Assembly: GCF_031769215.1 (NCBI RefSeq)
Contig: NW_026782328.1
Coordinates: 1,116,001 to 1,180,000 of the forward strand
Origin: Ylistrum balloti
Lineage: Eukaryota
Direction: 5' to 3'
Length of the DNA stretch: 64,000 nucleotides
In this document: in pieces, positions 1-64,000 of the stretch
How positions within the stretch are numbered: position 1 is the first letter of the stretch
How the letters are laid out: each line of letters starts with the position of its first letter
Position numbers and translations under genes: made by a program
The notes under the pieces: model-generated
The model's input: only the letters and a program-made list of their open reading frames with translations
Told to the model about the DNA's origin: nothing
The model's database searches: none

Positions 1-77
1 CGAGTGCCCGGACCAGAAATCGAACCCGGGTCTCCGGTGTGATAATCGACTGGCTGTACCAACTGAGTCAAAGGAGC
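1..77 (-). mobile_element. tRNA-derived SINE head or tRNA pseudogene (runs off the window start)
   Basis: Minus strand reads GCTCCTTTGACTCAGTTGGTACAG...CCGGGTTCGATTTCTGG: Pol III A-box-like (TGACTCAGTTGG) and B-box-like (GGTTCGATTTC) motifs with a pairable T-arm. Acceptor and anticodon stems pair poorly, so it is not called a functional tRNA. Confidence 0.6.
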
Positions 78-696
78 ATGTTCCACCTGGTAAGTCACAG
101 ATACCGTATTTGATATTATGTTCAATACACATTGACCCTCTCCTTATACAATGAAATCAGTATCTTCTGAGGCCTTATGCTGTAGCTGTAGTCAGAATAT
201 TTAAATACCCGAAATGTAGAATGCACGTAAACTCGCAGATTTACAGATGGGACAAGAGTTGTGGGATGCAATATTTTTTTCAATCGAATTGTGGGAAATC
301 AAAATCATGGAAATTCCGTTCATTTGTCACTAAAAACCATAAACGCTATTTTGTTACAATATGAAATATATGTGTAAAATAGGCATGTGCAGCTGTTGAC
401 AAAGCGTGCTGAGTATACTTTAACACTGTATACTCTATTAGATCTAATATTCAAATCTTAGTACAGCTGTATCACACAGATTCAAGCATTATTAGGGTTA
501 TACTGTATCTATTATTTTATTAGTACATAAAGGTTTTGTTCATTAATTATTAAATTATCAACAATTCATTAATGTATATCAAGTTATATGTAAGATGACG
601 AAGGATAAAGAGGAGAGTGAAGTACAATATTGAATGATGATGATACGCATGTCCATATAGTTGAAAAACAACAAGAAAATACAACATATAAGCATA

Positions 697-1150
697 ATCA
701 CAATCCAAATCATATTCAATAAAACTAGGACAAAATGTGAACAAAATGAAGATTTACATGGATACTCCTGAAAAAGTACAAGGAGAATAAGACCATGTGT
801 TCCGTAAAGAGTAAGCGTCTTCTGTTTTATCGACGACACGAACCGTATAAACCTTGGTCAATCCAAGTTAGTAATGTCACATGCTCAAATGAGAACAATG
901 CATACATCAACGGATTCAACATGCAAAGCAACGAGCATCAAATACGTCCAGCTTCATATCACACAAAGAAATAGAGTATTCATCAATGACATCACTATAT
1001 CGGCCGTAAAACTTCCCCATAAACTTCATCAACCTGCATCTTTTAAAATCCTGTGAGAAAAAACGACAATCCTACCAAGTGTATACCGCCGTAGCTTTGT
1101 CGTAGAAGTAACTGATAATCTAGATTTTATGATCGGTAATTCACGAAAAC
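697..1150 (-). mobile_element. Penelope-like retroelement (PLE) 3' fragment
   Basis: Minus strand encodes a degenerate RT C-terminus (..RLMKFMGKFYGRYSDVIDEY). It is followed by a ~150-nt tail (CAGAAGACGCTTACTC..GGAACAC..GTCTTATTCTC..GTAAATCTT..TTTTATTGAAT) that also occurs at ~29830-29975 and ~60215-60368. Confidence 0.65.
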
Positions 1151-2260
1151 TATGCGTTCTTGCATGTAAGTGTACGTATATTGATATCAGATAACACTTA
1201 TGATGGTACTTTTATCTACGTAGAGGAACCTAGTCAGAATATTATACATTGAGTCTTCTTGTTGGAACATCAATATCAACAAAATTAATGAGAAAAAAGA
1301 GTGTTTTTTTAAATGATATGCACATTGGGAAAAACTGAATTGATTTCATTTTGTATCATTCTTGTGTTTAACAAATAGTAAATGTTTTGAGTATTACAAA
1401 ATTACCTTTGATTTCTAGTTTACGTTTCCTACGATCACTTTTGATTCTCCTCAGTCGTCTCCTAGATTTCAACATTTTAAGCCCCAATGTTTGCGGTAAC
1501 CTCGCACACCTAAGTTTCCTTCATTTGAGTAGTATCACGGGTCGAAATTTACATATCACTTACCATCAAAATTTAAAACTGCCTTAAAAATGCGTCTTTC
1601 CAACCTATAATTTTGGCATTCATTATGACCACATTTGATTGATCTCAGACGTTTCTTGTGGTTTAAACACTTTAGGTTTTCTTCGTAAATTTCTCAGTCT
1701 TTTGATAACGAACTGTTTTCGGATGATATGGTGTTGATGGACGATCGGTAATGCACAATTATATTATCTAAGTACTTTGCGATCGGTGTACAAAGCATGG
1801 TTAGTTGTGTGACCAATGCAACATAGTGTGTGGACATCTTAATGAAATTAACAATATTCATACATATTCATAACATATGTATATATACTTTAGATATCTT
1901 GGTTACGTGGCATATCAACCAAGGAAAATGATATGTTTGTTATTGTAATACAACTAAAAAACGTTAAATATAAAAAGAGTAGTAGAAATGTGGGTATAAT
2001 TTGAAATAAATCAGTATCGTTTATGAAACTTGATGACATAATAAAAGTTACAAAAATAATAATTAAAAAAAGGGAAAAAAAATAACAAAATCATTTTGAA
2101 AAATAAATAACGCTACAAGTGTTTTTTATTAGAAACACGTGTCACGTAATACAAGACAAAGAACAACGTGTTAAATAACGTCATTTGATATATGTATGAT
2201 ATGTAAAACTACATTTTCCCAGAAGTATCATTTTACACTGTTTAAATTTAAATGTTAAGG

Positions 2261-2268
2261 TATATAAA
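2261..2268 (+). promoter_or_regulatory. Candidate TATA box of SLC6 paralog A
   Basis: AAGGTATATAAATGCATAGAACC is matched by AAGGTATAAAAGCACATAGAATC upstream of paralog B (TATAAAA 24605-24611). The surrounding upstream ~150 bp is also alignable. Confidence 0.5.
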
Positions 2269-2299
2269 TGCATAGAACCTTGCTTTTCTATGAAACAAA

Positions 2300-5200
2300 A
2301 TGGATTCAACGGCACAGGTTGCAGAGGAAGACAGAAGCAGTATTCAAAGCAGGACAAAATGGGGCAGTAAACTTCAGTTTCTTCTTTCAGTTCTTGGAAT
2401 GAGTGTAGGATTTGGGAATATCTGGAGATTTCCTTACGTGTGTATGAAAAATGGCGGAGGCAAGATTTTTATGAGTTTTGTAAAATAGAAAAAAAATGTG
2501 TAAATAATACTTAATTATGAATTAAAATACATAATAATGCGGACAACACTTAATCCTACTTGACAAAGCTACCGTCAAATGCGTTTTGTTACATTGTCGT
2601 CAGTGAAATATAGGAATATATCAGTTTATAAAAAAACTTAAATCATTATTGCTACAATAATAGTAATATGATAATAATATATCAGCGATAGAGATGCTAT
2701 AGCTTTTCGAGTGGCGATTAATATCAATCATAACGTTGTTTCTGGTCACTTTGAGAAATTCGCTGATCACATCTTTCCCACGCATAACTTCACTTATTTA
2801 GTATATAAAACATTTTATTATTGAACAGCATATCTACTTTTTACAATAATCTGTTTTCTTTTAAAATGTAATGAAAAGAAAGATTTCACGTTCAATATTA
2901 TATGTATATTTAATTATATTTCCCTTTATAACAGATTGTATCCGTATTTGCAATAAGCTTCGCACTCGTGAAAATATAGATGTATTCTGCCATATATTTA
3001 TCTTATCTATGGCATCCTTGATTGTTTTTTGACTTCACCAAAAACATCTTATTTCAGGAGCCTTCCTTATACCATACGTCCTTGCTGTACTCTTCATGGG
3101 AATTCCATTGTATTTCCTGGAGTTATCTCTCGGACAGTTCACCGGAAAGTCATTCAAAGATGTTTGGAGCTATTGTCCTGTAGTTCAAGGTAACGTTTCT
3201 TATTCAAAAGACAATTGAAATTTATCTAAAAAAGCCTCCTTTTTATCAACGTTGAAACAGTCGTTTCAGGTGCAATTTTATTTACATTATTCCAAGCGTT
3301 TAGTGTTGTTTGTGGTTATCAATCATTAGTTAAGGCTTCTTTATTTGTCCGGGATATATTCGACATGTCCGTGACGTTTTTAATTAGTTTCCTTCATCTA
3401 GTCCTTTAGCATTATTTTGTCACAGTGAAAAAGGTATAATGAAACTCAGTATTTAGGCAATTTTTTAATTTTATATCTGTTTACGTTTTAATATATTTTT
3501 TATCGATTTGTTAGTGCTAATATATACAGCGGATGTTACTGTATGCTTTCCTTTCATTTCAGCGGATATATATTACTTTTAAGTATTGAAATATGATTAT
3601 CAAGATATTATAATATTGTATCATATTCAATTCATACACAGTGGTATACAGTATACTTATCTCGAAGTATCAGATGACAAGGTATTATGTTATCTTGTGG
3701 TCATTATTTATAATGAATAGGCAAAGCCACACTCCGTGCATTCTGATATTAGTCCATTAAAAATATTCACAGTATTAATGCTGAATAAAGGGGAAAGAAA
3801 ATCCAACCTTGTATATTGGAATTTTCTCTTTTAAAACGGTAGACAACCTTACATACCGTACCTGAGTAGCCTTTCAGGCAATCAATTTTACATGAGCTTT
3901 GGCGATGGTACTATGTACAATGGTTTACCTTTGCTGCAATATAGCTTGTTATCTGTCTCTCGAAATATCAAACAGACTTTTCAACCCAGAGTATTAATGG
4001 AAGCCTGTTTTCATGTACCTGACAATCTTGTAAAGCACAAGAACCAGGACATTTGCATAATTAAAATATTTATTTTAGAATAAATTTCAATGCAATCATA
4101 TTCACAGAGTACACTGTCTTTCTCATTAATAAAAGAATAATTAGAAATGATTGTCTATCACTTTATGTCTTCTTCTCATTGGTTATCAAATATTATTAAC
4201 AGAAGTAGCAACCGTTTACCTAACGTTATAAGGGGGATAACTCTAACGAAAAATCATCACACATTCCCAGACCAGGTGAATATGAAGTGGAAAAAACAAT
4301 GGAAAATCGCTATTATATTGATTTAAAAGAGCTAAATATTTTACCATCCAATTCAGAGATCGAATTCGCGCCGTTAATGCATCGGGGTGATGACATTGCA
4401 TTTTATTTTTTTCTGTTTTAGGAATCGGCATTGGTTTCCAAATGACATTGGTATTTTTTACATGCTTTTACGTCATGTTGTTTGCCTGGACACTCTACTA
4501 TCTGTACTATAGTTTCTACAACCCGTTGCCATGGAGTACCTGTGACAACGAATGGAACACTCCATACTGTTTCAGCGCTACGGAAATGGAGTTGACAAAC
4601 TTTATCAACTTACATAAAAACGGGACTGAGGACAATTCTCATCACCAATTTATTAACGCCTGTCATAATACAAGTAACATCAGAACAACATATCCTGAAA
4701 CGTCGAAGATAACCGCTGTCAACCATCTGTGTAATTTGTCGTCATTTATCAATGAAAACACACTTAGCACGCTTAATGCCTCTCAAGTTCATATTTGGCA
4801 CGGTCACAGTGCGGCAGAGGAATTTTGGCAGTAAGTAAAAAACAAACGCATACGAATACATCATACGTTCACATATCTATTTTTCAATAAATATAGCAGA
4901 AGAAGAACGGGGTTCGCCTGTTCTAATTTGGTACATGGATGAAGATATTCGGCTTGGAAAAGTACTGCTGTTACTCATCTAGATTATGATCATTCAAATG
5001 TATAACATAAGTACAATTTGATACTGTAAACTGCGTTACGTCAGTTTTCTCGTCTGACTGTGCATACAGAACGTTACTTGGCTATTTACTAGACAGAATT
5101 AATACGACTTCCCATTACATATTGAAACAATAATAAGAAATAGAACCTTGAAGACGTTGCTGTTTTTCTACTTGGGAATTGCCTCTTCACTGTAAAAGAA

Positions 5201-8200
5201 CCTTTTGTTGTTTAGAAGTTTATTATTAATAATATAAATCATATTATTCTTTTCCCATACTCAGAAAAAAAGGAAAAAATCGACGTTGCTTTCGATAATA
5301 CAATAAAACCAGAATTTGTTTTTTCCACTCAATCAGAAATTAAATAATTCTGTACAATGATATATATTTAAGGTACAAAATACTTGACATATCATCAGGA
5401 CTTGATAACATAGGCTCTATAAACGGAAACGTAGTAGTATGCATGGCTGTGTCCTGGGCTCTGGTATGTCTCTGTGTCAGTAAAGGTATCCGGACATCTG
5501 GAAAGGTAACGTATTGATTAAACGGTATATGTAGTAGAGATCAATGCAAGGACTGATTGATAAGTTGTGAGCCTCATATTTTAGGGTTTGATTTTGAGAG
5601 GACATATTGCATTATTTTTCAACATATTCCCCTTCAGTATCTATACACTTATGTCAGCAGCGATGTTTAAGGGCCACGATGGCACTTTTAAGGTCCTTTG
5701 CATGGACGTTCAGAAAGTCCTCCGCCGCATGTATGACGTAATCACCAGACCGAAAGTGGGTACCAGAAATAGCATTTTCAAGTTTAGAAATAGATGAAAA
5801 TCTGATAGCGCAGGATCAGATGAATAAGGCAGATGCTCAGTTAATTCAAAGCTAATGCAGCCATGGCAATGACAGACTAGTAAACAGGAACATTGTCCTG
5901 GTGGAACAACACACCTTTAACAAGTTTTCCGCAGCTCTCAAGTTTAATAAGTTCTCTTAACAGCCTGAGAAGTAATGCATACTATGTTTCATTGACTGTA
6001 CATATTATCTTCCATTAGAATACCATCAGTATCCCAGAGAACCTTTACCCATAACCTTTCCAGGTAATGGAACAGACTTTGGGTTTTTTGGCGGGGTTGA
6101 ACCAGGTTGCTTCCATAGTTTAGACTATTCTTTGGCCTCTCGGGTTCAGATCAGCACGCGACAAAGTTTGTATGCGTTCTTTTGATCAACTCTCACAATT
6201 CTTGAGACCAAATTCGCTGAAAGCTTTCTTACTACAAGATCCTCCGTTAGAATTGAATGTACTCCTTAATGTGAAATCCCAGTTGTACTGGCTATATCTC
6301 TCTCTAAAACTTGCATGTCAGCCGCAACAATATAACGGAGCTTATTGACCAATTCCGGGGTTGCAACGTTATCCCAAAGTCTTTGGTTGCAACGACGGTT
6401 AAATTCTGCCACTCACCATTTCTCTGTAGCACACGAAGGGGCATCGTTCCCTAGTGTTTCTACCACATCAGTATGGATAACCGCAGGTGCCTGACTTTTG
6501 GTATGCAATTATTAAATCTCTTTTAAAGCTCTTTCAGCTCTTTTTGTCCATATTGCAACAGTCACTTGTCTTGTTCAATTTAGAGTATTACCTCTTTGGC
6601 ATAAACTGACTCAATGACACCAGTCTACTAATACACAACCTTAAATAGTCAGGAAATAGTAGAGCTGAAAAAGGACATCCCTGCTCAGCTTCTTCAATAC
6701 AAGGCTCACAGCTTCTCAATCAGCCCCGTAGTATGAATTTTTTTTCAATTGTTTAATAAACTATAAAGACAAAACAAACATGTAGTTGATATTAAATCTG
6801 GAGGGAAGATCCTCTGAGCCAGATAAATTCACCCTAAACTGATGTTGTGTTAAACAAAACGACATAAAATTTCACTGAATTGTATTTATGTTACAGGTGG
6901 TGTATGTAACAGCCACACTTCCGTATCTTCTTCTAAGCATCCTACTCGTTCACACTCTCACGTTACCGGGCTCGGTTGATGGAGTGATGTTTTTCGTAAG
7001 ACCTGATTTTAGCTCTCTTACAAACATCCAAGTGAGTTATTGTTTTTATTAACATCAAGTTGAAGTGGGCAATCAGTACGAGACACGTGGTTTACAATTC
7101 GTAAATACAACATGTAACATTCTCAAATTTCGAATGCGTTGATATAGACTTGCTTCTTTTCCAACTCGCTAAGAATTTTGTCATTTATTTCGACCAATTT
7201 TGAATTTGCTTATTAGCCTTATTTAATCCCGAAAAATCCCTGATGAGTGTTAGAAAGACGAAATAGCTGTATTGAAGTAGGATTAATTGTTTAGATATAC
7301 GGAATCTGATATTCAATTTACAATATAAACTAACATTCCTTTGTGCGTCTTTCATGCAGTTATTTTTTCCTTTTTCTTACTTTCTTGTTGGTCAGGAAAA
7401 CAACACATATGCTACAAACAATATATAGAGCTCTTTAATCAGTGTTGTTACTGATAAATCTGCTTTGTATTTTTAATTGAAAACGTCATTGTGTGTCACC
7501 TATAACCCAATATAAACATTGAACGACGCGTAGTTAACTTTTCAGGTAATTTATAGGTCTGGTTAGACGCCGGAATCCAAGTTTTCTTTTCCTTCGCGCT
7601 TGGAGGAGGAGTGATAATTACACTTTCCAGTTTCAACACCTTTTACAATGACTGTCTGAGGTAAACGTTTAATGACTAACAAACGCCAAATTAAAGATTA
7701 GTTAGCTGCCTTATTCTTCAGAAATGACTACATGTTGCCGTATATTTCGTAGATTTTACTAGATTTCAGGATATTTAGTGTCATATTACTTTGAAAGTAG
7801 TGAGCGAATCAATCAAAGCGTTGATATGATTTTCTTATAAGATTTTTCATTGCCTTTCATAGATGGTGAAGTTACATATTGTGTAAGACCTATTCTACAT
7901 CAAATATTTGAATTCGAAGACATATAATTTATGAAGTTATGGAGACTTATTACCTCTCCTAGATTTCAAAAAGTGCCTGAATTTACAAAGATATAGATGA
8001 GCTTATGCATATTGATTCTATCACAATCTGAATCGTGAGACTAAATAATGACGGTGGTATATGCCATGTATTTTAGGGACGCATATATTCTCACAATTGC
8101 CAGTGAGGCTACCAGTGTGTTTGGTGGATTTATTATATTTTCTGCATTCGGTTTTATGGCCCATCAAGCAAATGTGCCCATTACAGAAGTTGCAAAATCC

Positions 8201-11200
8201 GGTAAGTGTCAGTAGTTGATATTCCAAGAATACCTAAAGCACTTATTGTCATTTATTTAAACTAGAGGATTAAGATATATATATATCTATATATTATATT
8301 CAATATTGAAATAAATGTTTTTTGTGGTATTCTATTATCATACATCTAAAATATTATTTAGATGATAATTTCATGTATAATATCTATTTACGCTAAACAT
8401 ATAGATTGAGAATGACAATTTACTTTTCCATTCTGTAGGTCCAGGCTTAGGTTTTGTGGCCTACCCCTTGGCTGTTTCACAGATGCCTTTGTCCAACGTC
8501 TGGGCAGTATTGTTTTTTATGACTATGGTAACACTTGGATTGGACAGCATGGTAACATATTCGTAGCAATATTGTCATTATTGTTTAAAACGTAAACCAA
8601 GATTAGGATCGATGCATATTTATCTATATGGTGTCGTTGCCTAATGGTCACTTTTCTGTTAAACTGCTTTTTACCCAAAATTCAAACCAAGAAGAATGAA
8701 TATCTCACTGAAATCATGAAATGGACAATGGTTTGTTATATATATTTTTGTTTATTTTTTTATTTTCATCTGACAACGAAAATTGAGGACAAAACTCATT
8801 TCAAATAACAACTTTTATAGTAGGTGATCCTTTCAACAGAGCAGCATCTGAAATCGTCTTCATTCATTATTTTGAATTATGTTAATACTTCTGTTTATGA
8901 TATACGATAGATTTATACAGAGGTATATCAACCTTATTGTTAATTATTTTTCAGTTTGGACTTGTTGAAGCTGAATTTGACTATTTTGAAGCTTGCTTCT
9001 CTTTCATGAAAAAGAGACAAACAATATCAAGAATAGTTCTCTCGTCGATATGCGTCTTAATATCGCTACCTTTCTGTACCCAGGTAAGATTATATAGTAG
9101 TTAATTTTATTCGTTATGATCATTTCCGGAAGAACGTAAGATAAAGCATCGTCTCTGATAATATGCGTTTTGCCAATGTGATACAGAGGTTATTTGAAAG
9201 GTGATATCAGAGCTGGAACTGATGTACAGGTTTTGGCATATCAGGGCTTACAACTAGTTATTGATCTTGTGGATATCACGTCATCGGAGTATGATTTGTA
9301 CTATCAAATCTGCCGATACATAATTGAATCCTGCATGATGTTGACATTCTCTATGACAAACGCAGAACATTTATATGCTTTAAAACAAAATTTATTATAC
9401 ATAGCAATGAGAAAATAATACAAACCAGTTGTATCAAACACGTTAATTCGTTATTCTATTCTAGGTATAGATTGATATGAATTGATAAACAATAACTGAT
9501 GATTTTACCTAATTTTCTTTCCAGGGTGGCGTGTATCTTTTCCAGCTGGCTGACTGGTATGTCTATGCCTTTGCTCCAATGTTCTTTACATTAATAGAGT
9601 GCATCACGGTAGCCTGGATTTACGGTACGTTTTTCGTATTTGGGAGACGATATTATGTCTCGAAAGGCGTTGCTGTAAATTATTTTACCGTCAAACTGAA
9701 AAAATTCATAAACAACTTCCCAGGAAAACGTGTTCATTTACAGATAAAATGACTTATGACAAGCTGTATAGTAGTAGTATCTGTAGTGCAAAATAATGAT
9801 GATAATAATAATAAACTATCCCGATTTAGTAGGAGGTTAAAGTTTGAAAGTTTGAAAAATACCATGATCGTAAAATCAAAAGCAGAACTATAAACACTAA
9901 ATGAGTAACGCTCAGTTTTGACAGCATTTGCAATATTTCAACGTTTGGCTGTCTTTGTTGTATTAAACAGTTATTTTTCTGGACATATTGTTATCATTTT
10001 TATACGAATATACAAACAGCAGATTTAAATGAATATACACGTGACGTTACTCGATGATCTCCTTACCAGGTGCTGAGAGGTTCTCTGCGGACGTGGAATT
10101 GATGATCGGAAGAAGAGTACCTGGATATATCAAGTTTTGTTGGCGTTTTCTTTCTCCTCTTCTCTTAGTTGTACGCCATTTTTATTAATCTTTATTTGTA
10201 AATAATAAAATTCTCAAGGTAATCTAAAGGCACTTTGCATCATACCAAGATATATATTCTAAAAGTATCCATTCAATAAGGTAACAAATTACACAAAGCG
10301 CAGCTAATTTTGCATGTTGGTAATATATATTGGACACAAATTGTTACGGATCATATATGATCTTGATTATCAGACACTTTATTCATGAAATTTGGTATGT
10401 TTTACAACATAGATAATAAAACATACATCATGTATATTCAACTGCCATTCAATCACCGTAAATGTCATAACTAACCGTCAATTTTTGTGCATGAAGGTAA
10501 TGATGACAGCGGTGTTTGTATCATACGTGCCACCTACATATGGAAAGTATGTATACCCTGAATGGGTCTCTGGAGCAGGCTGGATATACGCCACCCTACC
10601 TGTGTTACCGTTTATAGCCGTTGGTTTGAAAGTCGTGTACGAATCTCCTGGAAAAACAGCTTTTCAAGTATGATTGTTATCTGTTGACAAATTTATATCG
10701 TTGATTATTAAAGATTAAACAAGGAATTTGAAAATGTCGAATATACATATACATAGTATCTTCAATGAGTTTTCATTTTAAATGAGATCTTGTGAAATGA
10801 GTCTTTAAAGTTATTTCGCGAGCCTTTGATTGGAAAACAACGTTTGTAGGAAATGTAAATGAAAACGTTAATATGTTTTTTTCTATGACATTTATTGTTG
10901 TTATAATGATAAAGCTTTGCAGGCAAACAGCATATTATGCACTATAATTGAACGACCTCAACTTTTTTTGGCAATTTGATATCAGATCGTTACACATCGG
11001 GGTATTTCTAATGAATGCTTTAGGTCGCAATTATGCATCATAAGATAAAACCTCAGCAAGCTAGAGTAGATGACATTCTAGGATTGGAAACAAAATATCA
11101 GATGACAAATCAGTACTTGTCAAATTATAAAATGAATACTTATATTCTGTTACAGAAACTACGTCGGTCAACGAATCCAACACCAGACTGGAAACCAGCA

Positions 11201-11326
11201 GAAAACGAAGTCGATTATAGGGTCATCCTAAGTGAGGAACAAGGGAACTTCAGACAACGGCTTCTCGCGAACCTCGGTTGCTTTTCCAGTAAGCAGACAT
11301 ATCTAGACAACCATACCTTCGTGTAA
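2300..11326 (+). CDS. SLC6 family Na+/Cl- dependent amino-acid/neurotransmitter transporter, paralog A (13 coding exons, 660 aa)
   Basis: Exons 2300-2459, 3058-3189, 4422-4830, 5373-5505, 6897-7031, 7557-7660, 8077-8201, 8439-8551, 8955-9083, 9525-9624, 10070-10170, 10497-10667, 11156-11326. They sum to 1983 nt with consistent phases and no internal stop. Motifs: R-x-x-[75 protein letters not shown]. Intron 1 uses a GC donor. Confidence 0.95.
5584..6728 (-). mobile_element. Degenerate mariner (Tc1/mariner) transposon in SLC6-A intron 4
   Basis: Minus-strand remnants: [21 protein letters not shown] (HTH region), [24 protein letters not shown]-terminus [15 protein letters not shown]-flanked TIR CGGGGCTGATTGAGAAG ends at 6728; the opposite TIR is degenerate near 5584. 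Multiple stops and frameshifts. Confidence 0.8.
7235..7284 (+). ncRNA. Degenerate type I hammerhead ribozyme-like motif in SLC6-A intron 5
   Basis: AATCC-CTGATGA-GTGTTAGAAAGAC-GAAA-TAGCTGTATTGAA-GTA-GGATT. Core boxes are intact, stem I AATCC/GGATT is perfect, stem II has one mismatch and stem III pairs poorly. Confidence 0.4.
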
Positions 11327-12430
11327 TCAATAAAGAAATTATATATGATAAATGTAAATGGAGATTCTCCGTCACTGTGAACAGAATGACTGTAATGTAA
11401 AATTCTATGCTAAATTGTTCTTTCATGTTAAGGAAAGACCAAGAAAATAGCTTTTGATTTTAACAACCTTAACAACCTAACGTCTTTCCTGTACGAAATT
11501 AAAGATTGATGTCGGAGTCATGTCTTATCTTATGTTTCATACAACGATACAATTATCAAAAATCGAGGTTCAATGGAAATACATTCACATTGATGACCAG
11601 AGCGAAGGGTATTGCAATGAGGTATAGAATGTAAGAGATGGTTACGATATCACGTAGACAATGGACCATCAAGATAATAAAGTTATATTTTAAGATTAAT
11701 TCTTTACATTAAGATTGCGTAAAAACCTGAACTTTTATATGTATTGCATATAAGAAGTATAAATATATATAGAGACTATATATACAGTAATGTGACTGAA
11801 CTAAATCCAGGATGTGCGACATTTTCCGTAGATTTGATAATATCATTTTTCTAGCTATATTCCATAGGCCATGGCAACAAAGAAAACCCTTCATACACAT
11901 TTTAAAACACATGCATACTAGCTAATCGTGCTTTGCAATTACATTCATTCAGATTGCCAATTAACGATAAGGATAAAGTACTTCGTTTATATTGAATTTC
12001 TTAACTTCACAAGAATCAAAGCAAATATTGCTGGTTCGTATTATTGTTCAACCAAGATTTTAACCAATATTCTTAAAACTATTTACCATTTCGCAAGTCG
12101 TATATTAACAAATAACAACGACGAAAATAAAGACTTGTTTTATTTCTTAGCTTTTTATTTTTACGAAGGACAACGGCCTCACATTGGAGTCACTCGCACA
12201 CATGTAATCCTGTCTTCTATACCCTTCAATGTACGCAGATACTACAACATATATCACACACACACACCCTTTTTATCGAAAAAGAGTCACTTACTGATGC
12301 TCAATCAATTTAAAGCAACAATCGTCAGTGGCAGCCATGGAAGCGCCGCGGAAAAATTAGTAAAATTTTGTTGTTAGTTGAGTTTTATACTTTCTCTTAA
12401 ATGCCTAAGACGTGATGCATAGTATGTGTC

Positions 12431-13043
12431 ATTAATTGTTTATCACTTTTGCAGATAATCTACCATCAGAATACCATCAGCATCCTAGAAAACCGAGACC
12501 ACAGCATTTTCAGCTGACGAAACAATCATTGCCTTCTTTGGTGGGCGTGAACTATGGTGCTTCCATTTTTTAGACTGTTGTTTGGCCTCTGGGCTGAAAT
12601 GAAGCTGATGACCCATGTTCCATCCATAGATATAAACCCCTTCAGAAAGCTAGCAGGATATATTTCTCTGTAACTTGTTACCAGTCATAACAATATCATG
12701 GACGTTATTTACCATTTCTAGGGTTGCAACAGTGGCAGGCCTTCCAGGATGGGCGTTACCTCAAGATTCTATCTACCATGCTTAAATTCCGCTACCCACC
12801 TTTCCACCTTAACATATTAAGAGACATCCTTCCCTAGTGTTGCTACCATATCAGTATGGATATCCTTAAATGTTTGACCTTTCTGATGGAAAACACTGCT
12901 CTTTCAGAGATAGTAACCACTTTGCAAATTTCTCTTTACCTAAGAGTGTTACCTCTTCGATATAAACTGCCCAAAGAACACCAGTCTTCGATTACACAGC
13001 CTTAAATAGGGAATAGTAAAGCTGAACTTATCAATCAGCCATA
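12431..13043 (-). mobile_element. Truncated mariner relic between SLC6-A and SULT-A
   Basis: Minus strand: PEAKQQSKKWKHHSSRPPKKA..VVSVF*DADGILMVDYLQK. TIR-like TATGGCTGATTGATAAGTT at ~13025-13043. Same family as 5584-6728 and 43169-43874. Confidence 0.75.
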
Positions 13044-13224
13044 TAATCATAATCAAGAGAATGGTTACACGAAAATGAAATCGTCTCACACATATGACCA
13101 CACTATATTGCTCTCCTAACTGACTTATCAAAACAGGTCTGCAAGATAATTAGAACTTGAAATAAAAAAAACATGACTCTTCTTTAAACATCACTTACGC
13201 CGACCTTTCTCTACAAAGAAAGCA

Positions 13225-13560
13225 TAATGATTCATATTTCTCTATGGTGAGTTTTCTGTTTCTACATAGCAAAATGTATACCTCCACTCGACTTTTAGTA
13301 TTTATATTTTGTCTTGTTATTTGATGGTCTGTTCAGAATATCCTGGTATCGATACAACCTTTGAACAGCTGACCGATAAACTCGCAAAACATGTTTTCGA
13401 GAGATGCAGGCTGAAAAAGAATGTTAAACTTATTGCCAAAATGATGTCCTTGGGCAATATTTCCTTGTGCCATATTAAGATACTTTAGTATCATGAAATA
13501 TTTATATGTTTGGTGTATGACTTGGGATGATAAAATGTCCATAACGTGATAAAGTCAATG
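13225..13560 (+). promoter_or_regulatory. Conserved non-coding block upstream of SULT-A (homologous to 46170-46490, minus strand, upstream of SULT-B)
   Basis: Shared blocks: ATTTCTCTATG(G/A)T(G/A)AGTTTTC, TGACCGATAAACTC(G/A)CAAAA, CCAAAATGA(T/C)GTC(C/A)TTGGGCAAT(A/G)TTTCCTTGTGC, TAGTATCATGA, TGGTGTATGAC. Confidence 0.5.
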
Positions 13561-13845
13561 ATACCTACATTTCGGTTGGATATTTATACCGTCGTTTTAT
13601 ATTGATATTTGTATATCCTCGTATGTATGTATCAAAATACCAAAACATAAACAATTTAATATTGATTAGTGTTTCAAATTACAATATGTTTCTATGCCGT
13701 GAATGTGAAACTCGCCCTAATCGATATATGCATTTATAATTTTTTTTTTTGATGCCTCAATGATATACACGAGGATGCATAAGCCCTATATACATATCGA
13801 CCCAGAACTCACGCAATATCTATATTTCGTTTGAAGGAATTCACA

Positions 13846-16800
13846 ATGGATGTGAAAGAAACGATAGACGCTCGTGGAAACAGATTTCGTTTCAAGCTTT
13901 ACAAAGGTTTGAAATTCATACCAGATATTCCAGGCAATATTGCAGACCATCTTGAAGAAGTATCTTCTTTAGTCCTCCGGTCTGATGATGTGCTATTGTG
14001 TACTTACCCAAAATCAGGTAAATTAATTCTGTGATTCTGTAAAATGTGCATAAAACGAAAAATATACACCTTTATTTCTAAGATTTTTCTGATAAAACAT
14101 CATTTGCTGAAGACGTTTATAGACACTCGTAGATATATTTTTTATATTTTACCTTAAAGATTTTACTATTTATTAGCTGGTTGTGTAATTCTGCTGCTAA
14201 CTGTGAAGTTGATAAAACACTATCGGCGTTATTATTTTATCAAACTGTTAATTGTAGCTGATAAAGGACCACTACACCTAGGACAAGTTGGAATTTTTCA
14301 GATTTCTGTGGTTAGGTCAAAGATCGCTGTAAATAATTTTAGGAAATTCTTGTCAGCGTGCAATTTCTGAGTTGTAGGGTTCAAGTTAAGATCACAATTA
14401 CTATTTATTTTCAGAAGATTGTTGACAGCATTAAAGGCAAATTTGAGTTTCCTGGATGCAGGGTTAAGTAACGAAATCGAGTTTCAGGGTTGTTAAGGTC
14501 CAGTCATCGTTGCTATTTTTTTTTAAATCCTTGTCAGCACTCTAACAGCTTCATTAGTTGATGGATTTAGGTCAGGTTTCATACACTTAACCATCTTCCT
14601 TATTAAATTAAATTCATTTTGGAACCATCAGGGGATTCGTATCGTGTGTATATGTTTTTGCTCCAGGAACCCACTGGGTGTACAACATTATACAGATGTT
14701 GCGATCGAAAAACCTACAATACAGAGGGACGCCATACATGTTAGAGTTCCATTCACCCAGCGATCTGGAAAAGATTGAATCACCTCGGACGATCCACACT
14801 CACCTTACCTACCCATTAATTCCAAAAATGGCAAGACTGGGTCAAGTGAAAATTGTGCATGTTCTTCGAAACCCGAAGGACACGATAACGTCTCACTATG
14901 AATTTTGCAAAGGAGATAAAAAATCGATGTATGAAGGCGATTTCAATGGATTTTTGGATTTCTGTCTGTCAAATGAATGTAAATATATTTTTTTCGCATT
15001 TATTTGAGCCTTATGTATAATTTTGCGTTATGTAAGTTAAAGAAATATACATTCTGGAATTTATGTACATACATGTAAATACATCCACGGAAAAGTACAT
15101 GTAAACGGGGCATATTGAAGATAATGAAATCATAACGATATCTTTGTAATCAAAATGATTTGTTCCTCTTATATTCAAGGCAATAGGTAATAGGTTAAAA
15201 TACATACTAGATTTTATATTACTTTTTGAAGCAATTTGGATATTTGCCATGATAAAATAGCATTGAAAAGATGGGTGGTATTTTATGACAGCTGTATTTT
15301 TTTAACTCCAGATACTGCTTTGAAATTTATCGTTGCCACAAAAGAAGTTGTCATGGAAAATTTCCATTTTTGGAACTTGTTTTAAGAGTGGCGTATGTAT
15401 GATACCATGACAAAATCACTTAGTCCAGTATGGTAGGATGAACAGTTTCCTAAATTAACATTTTCTTTAGCATTGAGAACATTCACCGATGACAGATTTT
15501 ATGGAGTGCAATTCATCAATAGTATATTGATTCCACGACTTCTGCCACTGAGCTTTTAAAAATTGTTTGATAAATGGTAAATGAAGTTTAAAAACAACAG
15601 ATGGTAGCGATCAAGCTTTTTTTGCGGTACAATCTACTTTTTCATTGCCTGGTATTCCCATGTGTCCAGGAACCCAGCAAAAAGCAATGCGAAAGTTCAA
15701 GGCAAGTTCATGATATAGTATTAATGTATACCGAATGAAAATATTTTCGATATTTCTATTGCTAAGACTTTGTAGTACAGAAAGAGAGTATTTATAGAGA
15801 ATGTATTTAAGGGCGAAAATATTCCATGGTATTAGATATATAGTACATTGATTTAAAATAAGACCTCGGTACATAATATAATTAACAGTAAATACTTTTC
15901 TATCGTGATATCACAGAAATGAAAACATTTATCAAACACCTGTTGTTGTGATGATTAAATGCGATTTAAATTTAGTATGTATCATGTCCAATAATCCAAA
16001 AACACATAATGATATATTATAATTATGTAATTATCAAGTAGGACATGGGTTATTTTTGTGGGCTATTGAGTGGAAAACCCGCCTTATTTTAAAAAAAAAT
16101 TCCCTCCGAATATGACTTTTTGTCTTGGTCGAAAATGCAAGTAAGCAAGTTTCGCTTAGGTTTAAGTATGGCATGACTGTGTATCGTTTGACACATGACT
16201 GTTATATTGATTACAGTTTTTTTAAACACTTGGCAGTCGTTATATTTTACTTGAAGTAACCCTGTGATAACTACAGTTGATACGATCATTCTGTAGCACT
16301 GTTTACCTGCTTTAATCTTCATTACAACAGAAATCAAATAAGCAAAAAGAACGTTTCCTTTTTCAATCATTCTAGTTGCAATGTTTGGAGGAAATTGGTT
16401 TTCATACGCCAGAGGTTGGGAGAATGCCAAACACTTGAATAAAGACCTTAAAATTCTTTCTCTACAATACGAAGAAATCAAACAGGTTTGTCATATGGTC
16501 ACCTTTTATCACTTAATTATCATCAAGTAAGTTTACCGAAATGATCTTGCTAGCCATGTAAAATCAATAATACAAGTTTCATATGTTGAAGAAGTTCTAG
16601 TCTCACAGGTTTTTCGTAACCTACCTGTCATGTTTTAATTCATGAATTGTGGCATGGTTCAGAATATTCACATAAACTCTTTTGAAATAATTTACTGATG
16701 AAAATCATGATCTTCTTTCAATTAGATATTAACCTCCCAGTTGTTTTTAAAACTATTTTGATTAATTTCGATTTTCTTTAAGCGCCACATATGTTTCAAC

Positions 16801-17907
16801 CACTAATGAACCCTCGAAGAACGAAAATGCATATCATGCAAAGAGTTCATCCAATTTTTCATTTATGTCGAAAGGTTCTGACAATCTCTCCAATTCATTG
16901 TTGATGTGGTCATAACATTTAGTCAGAATTCCTCCTATATAACAGATTATTGAGATCCCTTGACTTGGTATGCTTCACCACAATCCCACAGTTGTTAGCA
17001 TTTGTATTATGCTGTCTTCCATTGAAAAGTTTGCGGAGATATTTTCAGCAGCAACTAAAGGGGTATTCTTAATACTTGATAATTGCCTACCCACTAGCAG
17101 GTTTTAATTATATTACATGCGGAATACCACATTGTTAATGTTATTTGTATACAACGTCTCGTAATCTTATTTTTCAGAATACATATGGCACTATACTTAA
17201 GTTAGTAGACTTCCTTCAGCTTGAACGATCAGAATCATTTACACGTGATGTAGAAAAAGCAGTTCAATTTGAACAAATGCGAAAGGAACACGAAACAGAC
17301 GCAGGAAAAACTGAGATATGGAAAGATAACAGAAAGGATGGAAGGCTACCGATTTACAGGAAAGGTAACATTTGAAACCTATTTTATAAGTCACAATGGT
17401 GTGTATGATAGTTTCAGTTCTGTAGACATACATCATAAGTAGATGTTTTAAAGAAAACCCCGTTACCATGATATAACGATGTTTTCGAAGAGGGAACGTT
17501 GATCTTTGTATAGACGGATTCAACGCAAGCATTTTTATGTTAAATTATGTAATTTAAATCCTTATTAGGAATATATTTATAGTGTTTATACAATATTGTG
17601 TATGCTTGTGTTAGTTCTGTAGACATAGAGAATACACATGGTTTTCTTTCATTCATATTATGCATTATTATTTTTTGTGCAAAATAACTATAGCTCCAGT
17701 ACCAAAAACAATTATCAGTTGTAATGACATATGAGGTTGCGATCTAAAATCCATCACCCAGCTTTGTTTATTGGCGGACTCTTTTTTACAGGATGTGTAG
17801 GTAATTGGAAGATCTATTTCACCGTTGCACAGAGCGAGAGGTTTGATGCACTTTACGACAAATACATGAAAGAGCATGGAATCGATCTTCGTCTTACACA
17901 TCAATGA
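13846..17907 (+). CDS. Cytosolic (PAPS-dependent) sulfotransferase, paralog A (5 exons, 298 aa)
   Basis: Exons 13846-14017, 14667-14978, 16376-16485, 17178-17364, 17792-17907; sum 897 nt, open frame. 5'-PSB loop TYPKSGTHW, catalytic His in RTIHTHL, 3'-PB RNPKDTITS, C-terminal RKGCVGNWK and FTVAQSERFD. Confidence 0.93.
15380..15800 (-). mobile_element. I/Nimb-clade LINE fragment (RNase H and downstream region) in SULT-A intron 2
   Basis: ORF 15611-15874 contains FCWVPGHMGIPGNEKVDCTAKKA (RNase H W-x-P-x-H-x-G-x-x-GNE-x-x-D). Further 3': KSWNQYTIDELHSIKSVIG, with stops. Confidence 0.75.
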
Positions 17908-18029
17908 TATTATATTGAAAAGGAACATCAAGATATCATGTATTTGATGGAGAACACTGTACAATAATAAGACGTTATAAAAGATGTTATTTACCATAAC
18001 AGCTTGGACCTCTTTGTTATGTGTAATTT

Positions 18030-18360
18030 TCTGACAGAAATTTATAGAGTTATGACCCCTTGTTCAATTACCTAAACGGTGTCTGCTCAACGTCGCAAGT
18101 AGTTATCAACGGATCAACTTCAAACTCCATAGAATGGTTCCATACCATGATTGTTCAGACAAGTTAGATCACCGTAAATTTTGACCGTAGTTCTTGGAAT
18201 TATAGCCCTTTGAATGTTTCCAAAACAGTGTAAGTTTTAAGTAATGAATAGTTCCAACATATACACTTAAAACTTCATAGGGAGGTTCATTATCATCATG
18301 GATCGGGCATGTTTGATAACTGAAATTATTCGCCTGTCATTTATTGAGTAACGGCCTTTG
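18030..18360. repeat. Degenerate ~150-bp tandem repeat (satellite-like / Helentron-associated type)
   Basis: Anchor GAGTTATGACCCCTTG (18047), GAATTATAGCCCTTTG (18197), GAGTAACGGCCTTTG (18346); spacing 150 and 149 bp. Confidence 0.45.
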
Positions 18361-21000
18361 TATTATTGATGGATCAATAACTTCAGTCTTATTCACAGAT
18401 CTTCTCTGATTATTACCGCCATTGATGCCCAGTGGTTTCCTCAAGTTTCTCCACCATTTCACAATTGATTGAAAAACCCTTGTGTTATGATCATATAATA
18501 AGTATCATTTTCCTCCCCTTGCTTGGTGGGAAATGCTCATTCTACCCATGACGTCGTACCACGTATCGACTTACGGAACTCTTGTTACTTTTTATAACCA
18601 GCCCTCATATGGTCACCTTAACAGTATTAATTTCATCCTGCTAATGATCTCTCTCTAAATGAATCAAAATTGTAAAATGTCACAATATTTTCCAACTCTT
18701 TTTAAACTTTAAAGTTGTCAAATGTTATAGTACGAGTATATCAAATTGCAGCCTCAATTATACATCATACTTACAAAATAATTATATAGAATTATATACA
18801 ATTACTACAAATGTTTTTCAAGTAATGTCGTATATATTATATGTAACTTTGGTTCAAACGTCTATCGGAGACCCTCATAGATGTGAGCCTTATCTGTGTC
18901 ACAACAGTAATAGTGTCCAAGTACAAAAACAATCGGAGTTGTAGTTGACAGCGTATTGAGTCAATATTAGTGTCGCACAGCATGAACTGCCAGCCGAATT
19001 GGCTTCCTAAATATATTTTGCCTGTAGCTCTATGTGTGAGGCCAACAACAGAAAAAAGTGAGAATTAGAGTAAGTGTTTTGAAATATATATATATATATA
19101 TAAAGGCTTTCTTCCCGATTTAAAAGTGCAATTAAATGTAAATATACCTTACAATTTTCCGCTAGAATTCAGCCCCCGTAATAATGACAGTCATTATTTT
19201 TGTTTGATAAAATGAATCAGAACTTCACGACTACAAAATTCTAACGGGAGGGGGCATATCAATCCTAATGTTCTAATATATATCAATGTTAAGGTCAGGT
19301 ATCACAGTATCGATACTTTGGCAATGCAATTGTAAAAGATCAAAGGTCAACTTCCTATCACGTATAGTAGATTTCATTTATACACTAATCAATGTTGTAA
19401 ATTAGTTCCAAGTATCAATATGCCAGTTACCAAAGATATTTCCTTGTTACTGGCATCGGTATCAAGATGTAAGCATTAGTCGACTAATATAGATATTCGT
19501 GTATAATAGATTAATATGTGAAACAGTAGCACAACTTCATTAGAATTTTTTTTTTTAAAAAACCCTTAAAATTACCCTTACATACATTGAATGACTTAAA
19601 GTATTATTAGAAATGTAGACTTAACGCTCCTTTTCAAAACGACAATAATGACCTATCAATGTACATTGGTTAATCTCATATATGTGAAAAATGAACTTTA
19701 AAAAAGCGCAATTTTAAAAGAATGTTTCGTGGAATGTTACATAGTAAGTACCAGATTACAAGCACAACAGAAAATGTTTTAGTCAACAGATCATTTGTCT
19801 GATGATTCGTCAGATGAATATGCTCTATAAAACGCTCTCAGAGTGTTTGGTTTGATACGTTGTAGTTCCCGATATGGTGTTGAAAGAAACATAGTTTTAC
19901 ATTTTTCTTCTCTCTAAATAAAGCGGCTATATAGATGATAATTGTTGATTCCAAAATGTAGAGGTTTCATTTACAGTTGCCTTCCATGACACATTGGTAT
20001 CATCGACACACACCCAATCACACATATTTACATAACACACCTCTCCTCTTAATTTAGTATTTTAGAATATATATATTAGAATGGGTGTGTGAAGAGAATA
20101 TTACGGAAAAAAACATACTAGGAACGAGTAAATCAATGTAATCGGCCATCAGAATTAATATAGATAAATTAAATGATATAACAATCTAATTTCGTAATTA
20201 GTATTCACCTCAGGAATGAAATATCTCTACATTCTATGTACGCAAATGTACAATAAAATGGACGGTATAAAACAAGACTACATAATTGGTTAGAATTCAG
20301 TGGCATGGGAATAGGTTTATCCAGCAAACATATACTCGGAGAACCCACTCTCAAAACAGAGAATGTTCAAGAATATATATTGCAGTATTTAAAGTGACAT
20401 TTGCAGATTTCTCAATAACAATGAATTTGAACAGTCGCAAAATGTCGATCAATTAAGAAAGGCTATGAATTGAGACAATGATAACTATTGACATTATATT
20501 GCATAAATGAAGTATACAGTAGTAATGGACAAAAGTTTATGTTGTAATCCATGAATGTGTATAACACGGACATGCAAAACTTAATTCAACATAAAGTTAA
20601 TAAATCCTAAATGATGGAATGCTGATTTAACATTAGATCCGATCGGATGTATTCGAACGATGTATAACACTATGTAGTTAATCGATATAATTTTTCTAAA
20701 ATTGTTAGTCTCTCAAAATGCAACAAGAATATTCTACTTCATTCTTGGAAAATTAATTTTAAAACCTTTCATTAAGCTCATAAATTACCGCATTTCATAT
20801 TTTGAAGACATGCCGCATACAATTGTAATTATATGTATTTGTTGTTTTCAGCTATTGTTACTGTAGAAATCATCTAAAATTTATACGAATTTGGAATTTC
20901 AAAATGATTTATGAGGATTTTATCCATTTTTACCAATCTTACCAGTGGATAGTTTTTCACTCAGTAACCATTCTTGAACAAACTGTATATTTCTTTCTGT

Positions 21001-21300
21001 GACGTCATCCTCGGACAGAAAGTGGGTACCAGAAAAGACATTTTTCATTTTTTGAAACATATGAAAGTCTGATGGAGTGAGATCAGGTGAATAAGGTCGA
21101 TTCATAATCAACTCAACATCTAAATTACCAGCTGGCTGATAGCCTTGTATTGAATAAGTTGAGTAGGGATGTCCTTTTTCAAACTCTATTATTCCCTGAT
21201 TATTTAAGACTGTGTACACGTGGACTGGTATAATTAGGTCAGTTTATGTCGAAGAGGTAGCATTCTAAAGTACACAAGGCAAAGTGAAAGAGCAGTGATC
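21001..21300. mobile_element. Two mariner fragments in opposite orientation
   Basis: 21001-21117 (-) encodes RPYSPDLTPSDFHMFQKMK..FLSEDDV (YSPDL motif, third catalytic Asp region). 21133-21300 (+) matches the 5' non-coding end of the 43169 element (GTCAGTTTATGTCGAAGAGGTAGC..AGAGCAGTGATC). Confidence 0.75.
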
Positions 21301-21665
21301 CAATGTTTCTTATCTACATTTGTTATTATATTATTACCAAAGGAATTATACAAAAACTCACTTCGCTGATCCATACAACATCTTGATCTTGATCAATTCT
21401 TCCTCACTTTCAAAAGCCATCAGGTCAAAATGGTGCTGTTTGGCGTAGGTCGATATGAGATTTGTTTGCACGGATTGGCATAGATGATATGAGATGGATT
21501 AACTCCTATTTCAAGCACCTGTTGAATCTAGCTCTAATAACATACATGGGCATGACAACTACAAACTTTTTTTTCACTTTGGCTTATTTTCTGAAAACAA
21601 TTACTTAACATATTTGCATACACTCAATTTCTTTATCAAGAAAAATGTGATTACTCTAAATCAAT

Positions 21666-21669
<4 letters not shown>

Positions 21670-21702
<33 letters not shown>
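21670..21702. repeat. (TA)n microsatellite
   Basis: Perfect run of about 16 TA units read directly. Confidence 0.95.
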
Positions 21703-21705
<3 letters not shown>

Positions 21706-24671
21706 GATTTTTATCTTATTTATTAGTATGGTCTTTTAAACAAAAATCATAGCATTACAAACATTTAAATGATTCTCAAAATTATGACAATAGCCAGATC
21801 TAGTCAATGGGATAGAGAAGGGATAAATGAAAATTATTATACAATTACATGATAACTACATTAAACAATTATACATTTGATGCATAACATCTGATCATCA
21901 TTAACTTTTAAAGCGTTCAGTCATTTAGACTGTGTCTATCAGACCAGAACATCTTCCCTGATGTAGTTTCATACACCAACAGATACAAATGATTCAATTT
22001 TGTTTTGATAGTTCCATAAGATTAAAGGTCTATATCAGTACAAGATCCATTTGGTTCACCTTATCTGACATACATGTATGTTCTGGGTCACCTAGGTAAA
22101 CACTTACCTGTTAGAGGCAAATGTAACCTAATTAATTTCAATTAATTAATATGTTTAAAAAAAACTAAATTTTTGGATAATGCGGTTCAACATTAGTAAG
22201 AAAAAGTTAAAAGCACCTTTCACTACGAATTTAGATAGAATATAAGTAAAGAATAAAACTGCATTATCAAACTGTTTCGTCCAAATAGGATTTTTCAGCG
22301 ATACCAAAATCAACGCCAATGAAATAAACAAGATCTTACAACCAATGGATTTCGGCAAAGTCTTGGTCTAAATAATAAACTACTGATCAATCATGATAGT
22401 TTAAGTCTGCATTTTATAAATCTACAGGTACTTTGTGATGTGATTTTTTTCTATTCTATATGATAATGCGTATGTCTTTTACTATATTTTTTATCAAACC
22501 TAATAAAAGCTTCTTATCACCATTCCTTGTGCTATCAAATCACATGTTAGACACGTAGACATGCTTCTTTTAATAACACGGGCCAGAAATGGCATCAAAT
22601 ATTGAGAAGTGAGACTTAGATGGTAATAAACGAACAATACTGATAAACTGCATACATATTATTAACAGTCGACAGATGGTGTGCTATTGCATAACTTGAT
22701 GCGGTCCACGTACTTTACATTTGAACGTAAAAAAATACGAAAGATAATGGATTTTTTTTTTTATACTTTTTGACAAAGAGAGTAAATAATTTTTGAGAGA
22801 GATAGAGAGAGTTGCCCACTATTGTTTGATTTCGTCCTCCGTATATTTCTTGTTTGATTTGGACATGTTTCCACGAAATACACTTCAGTATAGATTACAT
22901 CCATATATTTGTACCGCCGTTCACATTTCATGAAAAAGAAAGTACCCATAATAGAGAACGGAGGCTGTGTTTTTTTCAGTAAAGAATGGGGTAAGGTTAC
23001 GTTCAGACTGGCGAAAACATATGTTCTTAAAGAAAAAATGTTTACTAGAATAGAATGTTGAAGACAAGTCGAAAGCTCTTTGAGTCTATTTATTCCATTT
23101 CTTGTGTAAAAAGTATCACAATAATGGTAGCTAGTAGTTTTGACAACTGTCTGGTTAAATAGCTGGACGAGCCAGGAATAAAACGTTTGTTAATATGAAT
23201 TCCTGGGAAGTTTTGAACCAGATATAAAGGGGAGAGATCCGTATCCTTATCATTAACAGGCAGTCTATATGATAGTAGTACCGTTGGAACAATAATTATA
23301 GTGTTTTTCCTTTCGTTATCAAGCAATCGTAGAGATTCGAGGTGATATACATTGCTGGTGAACTATTAGTCTTCGAGGTCTGCCGTAACTTGGATGCCAC
23401 GTTGTAGTTCACTCAAATAGTTGCACGGGTTAGAAAACACACATTTAAATGATTTTTTTTCTCTAAAATGACGAAAGTTGCTCATCTAATGGCCAAGTTC
23501 ATATCCTCATCTAGATTTTGACATTTCTTTCGATCATTTTGGATTTAATAATAAGTGTCTAAGCATTGATAACGAGTCCAAGGAGGCTATATGATGCAGA
23601 TTAATTTATTGTTTGACTCCATTATTCCCTTATCTTAATTTCTTTAAATGATGCTATTTGCTTGTTTGTGTATTGTGCATTCTTTCAGCAATATGCACTG
23701 AAATATGGAGGTACCCCAACTTGAAATAATATATCCTACAAATTTAGCAACATTCCGATAGTAGAAACTAAACAAGTATGATCAGATAAAATGTAAATCC
23801 TTTTCTAAATATAAGTATAAGTTTGCGCTCGTCATAAAAAACAGAAAAAAACAAATCGGATCAGCACTGTTAAGAGCTTATGCATTCCATCTTAAATATC
23901 GAATTAAAATGTAGACAATTTCGTTATCAGTATATATTGCAAAGGTATTAGAAATTTCTAACATCGTCTGTGACTCGGACACCGACCTTGACGAGCTGAG
24001 GGCTCATGTCAAACACACCAACGTGAGGACGTGCTGTAGTTTTAACAGATTTAGATACAATTACTTCAGATACACGGGTGTCGTGTCACCATTAGTTATG
24101 ACTTTCTGTTCAATTTAAGCTAAATGCCATATCTCTTAGATAAGATACTGTAAGATAAGATCAGACCAAATAAGATAAGAAAAGATACAGCATAACTGAA
24201 CTAGAAATTAAATAGGAACTGCTGCATTCATTTTTAGGTCTTCTAGAACGAACTCGTCATCATTGCTATAGTCCTTAAATCTAAGTTTGGCACCATCTTT
24301 GTCAAAATATAATTGGTAGAATGTTCCTGGGGTGGATTATATCGTATGAAAATGACATACCTCATATAAAAGACACAAATCAATATATTCAATATTATCA
24401 TGGTAATTTTATTATAAGTTTATGGAATACGAAACTACGCGATATTAAAGCCAATAATTAGGAAAAAGTCACATTTTTATTGTAACACGCGTTTTAAGAG
24501 GACAAATAACGACGTGTTGTATTACAAGTCATTAAGATATTTTATATGGAAATGTAGGATCATTTGCTTGTAATATTGTTCCCCGCAAGATAAAGAGAGA
24601 AAGGTATAAAAGCACATAGAATCAATATCTTGTATCAAGTGGATGAAACCGCGTGTTGCGACGACACGGAC

Positions 24672-27600
24672 ATGGATCAAACATCACTAACTGCAGCAGA
24701 ACACCATGGCAGTTTTCCGAACAGAACAAAATGGAACAGTAAACTGCAGTTTCTGCTCTCAGTTCTTGGAATGATTGTAGGGTTTGGAAATATTTGGAGG
24801 TTTCCTTACGTGTGTATGAAAAATGGCGGAGGCAAGATTTTTACCATTTTGTAACTTTTTTTTTCAAATAATAAGGAACACAACAAATCTAATTCAGCCT
24901 ATCAATAATATAATTCAAAATCTTCCATGATAAAAAATGCATTGCATGTAATTTTGACTTTGACTAGGAACTGTTTTGCGCGGTCTAAAATTGTTCATAG
25001 TTTGTCATAAACTTACACACTGCCAAGTTAAGACGTTAAAGGAATAAAGATATATAAATAGATAAATAATTACACAGCTAAAAACTTATTAACTATTAAA
25101 ATCATTGAAGATGATTATTGCTTAGTACATTAATTGTCATCAACATAGTATTTTCGGTTAAATTCCAAAATAGCGATACTTATAGTTACACAAAAAGATT
25201 TAATAAGATAACATAAAATCTGTCTTACCCAACACAGTATAAAACAATACTTGTATCAATTTTACCACTTCATTATATAGTTTGTTTCTACCCTATAAAA
25301 ACAAGACATAAAGATAACATATTAATACAACTGGAAATTATAAGTCAACAGCGATAATCTTATGTACTTAGGTATATATATTCTGAATGCAAATATGTGT
25401 TCATGCAGGTAAAACATGTGATACTGGTTACTATAATCGGCTTTCATTTTTATTTTAAGAATAAAGCACATTATACATTGTGACTTTTGACACATGTAGA
25501 AATGTTTAATTGACCTCTCCAGAAACATTATATTCCAGGTGCCTTTCTGATACCATACATCTTTGCTCTATTCTTCATGGGAATCCCGTTGTATTTCCTG
25601 GAATTATCTCTTGGACAGTTCACCGGAAGATCCTTCAAAGATGTTTGGAGCTACTGTCCTGTAGTTCAAGGTAATGATTATGTTTCTAAAGAAATTAATG
25701 GATTAGGGCACTTGCAGTTCGTTAACGTTCATCATATCATTCCATAGGTAGTTCCTGTTTGCGTTCGTTCCATGGATTTAATTAAAGTTTGTCTTAATGT
25801 AATGATAAATGTTTTATTTCGACGATTTGGTTGGTCTACTTCATATTATTGACGAGGAGACCTTTTCGTCGTTTTCAGATATGGGTTATGAAGTTTTAAT
25901 CATTTTCATTTGTATGCCATATGTTTAGGTTGTTATAAGTATACAGTTATCTGATAAGTATCGCTTAAAAAACAGAAGATATGTGCTATGATCAGAAAAC
26001 GTAATCACTTAGGTAAATTATGTTTTGATCCATTTGAAACCTGTTCTGTACCAATGTGAAAATCCCATATTGTGTAATGTTAATATGGTTTACGTCATCT
26101 TAGACCCGAAAGCCAATCCTTATCTAATAACTTACCGACATACTTTTATAGTTAAATATACAACCAATTTGTTATAGTAAAGAGGAACGGATGATATAAT
26201 AATAAGCTTCGCATACAAAGTCAGACGAAACGAAATTCGAAGGATTTATGAAAACAAATATCCAATATCATAAAGGCTTGTATCAAAGAAGTGCCATATT
26301 GCATAATAACCCCTGGTTCCTGTTGCATGAAGCCAAAAGAAATTTAATTGCAAAGGTGCCTTCATACCGAAATTCAACATTTCCAACAAATATTTCGTAT
26401 CTGGATACGGACATCGTATGCTTTCCTAACTTTTGTATTCCGTCTCTGTTTCAGGACTTGGCATTGGGTTTCAAACGGTATTGGTATTTTTCACATGCTA
26501 TTATGTCATGTTGTTTGCCTGGACACTCTACTATCTGTACTATAGTTTCTACAACCCGTTGCCATGGAGTACGTGTGACAACGAATGGAACACTCCTTAT
26601 TGTTTCAGCACAATGGAAATGGTGTCGACAAATTTTACAAAAGATTTCAACATACATAAAAACAGCACTAATAACAAGTCTGGCTTCCGATTTATTAATG
26701 CTTCTCACAGCATAAGTAACATCAGTGCCATACATCATGACATGTTAAGTATAAACGTTACCAACCAGTATCTGTTGCCTTATGACAATGGAAGCGCTAC
26801 AAGCACGATAAATACCTCTAATATTCACCCCAGGTACGGTCACAGCGCAGAAGAGGAATTTTGGCAGTAAGTTAAAAAAAACGAACGAACACGGAAACCT
26901 CATACAATAAAAAATTCATTTGGTATTTGAACGTAATTTTATTGGACCGCAATGCTACTGAAACCTGGAATCTAGTGAATTAGAATTGATATTTTAGATG
27001 AAAATGGCCACATTAAAGTTATAAAACATGTCCTTGTTCTGATCATCAAGATCTTTAATATTTTATTTGTCCATTAACCTTTCATATTCTTAATGCTATG
27101 TGACAAAAAGTTTTCAAGGTGTGATTCATTACAAAAAGCAGAAAGATTTGTAGTGATATAGTCTAGTCATGTAACAACAATAATACTTTTTGTTTATTTT
27201 GTTTACAAGACAAAGTTAAACTTTCAAAGGACAATGGTGTTCTTTTCGGTAATAATGATAAGTGTTTGAAATTTGTATGACAAATTGTAAAAGTATCAAT
27301 GATAAATAAATATATAACTGCCTGTATTCCAGGTACAAAATACTGGACATATCATCAGGACTGGATAACATAGGCTCTATAAACGGAAACGTAGTAGTAT
27401 GCATGGCTGTGTCCTGGGCTCTGGTATGTCTCTGTGTCAGTAAAGGTATCCGGACATCTGGAAAGGTAACATATTGATATAACGGTGGTCGGGATCAGTA
27501 TCATTTTATGATTTAACAATAAATGACATAAGAAGTTGTAGGTAGCAGATGTATACTTTATAGCTATTAATGCCTTTGAAAAAAACTAGAAAAGCTATTT

Positions 27601-30600
27601 TGTATTGTGTGGAAACAAAATAGTGTAATCCTCACTACAACATATTTATGTTACAGGTTGTGTATGTGACAGCTACAGTTCCGTATCTACTTCTGACCAT
27701 CCTACTCGTTCACTCTCTCACGTTACCAGGTTCGTTTGACGGAATTGTGTTTTTCATAAGACCTGACTTCAATTCTCTAACAAATATCCAGGTACGCTAT
27801 GGTTAGCATGGTAGAAGTAGATGATATGTATCAGTTAGCACGCTGTTTACAACAGGAATATCATTGATGATATGGCACTAATCAAGCTTTGTAAACATGC
27901 CCATACTGATAGCATGGTCCTCCAACAACAATTTCTTTAAATTGAATTTGCAAATACGAGAGATGATGTTATTAACATTAGCAATATTTTACACCCAATG
28001 TTTGCTAAAGCTAACATTCTACCATACTTTCAAAGCAGAAATACACCTGTAATTTCCTACAATTACTTCTAGCCCATTGAATCCAAACTTCTCATCTTCA
28101 AATAAACGCTGCAACAAGTAAAAGTAGATGATCTAAGAACTACTCCATCAGCTTGTTCTTGTTCTACCTCTTCTTATAACGATGATTCAGCTGGACACAT
28201 AGTAACTGGTAATTTAAGCGTTATTCGAAATGTTAAGCTACAAGAGCTTTTCATGAAAGGACCAAAATTTCGTGAAGCCCCGTCAGTTAATTGGAAAATA
28301 AATTTCAAGATACTTCTTGATTCCCCTGAAAACTATGCCAGAGAATGGGCGAAACGAGAACGTACTGCGTTCGATTTATTTTCTGGGTGAATAAAGTCCG
28401 CTTGATCCATCATTCTTAAAAGAATTTGCAGCTTAAAATCTAAATTGGAAGCTAATCGGGGTCAGCGTTCCTTGAACCCGATGTTAAATCCACATCCACA
28501 CGTCATTATGACAGGTATGTTATTTTGCCTGCAGATAAGGCGTTCAGTCAACCGATCCTTGTCTGCAGACATTCGTACATTTTCTGTAAACAATAAGAAA
28601 GAAATATTTCTTAATAACGCAGAGAACCCCACATATATATTATGCACTCTTCCCGAAGGAGAAGTACCGGCTAATCATGACTCAGTATCACAATCATTGC
28701 ATATTTATGATAAGAATGCGGCCCTTCCCTGTTGATATTGGATTTCAAAACTTCAAAAGAATTCATATTAACAACGTTTTATTGCTGGTTAATGATCAAC
28801 CAAAAACGTTGTTAAAACTACCGACTACCATTCTTAGCGCTATCAAACATGGGTTGCAGTCGTATTGTGATACTACATACTGATGAAGTGGAATTAATTA
28901 CGTTTGTCCAATCTTCAACACCGTCAGCATTTCTTCTATAAAATCATTTGATTTTTTCACTCTGTACACCACATTATCCAACTCTCAACTAACGAAACAT
29001 CTTCGTTTACTTGTTATGAAAACTTTCTTTTCCAAGAAAGGTGAACGGCGGTACAGATATATATGGTTATGTTGATGCGTGTTTCTCGAAAAATTACGTT
29101 CTAATCAAAGAAGAAATATGTGTTTGACGAAAGCATAAAAAATGATCGACTATTAGGTTAACAGTATCTTCGTCTGGTTTTGCGATATTGACATACCGAT
29201 AGGAACTAACTGTGCCTGTTTATTGGCTGATTTGTGTTGTTTTCAGACCAGGCTGGATTTATTAAAGAACTTATCAAAACGGATCACAAACACCTTACAA
29301 AGTCGTTTAATTCACTTTCAGATATATTGATGGCGTCTTGTTTTTAAATAGTGAGATATTTATTGACCACGTCCATAGAATACACCCACCAAAATTGGAA
29401 ACCACGAACGATTCTTCTACATCAGTCGTTTCTATCGATATTTTTCTACAACGAAACCAACACTGACAGCTTTCCGTAGGCATGATGATTTCCATTTCCC
29501 TATTGTGAATTTTCCATTTCTTGTTTGTAGTCTTCATCCTATGGTGCTTACGTGTCGTAATTGATTTTTTTATTCAAAGAACTGATATGACGTTATGTCA
29601 TTATAACCATCGTGGAAGAAGTCGTCAACTTATGGACAAAGTTCTGACACGGGGTTTGGTATCAAAAGATTCAGGTTGATTAAAACAACGGTCGTCATAT
29701 TGACCTTATTGAGAAATGTTCTGTTTCTTTGTAGATTATGAAGCTGGACGTGTTTGATGTTTGATATTTTACCTGTTCGTTCCATAGTTATTTACATTGT
29801 GACTTATTTTTATTGACCAAGGTTTACATCGCAGGCGTCGTGGCTGAAACAGAAGACACTTACTCTTCTGGAACACCTCATCTTATTCTCACGTAGTTGT
29901 TCAGACGTTTCTATGTAAATCTTTCTTTTGTTCATATTTAGGCCTAATTTTATTGAATTTGAGTCGTGGGTATGTTTAAATGTTGGTATTTCCCTTGTTC
30001 AACTAATATGACAGCGTGTCTTCTTTTTATTTTCTTCAATTTATTTTACCTATTCATTTGAAGTTTTAATCACCCCCATTTAATCTCCAACACTCAAGGT
30101 CCATTATATCTCTGACAAACTCTACATGAATGAAAACATATGTGCAATGCAGTTTGATACATTATATAACTATATATTTCTAAAGTTCATTTGTGTGTTT
30201 ATAGGTCTGGTTAGATGCTGGTATCCAAGTTTTCTTTTCCTTGGGCCTAGGAGGAGGCGTGCTTATTACACTTTCAAGTTACAACAAATTTTACAATAAC
30301 TGTCTGAGGTAAAGACTTCAAAATTAAATAAACCGTCCTGTTTTATAATCCGTGCATTCTTTTTTTTCTTCTTCTTCTTTAGTTAACGGTTTGATACAGT
30401 TACACTATATTTGTCAGAGCGTTTGTGTTATCTGCAAAACGAGAAAATCAGTCGATGACGATGATTCAAATGTTATGAAACCCTCGAAAATCCATAAACC
30501 ACCGTCGTCGCAATTCTATCACTCAATGAAATGCAACTTAGCAACAAATGACACCACATGTATATTATATTGTTAGCAGGTTACGTACCTTTAAACTAAC

Positions 30601-33600
30601 TTACGTTTGTCAACCTGTTGGTTCCATTGTTTCAACACAGATCTCATTCGAGAACTTGACATTGACCTCGGTTTACGTGGCGGTTGTCGTCGAATGAAAT
30701 GTTCCCAAACATCTTTCTATTTTTGTTTTAGGCCATATAGTGACGAGTGACAGGATATAAGACTTTAATAACAGCCGATCAATTGACATATCGCTAAAAC
30801 ATTTAGACCACATGTATCAAAGAAGACTCATTTTAATTTCTCACCTTTCTGAGAGATAGGTAAAAATTGCATGTAACATTATCTTATTCAGAAGTACCAG
30901 GTAAATTGTTATGAAATTATATTTTTGATTTGTTATTGATAATGGACCTTTTTCACGGTATTAGTTTTCCATTTTCCACAGTTTAAACACCCATGACCAC
31001 ACGGTCGGAAAGTCAAAGGTAAAATTCAACTGCATTAATTGTTTTTTCATGGTTGCGTTTTCTGTTGATTGCAGTATTAATAACAAACCCATGACCTGAT
31101 TCTCATACAACTTCCACATGTTTTTTCCTTGTATAACAAACATTTCAAATGCCGAGATTGACTCCTTATTTATATTAAGCGTGGTTTTTGCGCTCTATTG
31201 TAGGGATGCCTTCATTCTTACATTAGCAAACCAGGCTACCAGTGTGTTTGGTGGGTTTGTTATATTCTCTGCGCTAGGTTTTATGGCCCATCAGGCAAAT
31301 CTGCCTATTACAGAAGTTTCAAAATCCGGTAAGTGTTGGAAGTTAAATCATTCAGATATTTTAAGATATTTGATAGTTTTTCTTATCTAATATACCATTT
31401 ACTTGCACTTTACATAAAGATTTAGAACGACTTCTTTTTCAAAATTGAATCAATATTTTTTGTAACATTCTATTGTCAAACACGTAAAATATTAAAAAGA
31501 CAATAATTCCTTATACAATATTTATCTAGAATCAATAATAATAAAACAACGATTGCTTCTGTCATTTCTGTCATTAGGTCCAGGCTTAGGTTTTGTGGCT
31601 TACCCCATGGCTGTTTCACAGATGCCTGTATCCAACGTCTGGGCAGTATTGTTTTTTACAACTATGGTAACGCTGGGATTGGACACTATGGTAAGATGTT
31701 AGCAATAATATTATTACTATTCTGTACATGTGAAAAGATGTATGGTAAAATATTAGGATCATTATATGTATATGTTGTGATGGCGTACCGGTAAAACAAG
31801 TATATTGGTTAAATTGTAGTTTCTTTTTCTTTTTCTTTATTTCTCTGAAAATGGGGAGGTAGGTAGGAGGTTCTTAACAAAAGTTTAAACCAAAAAGAAT
31901 GCGGTATATTTTATGATATTCATGAAATGGGCAATGCTTTCATCTATCAAATTTTACGTTTTTCTTTTATCTAAAACTGATCATAAACAATAACCACCCC
32001 GTACCCCACACTCCCACTGACTTAACAATCTTTACATTATTCATGGCTAGACGATTTGTCCCCATAGATGCCTAGTTTAAGGCATGAATAGGGCACCAGT
32101 CAAAATGGCCTTCATTTATCATTTGTGTTTTCTATTATTTCTTCTTTCTTTTAAAGCCAAGATCATTTTTCACATCTTTTCAGCAGTTTTAGATTGGGCC
32201 ATGGCAATAAACCTTCTTGTTCATTATATTTCAGTTTGGGCTTATTGAAGCTGAATTTGACTTTTTTGAAGATTGCTTCCCTTTCTTGAAAAAGAGACAA
32301 ACAATATCAAGAATAGCTCTCTCGTCAATATGCGTGCTACTATCATTACCTTTCTGTACACAGGTATGTTTGCGTTTGTTTTCTGAAATATATACATATA
32401 TAAGAATATACGGGAAATAATAAGTTACAGTATCAACTACGCAGATAGATAAACTGAATGAAGATTCGTGATGTCCAATAGGTAAAAGCAGAAAATCCAC
32501 GTTCTTTAAAACAAATTATATTATGAGTAGCAATAACATATAAGCGAATATCAATTATAGCAGTTTTTATCAGTTCATTTATATCATGTCATATTATTTA
32601 TTTTATTTATTTGTGATATATATGTTCTGACAGGCGTTTGTTGTAAAGCAATGATAAAAGAAATTTAGTAGGAATCATGTTAAGATACTACTTTCTTTTA
32701 GGGTGGCGTGTTCCTTTTCCAGCTGGCTGACTGGTATATCTATACCTTTGCTCCGATGTTCTTTACATCAATAGAGTGCATCACGGTAGCCTGGGTTTAC
32801 GGTACGTTTTTCGTTTTTGGGAGACGATTTATACATATATTCCATTTTTGTTACAGACGATGTGAAAGTCGAACTTGAAAAGTTTTGTTTGCAGAAACGA
32901 TTTGCAAGTTCACGGGATTTGTTTTAATGACTGTTTTCCATCAATTTATCTTCTAAACCCATTTTGATTATATTTGCGCTAGCATGCCAGCAAAAAGTAG
33001 AAGTAAGAGCAAACCCCATTTATTGTGGGATTTAAGTGAGCTTTGAATCTGACACTTAAATTCCTATTTGCACTAGAAAAAGACCCATTTTATTTGCATA
33101 TTCCCTTTCAAAATGAATCACGAACAAATGTAACTAATTCTAGAAACATCACTTTAACTCAAAATAGAAAGTAGGTAACCCGTGTGCTTAAAAACTGTGA
33201 TAAGGAATCAACAACATTGAAAAATAGACTTGAGAAATTCATTAAATATAAAATCTTTTATTACTATGTTTACATCTTGTATAAGACCAACTCCGGAACA
33301 TATTAATGTATTTTTGGATAACTTTGATAATGAAGATAAACATTTTTAAAATCTATACACTTATACGCAGAAAGAGTATTTAACTGTTTACGGAGGAGAC
33401 ATCGCATTAGAAAATAATAAAGCATTCAATATTACACATTAAACTCCCCATCTTATTTAAGGGATGTTGAAAGTTCTTTTATTAATGGTGTTACGGATTT
33501 AATACATCCTCCCAGGAAACATGGAATTTCTAATCAATCATTATACCTAACAGAAAATCATATTGATAGTTATTAACCTTTTACGCTAAATACATTTTAT

Positions 33601-36600
33601 TAATCTGATTTCTTTCTTGCAAACATTACATCATTATCCCAAATGAAAAAGTTTCGAATTAATCAATACATCAGAGTCAACTAGACATTTGTAAAACCAA
33701 ATGTTCAGAAAAATCAGGCAAAGGAACATTTATATAATACGTCAGTTGAAAAATGATATGTAATTGTGAATATCTGTCATCCCTTCTTAGTGTACCCATA
33801 CTATCAACTCTATTTAGTATGAATATCACTTGCATTAGAGTTTTCATGGTAGTTGGCAATTCGATGATAACCTCAATGCAAATATTCATAAAAATTCATT
33901 TTGACAATAGGATGATTCTTATGTAATATGTTAACGATATGTAATTACTCATTTCACTGTAACTGCAACACGAATACAAAAACAAAAAACCAAAAACAAG
34001 AACAAACAAACAAAAAACAAAAACGATTTATCAAATATGTTAAAAATATTCAAATGATAGAATTTTAATCTATAGATAATCGATGAATGATGTGAATGAA
34101 TGCTGCATGGTTGAAATTCAATAAGGACCCGGGAGAAACGATCCATGTCAGTAGTATGGACCGTAGAGATGTTGATCCTCGGTAGAATCTTTGGATTCTA
34201 GCTATGTAACACTGATATTCTTTATGGTGATTTTGATATCGGATTTACCTCCCCTGGATGATTAGAATGGTACAATGAATATCATTGAGCAATTTAACTT
34301 TCAGTACAAAAATGTATGATATAAATCAAGTAATTTTGTTTTTTGTAATTTGTATGTTAATAATTGTATTTTTTATTGTTTATTTGTATCTTCAGCTGGA
34401 GGCGGACTATTAAGGGCAAGGCTTGTTGTCCATGGTTTTGTTTACACAATTAAATTCGTTGAAATAAAAATGAAAATAGAAATCAAACAAACATATAACG
34501 CTACTCGATGATCTCCTTCCCAGGTGCTGAGAGGTTCTCTACGGACGTGGAATTGATGATCGGAAGAAGAGTACCTGGATATATCAAATTTTGTTGGTGT
34601 TCCCTCTCGCCTCTTGTCTTATTTGTACGCGTTTTTTTTTATCAACTAAAATCATTTCCATTTGAGGTGTAATGTTTCCAATATATGTATGCAATTTTTT
34701 TAGGCTTGTGTACCTTCATGATAATTGCACAACCTGATTTCTGAGTTTCCTTTGTTAAAAAACGCGTTGGTCAATTATGTCTTTCAATTGGCCAACAGAT
34801 GATTTGACGATCTTGTTTTCGAAACAAGCCATATGATTTTTTTTTCTGAAAGCTGCAACAAAACACTTATGGTATCTTGGGTAATGTTTTACAAAAGACC
34901 TTGACAAATGGGTAAACCTGGTCTTCACATTAGCTGCTGTTTGGTCCAAATACAATTTGTTTGGCCGATCTTCACACAGCCCCAACTGTTCTTTAGGTTA
35001 AAAAGAAAGATTTCAGCACGGACTTCACATAAAATCAACAGTTATTTGGACAAAATAAAAGTTTTAGCACGGTCTAACATTAGCTGCTATTTGTTTCCAT
35101 TGGCATATGAATTCGCACGGTTTTGCTGAACATAACTGTTGTGTCCTTTTATGTTTCCCCCGCATAACCCTTAACAATGCTGTATACTTGAATGTGCTCA
35201 ATAGGAATGAAGACAAACGAATACTTTATATCAGTCTATCGGTACCAGCAATGAGTATTCCCTTAAAAATTTCTATTGATCGCCAAATAGTCATTTATAC
35301 TGATTTTACTTCTTATAATGCCCATGTGTTTATTGTAATTAAATCAATTTTCAAGATCAAATATGATAAGGATACATTTTTAAACGTCCCACTTGAGAAT
35401 AAATATATAAATTTTAAATCTTGTATATTAAGTTGTCATTCAATTACAATAAATGTTACTATAATAAAAAGTTAATTTTTACATATAGGTGGTAATGATG
35501 GCTGGATTTGTATCATATGTACCACCGACATATGGGGACTATGTATACCCTGACTGGGTGTCTGGAGCAGGCTGGACATACGCCATTCTACCTAATGTAT
35601 TTTTTATTGTTTATTTGTATCTTCAGCTGGAGGCGGACTATTAAGGGCAAGGCCTGTTGTCCATTGTTTTGTTTACACAATTAAATTCGTTGAAATAAAA
35701 ATGAAAATAGAAATCAAACAAACATATGACATTACTCGATGATCTCCTTCCCAGGTGCTGAGAGGTTCTCTACGGACGTGGAATTGATGATCGGAAGAAG
35801 AGTACCTGGATATATCAAATTTTGTTGGTGTTCCCTCTCGCCTCTTGTCTTATTTGTACGCGTTTTTTTTTATCAACTAAAATAATTTCCATTTGAGGTG
35901 TAATGTTTCCAATATATGTATGCAATTTTTTTAGGCTTGTGTACCTTCATGATAATTGCACAACCTGATTTCTGAGTTTCCTTTGTTAAAAAACGCGTTG
36001 GTCAATTATGTCTTTCAATTGGCCAACAGATGATTTGACGATCTTGTTTTCGAAACAAGCCATATGATTTTTTTTTCTGAAAGCTGCAACAAAACACTTT
36101 AAGTAGCTTATGGTATCTTGGGTAATGTTTTACAAAAGACCTTGACAAATGGGTAAACCTGGTCTTCACATTAGCTGCTGTTTGGTCCAAATACAATTTG
36201 TTTGGCCGATCTTCACATAGCCCCAACTGTTCTTTAGGTTAAAAAGAAAGATTTCAGCACGGACTTCACATAAAATCAACAGTTATTTGGACAAAATAAA
36301 AGTTTTAGCACGGTCTAACATTAGCTGCTATTTGTTTCCATTGACATAGGAATTCGCACGGTTTTGCTGAACATAACTGTTGTGTCCTTTTATGTTTCCC
36401 CCGCATAACCCTTAACAATGCTGTATACTTGAATGTGCTCAATAGGAATGAAGACAAACGAATACTTTATATCAGTCTATCGGTACCAGCAATGAGTATC
36501 GTGTAACTGACTTCCCTTAAAAATTTCTATTGATCGCCAAATAGTCATTTATACTGATTTTACTTCTTATAATGCCCATGTGTTTATTGTAATTAAATCA

Positions 36601-37338
36601 ATTTTCAAGATCAGATATGATAAGGATACATTTTTAAACGTCCCACTTGAGAATAAATATATAAATTTTAAATCTTGTATATTAAGTTGTCATTCAATTA
36701 CAATAAATGTTACTATAATAAAAAGTTAATTTTTACATATAGGTGGTAATGATGGCTGGATTTGTATCATATGTACCACCGACATATGGGGACTATGTAT
36801 ACCCTGACTGGGTGTCTGGAGCAGGCTGGACATACGCCATTCTACCTGCATTACCGTTTATAGCTGTAGGCATCAAAGTCATCTTCGACTCTCCAGGGGA
36901 AACACTGTTTCAAGTAAGATAATATCTTATTTTTTGTTTTTCGCTATTACTATTTATGTGTTATTAATGTCAGAGCTTTACAGGTAAACAATACATTATG
37001 TTTCATGCTTAAATGACGTCAAAAGACGGTAACGGCAATCTTAAACTCGACTACAAGTTCTAGTTTACTAAGAATTAGAAATGTATGTAAAGTGTTTAAA
37101 ATGTACCGCAACATTGATTTATAAATCCGTCTTATAAAACATAACGATTACTGACATTTCGTTATAGAAACTACGTCAGTCGACGAATCCAACACCAGAC
37201 TGGCAACCAGCAGAAAACAAAGTCGATTACAGGGTCATCCTCTGTGAGAAACAAGGGAACTTCAGACAACGTTTTCTTGCGAACCTCGGTTGCTTTCCCA
37301 GTAAGCCGACATACCAAGACGATCATACTGTCGTATAA
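24672..37338 (+). CDS. SLC6 family transporter, paralog B (13 coding exons, 661 aa; exon 11 and part of exon 12 duplicated)
   Basis: Exons 24672-24831, 25539-25670, 26455-26866, 27333-27465, 27657-27791, 30205-30308, 31204-31328, 31578-31690, 32235-32363, 32702-32801, exon 11 at 34524-34624 or 35755-35855, 36743-36913, 37168-37338. Sum 1986 nt, open frame. Same exon lengths and phases as paralog A except exon 3 (+3 nt). GC donor in intron 1. Confidence 0.93.
27900..29975 (+). mobile_element. Degenerate Penelope-like element (Naiad-type architecture inferred) in SLC6-B intron 5
   Basis: Interrupted frames give [75 protein letters not shown] (YIDD motif), [13 protein letters not shown]. The RT is followed directly by the shared 3' tail. 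Confidence 0.8.
33200..34470 (+). mobile_element. CR1/L2-like LINE 3' relic in SLC6-B intron 10
   Basis: [21 protein letters not shown] remnant of the post-RT region. 3' tail GGAGGCGGACTATTAAGGGCAAGG..TTAAATTCGTTGAAATAAAA. Heavily mutated; boundaries approximate. Confidence 0.55.
34365..36847 (+). repeat. Direct tandem duplication of ~1.23 kb inside SLC6-B (copy 1 ~34365-35593, copy 2 ~35596-36847)
   Basis: Near-identical copies of the LINE tail, exon 11, intron 11 and the first 105 nt of exon 12. They differ by a few SNPs and two small indels (~10 and ~12-13 bp). The junction CTACCT-AA-TGTATTTTTT lies inside exon 12. Confidence 0.92.
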
Positions 37339-37899
37339 TCAACGGGTTTCTTGGGGATGTTTAAACAAATATGTTTAACGTTGATTATCTAAGAATCCTA
37401 GCACGATAATGACATCCGGTTCAGATATTCCATGATTCCTGGATGCCTCCGATTTACATTATTCAGACTTGTGGACATGAAAATGTACGGGCCATCTTTA
37501 ATTATTTCTGAAATAACGCAAAAACGTTATTCAAATGTGTTATCCGCTCACTGTGAATATCCGGTATATTTAGATCCATTATGTAGCGAAAAATGTCACA
37601 TATTCTGCCTCCGTACTGCGCTGTTACCCGAGCAAACATCTCACTTAAATTTCATTTACATCATGCATATTAAAGTTGTATGGTGCAAATGCATGTAGTC
37701 TATATAGATAGTATGTACACGGTACTCCCATGTAAATGGTTTTAGTTTATGATGCACCTGAGTATTTGTAACACTTAACTCATGTGTGTACTGACAAACA
37801 CATAACGCATTCCTTGTTTGGCTGATGAATGTATTATAACTATAAACAGTTGATTATCAGATATAAAGTGATTTTTTGTGATATTTCCATACAACATAC

Positions 37900-38110
37900 A
37901 GGTATGAATGAGAGAACTCTCTATGATCATAAAAAGAGTAGAGCTGTCTACCAATTGCGCCTTTACATTTCCGAAAGAAGCATTCAGTTTTACGGATGGA
38001 TATACCAATGGTCCCTATGATGTGAATATCAGTGTTTATGAGTTTCGGGATAAACAGAATACATTTCTAGTATCTTACAATACGAGAATCATTTTAACTC
38101 GGTACAGAGA
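37900..38110 (+). mobile_element. Possible highly degraded Penelope-type RT fragment
   Basis: ORF 37908-38141 (ELSTNCAFTF..FTDG..DVNISVYEFRDK..TRY) loosely follows the F-x-F..Q-x-DG-x-x-MG..ANIF..RYVDD order of PLE RT. Weak similarity judged by eye. Confidence 0.3.
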
Positions 38111-40669
38111 GACGAAAATTTCTCAATCTTGTCTTTTCTAACTCTCGCCCAAAAAGAAACCTTGTCATACAAAATACAATATATTCGCCGTATAAGCGGT
38201 TTTTTAAAATATGATTACAATGTATTAGTTTCGTTTCGAAAATCATATTTAATTTGAAAAAAAAATCCAAATTATGCCTCAATCTCTCGCATAATGAAAA
38301 TTAGATATATCATTGTATCATTGTATTAACCAACCCATATGAATAAAGAACCTAATTTCACGAGACCTTTGAAAAATAGTAGCTGAAGCATCTCCCCGCA
38401 ACGGATCACGTTCTGATGAGGAACAAGACACGTGACAACGGAACCAACAGACATGCTAAAGAGCGGTGCTCATGCAAAACTTCCAATTTTACATCATGAA
38501 AATTTACTGGTCGCCCTATATTATAATGTCATTTTTCAACCTCCCTACAGAGTCCATCATCCAACATCTCTCGAAACTCTGTTGAATGGTCCCACTTTTT
38601 TAGCCTGTACCAATTATCTAAACTGCCGTTATGCAACTATATGTTATAAATTCTAACAATAAAGCACTGAAGGAAATAAAATCCATGAGTCAACAAACGA
38701 GAATAGATTTGAAAAAAAGTATTTAATTTTACAGGAAAAAAATAAAATATATATCAAAAAGCAAAAGTATATATACCACAATATATTGGTTTGAAGTTCT
38801 TAACCTTTCCGATTGGTTGTGTTGAAGAATACACACAATGCTTGTTACTTGGTGTGCTTTAATATTCATTTTCTCCTGCATTTGTGAGATTTCTAAACAA
38901 TTGTGAGCATATTTGTACGTGTGAGTGAGAACCTGTAGCAAATCCAGATAAATTAGCTGCAGCACCAGTCCAGAGAGCAAAACTAGTGTCTTTAACCATA
39001 AAACAGTTCTCCCAAGTTTCCTCATGAAATATCACGGGTGTCAGGCGTTCTGCAGGGGTTCGATGAAGACGTTCATCTGATTCAAAGCTGTGTTTGACAA
39101 AGGCTGCCGTAAATTGTTATGAAATAGAAAGAAGTCGTCTGTGACATTAACTCAGTGTTTGTTTATTCACCAAGGAGTCACAAAATTCAAGCCGAGTGTA
39201 TAGAGACAATAAGCACTGCGACACAGCTGATACGTCTTTGCTGGAAATGCATAACACAAATAAGTGTCTGGGGAACAGTTTGACTGCAGTCATGGTAGAT
39301 ATCGGTATTGACCAATATCAATATATTTGTTACACTTCGAACGGAGCTCATGAAATCTTGGTAATTGAAGATTTGGTTGAGATCTTGATCATATTTCATG
39401 GCAATGATTACAGACAGCTCTTAACATAATCACTAATGGGGGAAAACTAGCTTCGGAAGAGAATACGTAGCGAATCAATTTTGGGATCAACACCATAGAT
39501 CACGGTAAAGCTCTAACGTTGGGGTATCATTTCCAGTAACGATACTATATTGTACCGGCGCAAGAGTTTTAAAGTGTACCTTTAGTGAAAAAAGAAATAA
39601 ATATAGAGCTGTTTTTGTGATTAAAAATCAAATAGGTTGAAAACCGCACCAAAATAATTGACGTGTAAAGTGTATGATTTTCACCTGTCCTTCCATTACT
39701 AAGCAGCCTAAGGATGATTCGCGCTGAATGGGACCTTATCGGCTTTGATGTCACAAGTTTAACGACTGGTATCGGCCGCCATGGATAGAATAGCTATGCT
39801 ATGCAACGTTAGGTTTCAAATGAATGTTTTATAATTTTGAGGAATTCGATAATTCTGACAATAACAAAGACGGTAAACGGTAAAGAGATGAGGCACCTGA
39901 TATATACATTTATATAATCGTTGAAACTATTACTATAATGGGAAGTTTCATACATTGTATATCTACAATGATTATTACTATCAAAATAAAAATCCGTTCC
40001 TAGTCTTAGTGAAGGACTGCACCTGTCTAACGATATTTCATATAAGGTTTACGATAAAATGAGGATTACCCAACAAAATTGTATCCAAGAAGGGCACAAT
40101 AATTAAAGAAATTTTCCTTTGATATTTCTGTAAAGATGATTATAGTATGCTTGCGCTGCATGATTCTGTAAGTTCTTGAAGGTTTGGAATAGCATATTGA
40201 AACTACTGCGTTTGTGTCCCAAGTTACAGCAAACTGGTATTGACTGGTATTAAATTAATCTTTTATGACGAGATGCAGAAGGAACTTTATAAACATTTAT
40301 GCAGAATTGTTTTAATATGAGACAAAAGTTCATTTAACTGGTGTCAAAGGCTTTCACTCTTCTCAAGTGATAACCGGTACGTTCTTTGATTTCTAGGATT
40401 AGGATTACCATTCTTATATATAGGTGTTCTTACAGGTTTACATGTATTCTTACATTAGTCTCCAGTCCGAGGTTTTACTTAGAGTAAGCATATTGACAAC
40501 GGCATTAATTAAAAGTTAGACACAGTTAATACGCAAATTTACACCATTATCTTATACCTTTCTTTTGCTGTGCCTGTTCTCAAATGTATGCATTCAAAGA
40601 AAAAATGTTTTCTTTAATGAGGCACGTTAACAACTCACCTGAATGATCATACCAAAAATCACCCAAGAT

Positions 40670-40824
40670 CTTGTTTTTCTAGTTGAAAAGAAGAATTACG
40701 GAATAAGGATCGAATGTCAATATCAAAATTCAAAAGCCAAGAACTTGTTTTTCTAGTTGAAAAGAAGAATTACGGAATAAGGATCGAATATCAATATCAA
40801 AATTCAAAAGCCACGAACTTGTTT
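40670..40824. repeat. 74-bp tandem duplication (2 copies)
   Basis: CTTGTTTTTCTAGTTGAAAAGAAGAATTACGGAATAAGGATCGAAT.. starts at 40670 and 40744, with 2 mismatches. Confidence 0.9.
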
Positions 40825-42257
40825 AAGAGAGTGAAAATACGAAATAGTCGCGAACAATAGTTGGATTACAGTTATCGTTTGGAAAAATATAATTCTCAGT
40901 CATGTCAATATGAAATCAATAAGATAAGGAAAAATAATACCTCTTTTATCTCCAAGATTCACTGAATGGTTTGACAAACTGGTTCAACAACATTGCAGGA
41001 TTAATGTTTCTTAATGTTTTAATATAATGAAGGACACCTGTTTAAACTCCAAATCAAATGAAACACGAAAATATTTTCATAAGTTCTAATTCAATTTATT
41101 GCTGTGTTTCTTTTCATTACTGCTTATATATCAAAGGACAATAAAATGCGTTTTCTTGTTAGTACTAACCTTATACATGCTTCTAGATAATGGAATATGA
41201 AAAATAATACAATAAATATAAAACTAAACTTGTACTGTTATCATATGTGTTATCTTATCAGCAATTCAACCCATTGCTCTATTGCTGTCCATCGGAGAAC
41301 AAAACAATCTTACAAAAAATGTTGGTGGAACTTTTAAGAATATAGACGAGTGTACACAATTTATACTATAAAGTAATATTTCTTTCTGTTATTTTGTGAT
41401 GAACTATTCATTGTTGTATGATACACACATATATCGGAGACAATAAAATGTTAATTTTTCTTGTTAGCTTGTATGTAGGATTTATTCTTCTTAAATCTTA
41501 GTTGTGAAATTGTCATCTATCATTCGAATGTCAAGTCTGATACATATACGGTCATGTACCTAAAACATCAATCAATGTACGTAACCGGATGCTTAGTAAA
41601 CTCCGAACAGGATTAGATATTTGTCCCATTTGGTTCAACATACCTATTGTTTTGCCGATTTTGATGAGCACAATTGTGTAATATAATTGCATCTAAACGA
41701 CCAACGACAATTACGGAAATTGAAGAAATAAAAGGTCAAACCGCCCTAGTAATAAAAGATTGTGCAAAGATAAACAAATGAAAAGCAACCTTTCTTACAA
41801 AACAATTAGATAAAGTACTAGTAAAACTAAATCATTAATCAAACTGAATTTTACATCTGTTTTGTTCTTTTATATCTCGTCAGTGACGCTCAGTTTTGAC
41901 CATCAGAGGCGCGTCACTTTTTCGAATGCTGTATTACATTAAAATACGTCATCTTCGCTAATACTAATAATGCTTCTTGTTACTAGTTTCCCACTAAAAT
42001 GTCATTTACACATTCTTATTTTGCCAATGGGATTACCAGTGGAACCAGATTGTGAGAATGGCAGCAAAACAATTGACTTTATTGCGCTTCCTATCGGTAC
42101 GCTGTCGCCATTAACATACTACTTTGAAAAAGAAATAGAAAATACTATGAATTTAGCTATATTGCATCCTGTGCAGACATGTGTCAAATATTGAATAAAA
42201 CTTAAATGTCTGATGGTAGAGTCAGGTTACATCGTGTACATGATAGTCTCATATTCA

Positions 42258-45200
42258 TCATTGGTAGGAAAGATCGATTCCGTGTTCTTTCATATACTTG
42301 TCGTAAAGAGCATCAAACCTTTCGCTCTGTGCTACGGTGAAATAAGACTTCCAGTTGCCTACACAACCTGTAAAAAGAGTTCGCCAAAAAACAAAATGTT
42401 AGGATGAAGCTTAGGTCACATTTCTTATCAAATAAGTATATGAAAAGTATATTACATGTATCATAATCTAAAACACATCAATAAACTTTACGAATGCTTG
42501 CGTTGAATATGTTTAGAACAACTTTATATTAAAGTGTGATTTTCTTTAAAGCCTCTACTTATGATGTATGTCTACTGAACTGAAACAATCATGCACACCA
42601 TTGTAACTAATAAAATAGGTTTCAACTGTTACCTTTCCTGTAAATCGGTAGCCTTCCATCCTTTCTGTTATCTTTCCATATCTCAGTTTTTCCTGCGTCT
42701 GTTTCGTGTTCCTTTCGCATTTGTTCAAATTGAACTGCTTTTTCTACATCACGTGTAAATGATTCTGATCGTTCAAGCTGAAGGAAGTCTACTAACTTAA
42801 GTATAGTGCCATATGTATTCTGAAAAAAGATGACGAGAAGTTGTACGGAAGTTAGAGTAATAATTTGATGTTCCTCGTGTGGTTTGACTCGTCTGTCATT
42901 GTGTAATAACTAATAACATCACATCTATTGTTGTTTTACAAAATTCCTGTAAGTTTTTTAGTAGAGGACAACATAATGATTGCTTTCAACTATCACGATA
43001 AGATGATTCAGACCAGATCAAAAGGATCTCGATTGCTTAATTTATAGTGAGGAATATCGACCGCAGCCAAGTTGAAAATAAAAAAAATTAAGATAGATGC
43101 TGATAATCAGAATCTTTCAGATTATTTTCAATATAAATTCAGAAATGGAAAGAGTCAATGATAAATTACGATGGCTGATTGATAAGTTGTGAGGTTTGTA
43201 TTGAAGAAGTTAAGCAGAGACATTCGTTTTCAGCTCTACTATTTCCTGACTTTTTAAAGGTTGTGTTGAAGAAGACTGGTGTTCTTTGATCAGTTTACGT
43301 CGAAGAGGTAGCACAACAAGGCAATTGCTTTTGCAAAATGGACAAAATCGCTGAGAGAGCAGTGATCTAATATTGGAAATAGAAAGATCTGGCACCTAAA
43401 GATAGTATGGTAGCAACACTAGGGAACAATGTCCCTTCATATGCTACAGTGAAATGGTGGGTGGCGAAACTTCAGCGTGGCCGACAGAGCCTTGGAATGA
43501 CGCCCGTCCTGGAAGGTCTGTAACTGTTACAAACCCAGAAATGGTAAACAAAATCCATGATAGTGTTATGGCTGACAGCCGAGGTACAGGGAGACATGTA
43601 GACAGTGCAGTTGGGAATTCACAGGAAAGAGTACATTCCATTCTTATGAAAGATCTTGCAGTGAGAGATCTCACCAAGATTTCTGACAGTTGATCTTGCG
43701 CCATCAGATTTTCATCTATTTTCAAGGTAGAAAAAGGCCATTTCCGATACCCACTTTCCGTCAGATGGTGATACATGCAGTGGAGTACTTTCTGTACGTT
43801 CAAGAAAAGGACTTCTTTAAAATGACATTGGGGATCTTTAACATTGCTGGCTCATAACTTATCAATCAGCCCCGGTGAAATGTATCATAAACCTTTTCAT
43901 ACTTACATAGATTGTTGAAACCAAGGAGGTGCCTAACAATCATAGCTGCTTTAAATCATGTAAACGTATCGTACAGGTTACGAAACACATCGTGGACAGT
44001 ACATCCTTCATTACATAAAAACAGTTCGCTGATTCATTTTAGATGGTAACTAAATATCCACACCAGTAATGATTTTTTGATTGATAGCAACATTAGTATT
44101 CAAATGACAAACCTGTTTGATTTCTTCATATTGAAGGGAAAGAATTTGTAAGTCTTTATTTGAGTGTTTGGCATTCTGCCAACCTCTGACGTATGAGAAC
44201 CAATTGCCTCCGTATCCTGCAACTGGAATGATTAAAAAAAGAGAGCGTCATTTTTCTCAAATTTTATTTTTAAAATGTCTCAAAAACATTAAACGTCAAC
44301 TCTGGATCATAGCATATGTCAATTTTTCATGGTTTGGTTAAAGTAGAATAAAACGATCGTCACGTGTTTAAAGGCTATCCATTCGATAGGACAGGATAAA
44401 GTGAAAATCAAGTCTTGAATTTTCGCCAAAGAGGATTTTATTTTAATCATAACATGTAAAATTTTACGATTTAAGGAGGTGTGAAGGTAATGTTTGTTTG
44501 ATATCATTCAATATAGAATTAAGTTTAACGTAATATATCTAACTTTTGACTATTTCTGCTTATGATTTTGAATAGGACATTTGGAAGAAATTTCGATCGT
44601 GGACTACATTTCCTCAAAGAGACCATTTTAGATATTTCAAAATACTGTATATGATGGCAAGCATCAAGAATGCTTCAAGCGTAATGTAATATCTATTATG
44701 TGCTATAAATGAAACAATCCTATTTAAACTTTGCATAACATATTAAATACGAAGGAAAATGCTTGTTACAATTTACGAACTTTGATTACCATGATTTCAT
44801 CATCTTCAATAAATCCCATAACATTGATTCTGAATTCTATATTTTTCAACTGATATCTCGCAGTACTGCACATAAGACTTTGTGGGAAAATGAAAAAACA
44901 AAAATTACATTCATCTGACAGGCAGAAATCCAAAAATCCGTTGAAATCTCCTTCGTATATCGCCGTTTTATCTCCTTTGCAAAATTCATAATGCGATGTT
45001 ATCGTATCTTTCGGATTTCGCAGAACATGCACAATTTTCACTTGACCCAGTTTTGCCATTTTTGGGATTAATGGATAGGTAAGGTGAGTGTGTATAGTTC
45101 GGGGCGATTCAAGGTTTTTAAGTTCGCTTGGGGAATGAAAATCTATCATGTGTGGAGTTCCTCTGTATTGTGTGTTTTTTGTCCGCAACATCTGTATGAT

Positions 45201-45906
45201 GTTGTATACCCAGTGGGTTCCTGAAGCAGGAAAAGGTCATAATTATACATCAGAAATGATATCAATCCTCTCATCGTTCCAAATTAACACAAGCGCAATA
45301 AAATGATAAATAAGTGCGTGGAGTTGATCGAAACCACCAACTGATGAAGCCGCTAGAGTTTTGACAAGGCTTTTCGAAACAAATATAAAACGATTGCCTT
45401 CACCTTAACCTTCAACCATGAAACGCGAATTCGCACCTTAAACATACCAACCGAATTTACGTGTACGGTTATTTTCATCCAAATTAAGATTGAAGTTCGA
45501 TTAAATCCAAACTTCATTGGTTTAAACATAATATAGTGAGAATAAAATAATGTTATGCAACTAGCAATGAAATGGTATCCTCTTCAATGTAAATGATAAA
45601 GATTAAATATGTCCATAATCTTCACCAGTTTATGTTTGATAATCAGAACAAAATTAAAAATCACGTTACATGTATATAATTAAGTTTTTAAGAAAAATTC
45701 AGCTAGAGCGGTGGAACAGAGAAGATCAATTTACCTGATTTTGGATAAGTACACAACAGCACATCATCAGACCGGAGGACTAAAGAAGATACTTCTTCAA
45801 GATGGTCTCCAATATTGCCTGGAATATCTGGTATGAATTTCAAACCTTTGTAAAGCTTGAAACGAAATTTGTTTCCCTGAACGTCTGTTATTGCTTTCGT
45901 CTGCAT
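42258..45906 (-). CDS. Cytosolic sulfotransferase, paralog B (5 exons, 296 aa)
   Basis: Minus-strand exons 45906-45735, 45220-44909, 44222-44113, 42819-42633, 42367-42258; sum 891 nt, open frame. Same motifs as paralog A (TYPKSGTHW, RTIHTHL, RNPKDTITS, RKGCVGNWK). Confidence 0.93.
43169..43874 (+). mobile_element. Internally deleted mariner element with both TIRs, in SULT-B intron 3
   Basis: Left TIR TA|CGATGGCTGATTGATAAGTTGTGAG; right TIR (reverse complement) CCGGGGCTGATTGATAAGTTATGAG. Internal remnants MDKIAERAVI, LGNNVPSYATVKWW, DARPGRSVTVTNPEMVNKIHD, DLAPSDFHLF. Confidence 0.85.
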
Positions 45907-46999
45907 TATGAATGCCTTTAAACGAAATGGAAATCTGGAGTTAGGTCTAGATGTTGTCTCATATACTTTTTCGTATATATCATTGAACCATAAACAAGAA
46001 CTGAATATAAATAAGTGAATATATTAAGTAGAGCGAGTATCGCGTACATGACACCGCAATTTATTGTATGTTTAAAGTAATACAGCGCTCCATCACTAAA
46101 TGCTAATTATTTTGGAACATTGATAAATATATATGAATATTCTTTGATATGTTTAGATTTAATTAAAAAGTAGAAGGCATAGTTGACTATATCACGACAT
46201 TTCAGTCTACGTCATACACCAAAGTTTTGAATATGTCATGATACTACAGCAACTTGATGTCGCACAAGGAAACATTGCCCAATGACGTCATTTTGGTCAC
46301 AAAACTTTTCACAATTTCTTCATCAATAATCATCTCTAGAGAACCTTTTTTGTGAGTTTATCGGTCAAATATTAAAATTGGGATATTCTAAACATGCATT
46401 TTAATATCAAATCATTTTAATGTTAACATCATTGGTCCGGGAGGTGATTGACAAATTAAAAATGGAAAACTTATCATAGAGAAATCGGTATCATTTTGTT
46501 TTTGTTGCTTACATTTCATGCATATATGTATTGTTTTGAGAGTATGACAATACTTATTTGGATTGAGAAAGAATGAAAACATTGAAATAGCGGTTAATGA
46601 AACAATTTATACCTACCTCTCCGAAACAAACGCTTTATTTCCACTACATTTTTCGTCTAAATAATCATGTTATGCTCGTTTCGCTGTTTTGGGATTTGAA
46701 TTCAGATTTCGTCACTATTTCATCGTTTTCTTGTTTTGTCAGAATGTCACGATGAAGAGATAATATCTTTAATGGAGCTTTCCAACTTAATTTAGCTAAA
46801 GGCATAAACGTACGACTGTGTGTCGCCTATGTTATTCATTCCAGATAACATATTAAGTTCTCTGTACATAAATAAACATGGTTACACATGTTTGGAAAAG
46901 AAGTTCTATTTTTATTGTAATATTAAAAAATAAATGACATTTTAGTATATCTAAATACATGAAAAACAGGATACATTGCTAAACTCGTTACAAATTATG

Positions 47000-47240
47000 T
47001 TAAACGTTCGTGACGTGTTGTACTGATGTTACTTGTGTTTCGACAGATAGTAAGATATGTTATTAGTGTTGTTTGTTGACAAAGTTTGTCAAATTTGTCA
47101 ACTCCATTTCGGATGGCAATGAAACAATAGGAGGCAGTGTTCCATTGTTGCCACACGTTCTACATGGAAAAAGACTATAGAAACTGTGTGCCCTGACAAA
47201 CAACAAAAAGTAATAGCATTAGAAAATACCAATGTCATTT
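47000..47240 (-). pseudogene. Relic of SLC6 exon 3 (TM3/EL2)
   Basis: Reverse complement AAATGACATTGGTATTTTC..TTGTTTG..AGTTTCTA..TGGAACACT..TATTGTTTC..GAAATGGAGTTGACAAA..CACAAGTAACATCAGTACAACA aligns to 4440-4700, with deletions and frameshifts. Confidence 0.75.
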
Positions 47241-47935
47241 ACCGACATGTTCTAGACGTATCCATTGAGTCACCAACTTTGAAATGTCTTTTTATGGGAT
47301 TTATGGTTGTGATAAATGAGATATTGTTTGGGGTTAACAAAAAGAAATGTCTTCGTCTCTCTTTGGCATAACAACAACTTTTATCATAAAACGTTGACCA
47401 ATAGACAATCTGTTCACAGCAGAATGGCCTTAGTATGATATAATCATACTTATCTACATCGGTCGTTGATTTTCAGACGGGCACATTGTCTTGGTGTGTG
47501 GACTTATGTGAATAACATCCAAGTTTCGCGAGAAGCCGTTGTGTGAATTTCTCCTGCTCTTCCAAGAGGAAGAAAGACCCGATAATCGACTTTTTTAACG
47601 GTTTGATGCCGAAAGTCTGGTATAGGACACAGCCTGAAACAGTTTCTGTATCGAAAAATCAGCAATAATTGTAAACACTCTTTGTCATTAATTATAATGA
47701 TTTTATCCAATTAATGTTTTTACTCTGAATTGTTGTATTGCACACCAAACTCAAATGTGACTCTGAACAAAATTCGATCATTTGTTACATGTAGGTAATA
47801 GTCCTGTAGAATAATAACAATTGCCGATACTACTGTCTGTTGTCATTCAAGCATATCACAAGGTATTTCTCGTATCTAAAAAGATATTTCAAAGTTTGTG
47901 ATTCAATGGATACGTCTAGAACATATCGGTAAATG
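47236..47935. repeat. 58-bp inverted repeat pair (47236-47293 / 47878-47935)
   Basis: CATTTACCGACATGTTCTAGACGTATCCATTGAGTCACCAACTTTGAAATGTCTTTTT versus the reverse complement of the second arm: 4 mismatches. Confidence 0.85.
47473..47645 (-). pseudogene. Relic of SLC6 terminal exon 13 plus homologous 3' UTR
   Basis: Acceptor TTTTCGATACAG|AAACTG, then PIPDF..KVDYRVFL..EEQEKFTQRLLAKLGCYSHKSTHQDNVPV* across two frameshifts. Downstream sequence (47330-47472) resembles the SLC6-A 3' UTR (CTGTGAACAGA..). Confidence 0.8.
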
Positions 47936-48997
47936 CAGATTGTAAAGCCTGGACTGATTTCTCAAACCTTCTCTCATTGTTCATTCTCTATTAGCACAGT
48001 GTTAACATACCAAACCACGAGGATGTACTACTATTGTTCTTGGTGAAAAAGAAGACAGACATATCATGCAAACGTGTTCAACTCTTTCCAGTATATCGAA
48101 AACATTTAGTTCCATTAAAAGTATTAGAAATAACCATTGTCCCTTTGTCCTTTGGACGTGATGAACATCTTGCATGAGAAATAAATCTGGAACACAACAC
48201 TGTGTTCTCAGAAACATTTCTTCTTTTTTTGTCCATCGGGCGAATGTCGTACTTGACGGTATATATATGTTCATTTCTGAGTTCTGAGATCTGATCACAG
48301 GCTTAAGAGAATATTCTACTACTGTGGTCAGAAGAAATGGAACTATTTGTTTCAAGGACGAATAAGCCATATAGGATTCCAGATTAGGTATTTTAATGTG
48401 TAAACCAACCAATCTATCATTTAGCGTTCTAGTTAGAATATTGATTAAGCATTTTCTCCCAAAACCATATATTTGTTTTTCATTTTTGGCACTATATTCT
48501 TCCTTATGTACATGTTTGGACTTCAATTCCTATCTGTAAACGTACGACTACAGAGGTTACCAATAGCACATACAAACTGTTGTATTTGCTTCTTAGGACA
48601 TTTTACAAATCCACATCTACCGAATGCCAGATTCAAGCTATTTTTCTCTTAACAGTAAATCGCAGCTTCAGGCACAAATATATATAAAATGCGACTACGG
48701 ATTTTTACCAGGTACTCGGTGTTTTATGGTCTTTGAATGAGGTATTTTACATCAAAATATCTCATTTTGCACAAAGGATAACCTTTCAATCAAATCATAC
48801 AAATGTACTTATATATTATCAGCTTATGTGATATGAATACAATTTGAAACAGTATTGCGGGGAAAAAATACTTTTTTAAAGTTACACGTGTTTCTAGATG
48901 AAACATTAATGACTCCTTGGATTACAATATACATTACGATGTATAATTTGAAAAAATAAATTATACTGAATGAATATCTTGTTTCCACGGCACGAAA

Positions 48998-49130
48998 ATG
49001 GATCAAATGTCAAAAATTGCAGAGTAAAATCGAGATAGTATTTCAAGCAGGACCAAATGGGGCAATAAACTACAGGGTCTGATCTCAGTTCTTGGAATGA
49101 CATTGCGATTTGGAAATATATATTGTATGA
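48998..49130 (+). pseudogene. Relic of SLC6 exon 1
   Basis: MDQMSKIAE*NRDSISSRTKWGNKLQGLISVLGMTLRFGNI: in-frame stop and loss of WRFPY. No downstream exon 2 was found by eye. Confidence 0.85.
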
Positions 49131-50049
49131 ATCAAAATATATATTGTATGAATTAAGAGTAAAATTGCAATGGGAATATATTTGGGAAAGAGTCGTGTGC
49201 ATTTATGAGAATGAAATCTTTCGGTATGTGTTTACTTCATTCAATATATATGTAAACTGTAAGTACACAAGGTTGTATTTCAAGAATGTGTACCATTTGT
49301 TGAAAGTTTTTATGCAGATTGTAATGACAACATTAAGAGGGAAGATTTTAGAAAGTGTATATGTAGATAAGAAAATTATCGTAACTTTATAGATATTTAA
49401 TTGAACAAAAGTTGGTTTAAACAATTCTAAATATTACCTTTTATATATTTTATCTATATTTCTAAAGTAATGTACATATAATGGAAAGTGAATCTAGCGA
49501 TATATTGAATGGGAAATAAATAACGTTTTGAAAGGCTTTATTGATCATACAACTTCTGTATCCACGTGTCTAAGTTATGCAATGGCGCACCACCATCTGT
49601 CGTCCATCTGTTTATTATCCATAGACAGCTGGTCATTTATGTTCACCTGTGTGTTGTTTGTTCAGTATTCATGATTGCAGGTGTTAGGCACTGCTGTTGG
49701 ACTTTAAGTCCTCAGAGTTTGACATAGTTTGCATATCAGATTTTAATTCATTAAAATAGTGACACGATTTAGAATATACATATTTATTTGACGTTATTCT
49801 AAATTAACCAGATATTTAGAAATTATGCCATTCATTTAAACATGGGAACATTGCTTCTGCTCATAAAGAGTTTAACTTTCCTTTCAATCATTCGTTTCCT
49901 AGACTTTAAAATTTAGGCCCATGGCACCATAGGCGAAAATGTGCCATTCACTTGTGTGTCTACTGTACAGTTTCATACAATCACACTAGGAAGCACCGTT
50001 TCTTGCCCTCTGTTCCTCACTTTTCAATACATGCTTATTCACGCACCTG

Positions 50050-50900
50050 TGGTTGTCTATGCCTCTAACATATGGTTTAATAGTGTTAATATTGGTGATA
50101 AGAAGCTGTGATAAGGTTTGCTTAAATAACTGAACGAGCAGCTAGCAATAAAACGCTGTTTATATTCTTGTTCATACCAGAATTCGAATACAAATGAGGA
50201 AGTTTGCAATCTGAATGCGTTCTATATTGAATCAAGATTAGCTAGTATTTCTGCCTTGGTAAGGTTGGGTCAAATGAAAGTTGGGTTTCCTTCGTTATCG
50301 ATTAAATCATGTTCTTTCCGCATGCAGAAAATTTGTGCTGGAAAGATTAACCCATTAGATACATTATCTGACGGTACAACAACTTATCTATCATCCTAAT
50401 CTTAAAGCATGTTTATAACATGATGCGGAAGGAGTTTTTTCATCTTAGATTTCAAACTGTTTCAAAACAACATGGCCAGTTTTCCACGGAATTAATAAGA
50501 GTACTTAAATTCATATTCAAATTAATGAGCAGTGTTTCACAATAGTTGATTCCTTCATGCAAAAGATCTCATGGCTTAAAACTTTGTTTGGATAATGTGC
50601 AAATAGTCAATTACTATGTGCTCTGTTACAATGTGGAGTAGAACAGGAAACTCGAAAAAGATAATTAATCGACTAGTATTGGAAATAAACCACGTAATAT
50701 ATTGAAACTGTTAATATGACAACTTTCACTGGAAGGGCTGGGACAGATATGGAGAGTAACCGACAATCTTGTGGATAAGAAATAAATATGACTGACCTGT
50801 TTTAATTTCTAACAGAACAAATATTATATGTGGCAAACTTTACAAGTACTTTTTAAAGTCTTAGTTACAATGTGTATATTGTACTTGGTTTACTTACTTT
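50050..50900 (+). mobile_element. Possible L1/Tx1-like LINE 3' relic
   Basis: Fragmentary wording typical of the post-RT Cys/His region (..FFHGI.., C-x-x-C..ET) across broken frames. Judged by eye only. Confidence 0.3.
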
Positions 50901-53762
50901 TCAACACTAGCTTACTAATATTATTTGTATCTCGCTATACACATCAGAAATATATTGAACAATTAAGATAACCAATATCAATCTCAGCCTTCAACGTCAC
51001 AAAACACGAGCGCCAATATTATGTATTATCATTGTCGCAAAGTGCCATTCGATGCTAAATAGAATAACACGTGATCAGATGTCGACCCAACAGCATCTGG
51101 TTCTAAACTGAAAATGTAATAAAATGCAAAATCAACGTATAATTTTTACATACATTTCTATTAAATTATTGTAATTCACTAAAAAAATATGAACAACTTT
51201 TACTATTGGTTTTATGTTCAATGCGACATACTCTTTATCATAAAAAACAACTTTATTTAAAATTGCAATAACTGTATCTGAGGGATATGTCTCAGCTTTT
51301 TTGAATACCCAAAATTCTTTGTAACTTTCGCAGCATGCTTTGTGTCTAGTTTTTTTTTTTTTTCATTTAAAATGATTGATACCTTGATGATATGCAAACA
51401 AATAACAAAAGCAAAAAAATGTCAAAATCTTAATTTTCAATTTGAGTTGATAGTCTCAAGTCTCCAGAGCAATCAAATATTGTAATTTTAAAACAAAATG
51501 CTTAAATCGTTTATTTGACGATGTTCTGAAATTTACTCTTTTTCAAGACTTTATGCTTTGATAGAAAAAAAATGCTTGGGAACAGTTTTCAAATGGGTTG
51601 CTGTGGTTAGTTGTTCTGTAATTGTGCTATTAACTATAGTGCCTGTTATACAATCTTGAATCGCATTATATATATATACTGAGTCACCATAGCAATACAT
51701 ATCATAGAAATTATAAAAATATGTGTCAGTCCGGTTTAATGGTATCTGGTAGACGTGTCAAAGATAGTGTTTATGATTAATAACAATATTTCTACCAACA
51801 CTTTGTTGGCATATGTTGTTCTAGTCGAAATGTACATTATTGATTAAAATCTATAGAGCTTCGAAAAAGTGTCGAACACTACATCTAGAGATAATATTTT
51901 GTTTTATTGCTACAGATATTAGAATACAGACATTGGATTGGTCAGTGATATAATGCTAATTTCTATGATGAACGTGTTTAAATTCTACATACATTGAATC
52001 AGCGAAATACTGAAACAGATGCCACTAAAATAGCCACTCATTTTTTCCATTATTGGACTGAATTGATAGAAAAGCCAATGTCGAAGGTAAGACCTTATTC
52101 TTATTGATAACCGTGAAAGGACCTACTATATCTTAAATGAATTCCAATATCTAGTTAGCTTATGTGTTCTATTGAATAGAGTTTTTTATCTGTCACCAAT
52201 CTGACGCATTACCTCGTCAAATCAAAGTATTATAACACTGATGTTTAACACATACGTTTGAAATAAGTAAACGTTTGTTCAGCAAATACAGGAATATCAG
52301 CTCTCTTTGCATCTACTCAACCTTCATTTCATTATCTACCGAACTCAGTGGAAGTGTTCATATATTTTAAATAAAGTGACGTACAGTTCACGTAAAAGGA
52401 AAACACTGGTTGGACATTTAAAAAAAAAATGCTCATAAACTATATCATGAATTGAAAGGATACCTGTATCTTTTAAAAACTTATTATAATTACTCTTAGA
52501 ACTATTGATAGCATCAAACTATTTCTCCTTTGGTCAGTTTGGACAAGCGAATTTGGTGGGAATATTCTCACCAAACCGTCTAAATACAGCAAATCAGGAA
52601 ATCCAGAATTACAATTGTATTACTTCATTACACTTATTTTCTGATGTTTCATAATTTACACAAAAATATAGTTTTGTTTTGCTACATCATTGCAAACCTG
52701 TTACGACGCAATCAGGACCGTGTGAGCGTTTGTAAATCAATCTAGCAAGATCTATAATGAATTTCCGCAAATTACATACCGTATGTTTATTTAGATAATG
52801 AACTGAGATGGAAGTAGATGATTTTGTACAGTTTTCTTCAAAAGCATCCTATCCATGTCTAACTTGTGCGGAATATTCCTTTAACTTGGTAAAAACATCA
52901 ACATAACTTTGCTAGATATATCTTGTCTATTGATGTCTATAAATGGTTACAAGATGTGTCCCTTTACAACAATCAGCAATGAACGAATATTGCGTTCGGA
53001 GCAACAAAGACGGATACCTTCTCCATAATGTATTGAGTTATGTATCGTAAAGTACAAATAAGGATTTCGAAATATTATACATAAGTCATGAAGTGATTAG
53101 CATAATCAAAATAAATCATACGAAAAGAGACTACATCTGCATTTCAATAGTAACGAAGTCAAATTAGGTTGTATATTAAGCTGTTTTATATGTAATTAAT
53201 GACATATGAAATGTATATTGAAAACTGATACGTGACTGTAATGTGATAACAGATTCATGAACTGTGTACTGTTTAGATAAACTGTATACTGTTATAATAG
53301 ATAATATGTTTCAAAACTATATTCCTGCGGATATTGTGATAATAGTATTTACCATAAATCGTAATTTGATTGCAGGGATGTTGCGTACCGACAAATTCAA
53401 AACTCTCTGATGTTATCATAAAATGTGTGAGCTGAGAAGGAAAAAAATAGTAATTTTCACCGCTTCAAGAAAATGAATTTATCTTCTACCTTACTTTTAC
53501 TTTGTGAATTTAAAAATGTGTATATTTAAACCAAAATCACTGTTGATGAAGTACCTTTAATAAAAATAAATTGGGAATGAACTGATATCAATCGCTATAT
53601 TTGGCGATATCGCATACTTGCATTGTTACATTAATTTCGTAAATCATACTAAAAATCGCAATTGCCGTGAGCTTGTCTGAGTTCAATGCCGAGTCAGCGA
53701 AGACGTTAAATTTAATGGTCGCAAACATAAACCGGCTTACACTTTTCATTTGGAGATATTTA

Positions 53763-53924
53763 CAGTCGTACCTCGGTATCTTGAATTCGGTGGGACCGTG
53801 AGAAATCTTCGATTTTCGATTTCAGTTCGAGTATTTAGTGTGAAGTTTGGCAGGGGCCGACGAAACAAATTAAATCATACACAGTCTTCGAGTTTAAAGA
53901 GTTCATGTTAAAGACGTTCAACTG
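53763..53924. mobile_element. Tc1/pogo-type MITE (162 bp) with TA target-site duplication
   Basis: TA|CAGTCGTACCTCGGTATCTTGAATTC ... GAGTTCATGTTAAAGACGTTCAACTG|TA: imperfect TIRs beginning CAGT, no coding capacity. Confidence 0.65.
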
Positions 53925-54061
53925 TATTTCAATTCTCAATCATTAAAAATCAATTCAGTTGAATAATCAAAACGTTTTGGTTTCTTCATTAGCATAATGG
54001 TTTTTTGAATGGTTCGGCAAAGTAATTCCAAAGCATTGCTTTATTAACCATTTTTTAGATA

Positions 54062-57000
54062 ATGGAAGACAGTGATATCCAAATAGTTGATGTCAGAGGT
54101 TCTCATACAGACTACATCAAACAGCAGGTGAACCAACAAACAAAACTGGTAAGACGATCATAGAATTTATCAGCATTTCAAACCGTAGCTGAGTTGGCTG
54201 ATAACAGAAGAACTTTCCTATAAATGTTTCTGGCGGGAACAAATGTCGTTTAATAATGGAGAAGATTTGATTTCCCATCAAGTTAAGTACAGTGTATTTC
54301 ATATAAAGATAAGGGAACATGTTTGCATATTTGTTTACTTTATACTATATGTTACTGCTTGACATACATAGATATCGAAAAAAGACAGTAAAATGCTTAA
54401 AGTTATTCCTGTTAGTTGGATAGGTTTCATTCACCTTATTGCTTAGCTGTGAACTGAATATACAAATTCCTATCGTGATACATATACCGATCATGTCATC
54501 GCATCCCAAAAACATAATCAAATAACATACTTTTATCTGATATTTTCTAACATTCAAACATTGACGTCGCTTCGACAAGCTGGCTTCTTTGTACATTGTC
54601 ATGAAATTACAATTAGGCCAATATTTTTACTGTCACATCTTTTTTCATCGTAATGAAAAATCTGTATATAATATCAAATTTCATTCCGTGCATTAGTGTA
54701 GTGTTTCAATCATTTGTATTAAAAATTAGGTTACCGTGACTGAAGATAATCGTTTGTTTTACTCATTTTCTTATTTCCCTGGAATTACTTTTAGTTTTCA
54801 AATTGAGTTAAACTTCATCATTTGGTATAAATGTGTGTTAGGACCTTTAGGTATACCATTAAAAGTCATGGAATATTTAACGGCATCCCTTTTTCTTCTC
54901 TTTTATACACATCGACGTACTTTACATTACAAATATAGAGACTCTTTTCTTCATTCGGCTGTAAATCTTTGGAATTCCCTACCTGTGCATGTTAAAGAAA
55001 ACTTTATACTTTATACTCTGAAGAATTACTTAAATGGCCTTAATTCCAATATTCCAGGATATTTCTATGTTGGTTCTAGACGAGGACAAATTTATCATTC
55101 CAGATTACGAATGCAATGTAGTTCACGTAAGGGTCATATTTTCAGTAAAAATCTAGTGGATAGTCCTATATGTGATTGTGGTATGGGAAACGAAACAACC
55201 GAACATTTCTTTTTATCTTGTTCTAATCATAACAGATGTAGACATCTTTTTCTTTCTCATCTTCTTCCCATTGAATCTGTAGACGTCCTTCTTTTTGGCG
55301 ATACATTTATATCATTTGCAGAAAATGAAGCTATATTTGTTAGTGTCCACACTTTCATATTAAAGACTAAACGATTTGAGCATTAGGAAGAGTTACTGCC
55401 AACACTACTGTACTCCTTCCATATACGCGAAACTTTTTACTTTCATGAGTTTTTGTATATCTGTATTAACTAAAAGTACAGCAGTTTGTAGTACTACATG
55501 TATAATTAACAATTTATTAAGATACCCATATGTTACTCTGGATGAACTTGCATTCCTTATCATATTGTATTTGTCGATCTTACATAATGTATACATACTA
55601 TACTACTCATTCTATCCACTTTCCTTACTTCATTTCCCTCTCCTAAACTCTTTTCACTTTCCCTTTCCCAAATTCGATCAGTCGCTGCCTGCTTGTTACT
55701 TCTAAGGAGACAGATTAACATAAGTTTATAACTTCTTTCTGAATCCTTTTTGTATAACATCCTTTGAATGAAATGCCATTGCCAAAATAAAATAAAGTTT
55801 AAAACAAATATAGAGACAATTAGTTTTGTCTAGTATGACTTCATTGGCACAGGGAGTAGATGACCCACTAGCTATCTATGATATTGACGAGGTGGTGGAG
55901 AGGTACAGAAAATGGTACAAGCTGCTTCCAAGGGTGGAACTATTCTACGGTAATGTTATTTTCAATTAACTTGTAAACAACGTTTTCGGTTCAAATATCG
56001 CTTAACTATTTCCATTTTCGTAATAGCTACACTTACATTGGAATAAAAATAATATTTATCTCCTACATTTTAACAATATATATTAAAATTGCAATAAACG
56101 AGAAACGACATTTAACAAAATTGAAGACATTGACAATATAATTAGAAGAGGCATCTCCTCAAATCAAAACTTTCAACTCTTTTTTTTCAATAGCTCTGAA
56201 GTGCAACAATGATAAGAACATCGTGGATATCTTAGTAACACTGGGAAGCAGTTTTGACTGTGCCAGCAAGGTATTGCTTTTTATTCCGATCATAACTGAT
56301 GACCACAGAACATCTTATTAAATCATGATCTACTTGAAAGCACTGTATAACAGTAAATTTTCCTTGTCGATCTTATTGTTTACTTTGAAAGAAACAAGTT
56401 ATACCACAGCATATACAAACAGACAGGGCTTGCAATGAACGAAGTCACAATATCTTTTTATTCGTCCTTTTGATTCCCTTGTACAAAATGTTTTAGAGAT
56501 ACGTTTAACAAAAACCCATAGGACCTTAGAATTTAAATGCTTTATATCATGTGATATATTTGTCTGACTTATTCTGGCATCAAAAACACGTAACACAAGT
56601 ATTTTAACCAATGGAAATCATCGATATTTACACGTCATTGAAACTGAAACGAAAAAGACATGAAAACTAGATAAGATGTGAACATATTTCTATAACCATT
56701 TGATCCAAGTTGGTGGGGCCTCCCTAAAGATTATTTTAGAGATATACAAGTGAAAAGCACTTTTTAAATATAACTTGTATATACAGAATAAGTATGTACA
56801 ACTGACTGATCTTTCTAGGACTCGTTAGTGATTTTATTTTATTTATTTATTATTATTTTTTTTGTTTTTTGTATTCTGAAAGGCGACTTGAGAAAAATCC
56901 AAATCGGTCGAAGTAAGTGTCAAAAAACTAGGTGAGGTTATCACTAGCTCAAAGGTTATAAACATTTTGTTCGTTTCCAGGGCGAGATTCAACAGATACT

Positions 57001-60000
57001 TGAATTAGGAGTTGATCCCTCTCGTATCATCTATGCCAATCCAATTAAACAAAACACACATCTTACCTATGCCAAACAGCACAATGTTGACCTGATGACC
57101 TTTGACAGTGAAGAGGAATTGATCAAGATCAAGTTATTACATGGATCCGCAAGGCAAGTTGTTGCATAAATTATTTTGGTAACAGCTCAAGAACAGATCT
57201 TCACTGCACTACACCTTGACTAAATAAATATGTTTCCGGTTGCGGAGAAGGAGTTTTCGGAATTTCAGTGTTGTATAATTGGCATAATAGTATGGAAGTA
57301 TTATATCATATGACAGGTTTGCATGAAAGAAATACACTGTTTCGACGTTGTTTGAAAGTATTACACAATGTTACGGGTTTGTACGAAAATGTCATACTTT
57401 GTCACTTTGGTACGGGTTGGTATTGAAGTATTGCTCTATATTACGGAATTGTATGAACATATTGCACTATACATGTGTTACGGGTCAGTATAAAAGGAAG
57501 GCGTCAGTGCGTACGGCTAACTAAACGACATTATCATGTGTATGGTTACTGATGAAGACAAAACTCGGAAAGGTGAAGTAAAATTTAATGTGAAATTATT
57601 AACTATGTTACGTATTTGTATAAAGAATGAACACTTTATTACAGGTTTGTGCGAAAGTATTTCACTGTGCTCCGGATTTGTATAAAGTATCACACTATAT
57701 TACAGATTGCTGTTACGATTTCGACCAACACAAAAATATGAAGCGCATTATGATTTGGGACAGAAATTCGGTTGCAATTTCAATGAAGCAAGGGACTTAC
57801 TCATATCTGCAAAAGAAATAGGCTTAGAAATCATTGGTGTGAGGTAAGTGTTTAAATGAAAAGTGAATAAAATAGGAGATTAATATGATAAATACTTTTC
57901 AGTGTCATGTTTTACGGCATTTTATGGTTTTTAGTAATTTAAAACATGGTTTATGAACCAAAATTGATGTATACAGGTCTCACCATCTTTTATCAAATTA
58001 AAGACATACTCCCGGCAAATACAATAAGTTTCGTAATGATCTAACCATCCAAGTGTACGGCTTTAACATGATAACTTTCGGAGATTAGGATGTTATCTAG
58101 CCATGCAACTAGCTGTAACCAGTTCTAGGTTAATCGCCTAGCCTTTCTTACGGACCAATTCTAAGCCATACTTCTACATACCTATACTATGCGTTATAAC
58201 CACGTGATATGTTAAAGACTATGACTTGATAAACTGGCTTCGCCACTTTCATTAAGGACAGTTAGCTGTACTGTCGTACCCACCATTCTCTCCCATTCAA
58301 GCCACTTTAACATTTGTTCTTGGTATTCTCAATCGGGGCCTTATCACTTCGGTGTAACTTAGGTCCTGCCCACAATTCTTCACAGGAGGAACTGCACCAC
58401 ATTTATATGTAAGGCTGCTTCCTGGAACCTCGTAAACCCGTTACTCAACCTGAACTAGAATCTACCTGGGCACAGCTCTGTTCTGCCATAGACCCACCGG
58501 AATTACGACATACGTCATGGCCGGCATAGGTCATGTGCAGTGAATGAGAGCTAGTACCCTTGTTGTGGCCAAGGTTATATAATTAAATCCTTTAAATCTA
58601 ACTCCTTTGCTTGTTGTTTCATATACCGGGATAAAATATCCCATATCTTTACTGCTTTACCTGGAGGCGTAAGTAGTCCAATTTTCATATAATTCCATGT
58701 TTTAGTTTCCATGTTGGAAGTGACTGTCTCAGTACAGAAGCTTTTTCATCGTCGATCAAGGAAGCAAGGAAAATATTTGATATAGGACTACAGGTCGGCT
58801 GTGCCATGAAGATCCTCGACATTGGAGGAGGATACCGGGGAAGAGATGTTGAAAGCCCGACTATTGAAGAGGTACGGAAGAAAGGTTTACTGTTTAATAG
58901 TTAAGTATAATGTACAAATCAACATAACATCAATTGCATGTATCAATATAGACAGTAATGAATTGGTACAATGTCTCTACTGATTTAAACAGGATGTCAT
59001 TTGTTTTACATCGGGTTCATAATATACAGATACAGCTCACTATACAACATGAAAATAACTGGCCTGGAAGAATCGTTATACAAACTGTAAGGATGAAACA
59101 TCTGAATGATGAGGTTAGGTACATATGAAATGCGTCTTTTGCACAGTCCTTGGTAACCTGTGATGGTATATGATAACATTTAGCTTTGCGGAGTACTGAG
59201 GCTCGCATACATCACTTATTTACTCTTCAATAAAGGTGGAAACATGTTAAGGTTAAACACGTGTTTTCTGATAGCTAAAACTACAGAATTTTTGTAACCA
59301 TATTATACTCACGTCCTCCCATTTCGCCATATTATTGTCACGTTTCTTTCTTGATTTTTGGCCTTTGCCATCACTGCTAAAATTCCGATTTCAGTATTTT
59401 TAGGCGTCAAATGTTGGGAAATGTATTGCGAAGCTTATATCTATTTAGAATAAATCAATTTTCATGCTATGAATAGAATTTAAATTGACTAACGCGGAAC
59501 TACTATTTACAAACAAACATATATCGTCTAGTAATACGTTAAGGGTTTCTTTATCTATGATTATTCAGTTGTAAGAAAACTGGCATTCGTCAGTAGGCCT
59601 ATTTGTAAACTACATGTTAACCATAGAGTTATTATTGGAAGAATTGGGTAACGGTGAGAAATTTCAAAGTATACATACAAAGCATCTTCATGTTTCTTTC
59701 GTCATACTGACGAGTATTTTGTCATTGTGCAGCACGGTGTACAATGGCATTCTACGTTTAGATTATATTTCATTTGTCATAAAGAATGCAGACATCATTA
59801 ACCAGTGTCTGGAGGAGTATTTCCCGGAAACAGAGGGGGTGAAAATTATCGCTGAGCCAGGACGCTACCTTGTGACATCTGCTGCTAGTATTGCAGCACA
59901 TATTATAGGGCGAAAGCTTGTTTATAACAAAGGTAAGTGAAATAAATGCGGCGTGTTTCGTTGATAAATGCCCGCCGCGATAGTTCACATTTGAGAGAAA

Positions 60001-62885
60001 TTCAATAGTTAGTTTGTGCACGATCTATGCGTCTAACCATTCGTGACAAACAGGTCATGTTTCCTAATTTGATATATAAGTATAGTTTGTATATATGTAT
60101 AGATAAAGGTTCAATGATCACTTTCACCACTTTTGATTTTAACAAAGACTGAAAATTCTGGATTCCGAGACCCCGACTTCGGAAATGTAACATTACTTAG
60201 ATTGATCATGATTAATATGGCAAGTGTTGTCGATGAAGCAGAAGACGCTTACCCCTCCAGAACACCTGGTCTACTTCTCTTTGTGCTTTTTAGGTGTCCC
60301 TTTGCAAATATTTCTTTACTTCATATTCTGCCCTAGTTTTATTCAATTTGAGTGTGGATTATGATTATNNNNNNNNNNNNNNNNNNNNNNNNNNNNNNNN
60401 NNNNNNNNNNNNNNNNNNNNNNNNNNNNNNNNNNNNNNNNNNNNNNNNNNNNNNNNNNNNNNNNNNNNNNNNNNNNNNNNNNNNNNNNNNNNNNNNNNNA
60501 TTGTAAAGATGATTTGTAACCATGTGATGGTGATGCACACTTGTTCCATCGAAAGGCGATTGCCTAAAACAACATAGACTGAAAACTATGTATAAAGTGT
60601 GCATTCAGTTTGATAATATTGTGTACTTAATGAATGACAAATCCTCTTATGATCGTGTATGATGTAAATATTAAGGAAATACTGGCCTGTCAAAAGAGTT
60701 AAAACTCAAATCGATAAAACTGGAGTAAAATAAATCACAAAAACAATACTTTGTACTTTTTGATACGTTACAAATGGCGGAACACAGTATAAATCACAAA
60801 TGCCGAAACAAAAAAACCAATCCTCCAAAATAAAGTTTAGTGAAAGGTTGGATTAGCCAATATGTAATGGAAATATCAAAATTTTGAATCAAACTATCAA
60901 AGATTTTCCACGAGTGTCAATATGCATGTAATTTCAGATAGAACTAATATTGAGCACGTTATGTACTACATCAATGAAGGAAAGTATGGATCGTTTTGTC
61001 GGTTAGTTGCAATCAATGATGAATTTGAAATGTCACCGGTTACTCAACAGGTATGTATCTAAGGATTCTTATATATACCTTAAACATTTATTTCTAAGAA
61101 TCCATTTCTAGTAAATGTTGTTCTGTGCACTTAGTAAAAGCTAAAACATTAGAAGCGATGGATACATACTTCCACATATCGGTTTTGTGAGTTACCATAT
61201 ACCTGTATCCAGAAAATGAATGACTAGTCTCGGTGTAAGACAATGTTATCATTTCTTTCTTTACTTAATTAGAGTTAAAGATATCAATTATGCAACATTC
61301 CTTCGTATTAAGTTTTAAAAAAAAGAAAAGCCAGAAAAACACACAAATATTAGTTATATTATAATCATTATTTATTGTCTTTGTATATATGCATCTTTCA
61401 ATTACAACCTTAAGCAGTTCATCAGGGGATAGATTACTTTTGCACAATGTATATTTGTGAGTTACTTCTGGTGCAAAAAAAAATGTATAATACAATGAAG
61501 CGGTTTGGTATGATAAAAAAAAATAGACAATGTATCGGTATTCACCATAATAATAGTCAAATATTTATCATGATGAGAAATAGTGCGTTTGTCATGTTTG
61601 GCCTGTTGAAAAGTACTTAGCCATTTCTGTATTTAGTATATATATATATGTATATGGACACTTTTTTAAGTGTTACATGTTGACTGTAATTGCAACTGTT
61701 AACTGTTGGGGGGGGGGGGGATAATTATGAATGTTTTCCCTTATTAAAAGTATCACATTGCTTGCTTCATATATTTAGAATGAAAAAGTAACTGCTTTTT
61801 TATACACTGTTACAATTTATTTTCAAAATTACACTCGCCTACGCCAGTTATCTGCTATTTTGTTAGTCACCACTGTCACTCACCCTCGTGTTGTACAAAG
61901 AGGTCCATTACAAATAGATGCAATAATGACTAATAATTTCTGCAGTTTTTTTAACTATCTACATACGAGAAAAAAATAAGAATACAAATAGGGGCCCCAC
62001 CATTAGGCCCATGGTATTGCTGACGAGACCTAGATGGACGTCGCAGCTATATGATATCATTTAAGACATTTTGACTCTACTTACCTAATTCAAAGTTTGT
62101 ATGAAAAGGTGCATTTGTTCAACCTCTAAAACTAAAACAATCAATGATTTATTTCTACTGTTTCAAACAATATTCCATCAGAATGAAAAAAAGTAAAAAG
62201 GAAAGATGTTTGAACTTGCTGCGACCATTGTGTGGTGATAATGGGATACGTGGCATTGAGTGACCACTACTTAGTATCTTGTACTTGTTGCAACCCTTGT
62301 GTGGTGATAACGTGATACATGGCATTTAGTGACCTCTACTTAGTATCTTGTACTTGTTGCAACCCTTGTGTGGTGATAACGTGATACGTGGCATTGAGTG
62401 ACCACTACTTAGTATCAACTTTCACTTTCCTTTCTGATGATATTGCTGTAGAGGTTATGTTCTATTTTTCAAATAGAAAGAAATGCAAAACAAAAATGCT
62501 CACAAGGTCGTAATTGGAATCCCAAATCAAACATATCAAGGGAAAATATGGACGAGAGAAATGCGTGGAAAACAATACAAAGAATAAAGATTAACAACGG
62601 AGTACATAACAGTTAACGTTCACTGTAGGATTTCAACTACAAAAGTAGCATTCTTAGGGATATGTTTTTCTCACTCTAGGATGACACAAGAAGATATAAC
62701 AGTACCGTTTGGGGTCCAACTTGTGCTGGGTCGGATTGTCTAACGTCTGAGATATCTTTACCACTGATGGAGGTCGGAGAATGCCTGCAAATACCTTACA
62801 CCGGAGCTTATACATTCAGTCGCTCAACTAACTTTAATAGCATGCCACGACCAAAATTCTTTTACTTCTGCTCACGTGACATTTG
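54062..62885 (+). CDS. Ornithine decarboxylase-like fold-III PLP decarboxylase (at least 401 aa; final exon unresolved; substrate probably not ornithine)
   Basis: Exons 54059/54062-54148, 55853-55949, 56194-56270, 56981-57153, 57706-57843, 58706-58871, 59785-59932, 60938-61050, 62680-62885; all phases consistent. Motifs FYALKCN (PLP Lys), FDCASK, IYANP, TFDSEEEL, KFG, SFHVGS, LDIGGG, AEPGRY, YGSF, WGPTC, GAYT. A possible upstream exon ends at 52086 (ATG TCG AAG|GT, in frame). Confidence 0.92.
54920..55800 (+). mobile_element. CR1/L2-like LINE 3' end in decarboxylase intron
   Basis: ORF 54736-55386: SFLHSAVNLWNSLP, HSRLRMQCS, SPICDCGMGNETTEHFFLSC (C-x-C..H..C knuckle), LLFGD, KTKRF. Followed by a 3' UTR ending in AATAAAATAAAGTTTAAAAC. 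Confidence 0.85.
60215..60368 (+). mobile_element. Isolated PLE 3' tail abutting the assembly gap
   Basis: GCAGAAGACGCTTACCCCTCCAGAACACCTGGTCTACTTCTC..CCTAGTTTTATTCAATTTGAG matches the tails at 697-850 (-) and 29830-29975 (+). Confidence 0.6.
60369..60499. other. Assembly gap (131 N)
   Basis: Run of N inside the intron between decarboxylase exons 59785-59932 and 60938-61050. Confidence 1.
62228..62416. repeat. 69-bp minisatellite, about 2.7 copies
   Basis: TTGTGTGGTGATAA..GGCATTGAGTGACCACTACTTAGTATC.. starts at 62228, 62297 and 62366. Confidence 0.92.
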
Positions 62886-64000
62886 GTACGTACGTCATGA
62901 GGTTCAAAACATCAATTTTACTCAAGGTATGAAGAATCAGTGAACATAAACAGCTGACCATTGTTGTTGTGGGATTTTTTTTTTTTTTTTTTGTTTTTGT
63001 TTGTTTTGTTTCTTTTATGACAATAAATTAACTTTACACTTAAGGGAGTACATGAAGACGTGTCTGAGCATTGGTGATCAGTCAGAACTGATGAAATAAG
63101 AATATGAACAGAGAAAATGAGACCGGTACGTATTCAAACTTTCCGATCGATTTACTATTAATGTTAGTATATTTCATCACACAGAACATTAACTTGCTGG
63201 TAGTTGTAAGTATTCTATTTAAAGTTCCTGGACATACATTTCTTTCTAAAGGTTACACAGGACGGAGAGACACTGGTAACAAATGTTCCTTTGTATATGC
63301 ATCGCCTTATAATCCATGGGTCATTGTTATTACACCACGTTCACGTTAGCTGGCATACTACAGCTTGATTATTAAACGGAATGTATTCTTACGTTCGGAT
63401 GTCAAGCACGTTAGCACCTGGAAATCGTTAAAGCTTTTTCTAAACTGGAGTTTCCATTATGAAAAATATATGTACAGACTTTCCAAAGTCATCATTTGAG
63501 GATAGTATACGTAGCCTATGTCGTTTAACGAAGAGTGTTTCAAAATTTATATATATTTATCTTTATTTCATGAAATCCCAGACACGTGTCTCGCATGTCG
63601 ATGATATCAAAATTATTTAGGATAGGTTACTACTCATTGGTGTAACTATATTTCACCTGTAATTAATCATTCATACTGCAATAGTAGCACGTGATTACCG
63701 TTTTTTGTAGGTACCCGTTAACGTTAAAATGCTTTTTGCGTTTTGCCCACTACCATAATGAGAACTGAAATAACTTAACAATATCTATAAAGTTATCACA
63801 TGAACGTCCCGTCTCATGTTATTATTATTACATGTTCTTTGTTCTCTTTTTATTACTGGTGACTTCGTTGTTTATTTGTAATGTATAATCAATAAGGCAA
63901 TAGTTTCAGCAACATAAGTATCGTAAGCTACGTATATAGTAAATCTTGATTTACTCCCGACTTTCTTCAGATGTAATATACACGCTTTCTGTTTCAAGCT

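What the first reader, a model, noticed from the sequence alone, without database searches (positions are those of the whole stretch)
60938..62885. ODC-like enzyme with intact PLP chemistry but rewired substrate site (C328R, D332I, D361A in mammalian numbering)
Seen: K69, D88, R154, K169, H197, the GGG loop, E274/R277, Y323, C360, D364 and Y389 equivalents are present. The specificity helix reads YGSFCRLVAINDE (ODC: YGSFNCILYDH) and the catalytic loop reads WGPTCAGSD (ODC: WGPTCDGLD). Established: D332 and D361 bind the distal amine of ornithine, and diaminopimelate decarboxylases carry Arg at the 328-equivalent position to bind a distal carboxylate. Inference: this is neither a normal ODC nor an obviously dead antizyme-inhibitor type, but a decarboxylase for a neutral or anionic amino acid (for example an aromatic, sulfated/sulfonated or dicarboxylic substrate). 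This could be an undescribed activity in animals.
Basis: partly seen in the sequence, partly recalled or inferred. Interest (0 to 1): 0.7.

Follow-up and report, generated by a model that had tools for sequence, protein, structure and literature searches.

The report
Scallop ODC-like decarboxylase with rewired pocket
This is an intact scallop gene (already annotated as "ornithine decarboxylase-like") from a scallop-only family of ornithine decarboxylase copies that keep all the catalytic residues but have changed the residues that hold the substrate, so it probably makes an amine other than putrescine, though no activity or expression has been shown.

Summary
The window is Ylistrum balloti (a scallop). 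The two motifs lie in exons 8 and 9 of a 10-exon gene, XP_060075944.1 "ornithine decarboxylase-like"; exon 10 lies beyond the window.

- **Substitutions:** D361A is unambiguous. C328R and D332I are supported by multiple and profile-profile alignment, though one pairwise alignment shifts the register.
- **Conservation pattern:** all 13 keep K69, D88, E94, R154, K169, H197, S200, GGG, E274, R277, C360, D364, G387, Y389 and F397. N327, D332, H333, D361, M386 and Y317, invariant in 27 canonical ODCs, are hypervariable.
- **Selection:** dN/dS is 0.07-0.20. Pocket residues are conserved within most ortholog groups and differ between them.
- **Ortholog:** the syntenic Mizuhopecten ortholog shares C327, R328 and A361.

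Most likely this is an active PLP decarboxylase for a substrate other than ornithine. The substrate class is inferred only. An antizyme-related regulatory role is not excluded, and no expression data were found. It is a new variant of a known kind.

The parts
54062..54148 (+). Exon 1 with the start codon (residues 1-29 of XP_060075944.1)
   Evidence: Exact match of P0160 to the locus and window.
55853..55949 (+). Exon 2 (N-terminal strand and helix before the barrel)
   Evidence: AG/GT splice sites.
56194..56270 (+). Exon 3: ALKCN motif with the Schiff-base lysine K69 (56199-56201) and D88 (56256-56258)
56981..57153 (+). Exon 4: E94 and the antizyme-binding-element region. It ends in a GC donor (AAG|GCAAGT), whereas eight paralogs have GT there
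   Evidence: Pfam PF02784 E=7.6e-15; donor comparison.
57706..57843 (+). Exon 5: R154 (57716-57718) and K169 (57764-57766)
58706..58871 (+). Exon 6: the FHVGS motif (H197, S200) and the DIGGGY phosphate loop (G235-237)
   Evidence: Pfam PF02784 E=4.1e-12.
59785..59932 (+). Exon 7: the AEPGRY motif (E274, R277)
60369..60499 (.). Run of 131 N inside intron 7; no exon is missing here
   Evidence: Exons 7 and 8 join in frame and match P0160 exactly.
60938..61050 (+). Exon 8: Y323 and the rewired specificity helix, C327 R328 L329 V330 A331 I332 N333 D334 (60997-61020)
   Evidence: AlphaFold2 gives a short helix at P0160 residues 318-320 and its lowest confidence (about 76) in this stretch.
62680..62885 (+). 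Exon 9: catalytic Cys loop WGPTCAGSD (C360, A361, D364), plus G387, Y389 and F397. Exon 10 (25 residues) lies beyond the window end, at about 64693-64767 by extrapolation
   Evidence: PDB ODC match E=8e-15 and Pfam PF00278.

Best explanation
The gene encodes a cytosolic, dimeric, PLP-dependent amino-acid alpha-decarboxylase of the ODC (alanine-racemase) fold that no longer uses ornithine. It belongs to a scallop-specific family that arose by duplication of the canonical ODC gene and then changed its substrate pocket. Shown here: the gene is intact; the fold is ODC-like; all cofactor and catalytic residues are kept; the protein is under purifying selection; and change is concentrated at substrate-contacting positions. 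Inferred: K69 forms the Schiff base, C360 protonates C-alpha, and D88, E274, R277 and the GGG loop hold PLP, as in ODC. Loss of the two acidic residues that bind ornithine's distal amine (D361A, D332I), together with a new Arg at 328 on the specificity helix, redirects binding to a side chain that is not cationic. Which substrate that is remains unknown. An anionic substrate (carboxylate, sulfinate or sulfonate) is the most specific guess for this Arg328/Ala361 member.
For: - Gene integrity: nine in-window exons reproduce XP_060075944.1 residues 1-401 exactly, with no stops or frameshifts.
- Fold: the AlphaFold2 model has pLDDT 93 and TM 0.90-0.93 to human ODC. Both Pfam domains are present.
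- Family: 13 scallop ODC-like proteins form a 100/100 clade on a long stem (about 1.4 substitutions per site), apart from the canonical ODC.
- Origin: the clade and the canonical Ylistrum ODC both have 10 exons, and the exon boundaries coincide in the protein alignment. Seven of the nine match exactly; two fall in an indel region.
- Catalytic residues: K69, D88, E94, R154, K169, G171, H197, S200, G235-237, E274, R277, C360, D364, G387, Y389 and F397 are invariant in all 13.
- Pocket change: only six sites are invariant in 27 canonical ODCs yet hypervariable in the clade. These are N327, D332, H333, D361, M386 and Y317, and they include the known substrate contacts.
- Selection: dN/dS is 0.07-0.20 in all pairs with usable dS, and 0.145 against the syntenic Mizuhopecten ortholog.
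- Pocket rates: pocket dN is 0.18-0.25 in the five closest cross-species pairs, about the background rate. It is 0.2-1.0 in the other pairs and 0.73-1.32 for the window gene against all others.
- Ortholog: the Mizuhopecten ortholog shares the downstream 1800-residue Ig gene. It keeps C327, R328 and A361 with identical codons.
- Literature: specificity in this fold is set by the 3-10 specificity helix and the Cys loop, and in SbnH a helix Arg binds a carboxylate (PMC7857480). In T. maritima DAPDC the D361-equivalent E315 binds the distal amine, R285 and R249 bind the distal carboxylate, and replacing E315 shifts activity to carboxylate-only or hydrophobic substrates (PMC8277567). Mouse Gm853 shows that an animal ODC paralog can be a leucine decarboxylase (PMC6313458).
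Against: - No activity data exist for any member of the clade.
- No expression evidence was found. No RNA run is available for this organism, and no transcript-assembly members occur in any paralog cluster, whereas the canonical ODC cluster has one.
- Between the window gene and its positional ortholog, 10 of 13 pocket positions differ, so a sharply defined shared substrate is not evident.
- The specificity-helix stretch is the least confident part of the model (pLDDT about 76), and only a monomer was modelled.
- One pairwise alignment keeps an Asp at 332.
- The five conserved antizyme-binding residues are kept (PMC4066113), so a regulatory role is possible.
- dS is near saturation (about 1 or more), so the rate ratios are rough.
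Confidence: 0.5

Rival explanations
1. It is an antizyme-inhibitor-like or otherwise regulatory pseudoenzyme. The protein no longer catalyses anything useful; it binds antizyme (or ODC monomers) and so tunes polyamine synthesis. This is the role proposed for the many independently arisen ODC homologs that lack ODC residues.
For: D361, and probably D332, are lost, so by the usual 20-residue criterion it is not an ODC (PMC5518511). The five conserved antizyme-binding residues K115, A123, E138, L139 and K141 are present (PMC4066113). ODC-like paralogs that lack key residues recur in invertebrates: five of the six planarian ODC homologs (PMC5574924), and independent loss of D361 in Dreissena, Gigantopelta and Mercenaria paralogs.
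Against: A binding-only role does not need K69, C360, F397, the GGG loop, E274 or R277, yet none has changed in 13 paralogs that differ at 25-40% of positions. The changes are concentrated in substrate-contact residues and are conserved within several ortholog pairs, which fits ligand specificity better than antizyme binding. The antizyme-binding residues are also invariant or nearly so across all 50 aligned ODC-family proteins, and L139 is also needed for ODC dimerisation and catalysis (PMC4066113), so they do not discriminate. Mouse Gm853 neither binds antizyme nor acts as an inhibitor of it, although it was first suspected to be regulatory (PMC5518511, PMC6313458).
Confidence: 0.2
2. It is still a basic-amino-acid decarboxylase (ornithine, lysine or arginine). 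Another acidic residue, D334 or E335, or the shifted register that places an Asp at 332, substitutes for the lost contacts.
For: The helix still carries D334 and E335. A pairwise HMMER alignment pairs D334 with D332. Most paralogs keep an acidic residue at 331 and at 334. Xenopus ODC2/AZIN2 is a lysine/ornithine decarboxylase (PMC6738921).
Against: A361 removes the salt-bridge partner of the distal amine (PMC8277567, citing Osterman 1995), and an Arg is added at 328. MAFFT and profile-profile alignments do not support the shifted register. A highly conserved canonical ODC (90-94% identical among scallops) already exists in the same genome.
Confidence: 0.1
3. It uses PLP for a reaction other than simple alpha-decarboxylation (for example racemisation, or decarboxylation coupled to another step), or it acts on a non-proteinogenic or conjugated amino acid, as bacterial SbnH, FigC or BtrK do.
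For: The fold supports varied substrates, including N-citryl-ornithine and acyl-carrier-bound glutamate (PDB hits; PMC7857480). Pocket residues are very diverse across the family.
Against: C360 and F397, which serve decarboxylation in ODC, are invariant. Nothing here points to a different reaction type.
Confidence: 0.1
4. It is a decaying or silent duplicate with no function.
For: There is no transcript evidence. It has a GC donor where the paralogs have GT. The end branch is long (0.33). A relic ODC-like exon lies elsewhere in the window.
Against: The reading frame is intact over 10 exons. dN/dS is 0.145 against the syntenic ortholog, with dS about 1.3. All catalytic residues are kept. AAG|GCAAGT matches the usual GC-AG donor consensus (own knowledge).
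Confidence: 0.05

Closest known systems
Canonical eukaryotic ornithine decarboxylase (human, mouse and T. brucei ODC; scallop ODC P0020/P0267)
   Same: Same fold (TM 0.90-0.93), about 40% identity, the same 10-exon structure as the scallop ODC, and the same PLP and catalytic residues.
   Different: D361 is Ala. Residues 327-334 read C-R-L-V-A-I-N-D instead of N-C-[IL]-L-[YF]-D-H-A. M386 is Thr. The C-terminal tail is short (427 versus 468 residues). It belongs to a separate, fast-evolving clade.
Mouse leucine decarboxylase (Gm853/ODCrp)
   Same: An animal ODC paralog that does not use ornithine yet is catalytically active. It dimerises and does not act as an antizyme inhibitor (PMC5518511, PMC6313458). 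It is the best precedent for how the scallop protein may work.
   Different: Gm853 keeps all 20 ODC residues including D332 and D361 (PMC5518511), whereas the scallop protein does not. The scallop clade is nested among bivalve ODCs, apart from all the vertebrate ODC-family sequences in the tree; Gm853 itself was not included.
Lineage-specific ODC-like paralogs lacking ODC residues (Ivanov, Firth and Atkins 2010, not readable here; planarian ODC1-6, PMC5574924) and vertebrate antizyme inhibitors AZIN1/AZIN2
   Same: It arose by duplication of ODC, lost ornithine-binding residues and keeps the antizyme-binding-element residues.
   Different: All cofactor and catalytic residues are invariant across 13 paralogs, and change is focused on the pocket. 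It is not orthologous to the vertebrate AZIN2-like proteins sampled.
Bacterial relatives with re-specified pockets (DAPDC, SbnH, FigC/FslC)
   Same: Specificity is set by the specificity helix and the Cys loop. An Arg on the helix binds a substrate carboxylate in DAPDC (R285) and SbnH (R304) (PMC8277567, PMC7857480).
   Different: They are only distantly related. The NCBIfam lysA score of 176 is below the cut-off of 298 and FslC scores 42 against 500. The exact equivalence of the DAPDC Arg to position 328 was not tested here.

Membership tests
Alanine-racemase-fold (fold-type III) PLP decarboxylases, Orn/DAP/Arg decarboxylase family | N-terminal barrel domain PF02784 plus C-terminal sheet domain PF00278 | tested here: met
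   Exon-wise Pfam hits; precomputed domains for P0160.
Alanine-racemase-fold (fold-type III) PLP decarboxylases, Orn/DAP/Arg decarboxylase family | Schiff-base Lys, phosphate-binding GGG loop, HxGS, EPGR, and the catalytic Cys loop with a following Asp | tested here: met
   K69, H197, S200, G235-237, E274, R277, C360 and D364 are all present.
Alanine-racemase-fold (fold-type III) PLP decarboxylases, Orn/DAP/Arg decarboxylase family | Three-dimensional fold | tested here: met
   AlphaFold2 pLDDT 93. Foldseek finds human ODC at E=1e-51 with TM 0.90-0.93.
Ornithine decarboxylase sensu stricto (EC 4.1.1.17) | Asp361 on the Cys loop, which binds the distal amine | tested here: not met
   Ala (GCT, 62725-62727) in every alignment.
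Ornithine decarboxylase sensu stricto (EC 4.1.1.17) | Asp332, with N327 and H333, on the specificity helix | tested here: not met
   Ile, Cys and Asn by MAFFT and hhalign. A pairwise HMMER alignment gives a different register with Asp at 332.
Ornithine decarboxylase sensu stricto (EC 4.1.1.17) | Orthology to canonical animal ODC | tested here: not met
   It forms a separate 100/100 clade, and the canonical ODC P0267 is present in the same genome.
Ornithine decarboxylase sensu stricto (EC 4.1.1.17) | Ornithine decarboxylase activity | not testable with these tools
   Needs an enzyme assay.
Antizyme inhibitor (AZIN) | Conserved antizyme-binding-element residues (ODC K115, A123, E138, L139, K141) | tested here: met
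   P0160 K110, A118, E133, L134 and K136 are invariant or nearly invariant in alignment A1. Residue list from PMC4066113.
Antizyme inhibitor (AZIN) | Binds antizyme and lacks catalysis | not testable with these tools
   Needs a pull-down and an assay. Retention of all catalytic residues argues against loss of catalysis, but this is indirect.
Antizyme inhibitor (AZIN) | Orthology to vertebrate AZIN1/AZIN2 | tested here: not met
   The vertebrate AZIN2-like sequences group with vertebrate ODCs, far from the scallop clade.
Mouse-type leucine decarboxylase (Gm853) | Retains all 20 ODC critical residues; vertebrate paralog linked to AZIN2 | tested here: not met
   D332 and D361 are changed here, while Gm853 keeps them (PMC5518511). 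The scallop clade is nested among bivalve ODCs, apart from all vertebrate sequences in the tree; Gm853 itself was not in the tree.
Diaminopimelate decarboxylase | Curated lysA model score, and Glu at the D361-equivalent position | tested here: not met
   TIGR01048 scores 176.4 bits against a cut-off of 297.9. The position is Ala, not Glu (PMC8277567).

The most novel reading that the evidence does not exclude
Scallops have turned ODC into a small family of specialised decarboxylases that make several non-polyamine amines. This Arg328/Ala361 member would decarboxylate an acidic or sulfur-oxyacid amino acid (for example cysteine sulfinate, cysteate, aspartate or glutamate). In Ylistrum it would work together with the adjacent GABA/taurine-type SLC6 transporters and cytosolic sulfotransferases as a physically linked metabolic unit.
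Probability: 0.1. Interest if true: 0.8.

Novelty: new variant of a known kind. Interest (0 to 1): 0.55.

Why it matters
Animals are thought to use the ODC fold almost only for putrescine synthesis and its regulation; mouse leucine decarboxylase is the one characterised exception. This scallop family has 3 to 7 genes per species. It keeps a perfect catalytic core, is under purifying selection, and carries pocket residues that differ between paralog groups. That is the pattern expected if the fold has been reused for new amine products. If so, it would add enzymes and metabolites to mollusc biochemistry (osmolytes, signalling amines, toxin handling). It would also give a natural series of pocket variants for studying how specificity is set in this fold. 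The claim can be tested directly with recombinant protein.

Tried and rejected
- **Spliced protein as a query:** it has no reference, so I searched with exon 9 alone. That found the Argopecten paralog P0001, which led to the window's own annotated protein P0160.
- **My first gene model** (start at 55835, read-through stop at 62941-62943): replaced by the NCBI model, which has an upstream exon 1 and a tenth exon outside the window. The read-through C-terminus remains a possible alternative end.
- **Hidden exon in the N run:** rejected, because exons 7 and 8 join exactly.
- **Pseudogene:** rejected on the intact frame and dN/dS.
- **Expression check:** no RNA run is listed for this organism. No transcript-derived members occur in the paralog clusters.
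- **Conserved gene cluster with SLC6 and sulfotransferase genes:** both are in the window. Neither lies within 10 kb of the Mizuhopecten ortholog or of seven other paralogs, so linkage is not conserved as far as tested.
- **Shifted helix register that keeps D332**: not supported by MAFFT or hhalign.
- **Gene tree for the ortholog:** it does not resolve the window gene with Myes_b. The AU test does not reject that pairing (p=0.34), and synteny supports it.
- **Ivanov et al. 2010:** could not be read.
- **Literature:** searches found no paper on scallop ODC-like genes.
the exact equivalence of the DAPDC Arg to position 328 was not tested.
Full report
**What is there**

The window is AT-rich animal DNA (about 33% GC). 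Stop-to-stop translation of the + strand shows ODC-like pieces from about 54 kb to 62.9 kb. I built an eight-exon model by hand. It is 100% identical over 373 residues to P0160, a 427-residue NCBI protein named "ornithine decarboxylase-like [Ylistrum balloti]", XP_060075944.1.

Mapping P0160 back to its locus and to the window gives 10 exons:
- Nine are in the window: 54062-54148, 55853-55949, 56194-56270, 56981-57153, 57706-57843, 58706-58871, 59785-59932, 60938-61050 and 62680-62885. Together they translate exactly to residues 1-401.
- The tenth exon lies just past the window end.
- All splice sites are AG/GT except one GC donor after exon 4. The eight other paralogs I examined have GT there.
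- The N run at 60369-60499 is in intron 7.

The finding's coordinates are exons 8 and 9.

**Check of the observation**

Exon 9 aligns to mouse and human ODC at E about 1e-14. The loop reads WGPTCAGSD against WGPTCDGLD, so C360 and D364 are kept and D361 is Ala. Exon 8 carries YGSFCRLVAINDE. In a 30-sequence alignment numbered on a fish ODC, the window protein has K69, D88, E94, K115, R154, K169, G171, H197, S200, G235-237, E274, R277, Y323, C360, D364, G387, Y389 and F397.

The register of the helix is the one soft point. A pairwise HMMER alignment to human ODC inserts two residues and pairs the Asp of INDE with D332. MAFFT alignments of 30, 40 and 150 sequences and an hhalign profile-profile alignment of 13 scallop paralogs against 27 canonical ODCs are ungapped here.

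**Fold**

An AlphaFold2 model built from a 50-sequence alignment has mean pLDDT 93 and pTM 0.90. Its lowest confidence (about 76) is over residues 311-330, the specificity-helix stretch. Foldseek finds human ODC at E about 1e-51 with TM 0.90-0.93.

**A scallop-specific family**

- **Members:** a search with exon 9 found an Argopecten protein, P0001. A word search with P0001 found 13 full-length and one partial "ODC-like" proteins at 55-75% identity, all from Argopecten irradians, Pecten maximus, Mizuhopecten yessoensis and Ylistrum balloti. The next hits drop to about 46%.
- **Phylogeny:** in a 54-protein tree the 13 form a 100/100 clade on a stem of about 1.4 substitutions per site, attached among bivalve ODCs. 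A 19-protein tree gives the same clade.
- **Canonical ODC:** each of the four scallops also has a canonical ODC of 468 residues, 90-94% identical between species. Its end branches are 0.02-0.06, against 0.06-0.47 for the paralogs.
- **Origin:** the canonical Ylistrum ODC and the paralogs share the same 10-exon structure with coinciding exon boundaries. The family therefore arose by DNA duplication of ODC.
- **Arrangement:** in Mizuhopecten most members sit in one tandem array, with gene models OWF48665-48671 on one scaffold.
- **Ortholog of the window gene:** the window gene is a dispersed member. Its positional ortholog is Mizuhopecten P0155/P0270, which has the same downstream 1800-residue Ig-domain gene on the opposite strand, and the downstream regions give collinear tblastx matches. 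The gene tree does not resolve this pair, but an AU test does not reject it (p=0.34).

**Pattern of conservation**

- All 13 paralogs keep every cofactor and catalytic residue listed above.
- Of the 92 columns invariant in 27 canonical ODCs, only six are highly variable in the scallop clade: N327, D332, H333, D361, M386 and Y317. Position 361 is D, C, A or S. Position 328 is Trp in eleven members and Arg in the window protein and its Mizuhopecten ortholog.
- Codon alignments recovered from eight loci give dN/dS of 0.07-0.20 for every pair with usable dS, with dS about 1 or more. The value is 0.145 for the window gene against its positional ortholog.
- For 13 pocket codons, dN is 0.18-0.25 in the five closest cross-species pairs, about the background rate. 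It is 0.2-1.0 in the other pairs not involving the window gene, and 0.73-1.32 for the window gene against all others.
- The ortholog pair shares C327, R328 and A361 with identical codons but differs at the other ten pocket positions.

**How it most likely works**

The intact catalytic core, purifying selection and pocket-focused change point to an active PLP decarboxylase whose substrate is not ornithine. The chemistry is inferred from ODC. Literature on the fold supports the logic:
- Specificity is set by the 3-10 specificity helix and the Cys loop, and in SbnH an Arg on the helix binds a carboxylate (PMC7857480).
- In T. maritima DAPDC the D361-equivalent E315 binds the distal amine, while R285 and R249 bind the distal carboxylate. 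Replacing E315 moves activity to carboxylate-only or hydrophobic substrates (PMC8277567).

Removing the acidic residues at 361 and 332 and adding Arg328 therefore argues against a cationic side chain and is compatible with an anionic one. This is inference only.

**Rivals**

- **Antizyme-related regulatory role:** this is the main rival. The five conserved antizyme-binding residues are kept (PMC4066113), and ODC-like paralogs lacking ODC residues recur in invertebrates (PMC5574924). Such a role would not require all catalytic residues to stay unchanged in 13 diverging paralogs.
- **Residual activity on basic amino acids:** unlikely given A361 and the presence of a canonical ODC.
- **Decay:** contradicted by the intact frame and dN/dS.
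- **Main gap:** there is no evidence of expression. No RNA runs exist for this organism, and there are no transcript-derived cluster members.

**Comparison and novelty**

The gene is already annotated, and the general phenomenon of ODC paralogs without ODC residues is known. Mouse leucine decarboxylase shows that an animal ODC paralog can have a new substrate, but it keeps all 20 ODC residues (PMC5518511, PMC6313458). What appears undescribed in the searchable literature is a scallop-only multigene family with an invariant catalytic core and pocket residues that differ between paralog groups. I rate it a new variant of a known kind, of moderate to fairly high interest, and directly testable.

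**Surroundings**

Upstream in the window are two tandem SLC6 transporter genes and two cytosolic sulfotransferase genes. There is also a relic ODC-like exon and a possible relic SLC6 first exon (no Pfam hit). Neither gene type lies within 10 kb of the Mizuhopecten ortholog or of seven other paralogs, so conserved linkage is not supported as far as I could test.

Noticed in passing
window 2294-12400 and 24594-37000 (+), approximate gene spans: Two tandem SLC6 (sodium:neurotransmitter symporter) genes, Pfam PF00209. One exon is closest to solved GABA, taurine and betaine transporters.
   Followed up: partly
window 14612-15004 (+) and 42625-46023 (-): Two cytosolic sulfotransferase genes, 83% identical over 114 residues. 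Their best solved matches are SULT-family enzymes. With the SLC6 genes they look like a duplicated block.
   Followed up: partly
window 21352-21527 (-): An isolated ODC-like fragment matching only exon 4 (residues 90-145, 52-62% identity). It is probably a relic of another paralog copy.
   Followed up: no
window 48977-49153 (+); also L002 30155-30259: A short stretch resembling the first coding exon of the SLC6 genes, upstream of the ODC-like gene. A similar relic lies next to another Ylistrum paralog. It gave no Pfam hit.
   Followed up: no
window 54730-55383 (+), inside intron 1: A 218-residue open frame with no Pfam hit. Its Cys/His-rich tail recalls the C-terminus of retroelement ORFs; that resemblance is from memory only.
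   Followed up: no
window 57154-57155: The intron after exon 4 has a GC donor (AAG|GCAAGT), whereas eight paralogs have GT at the same site.
   Followed up: yes
window 62886-62943: If the exon 9 donor is skipped, the frame reads on for 19 codons to a stop at 62941-62943, which would give a possible alternative C-terminus.
   Followed up: no
Mizuhopecten scaffold NEDP02003435.1 (locus L004 and neighbours): A tandem array of ODC-like genes and fragments, with gene models OWF48665-48671. It includes an 820-residue fused model and short fragments.
   Followed up: partly
proteins P0256, P0221, P0233, P0223: Independent ODC paralogs in Dreissena, Gigantopelta and Mercenaria have D361 changed to Ala or Cys. 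Apart from R277S in the Mercenaria protein, they keep the other catalytic residues tabulated.
   Followed up: partly
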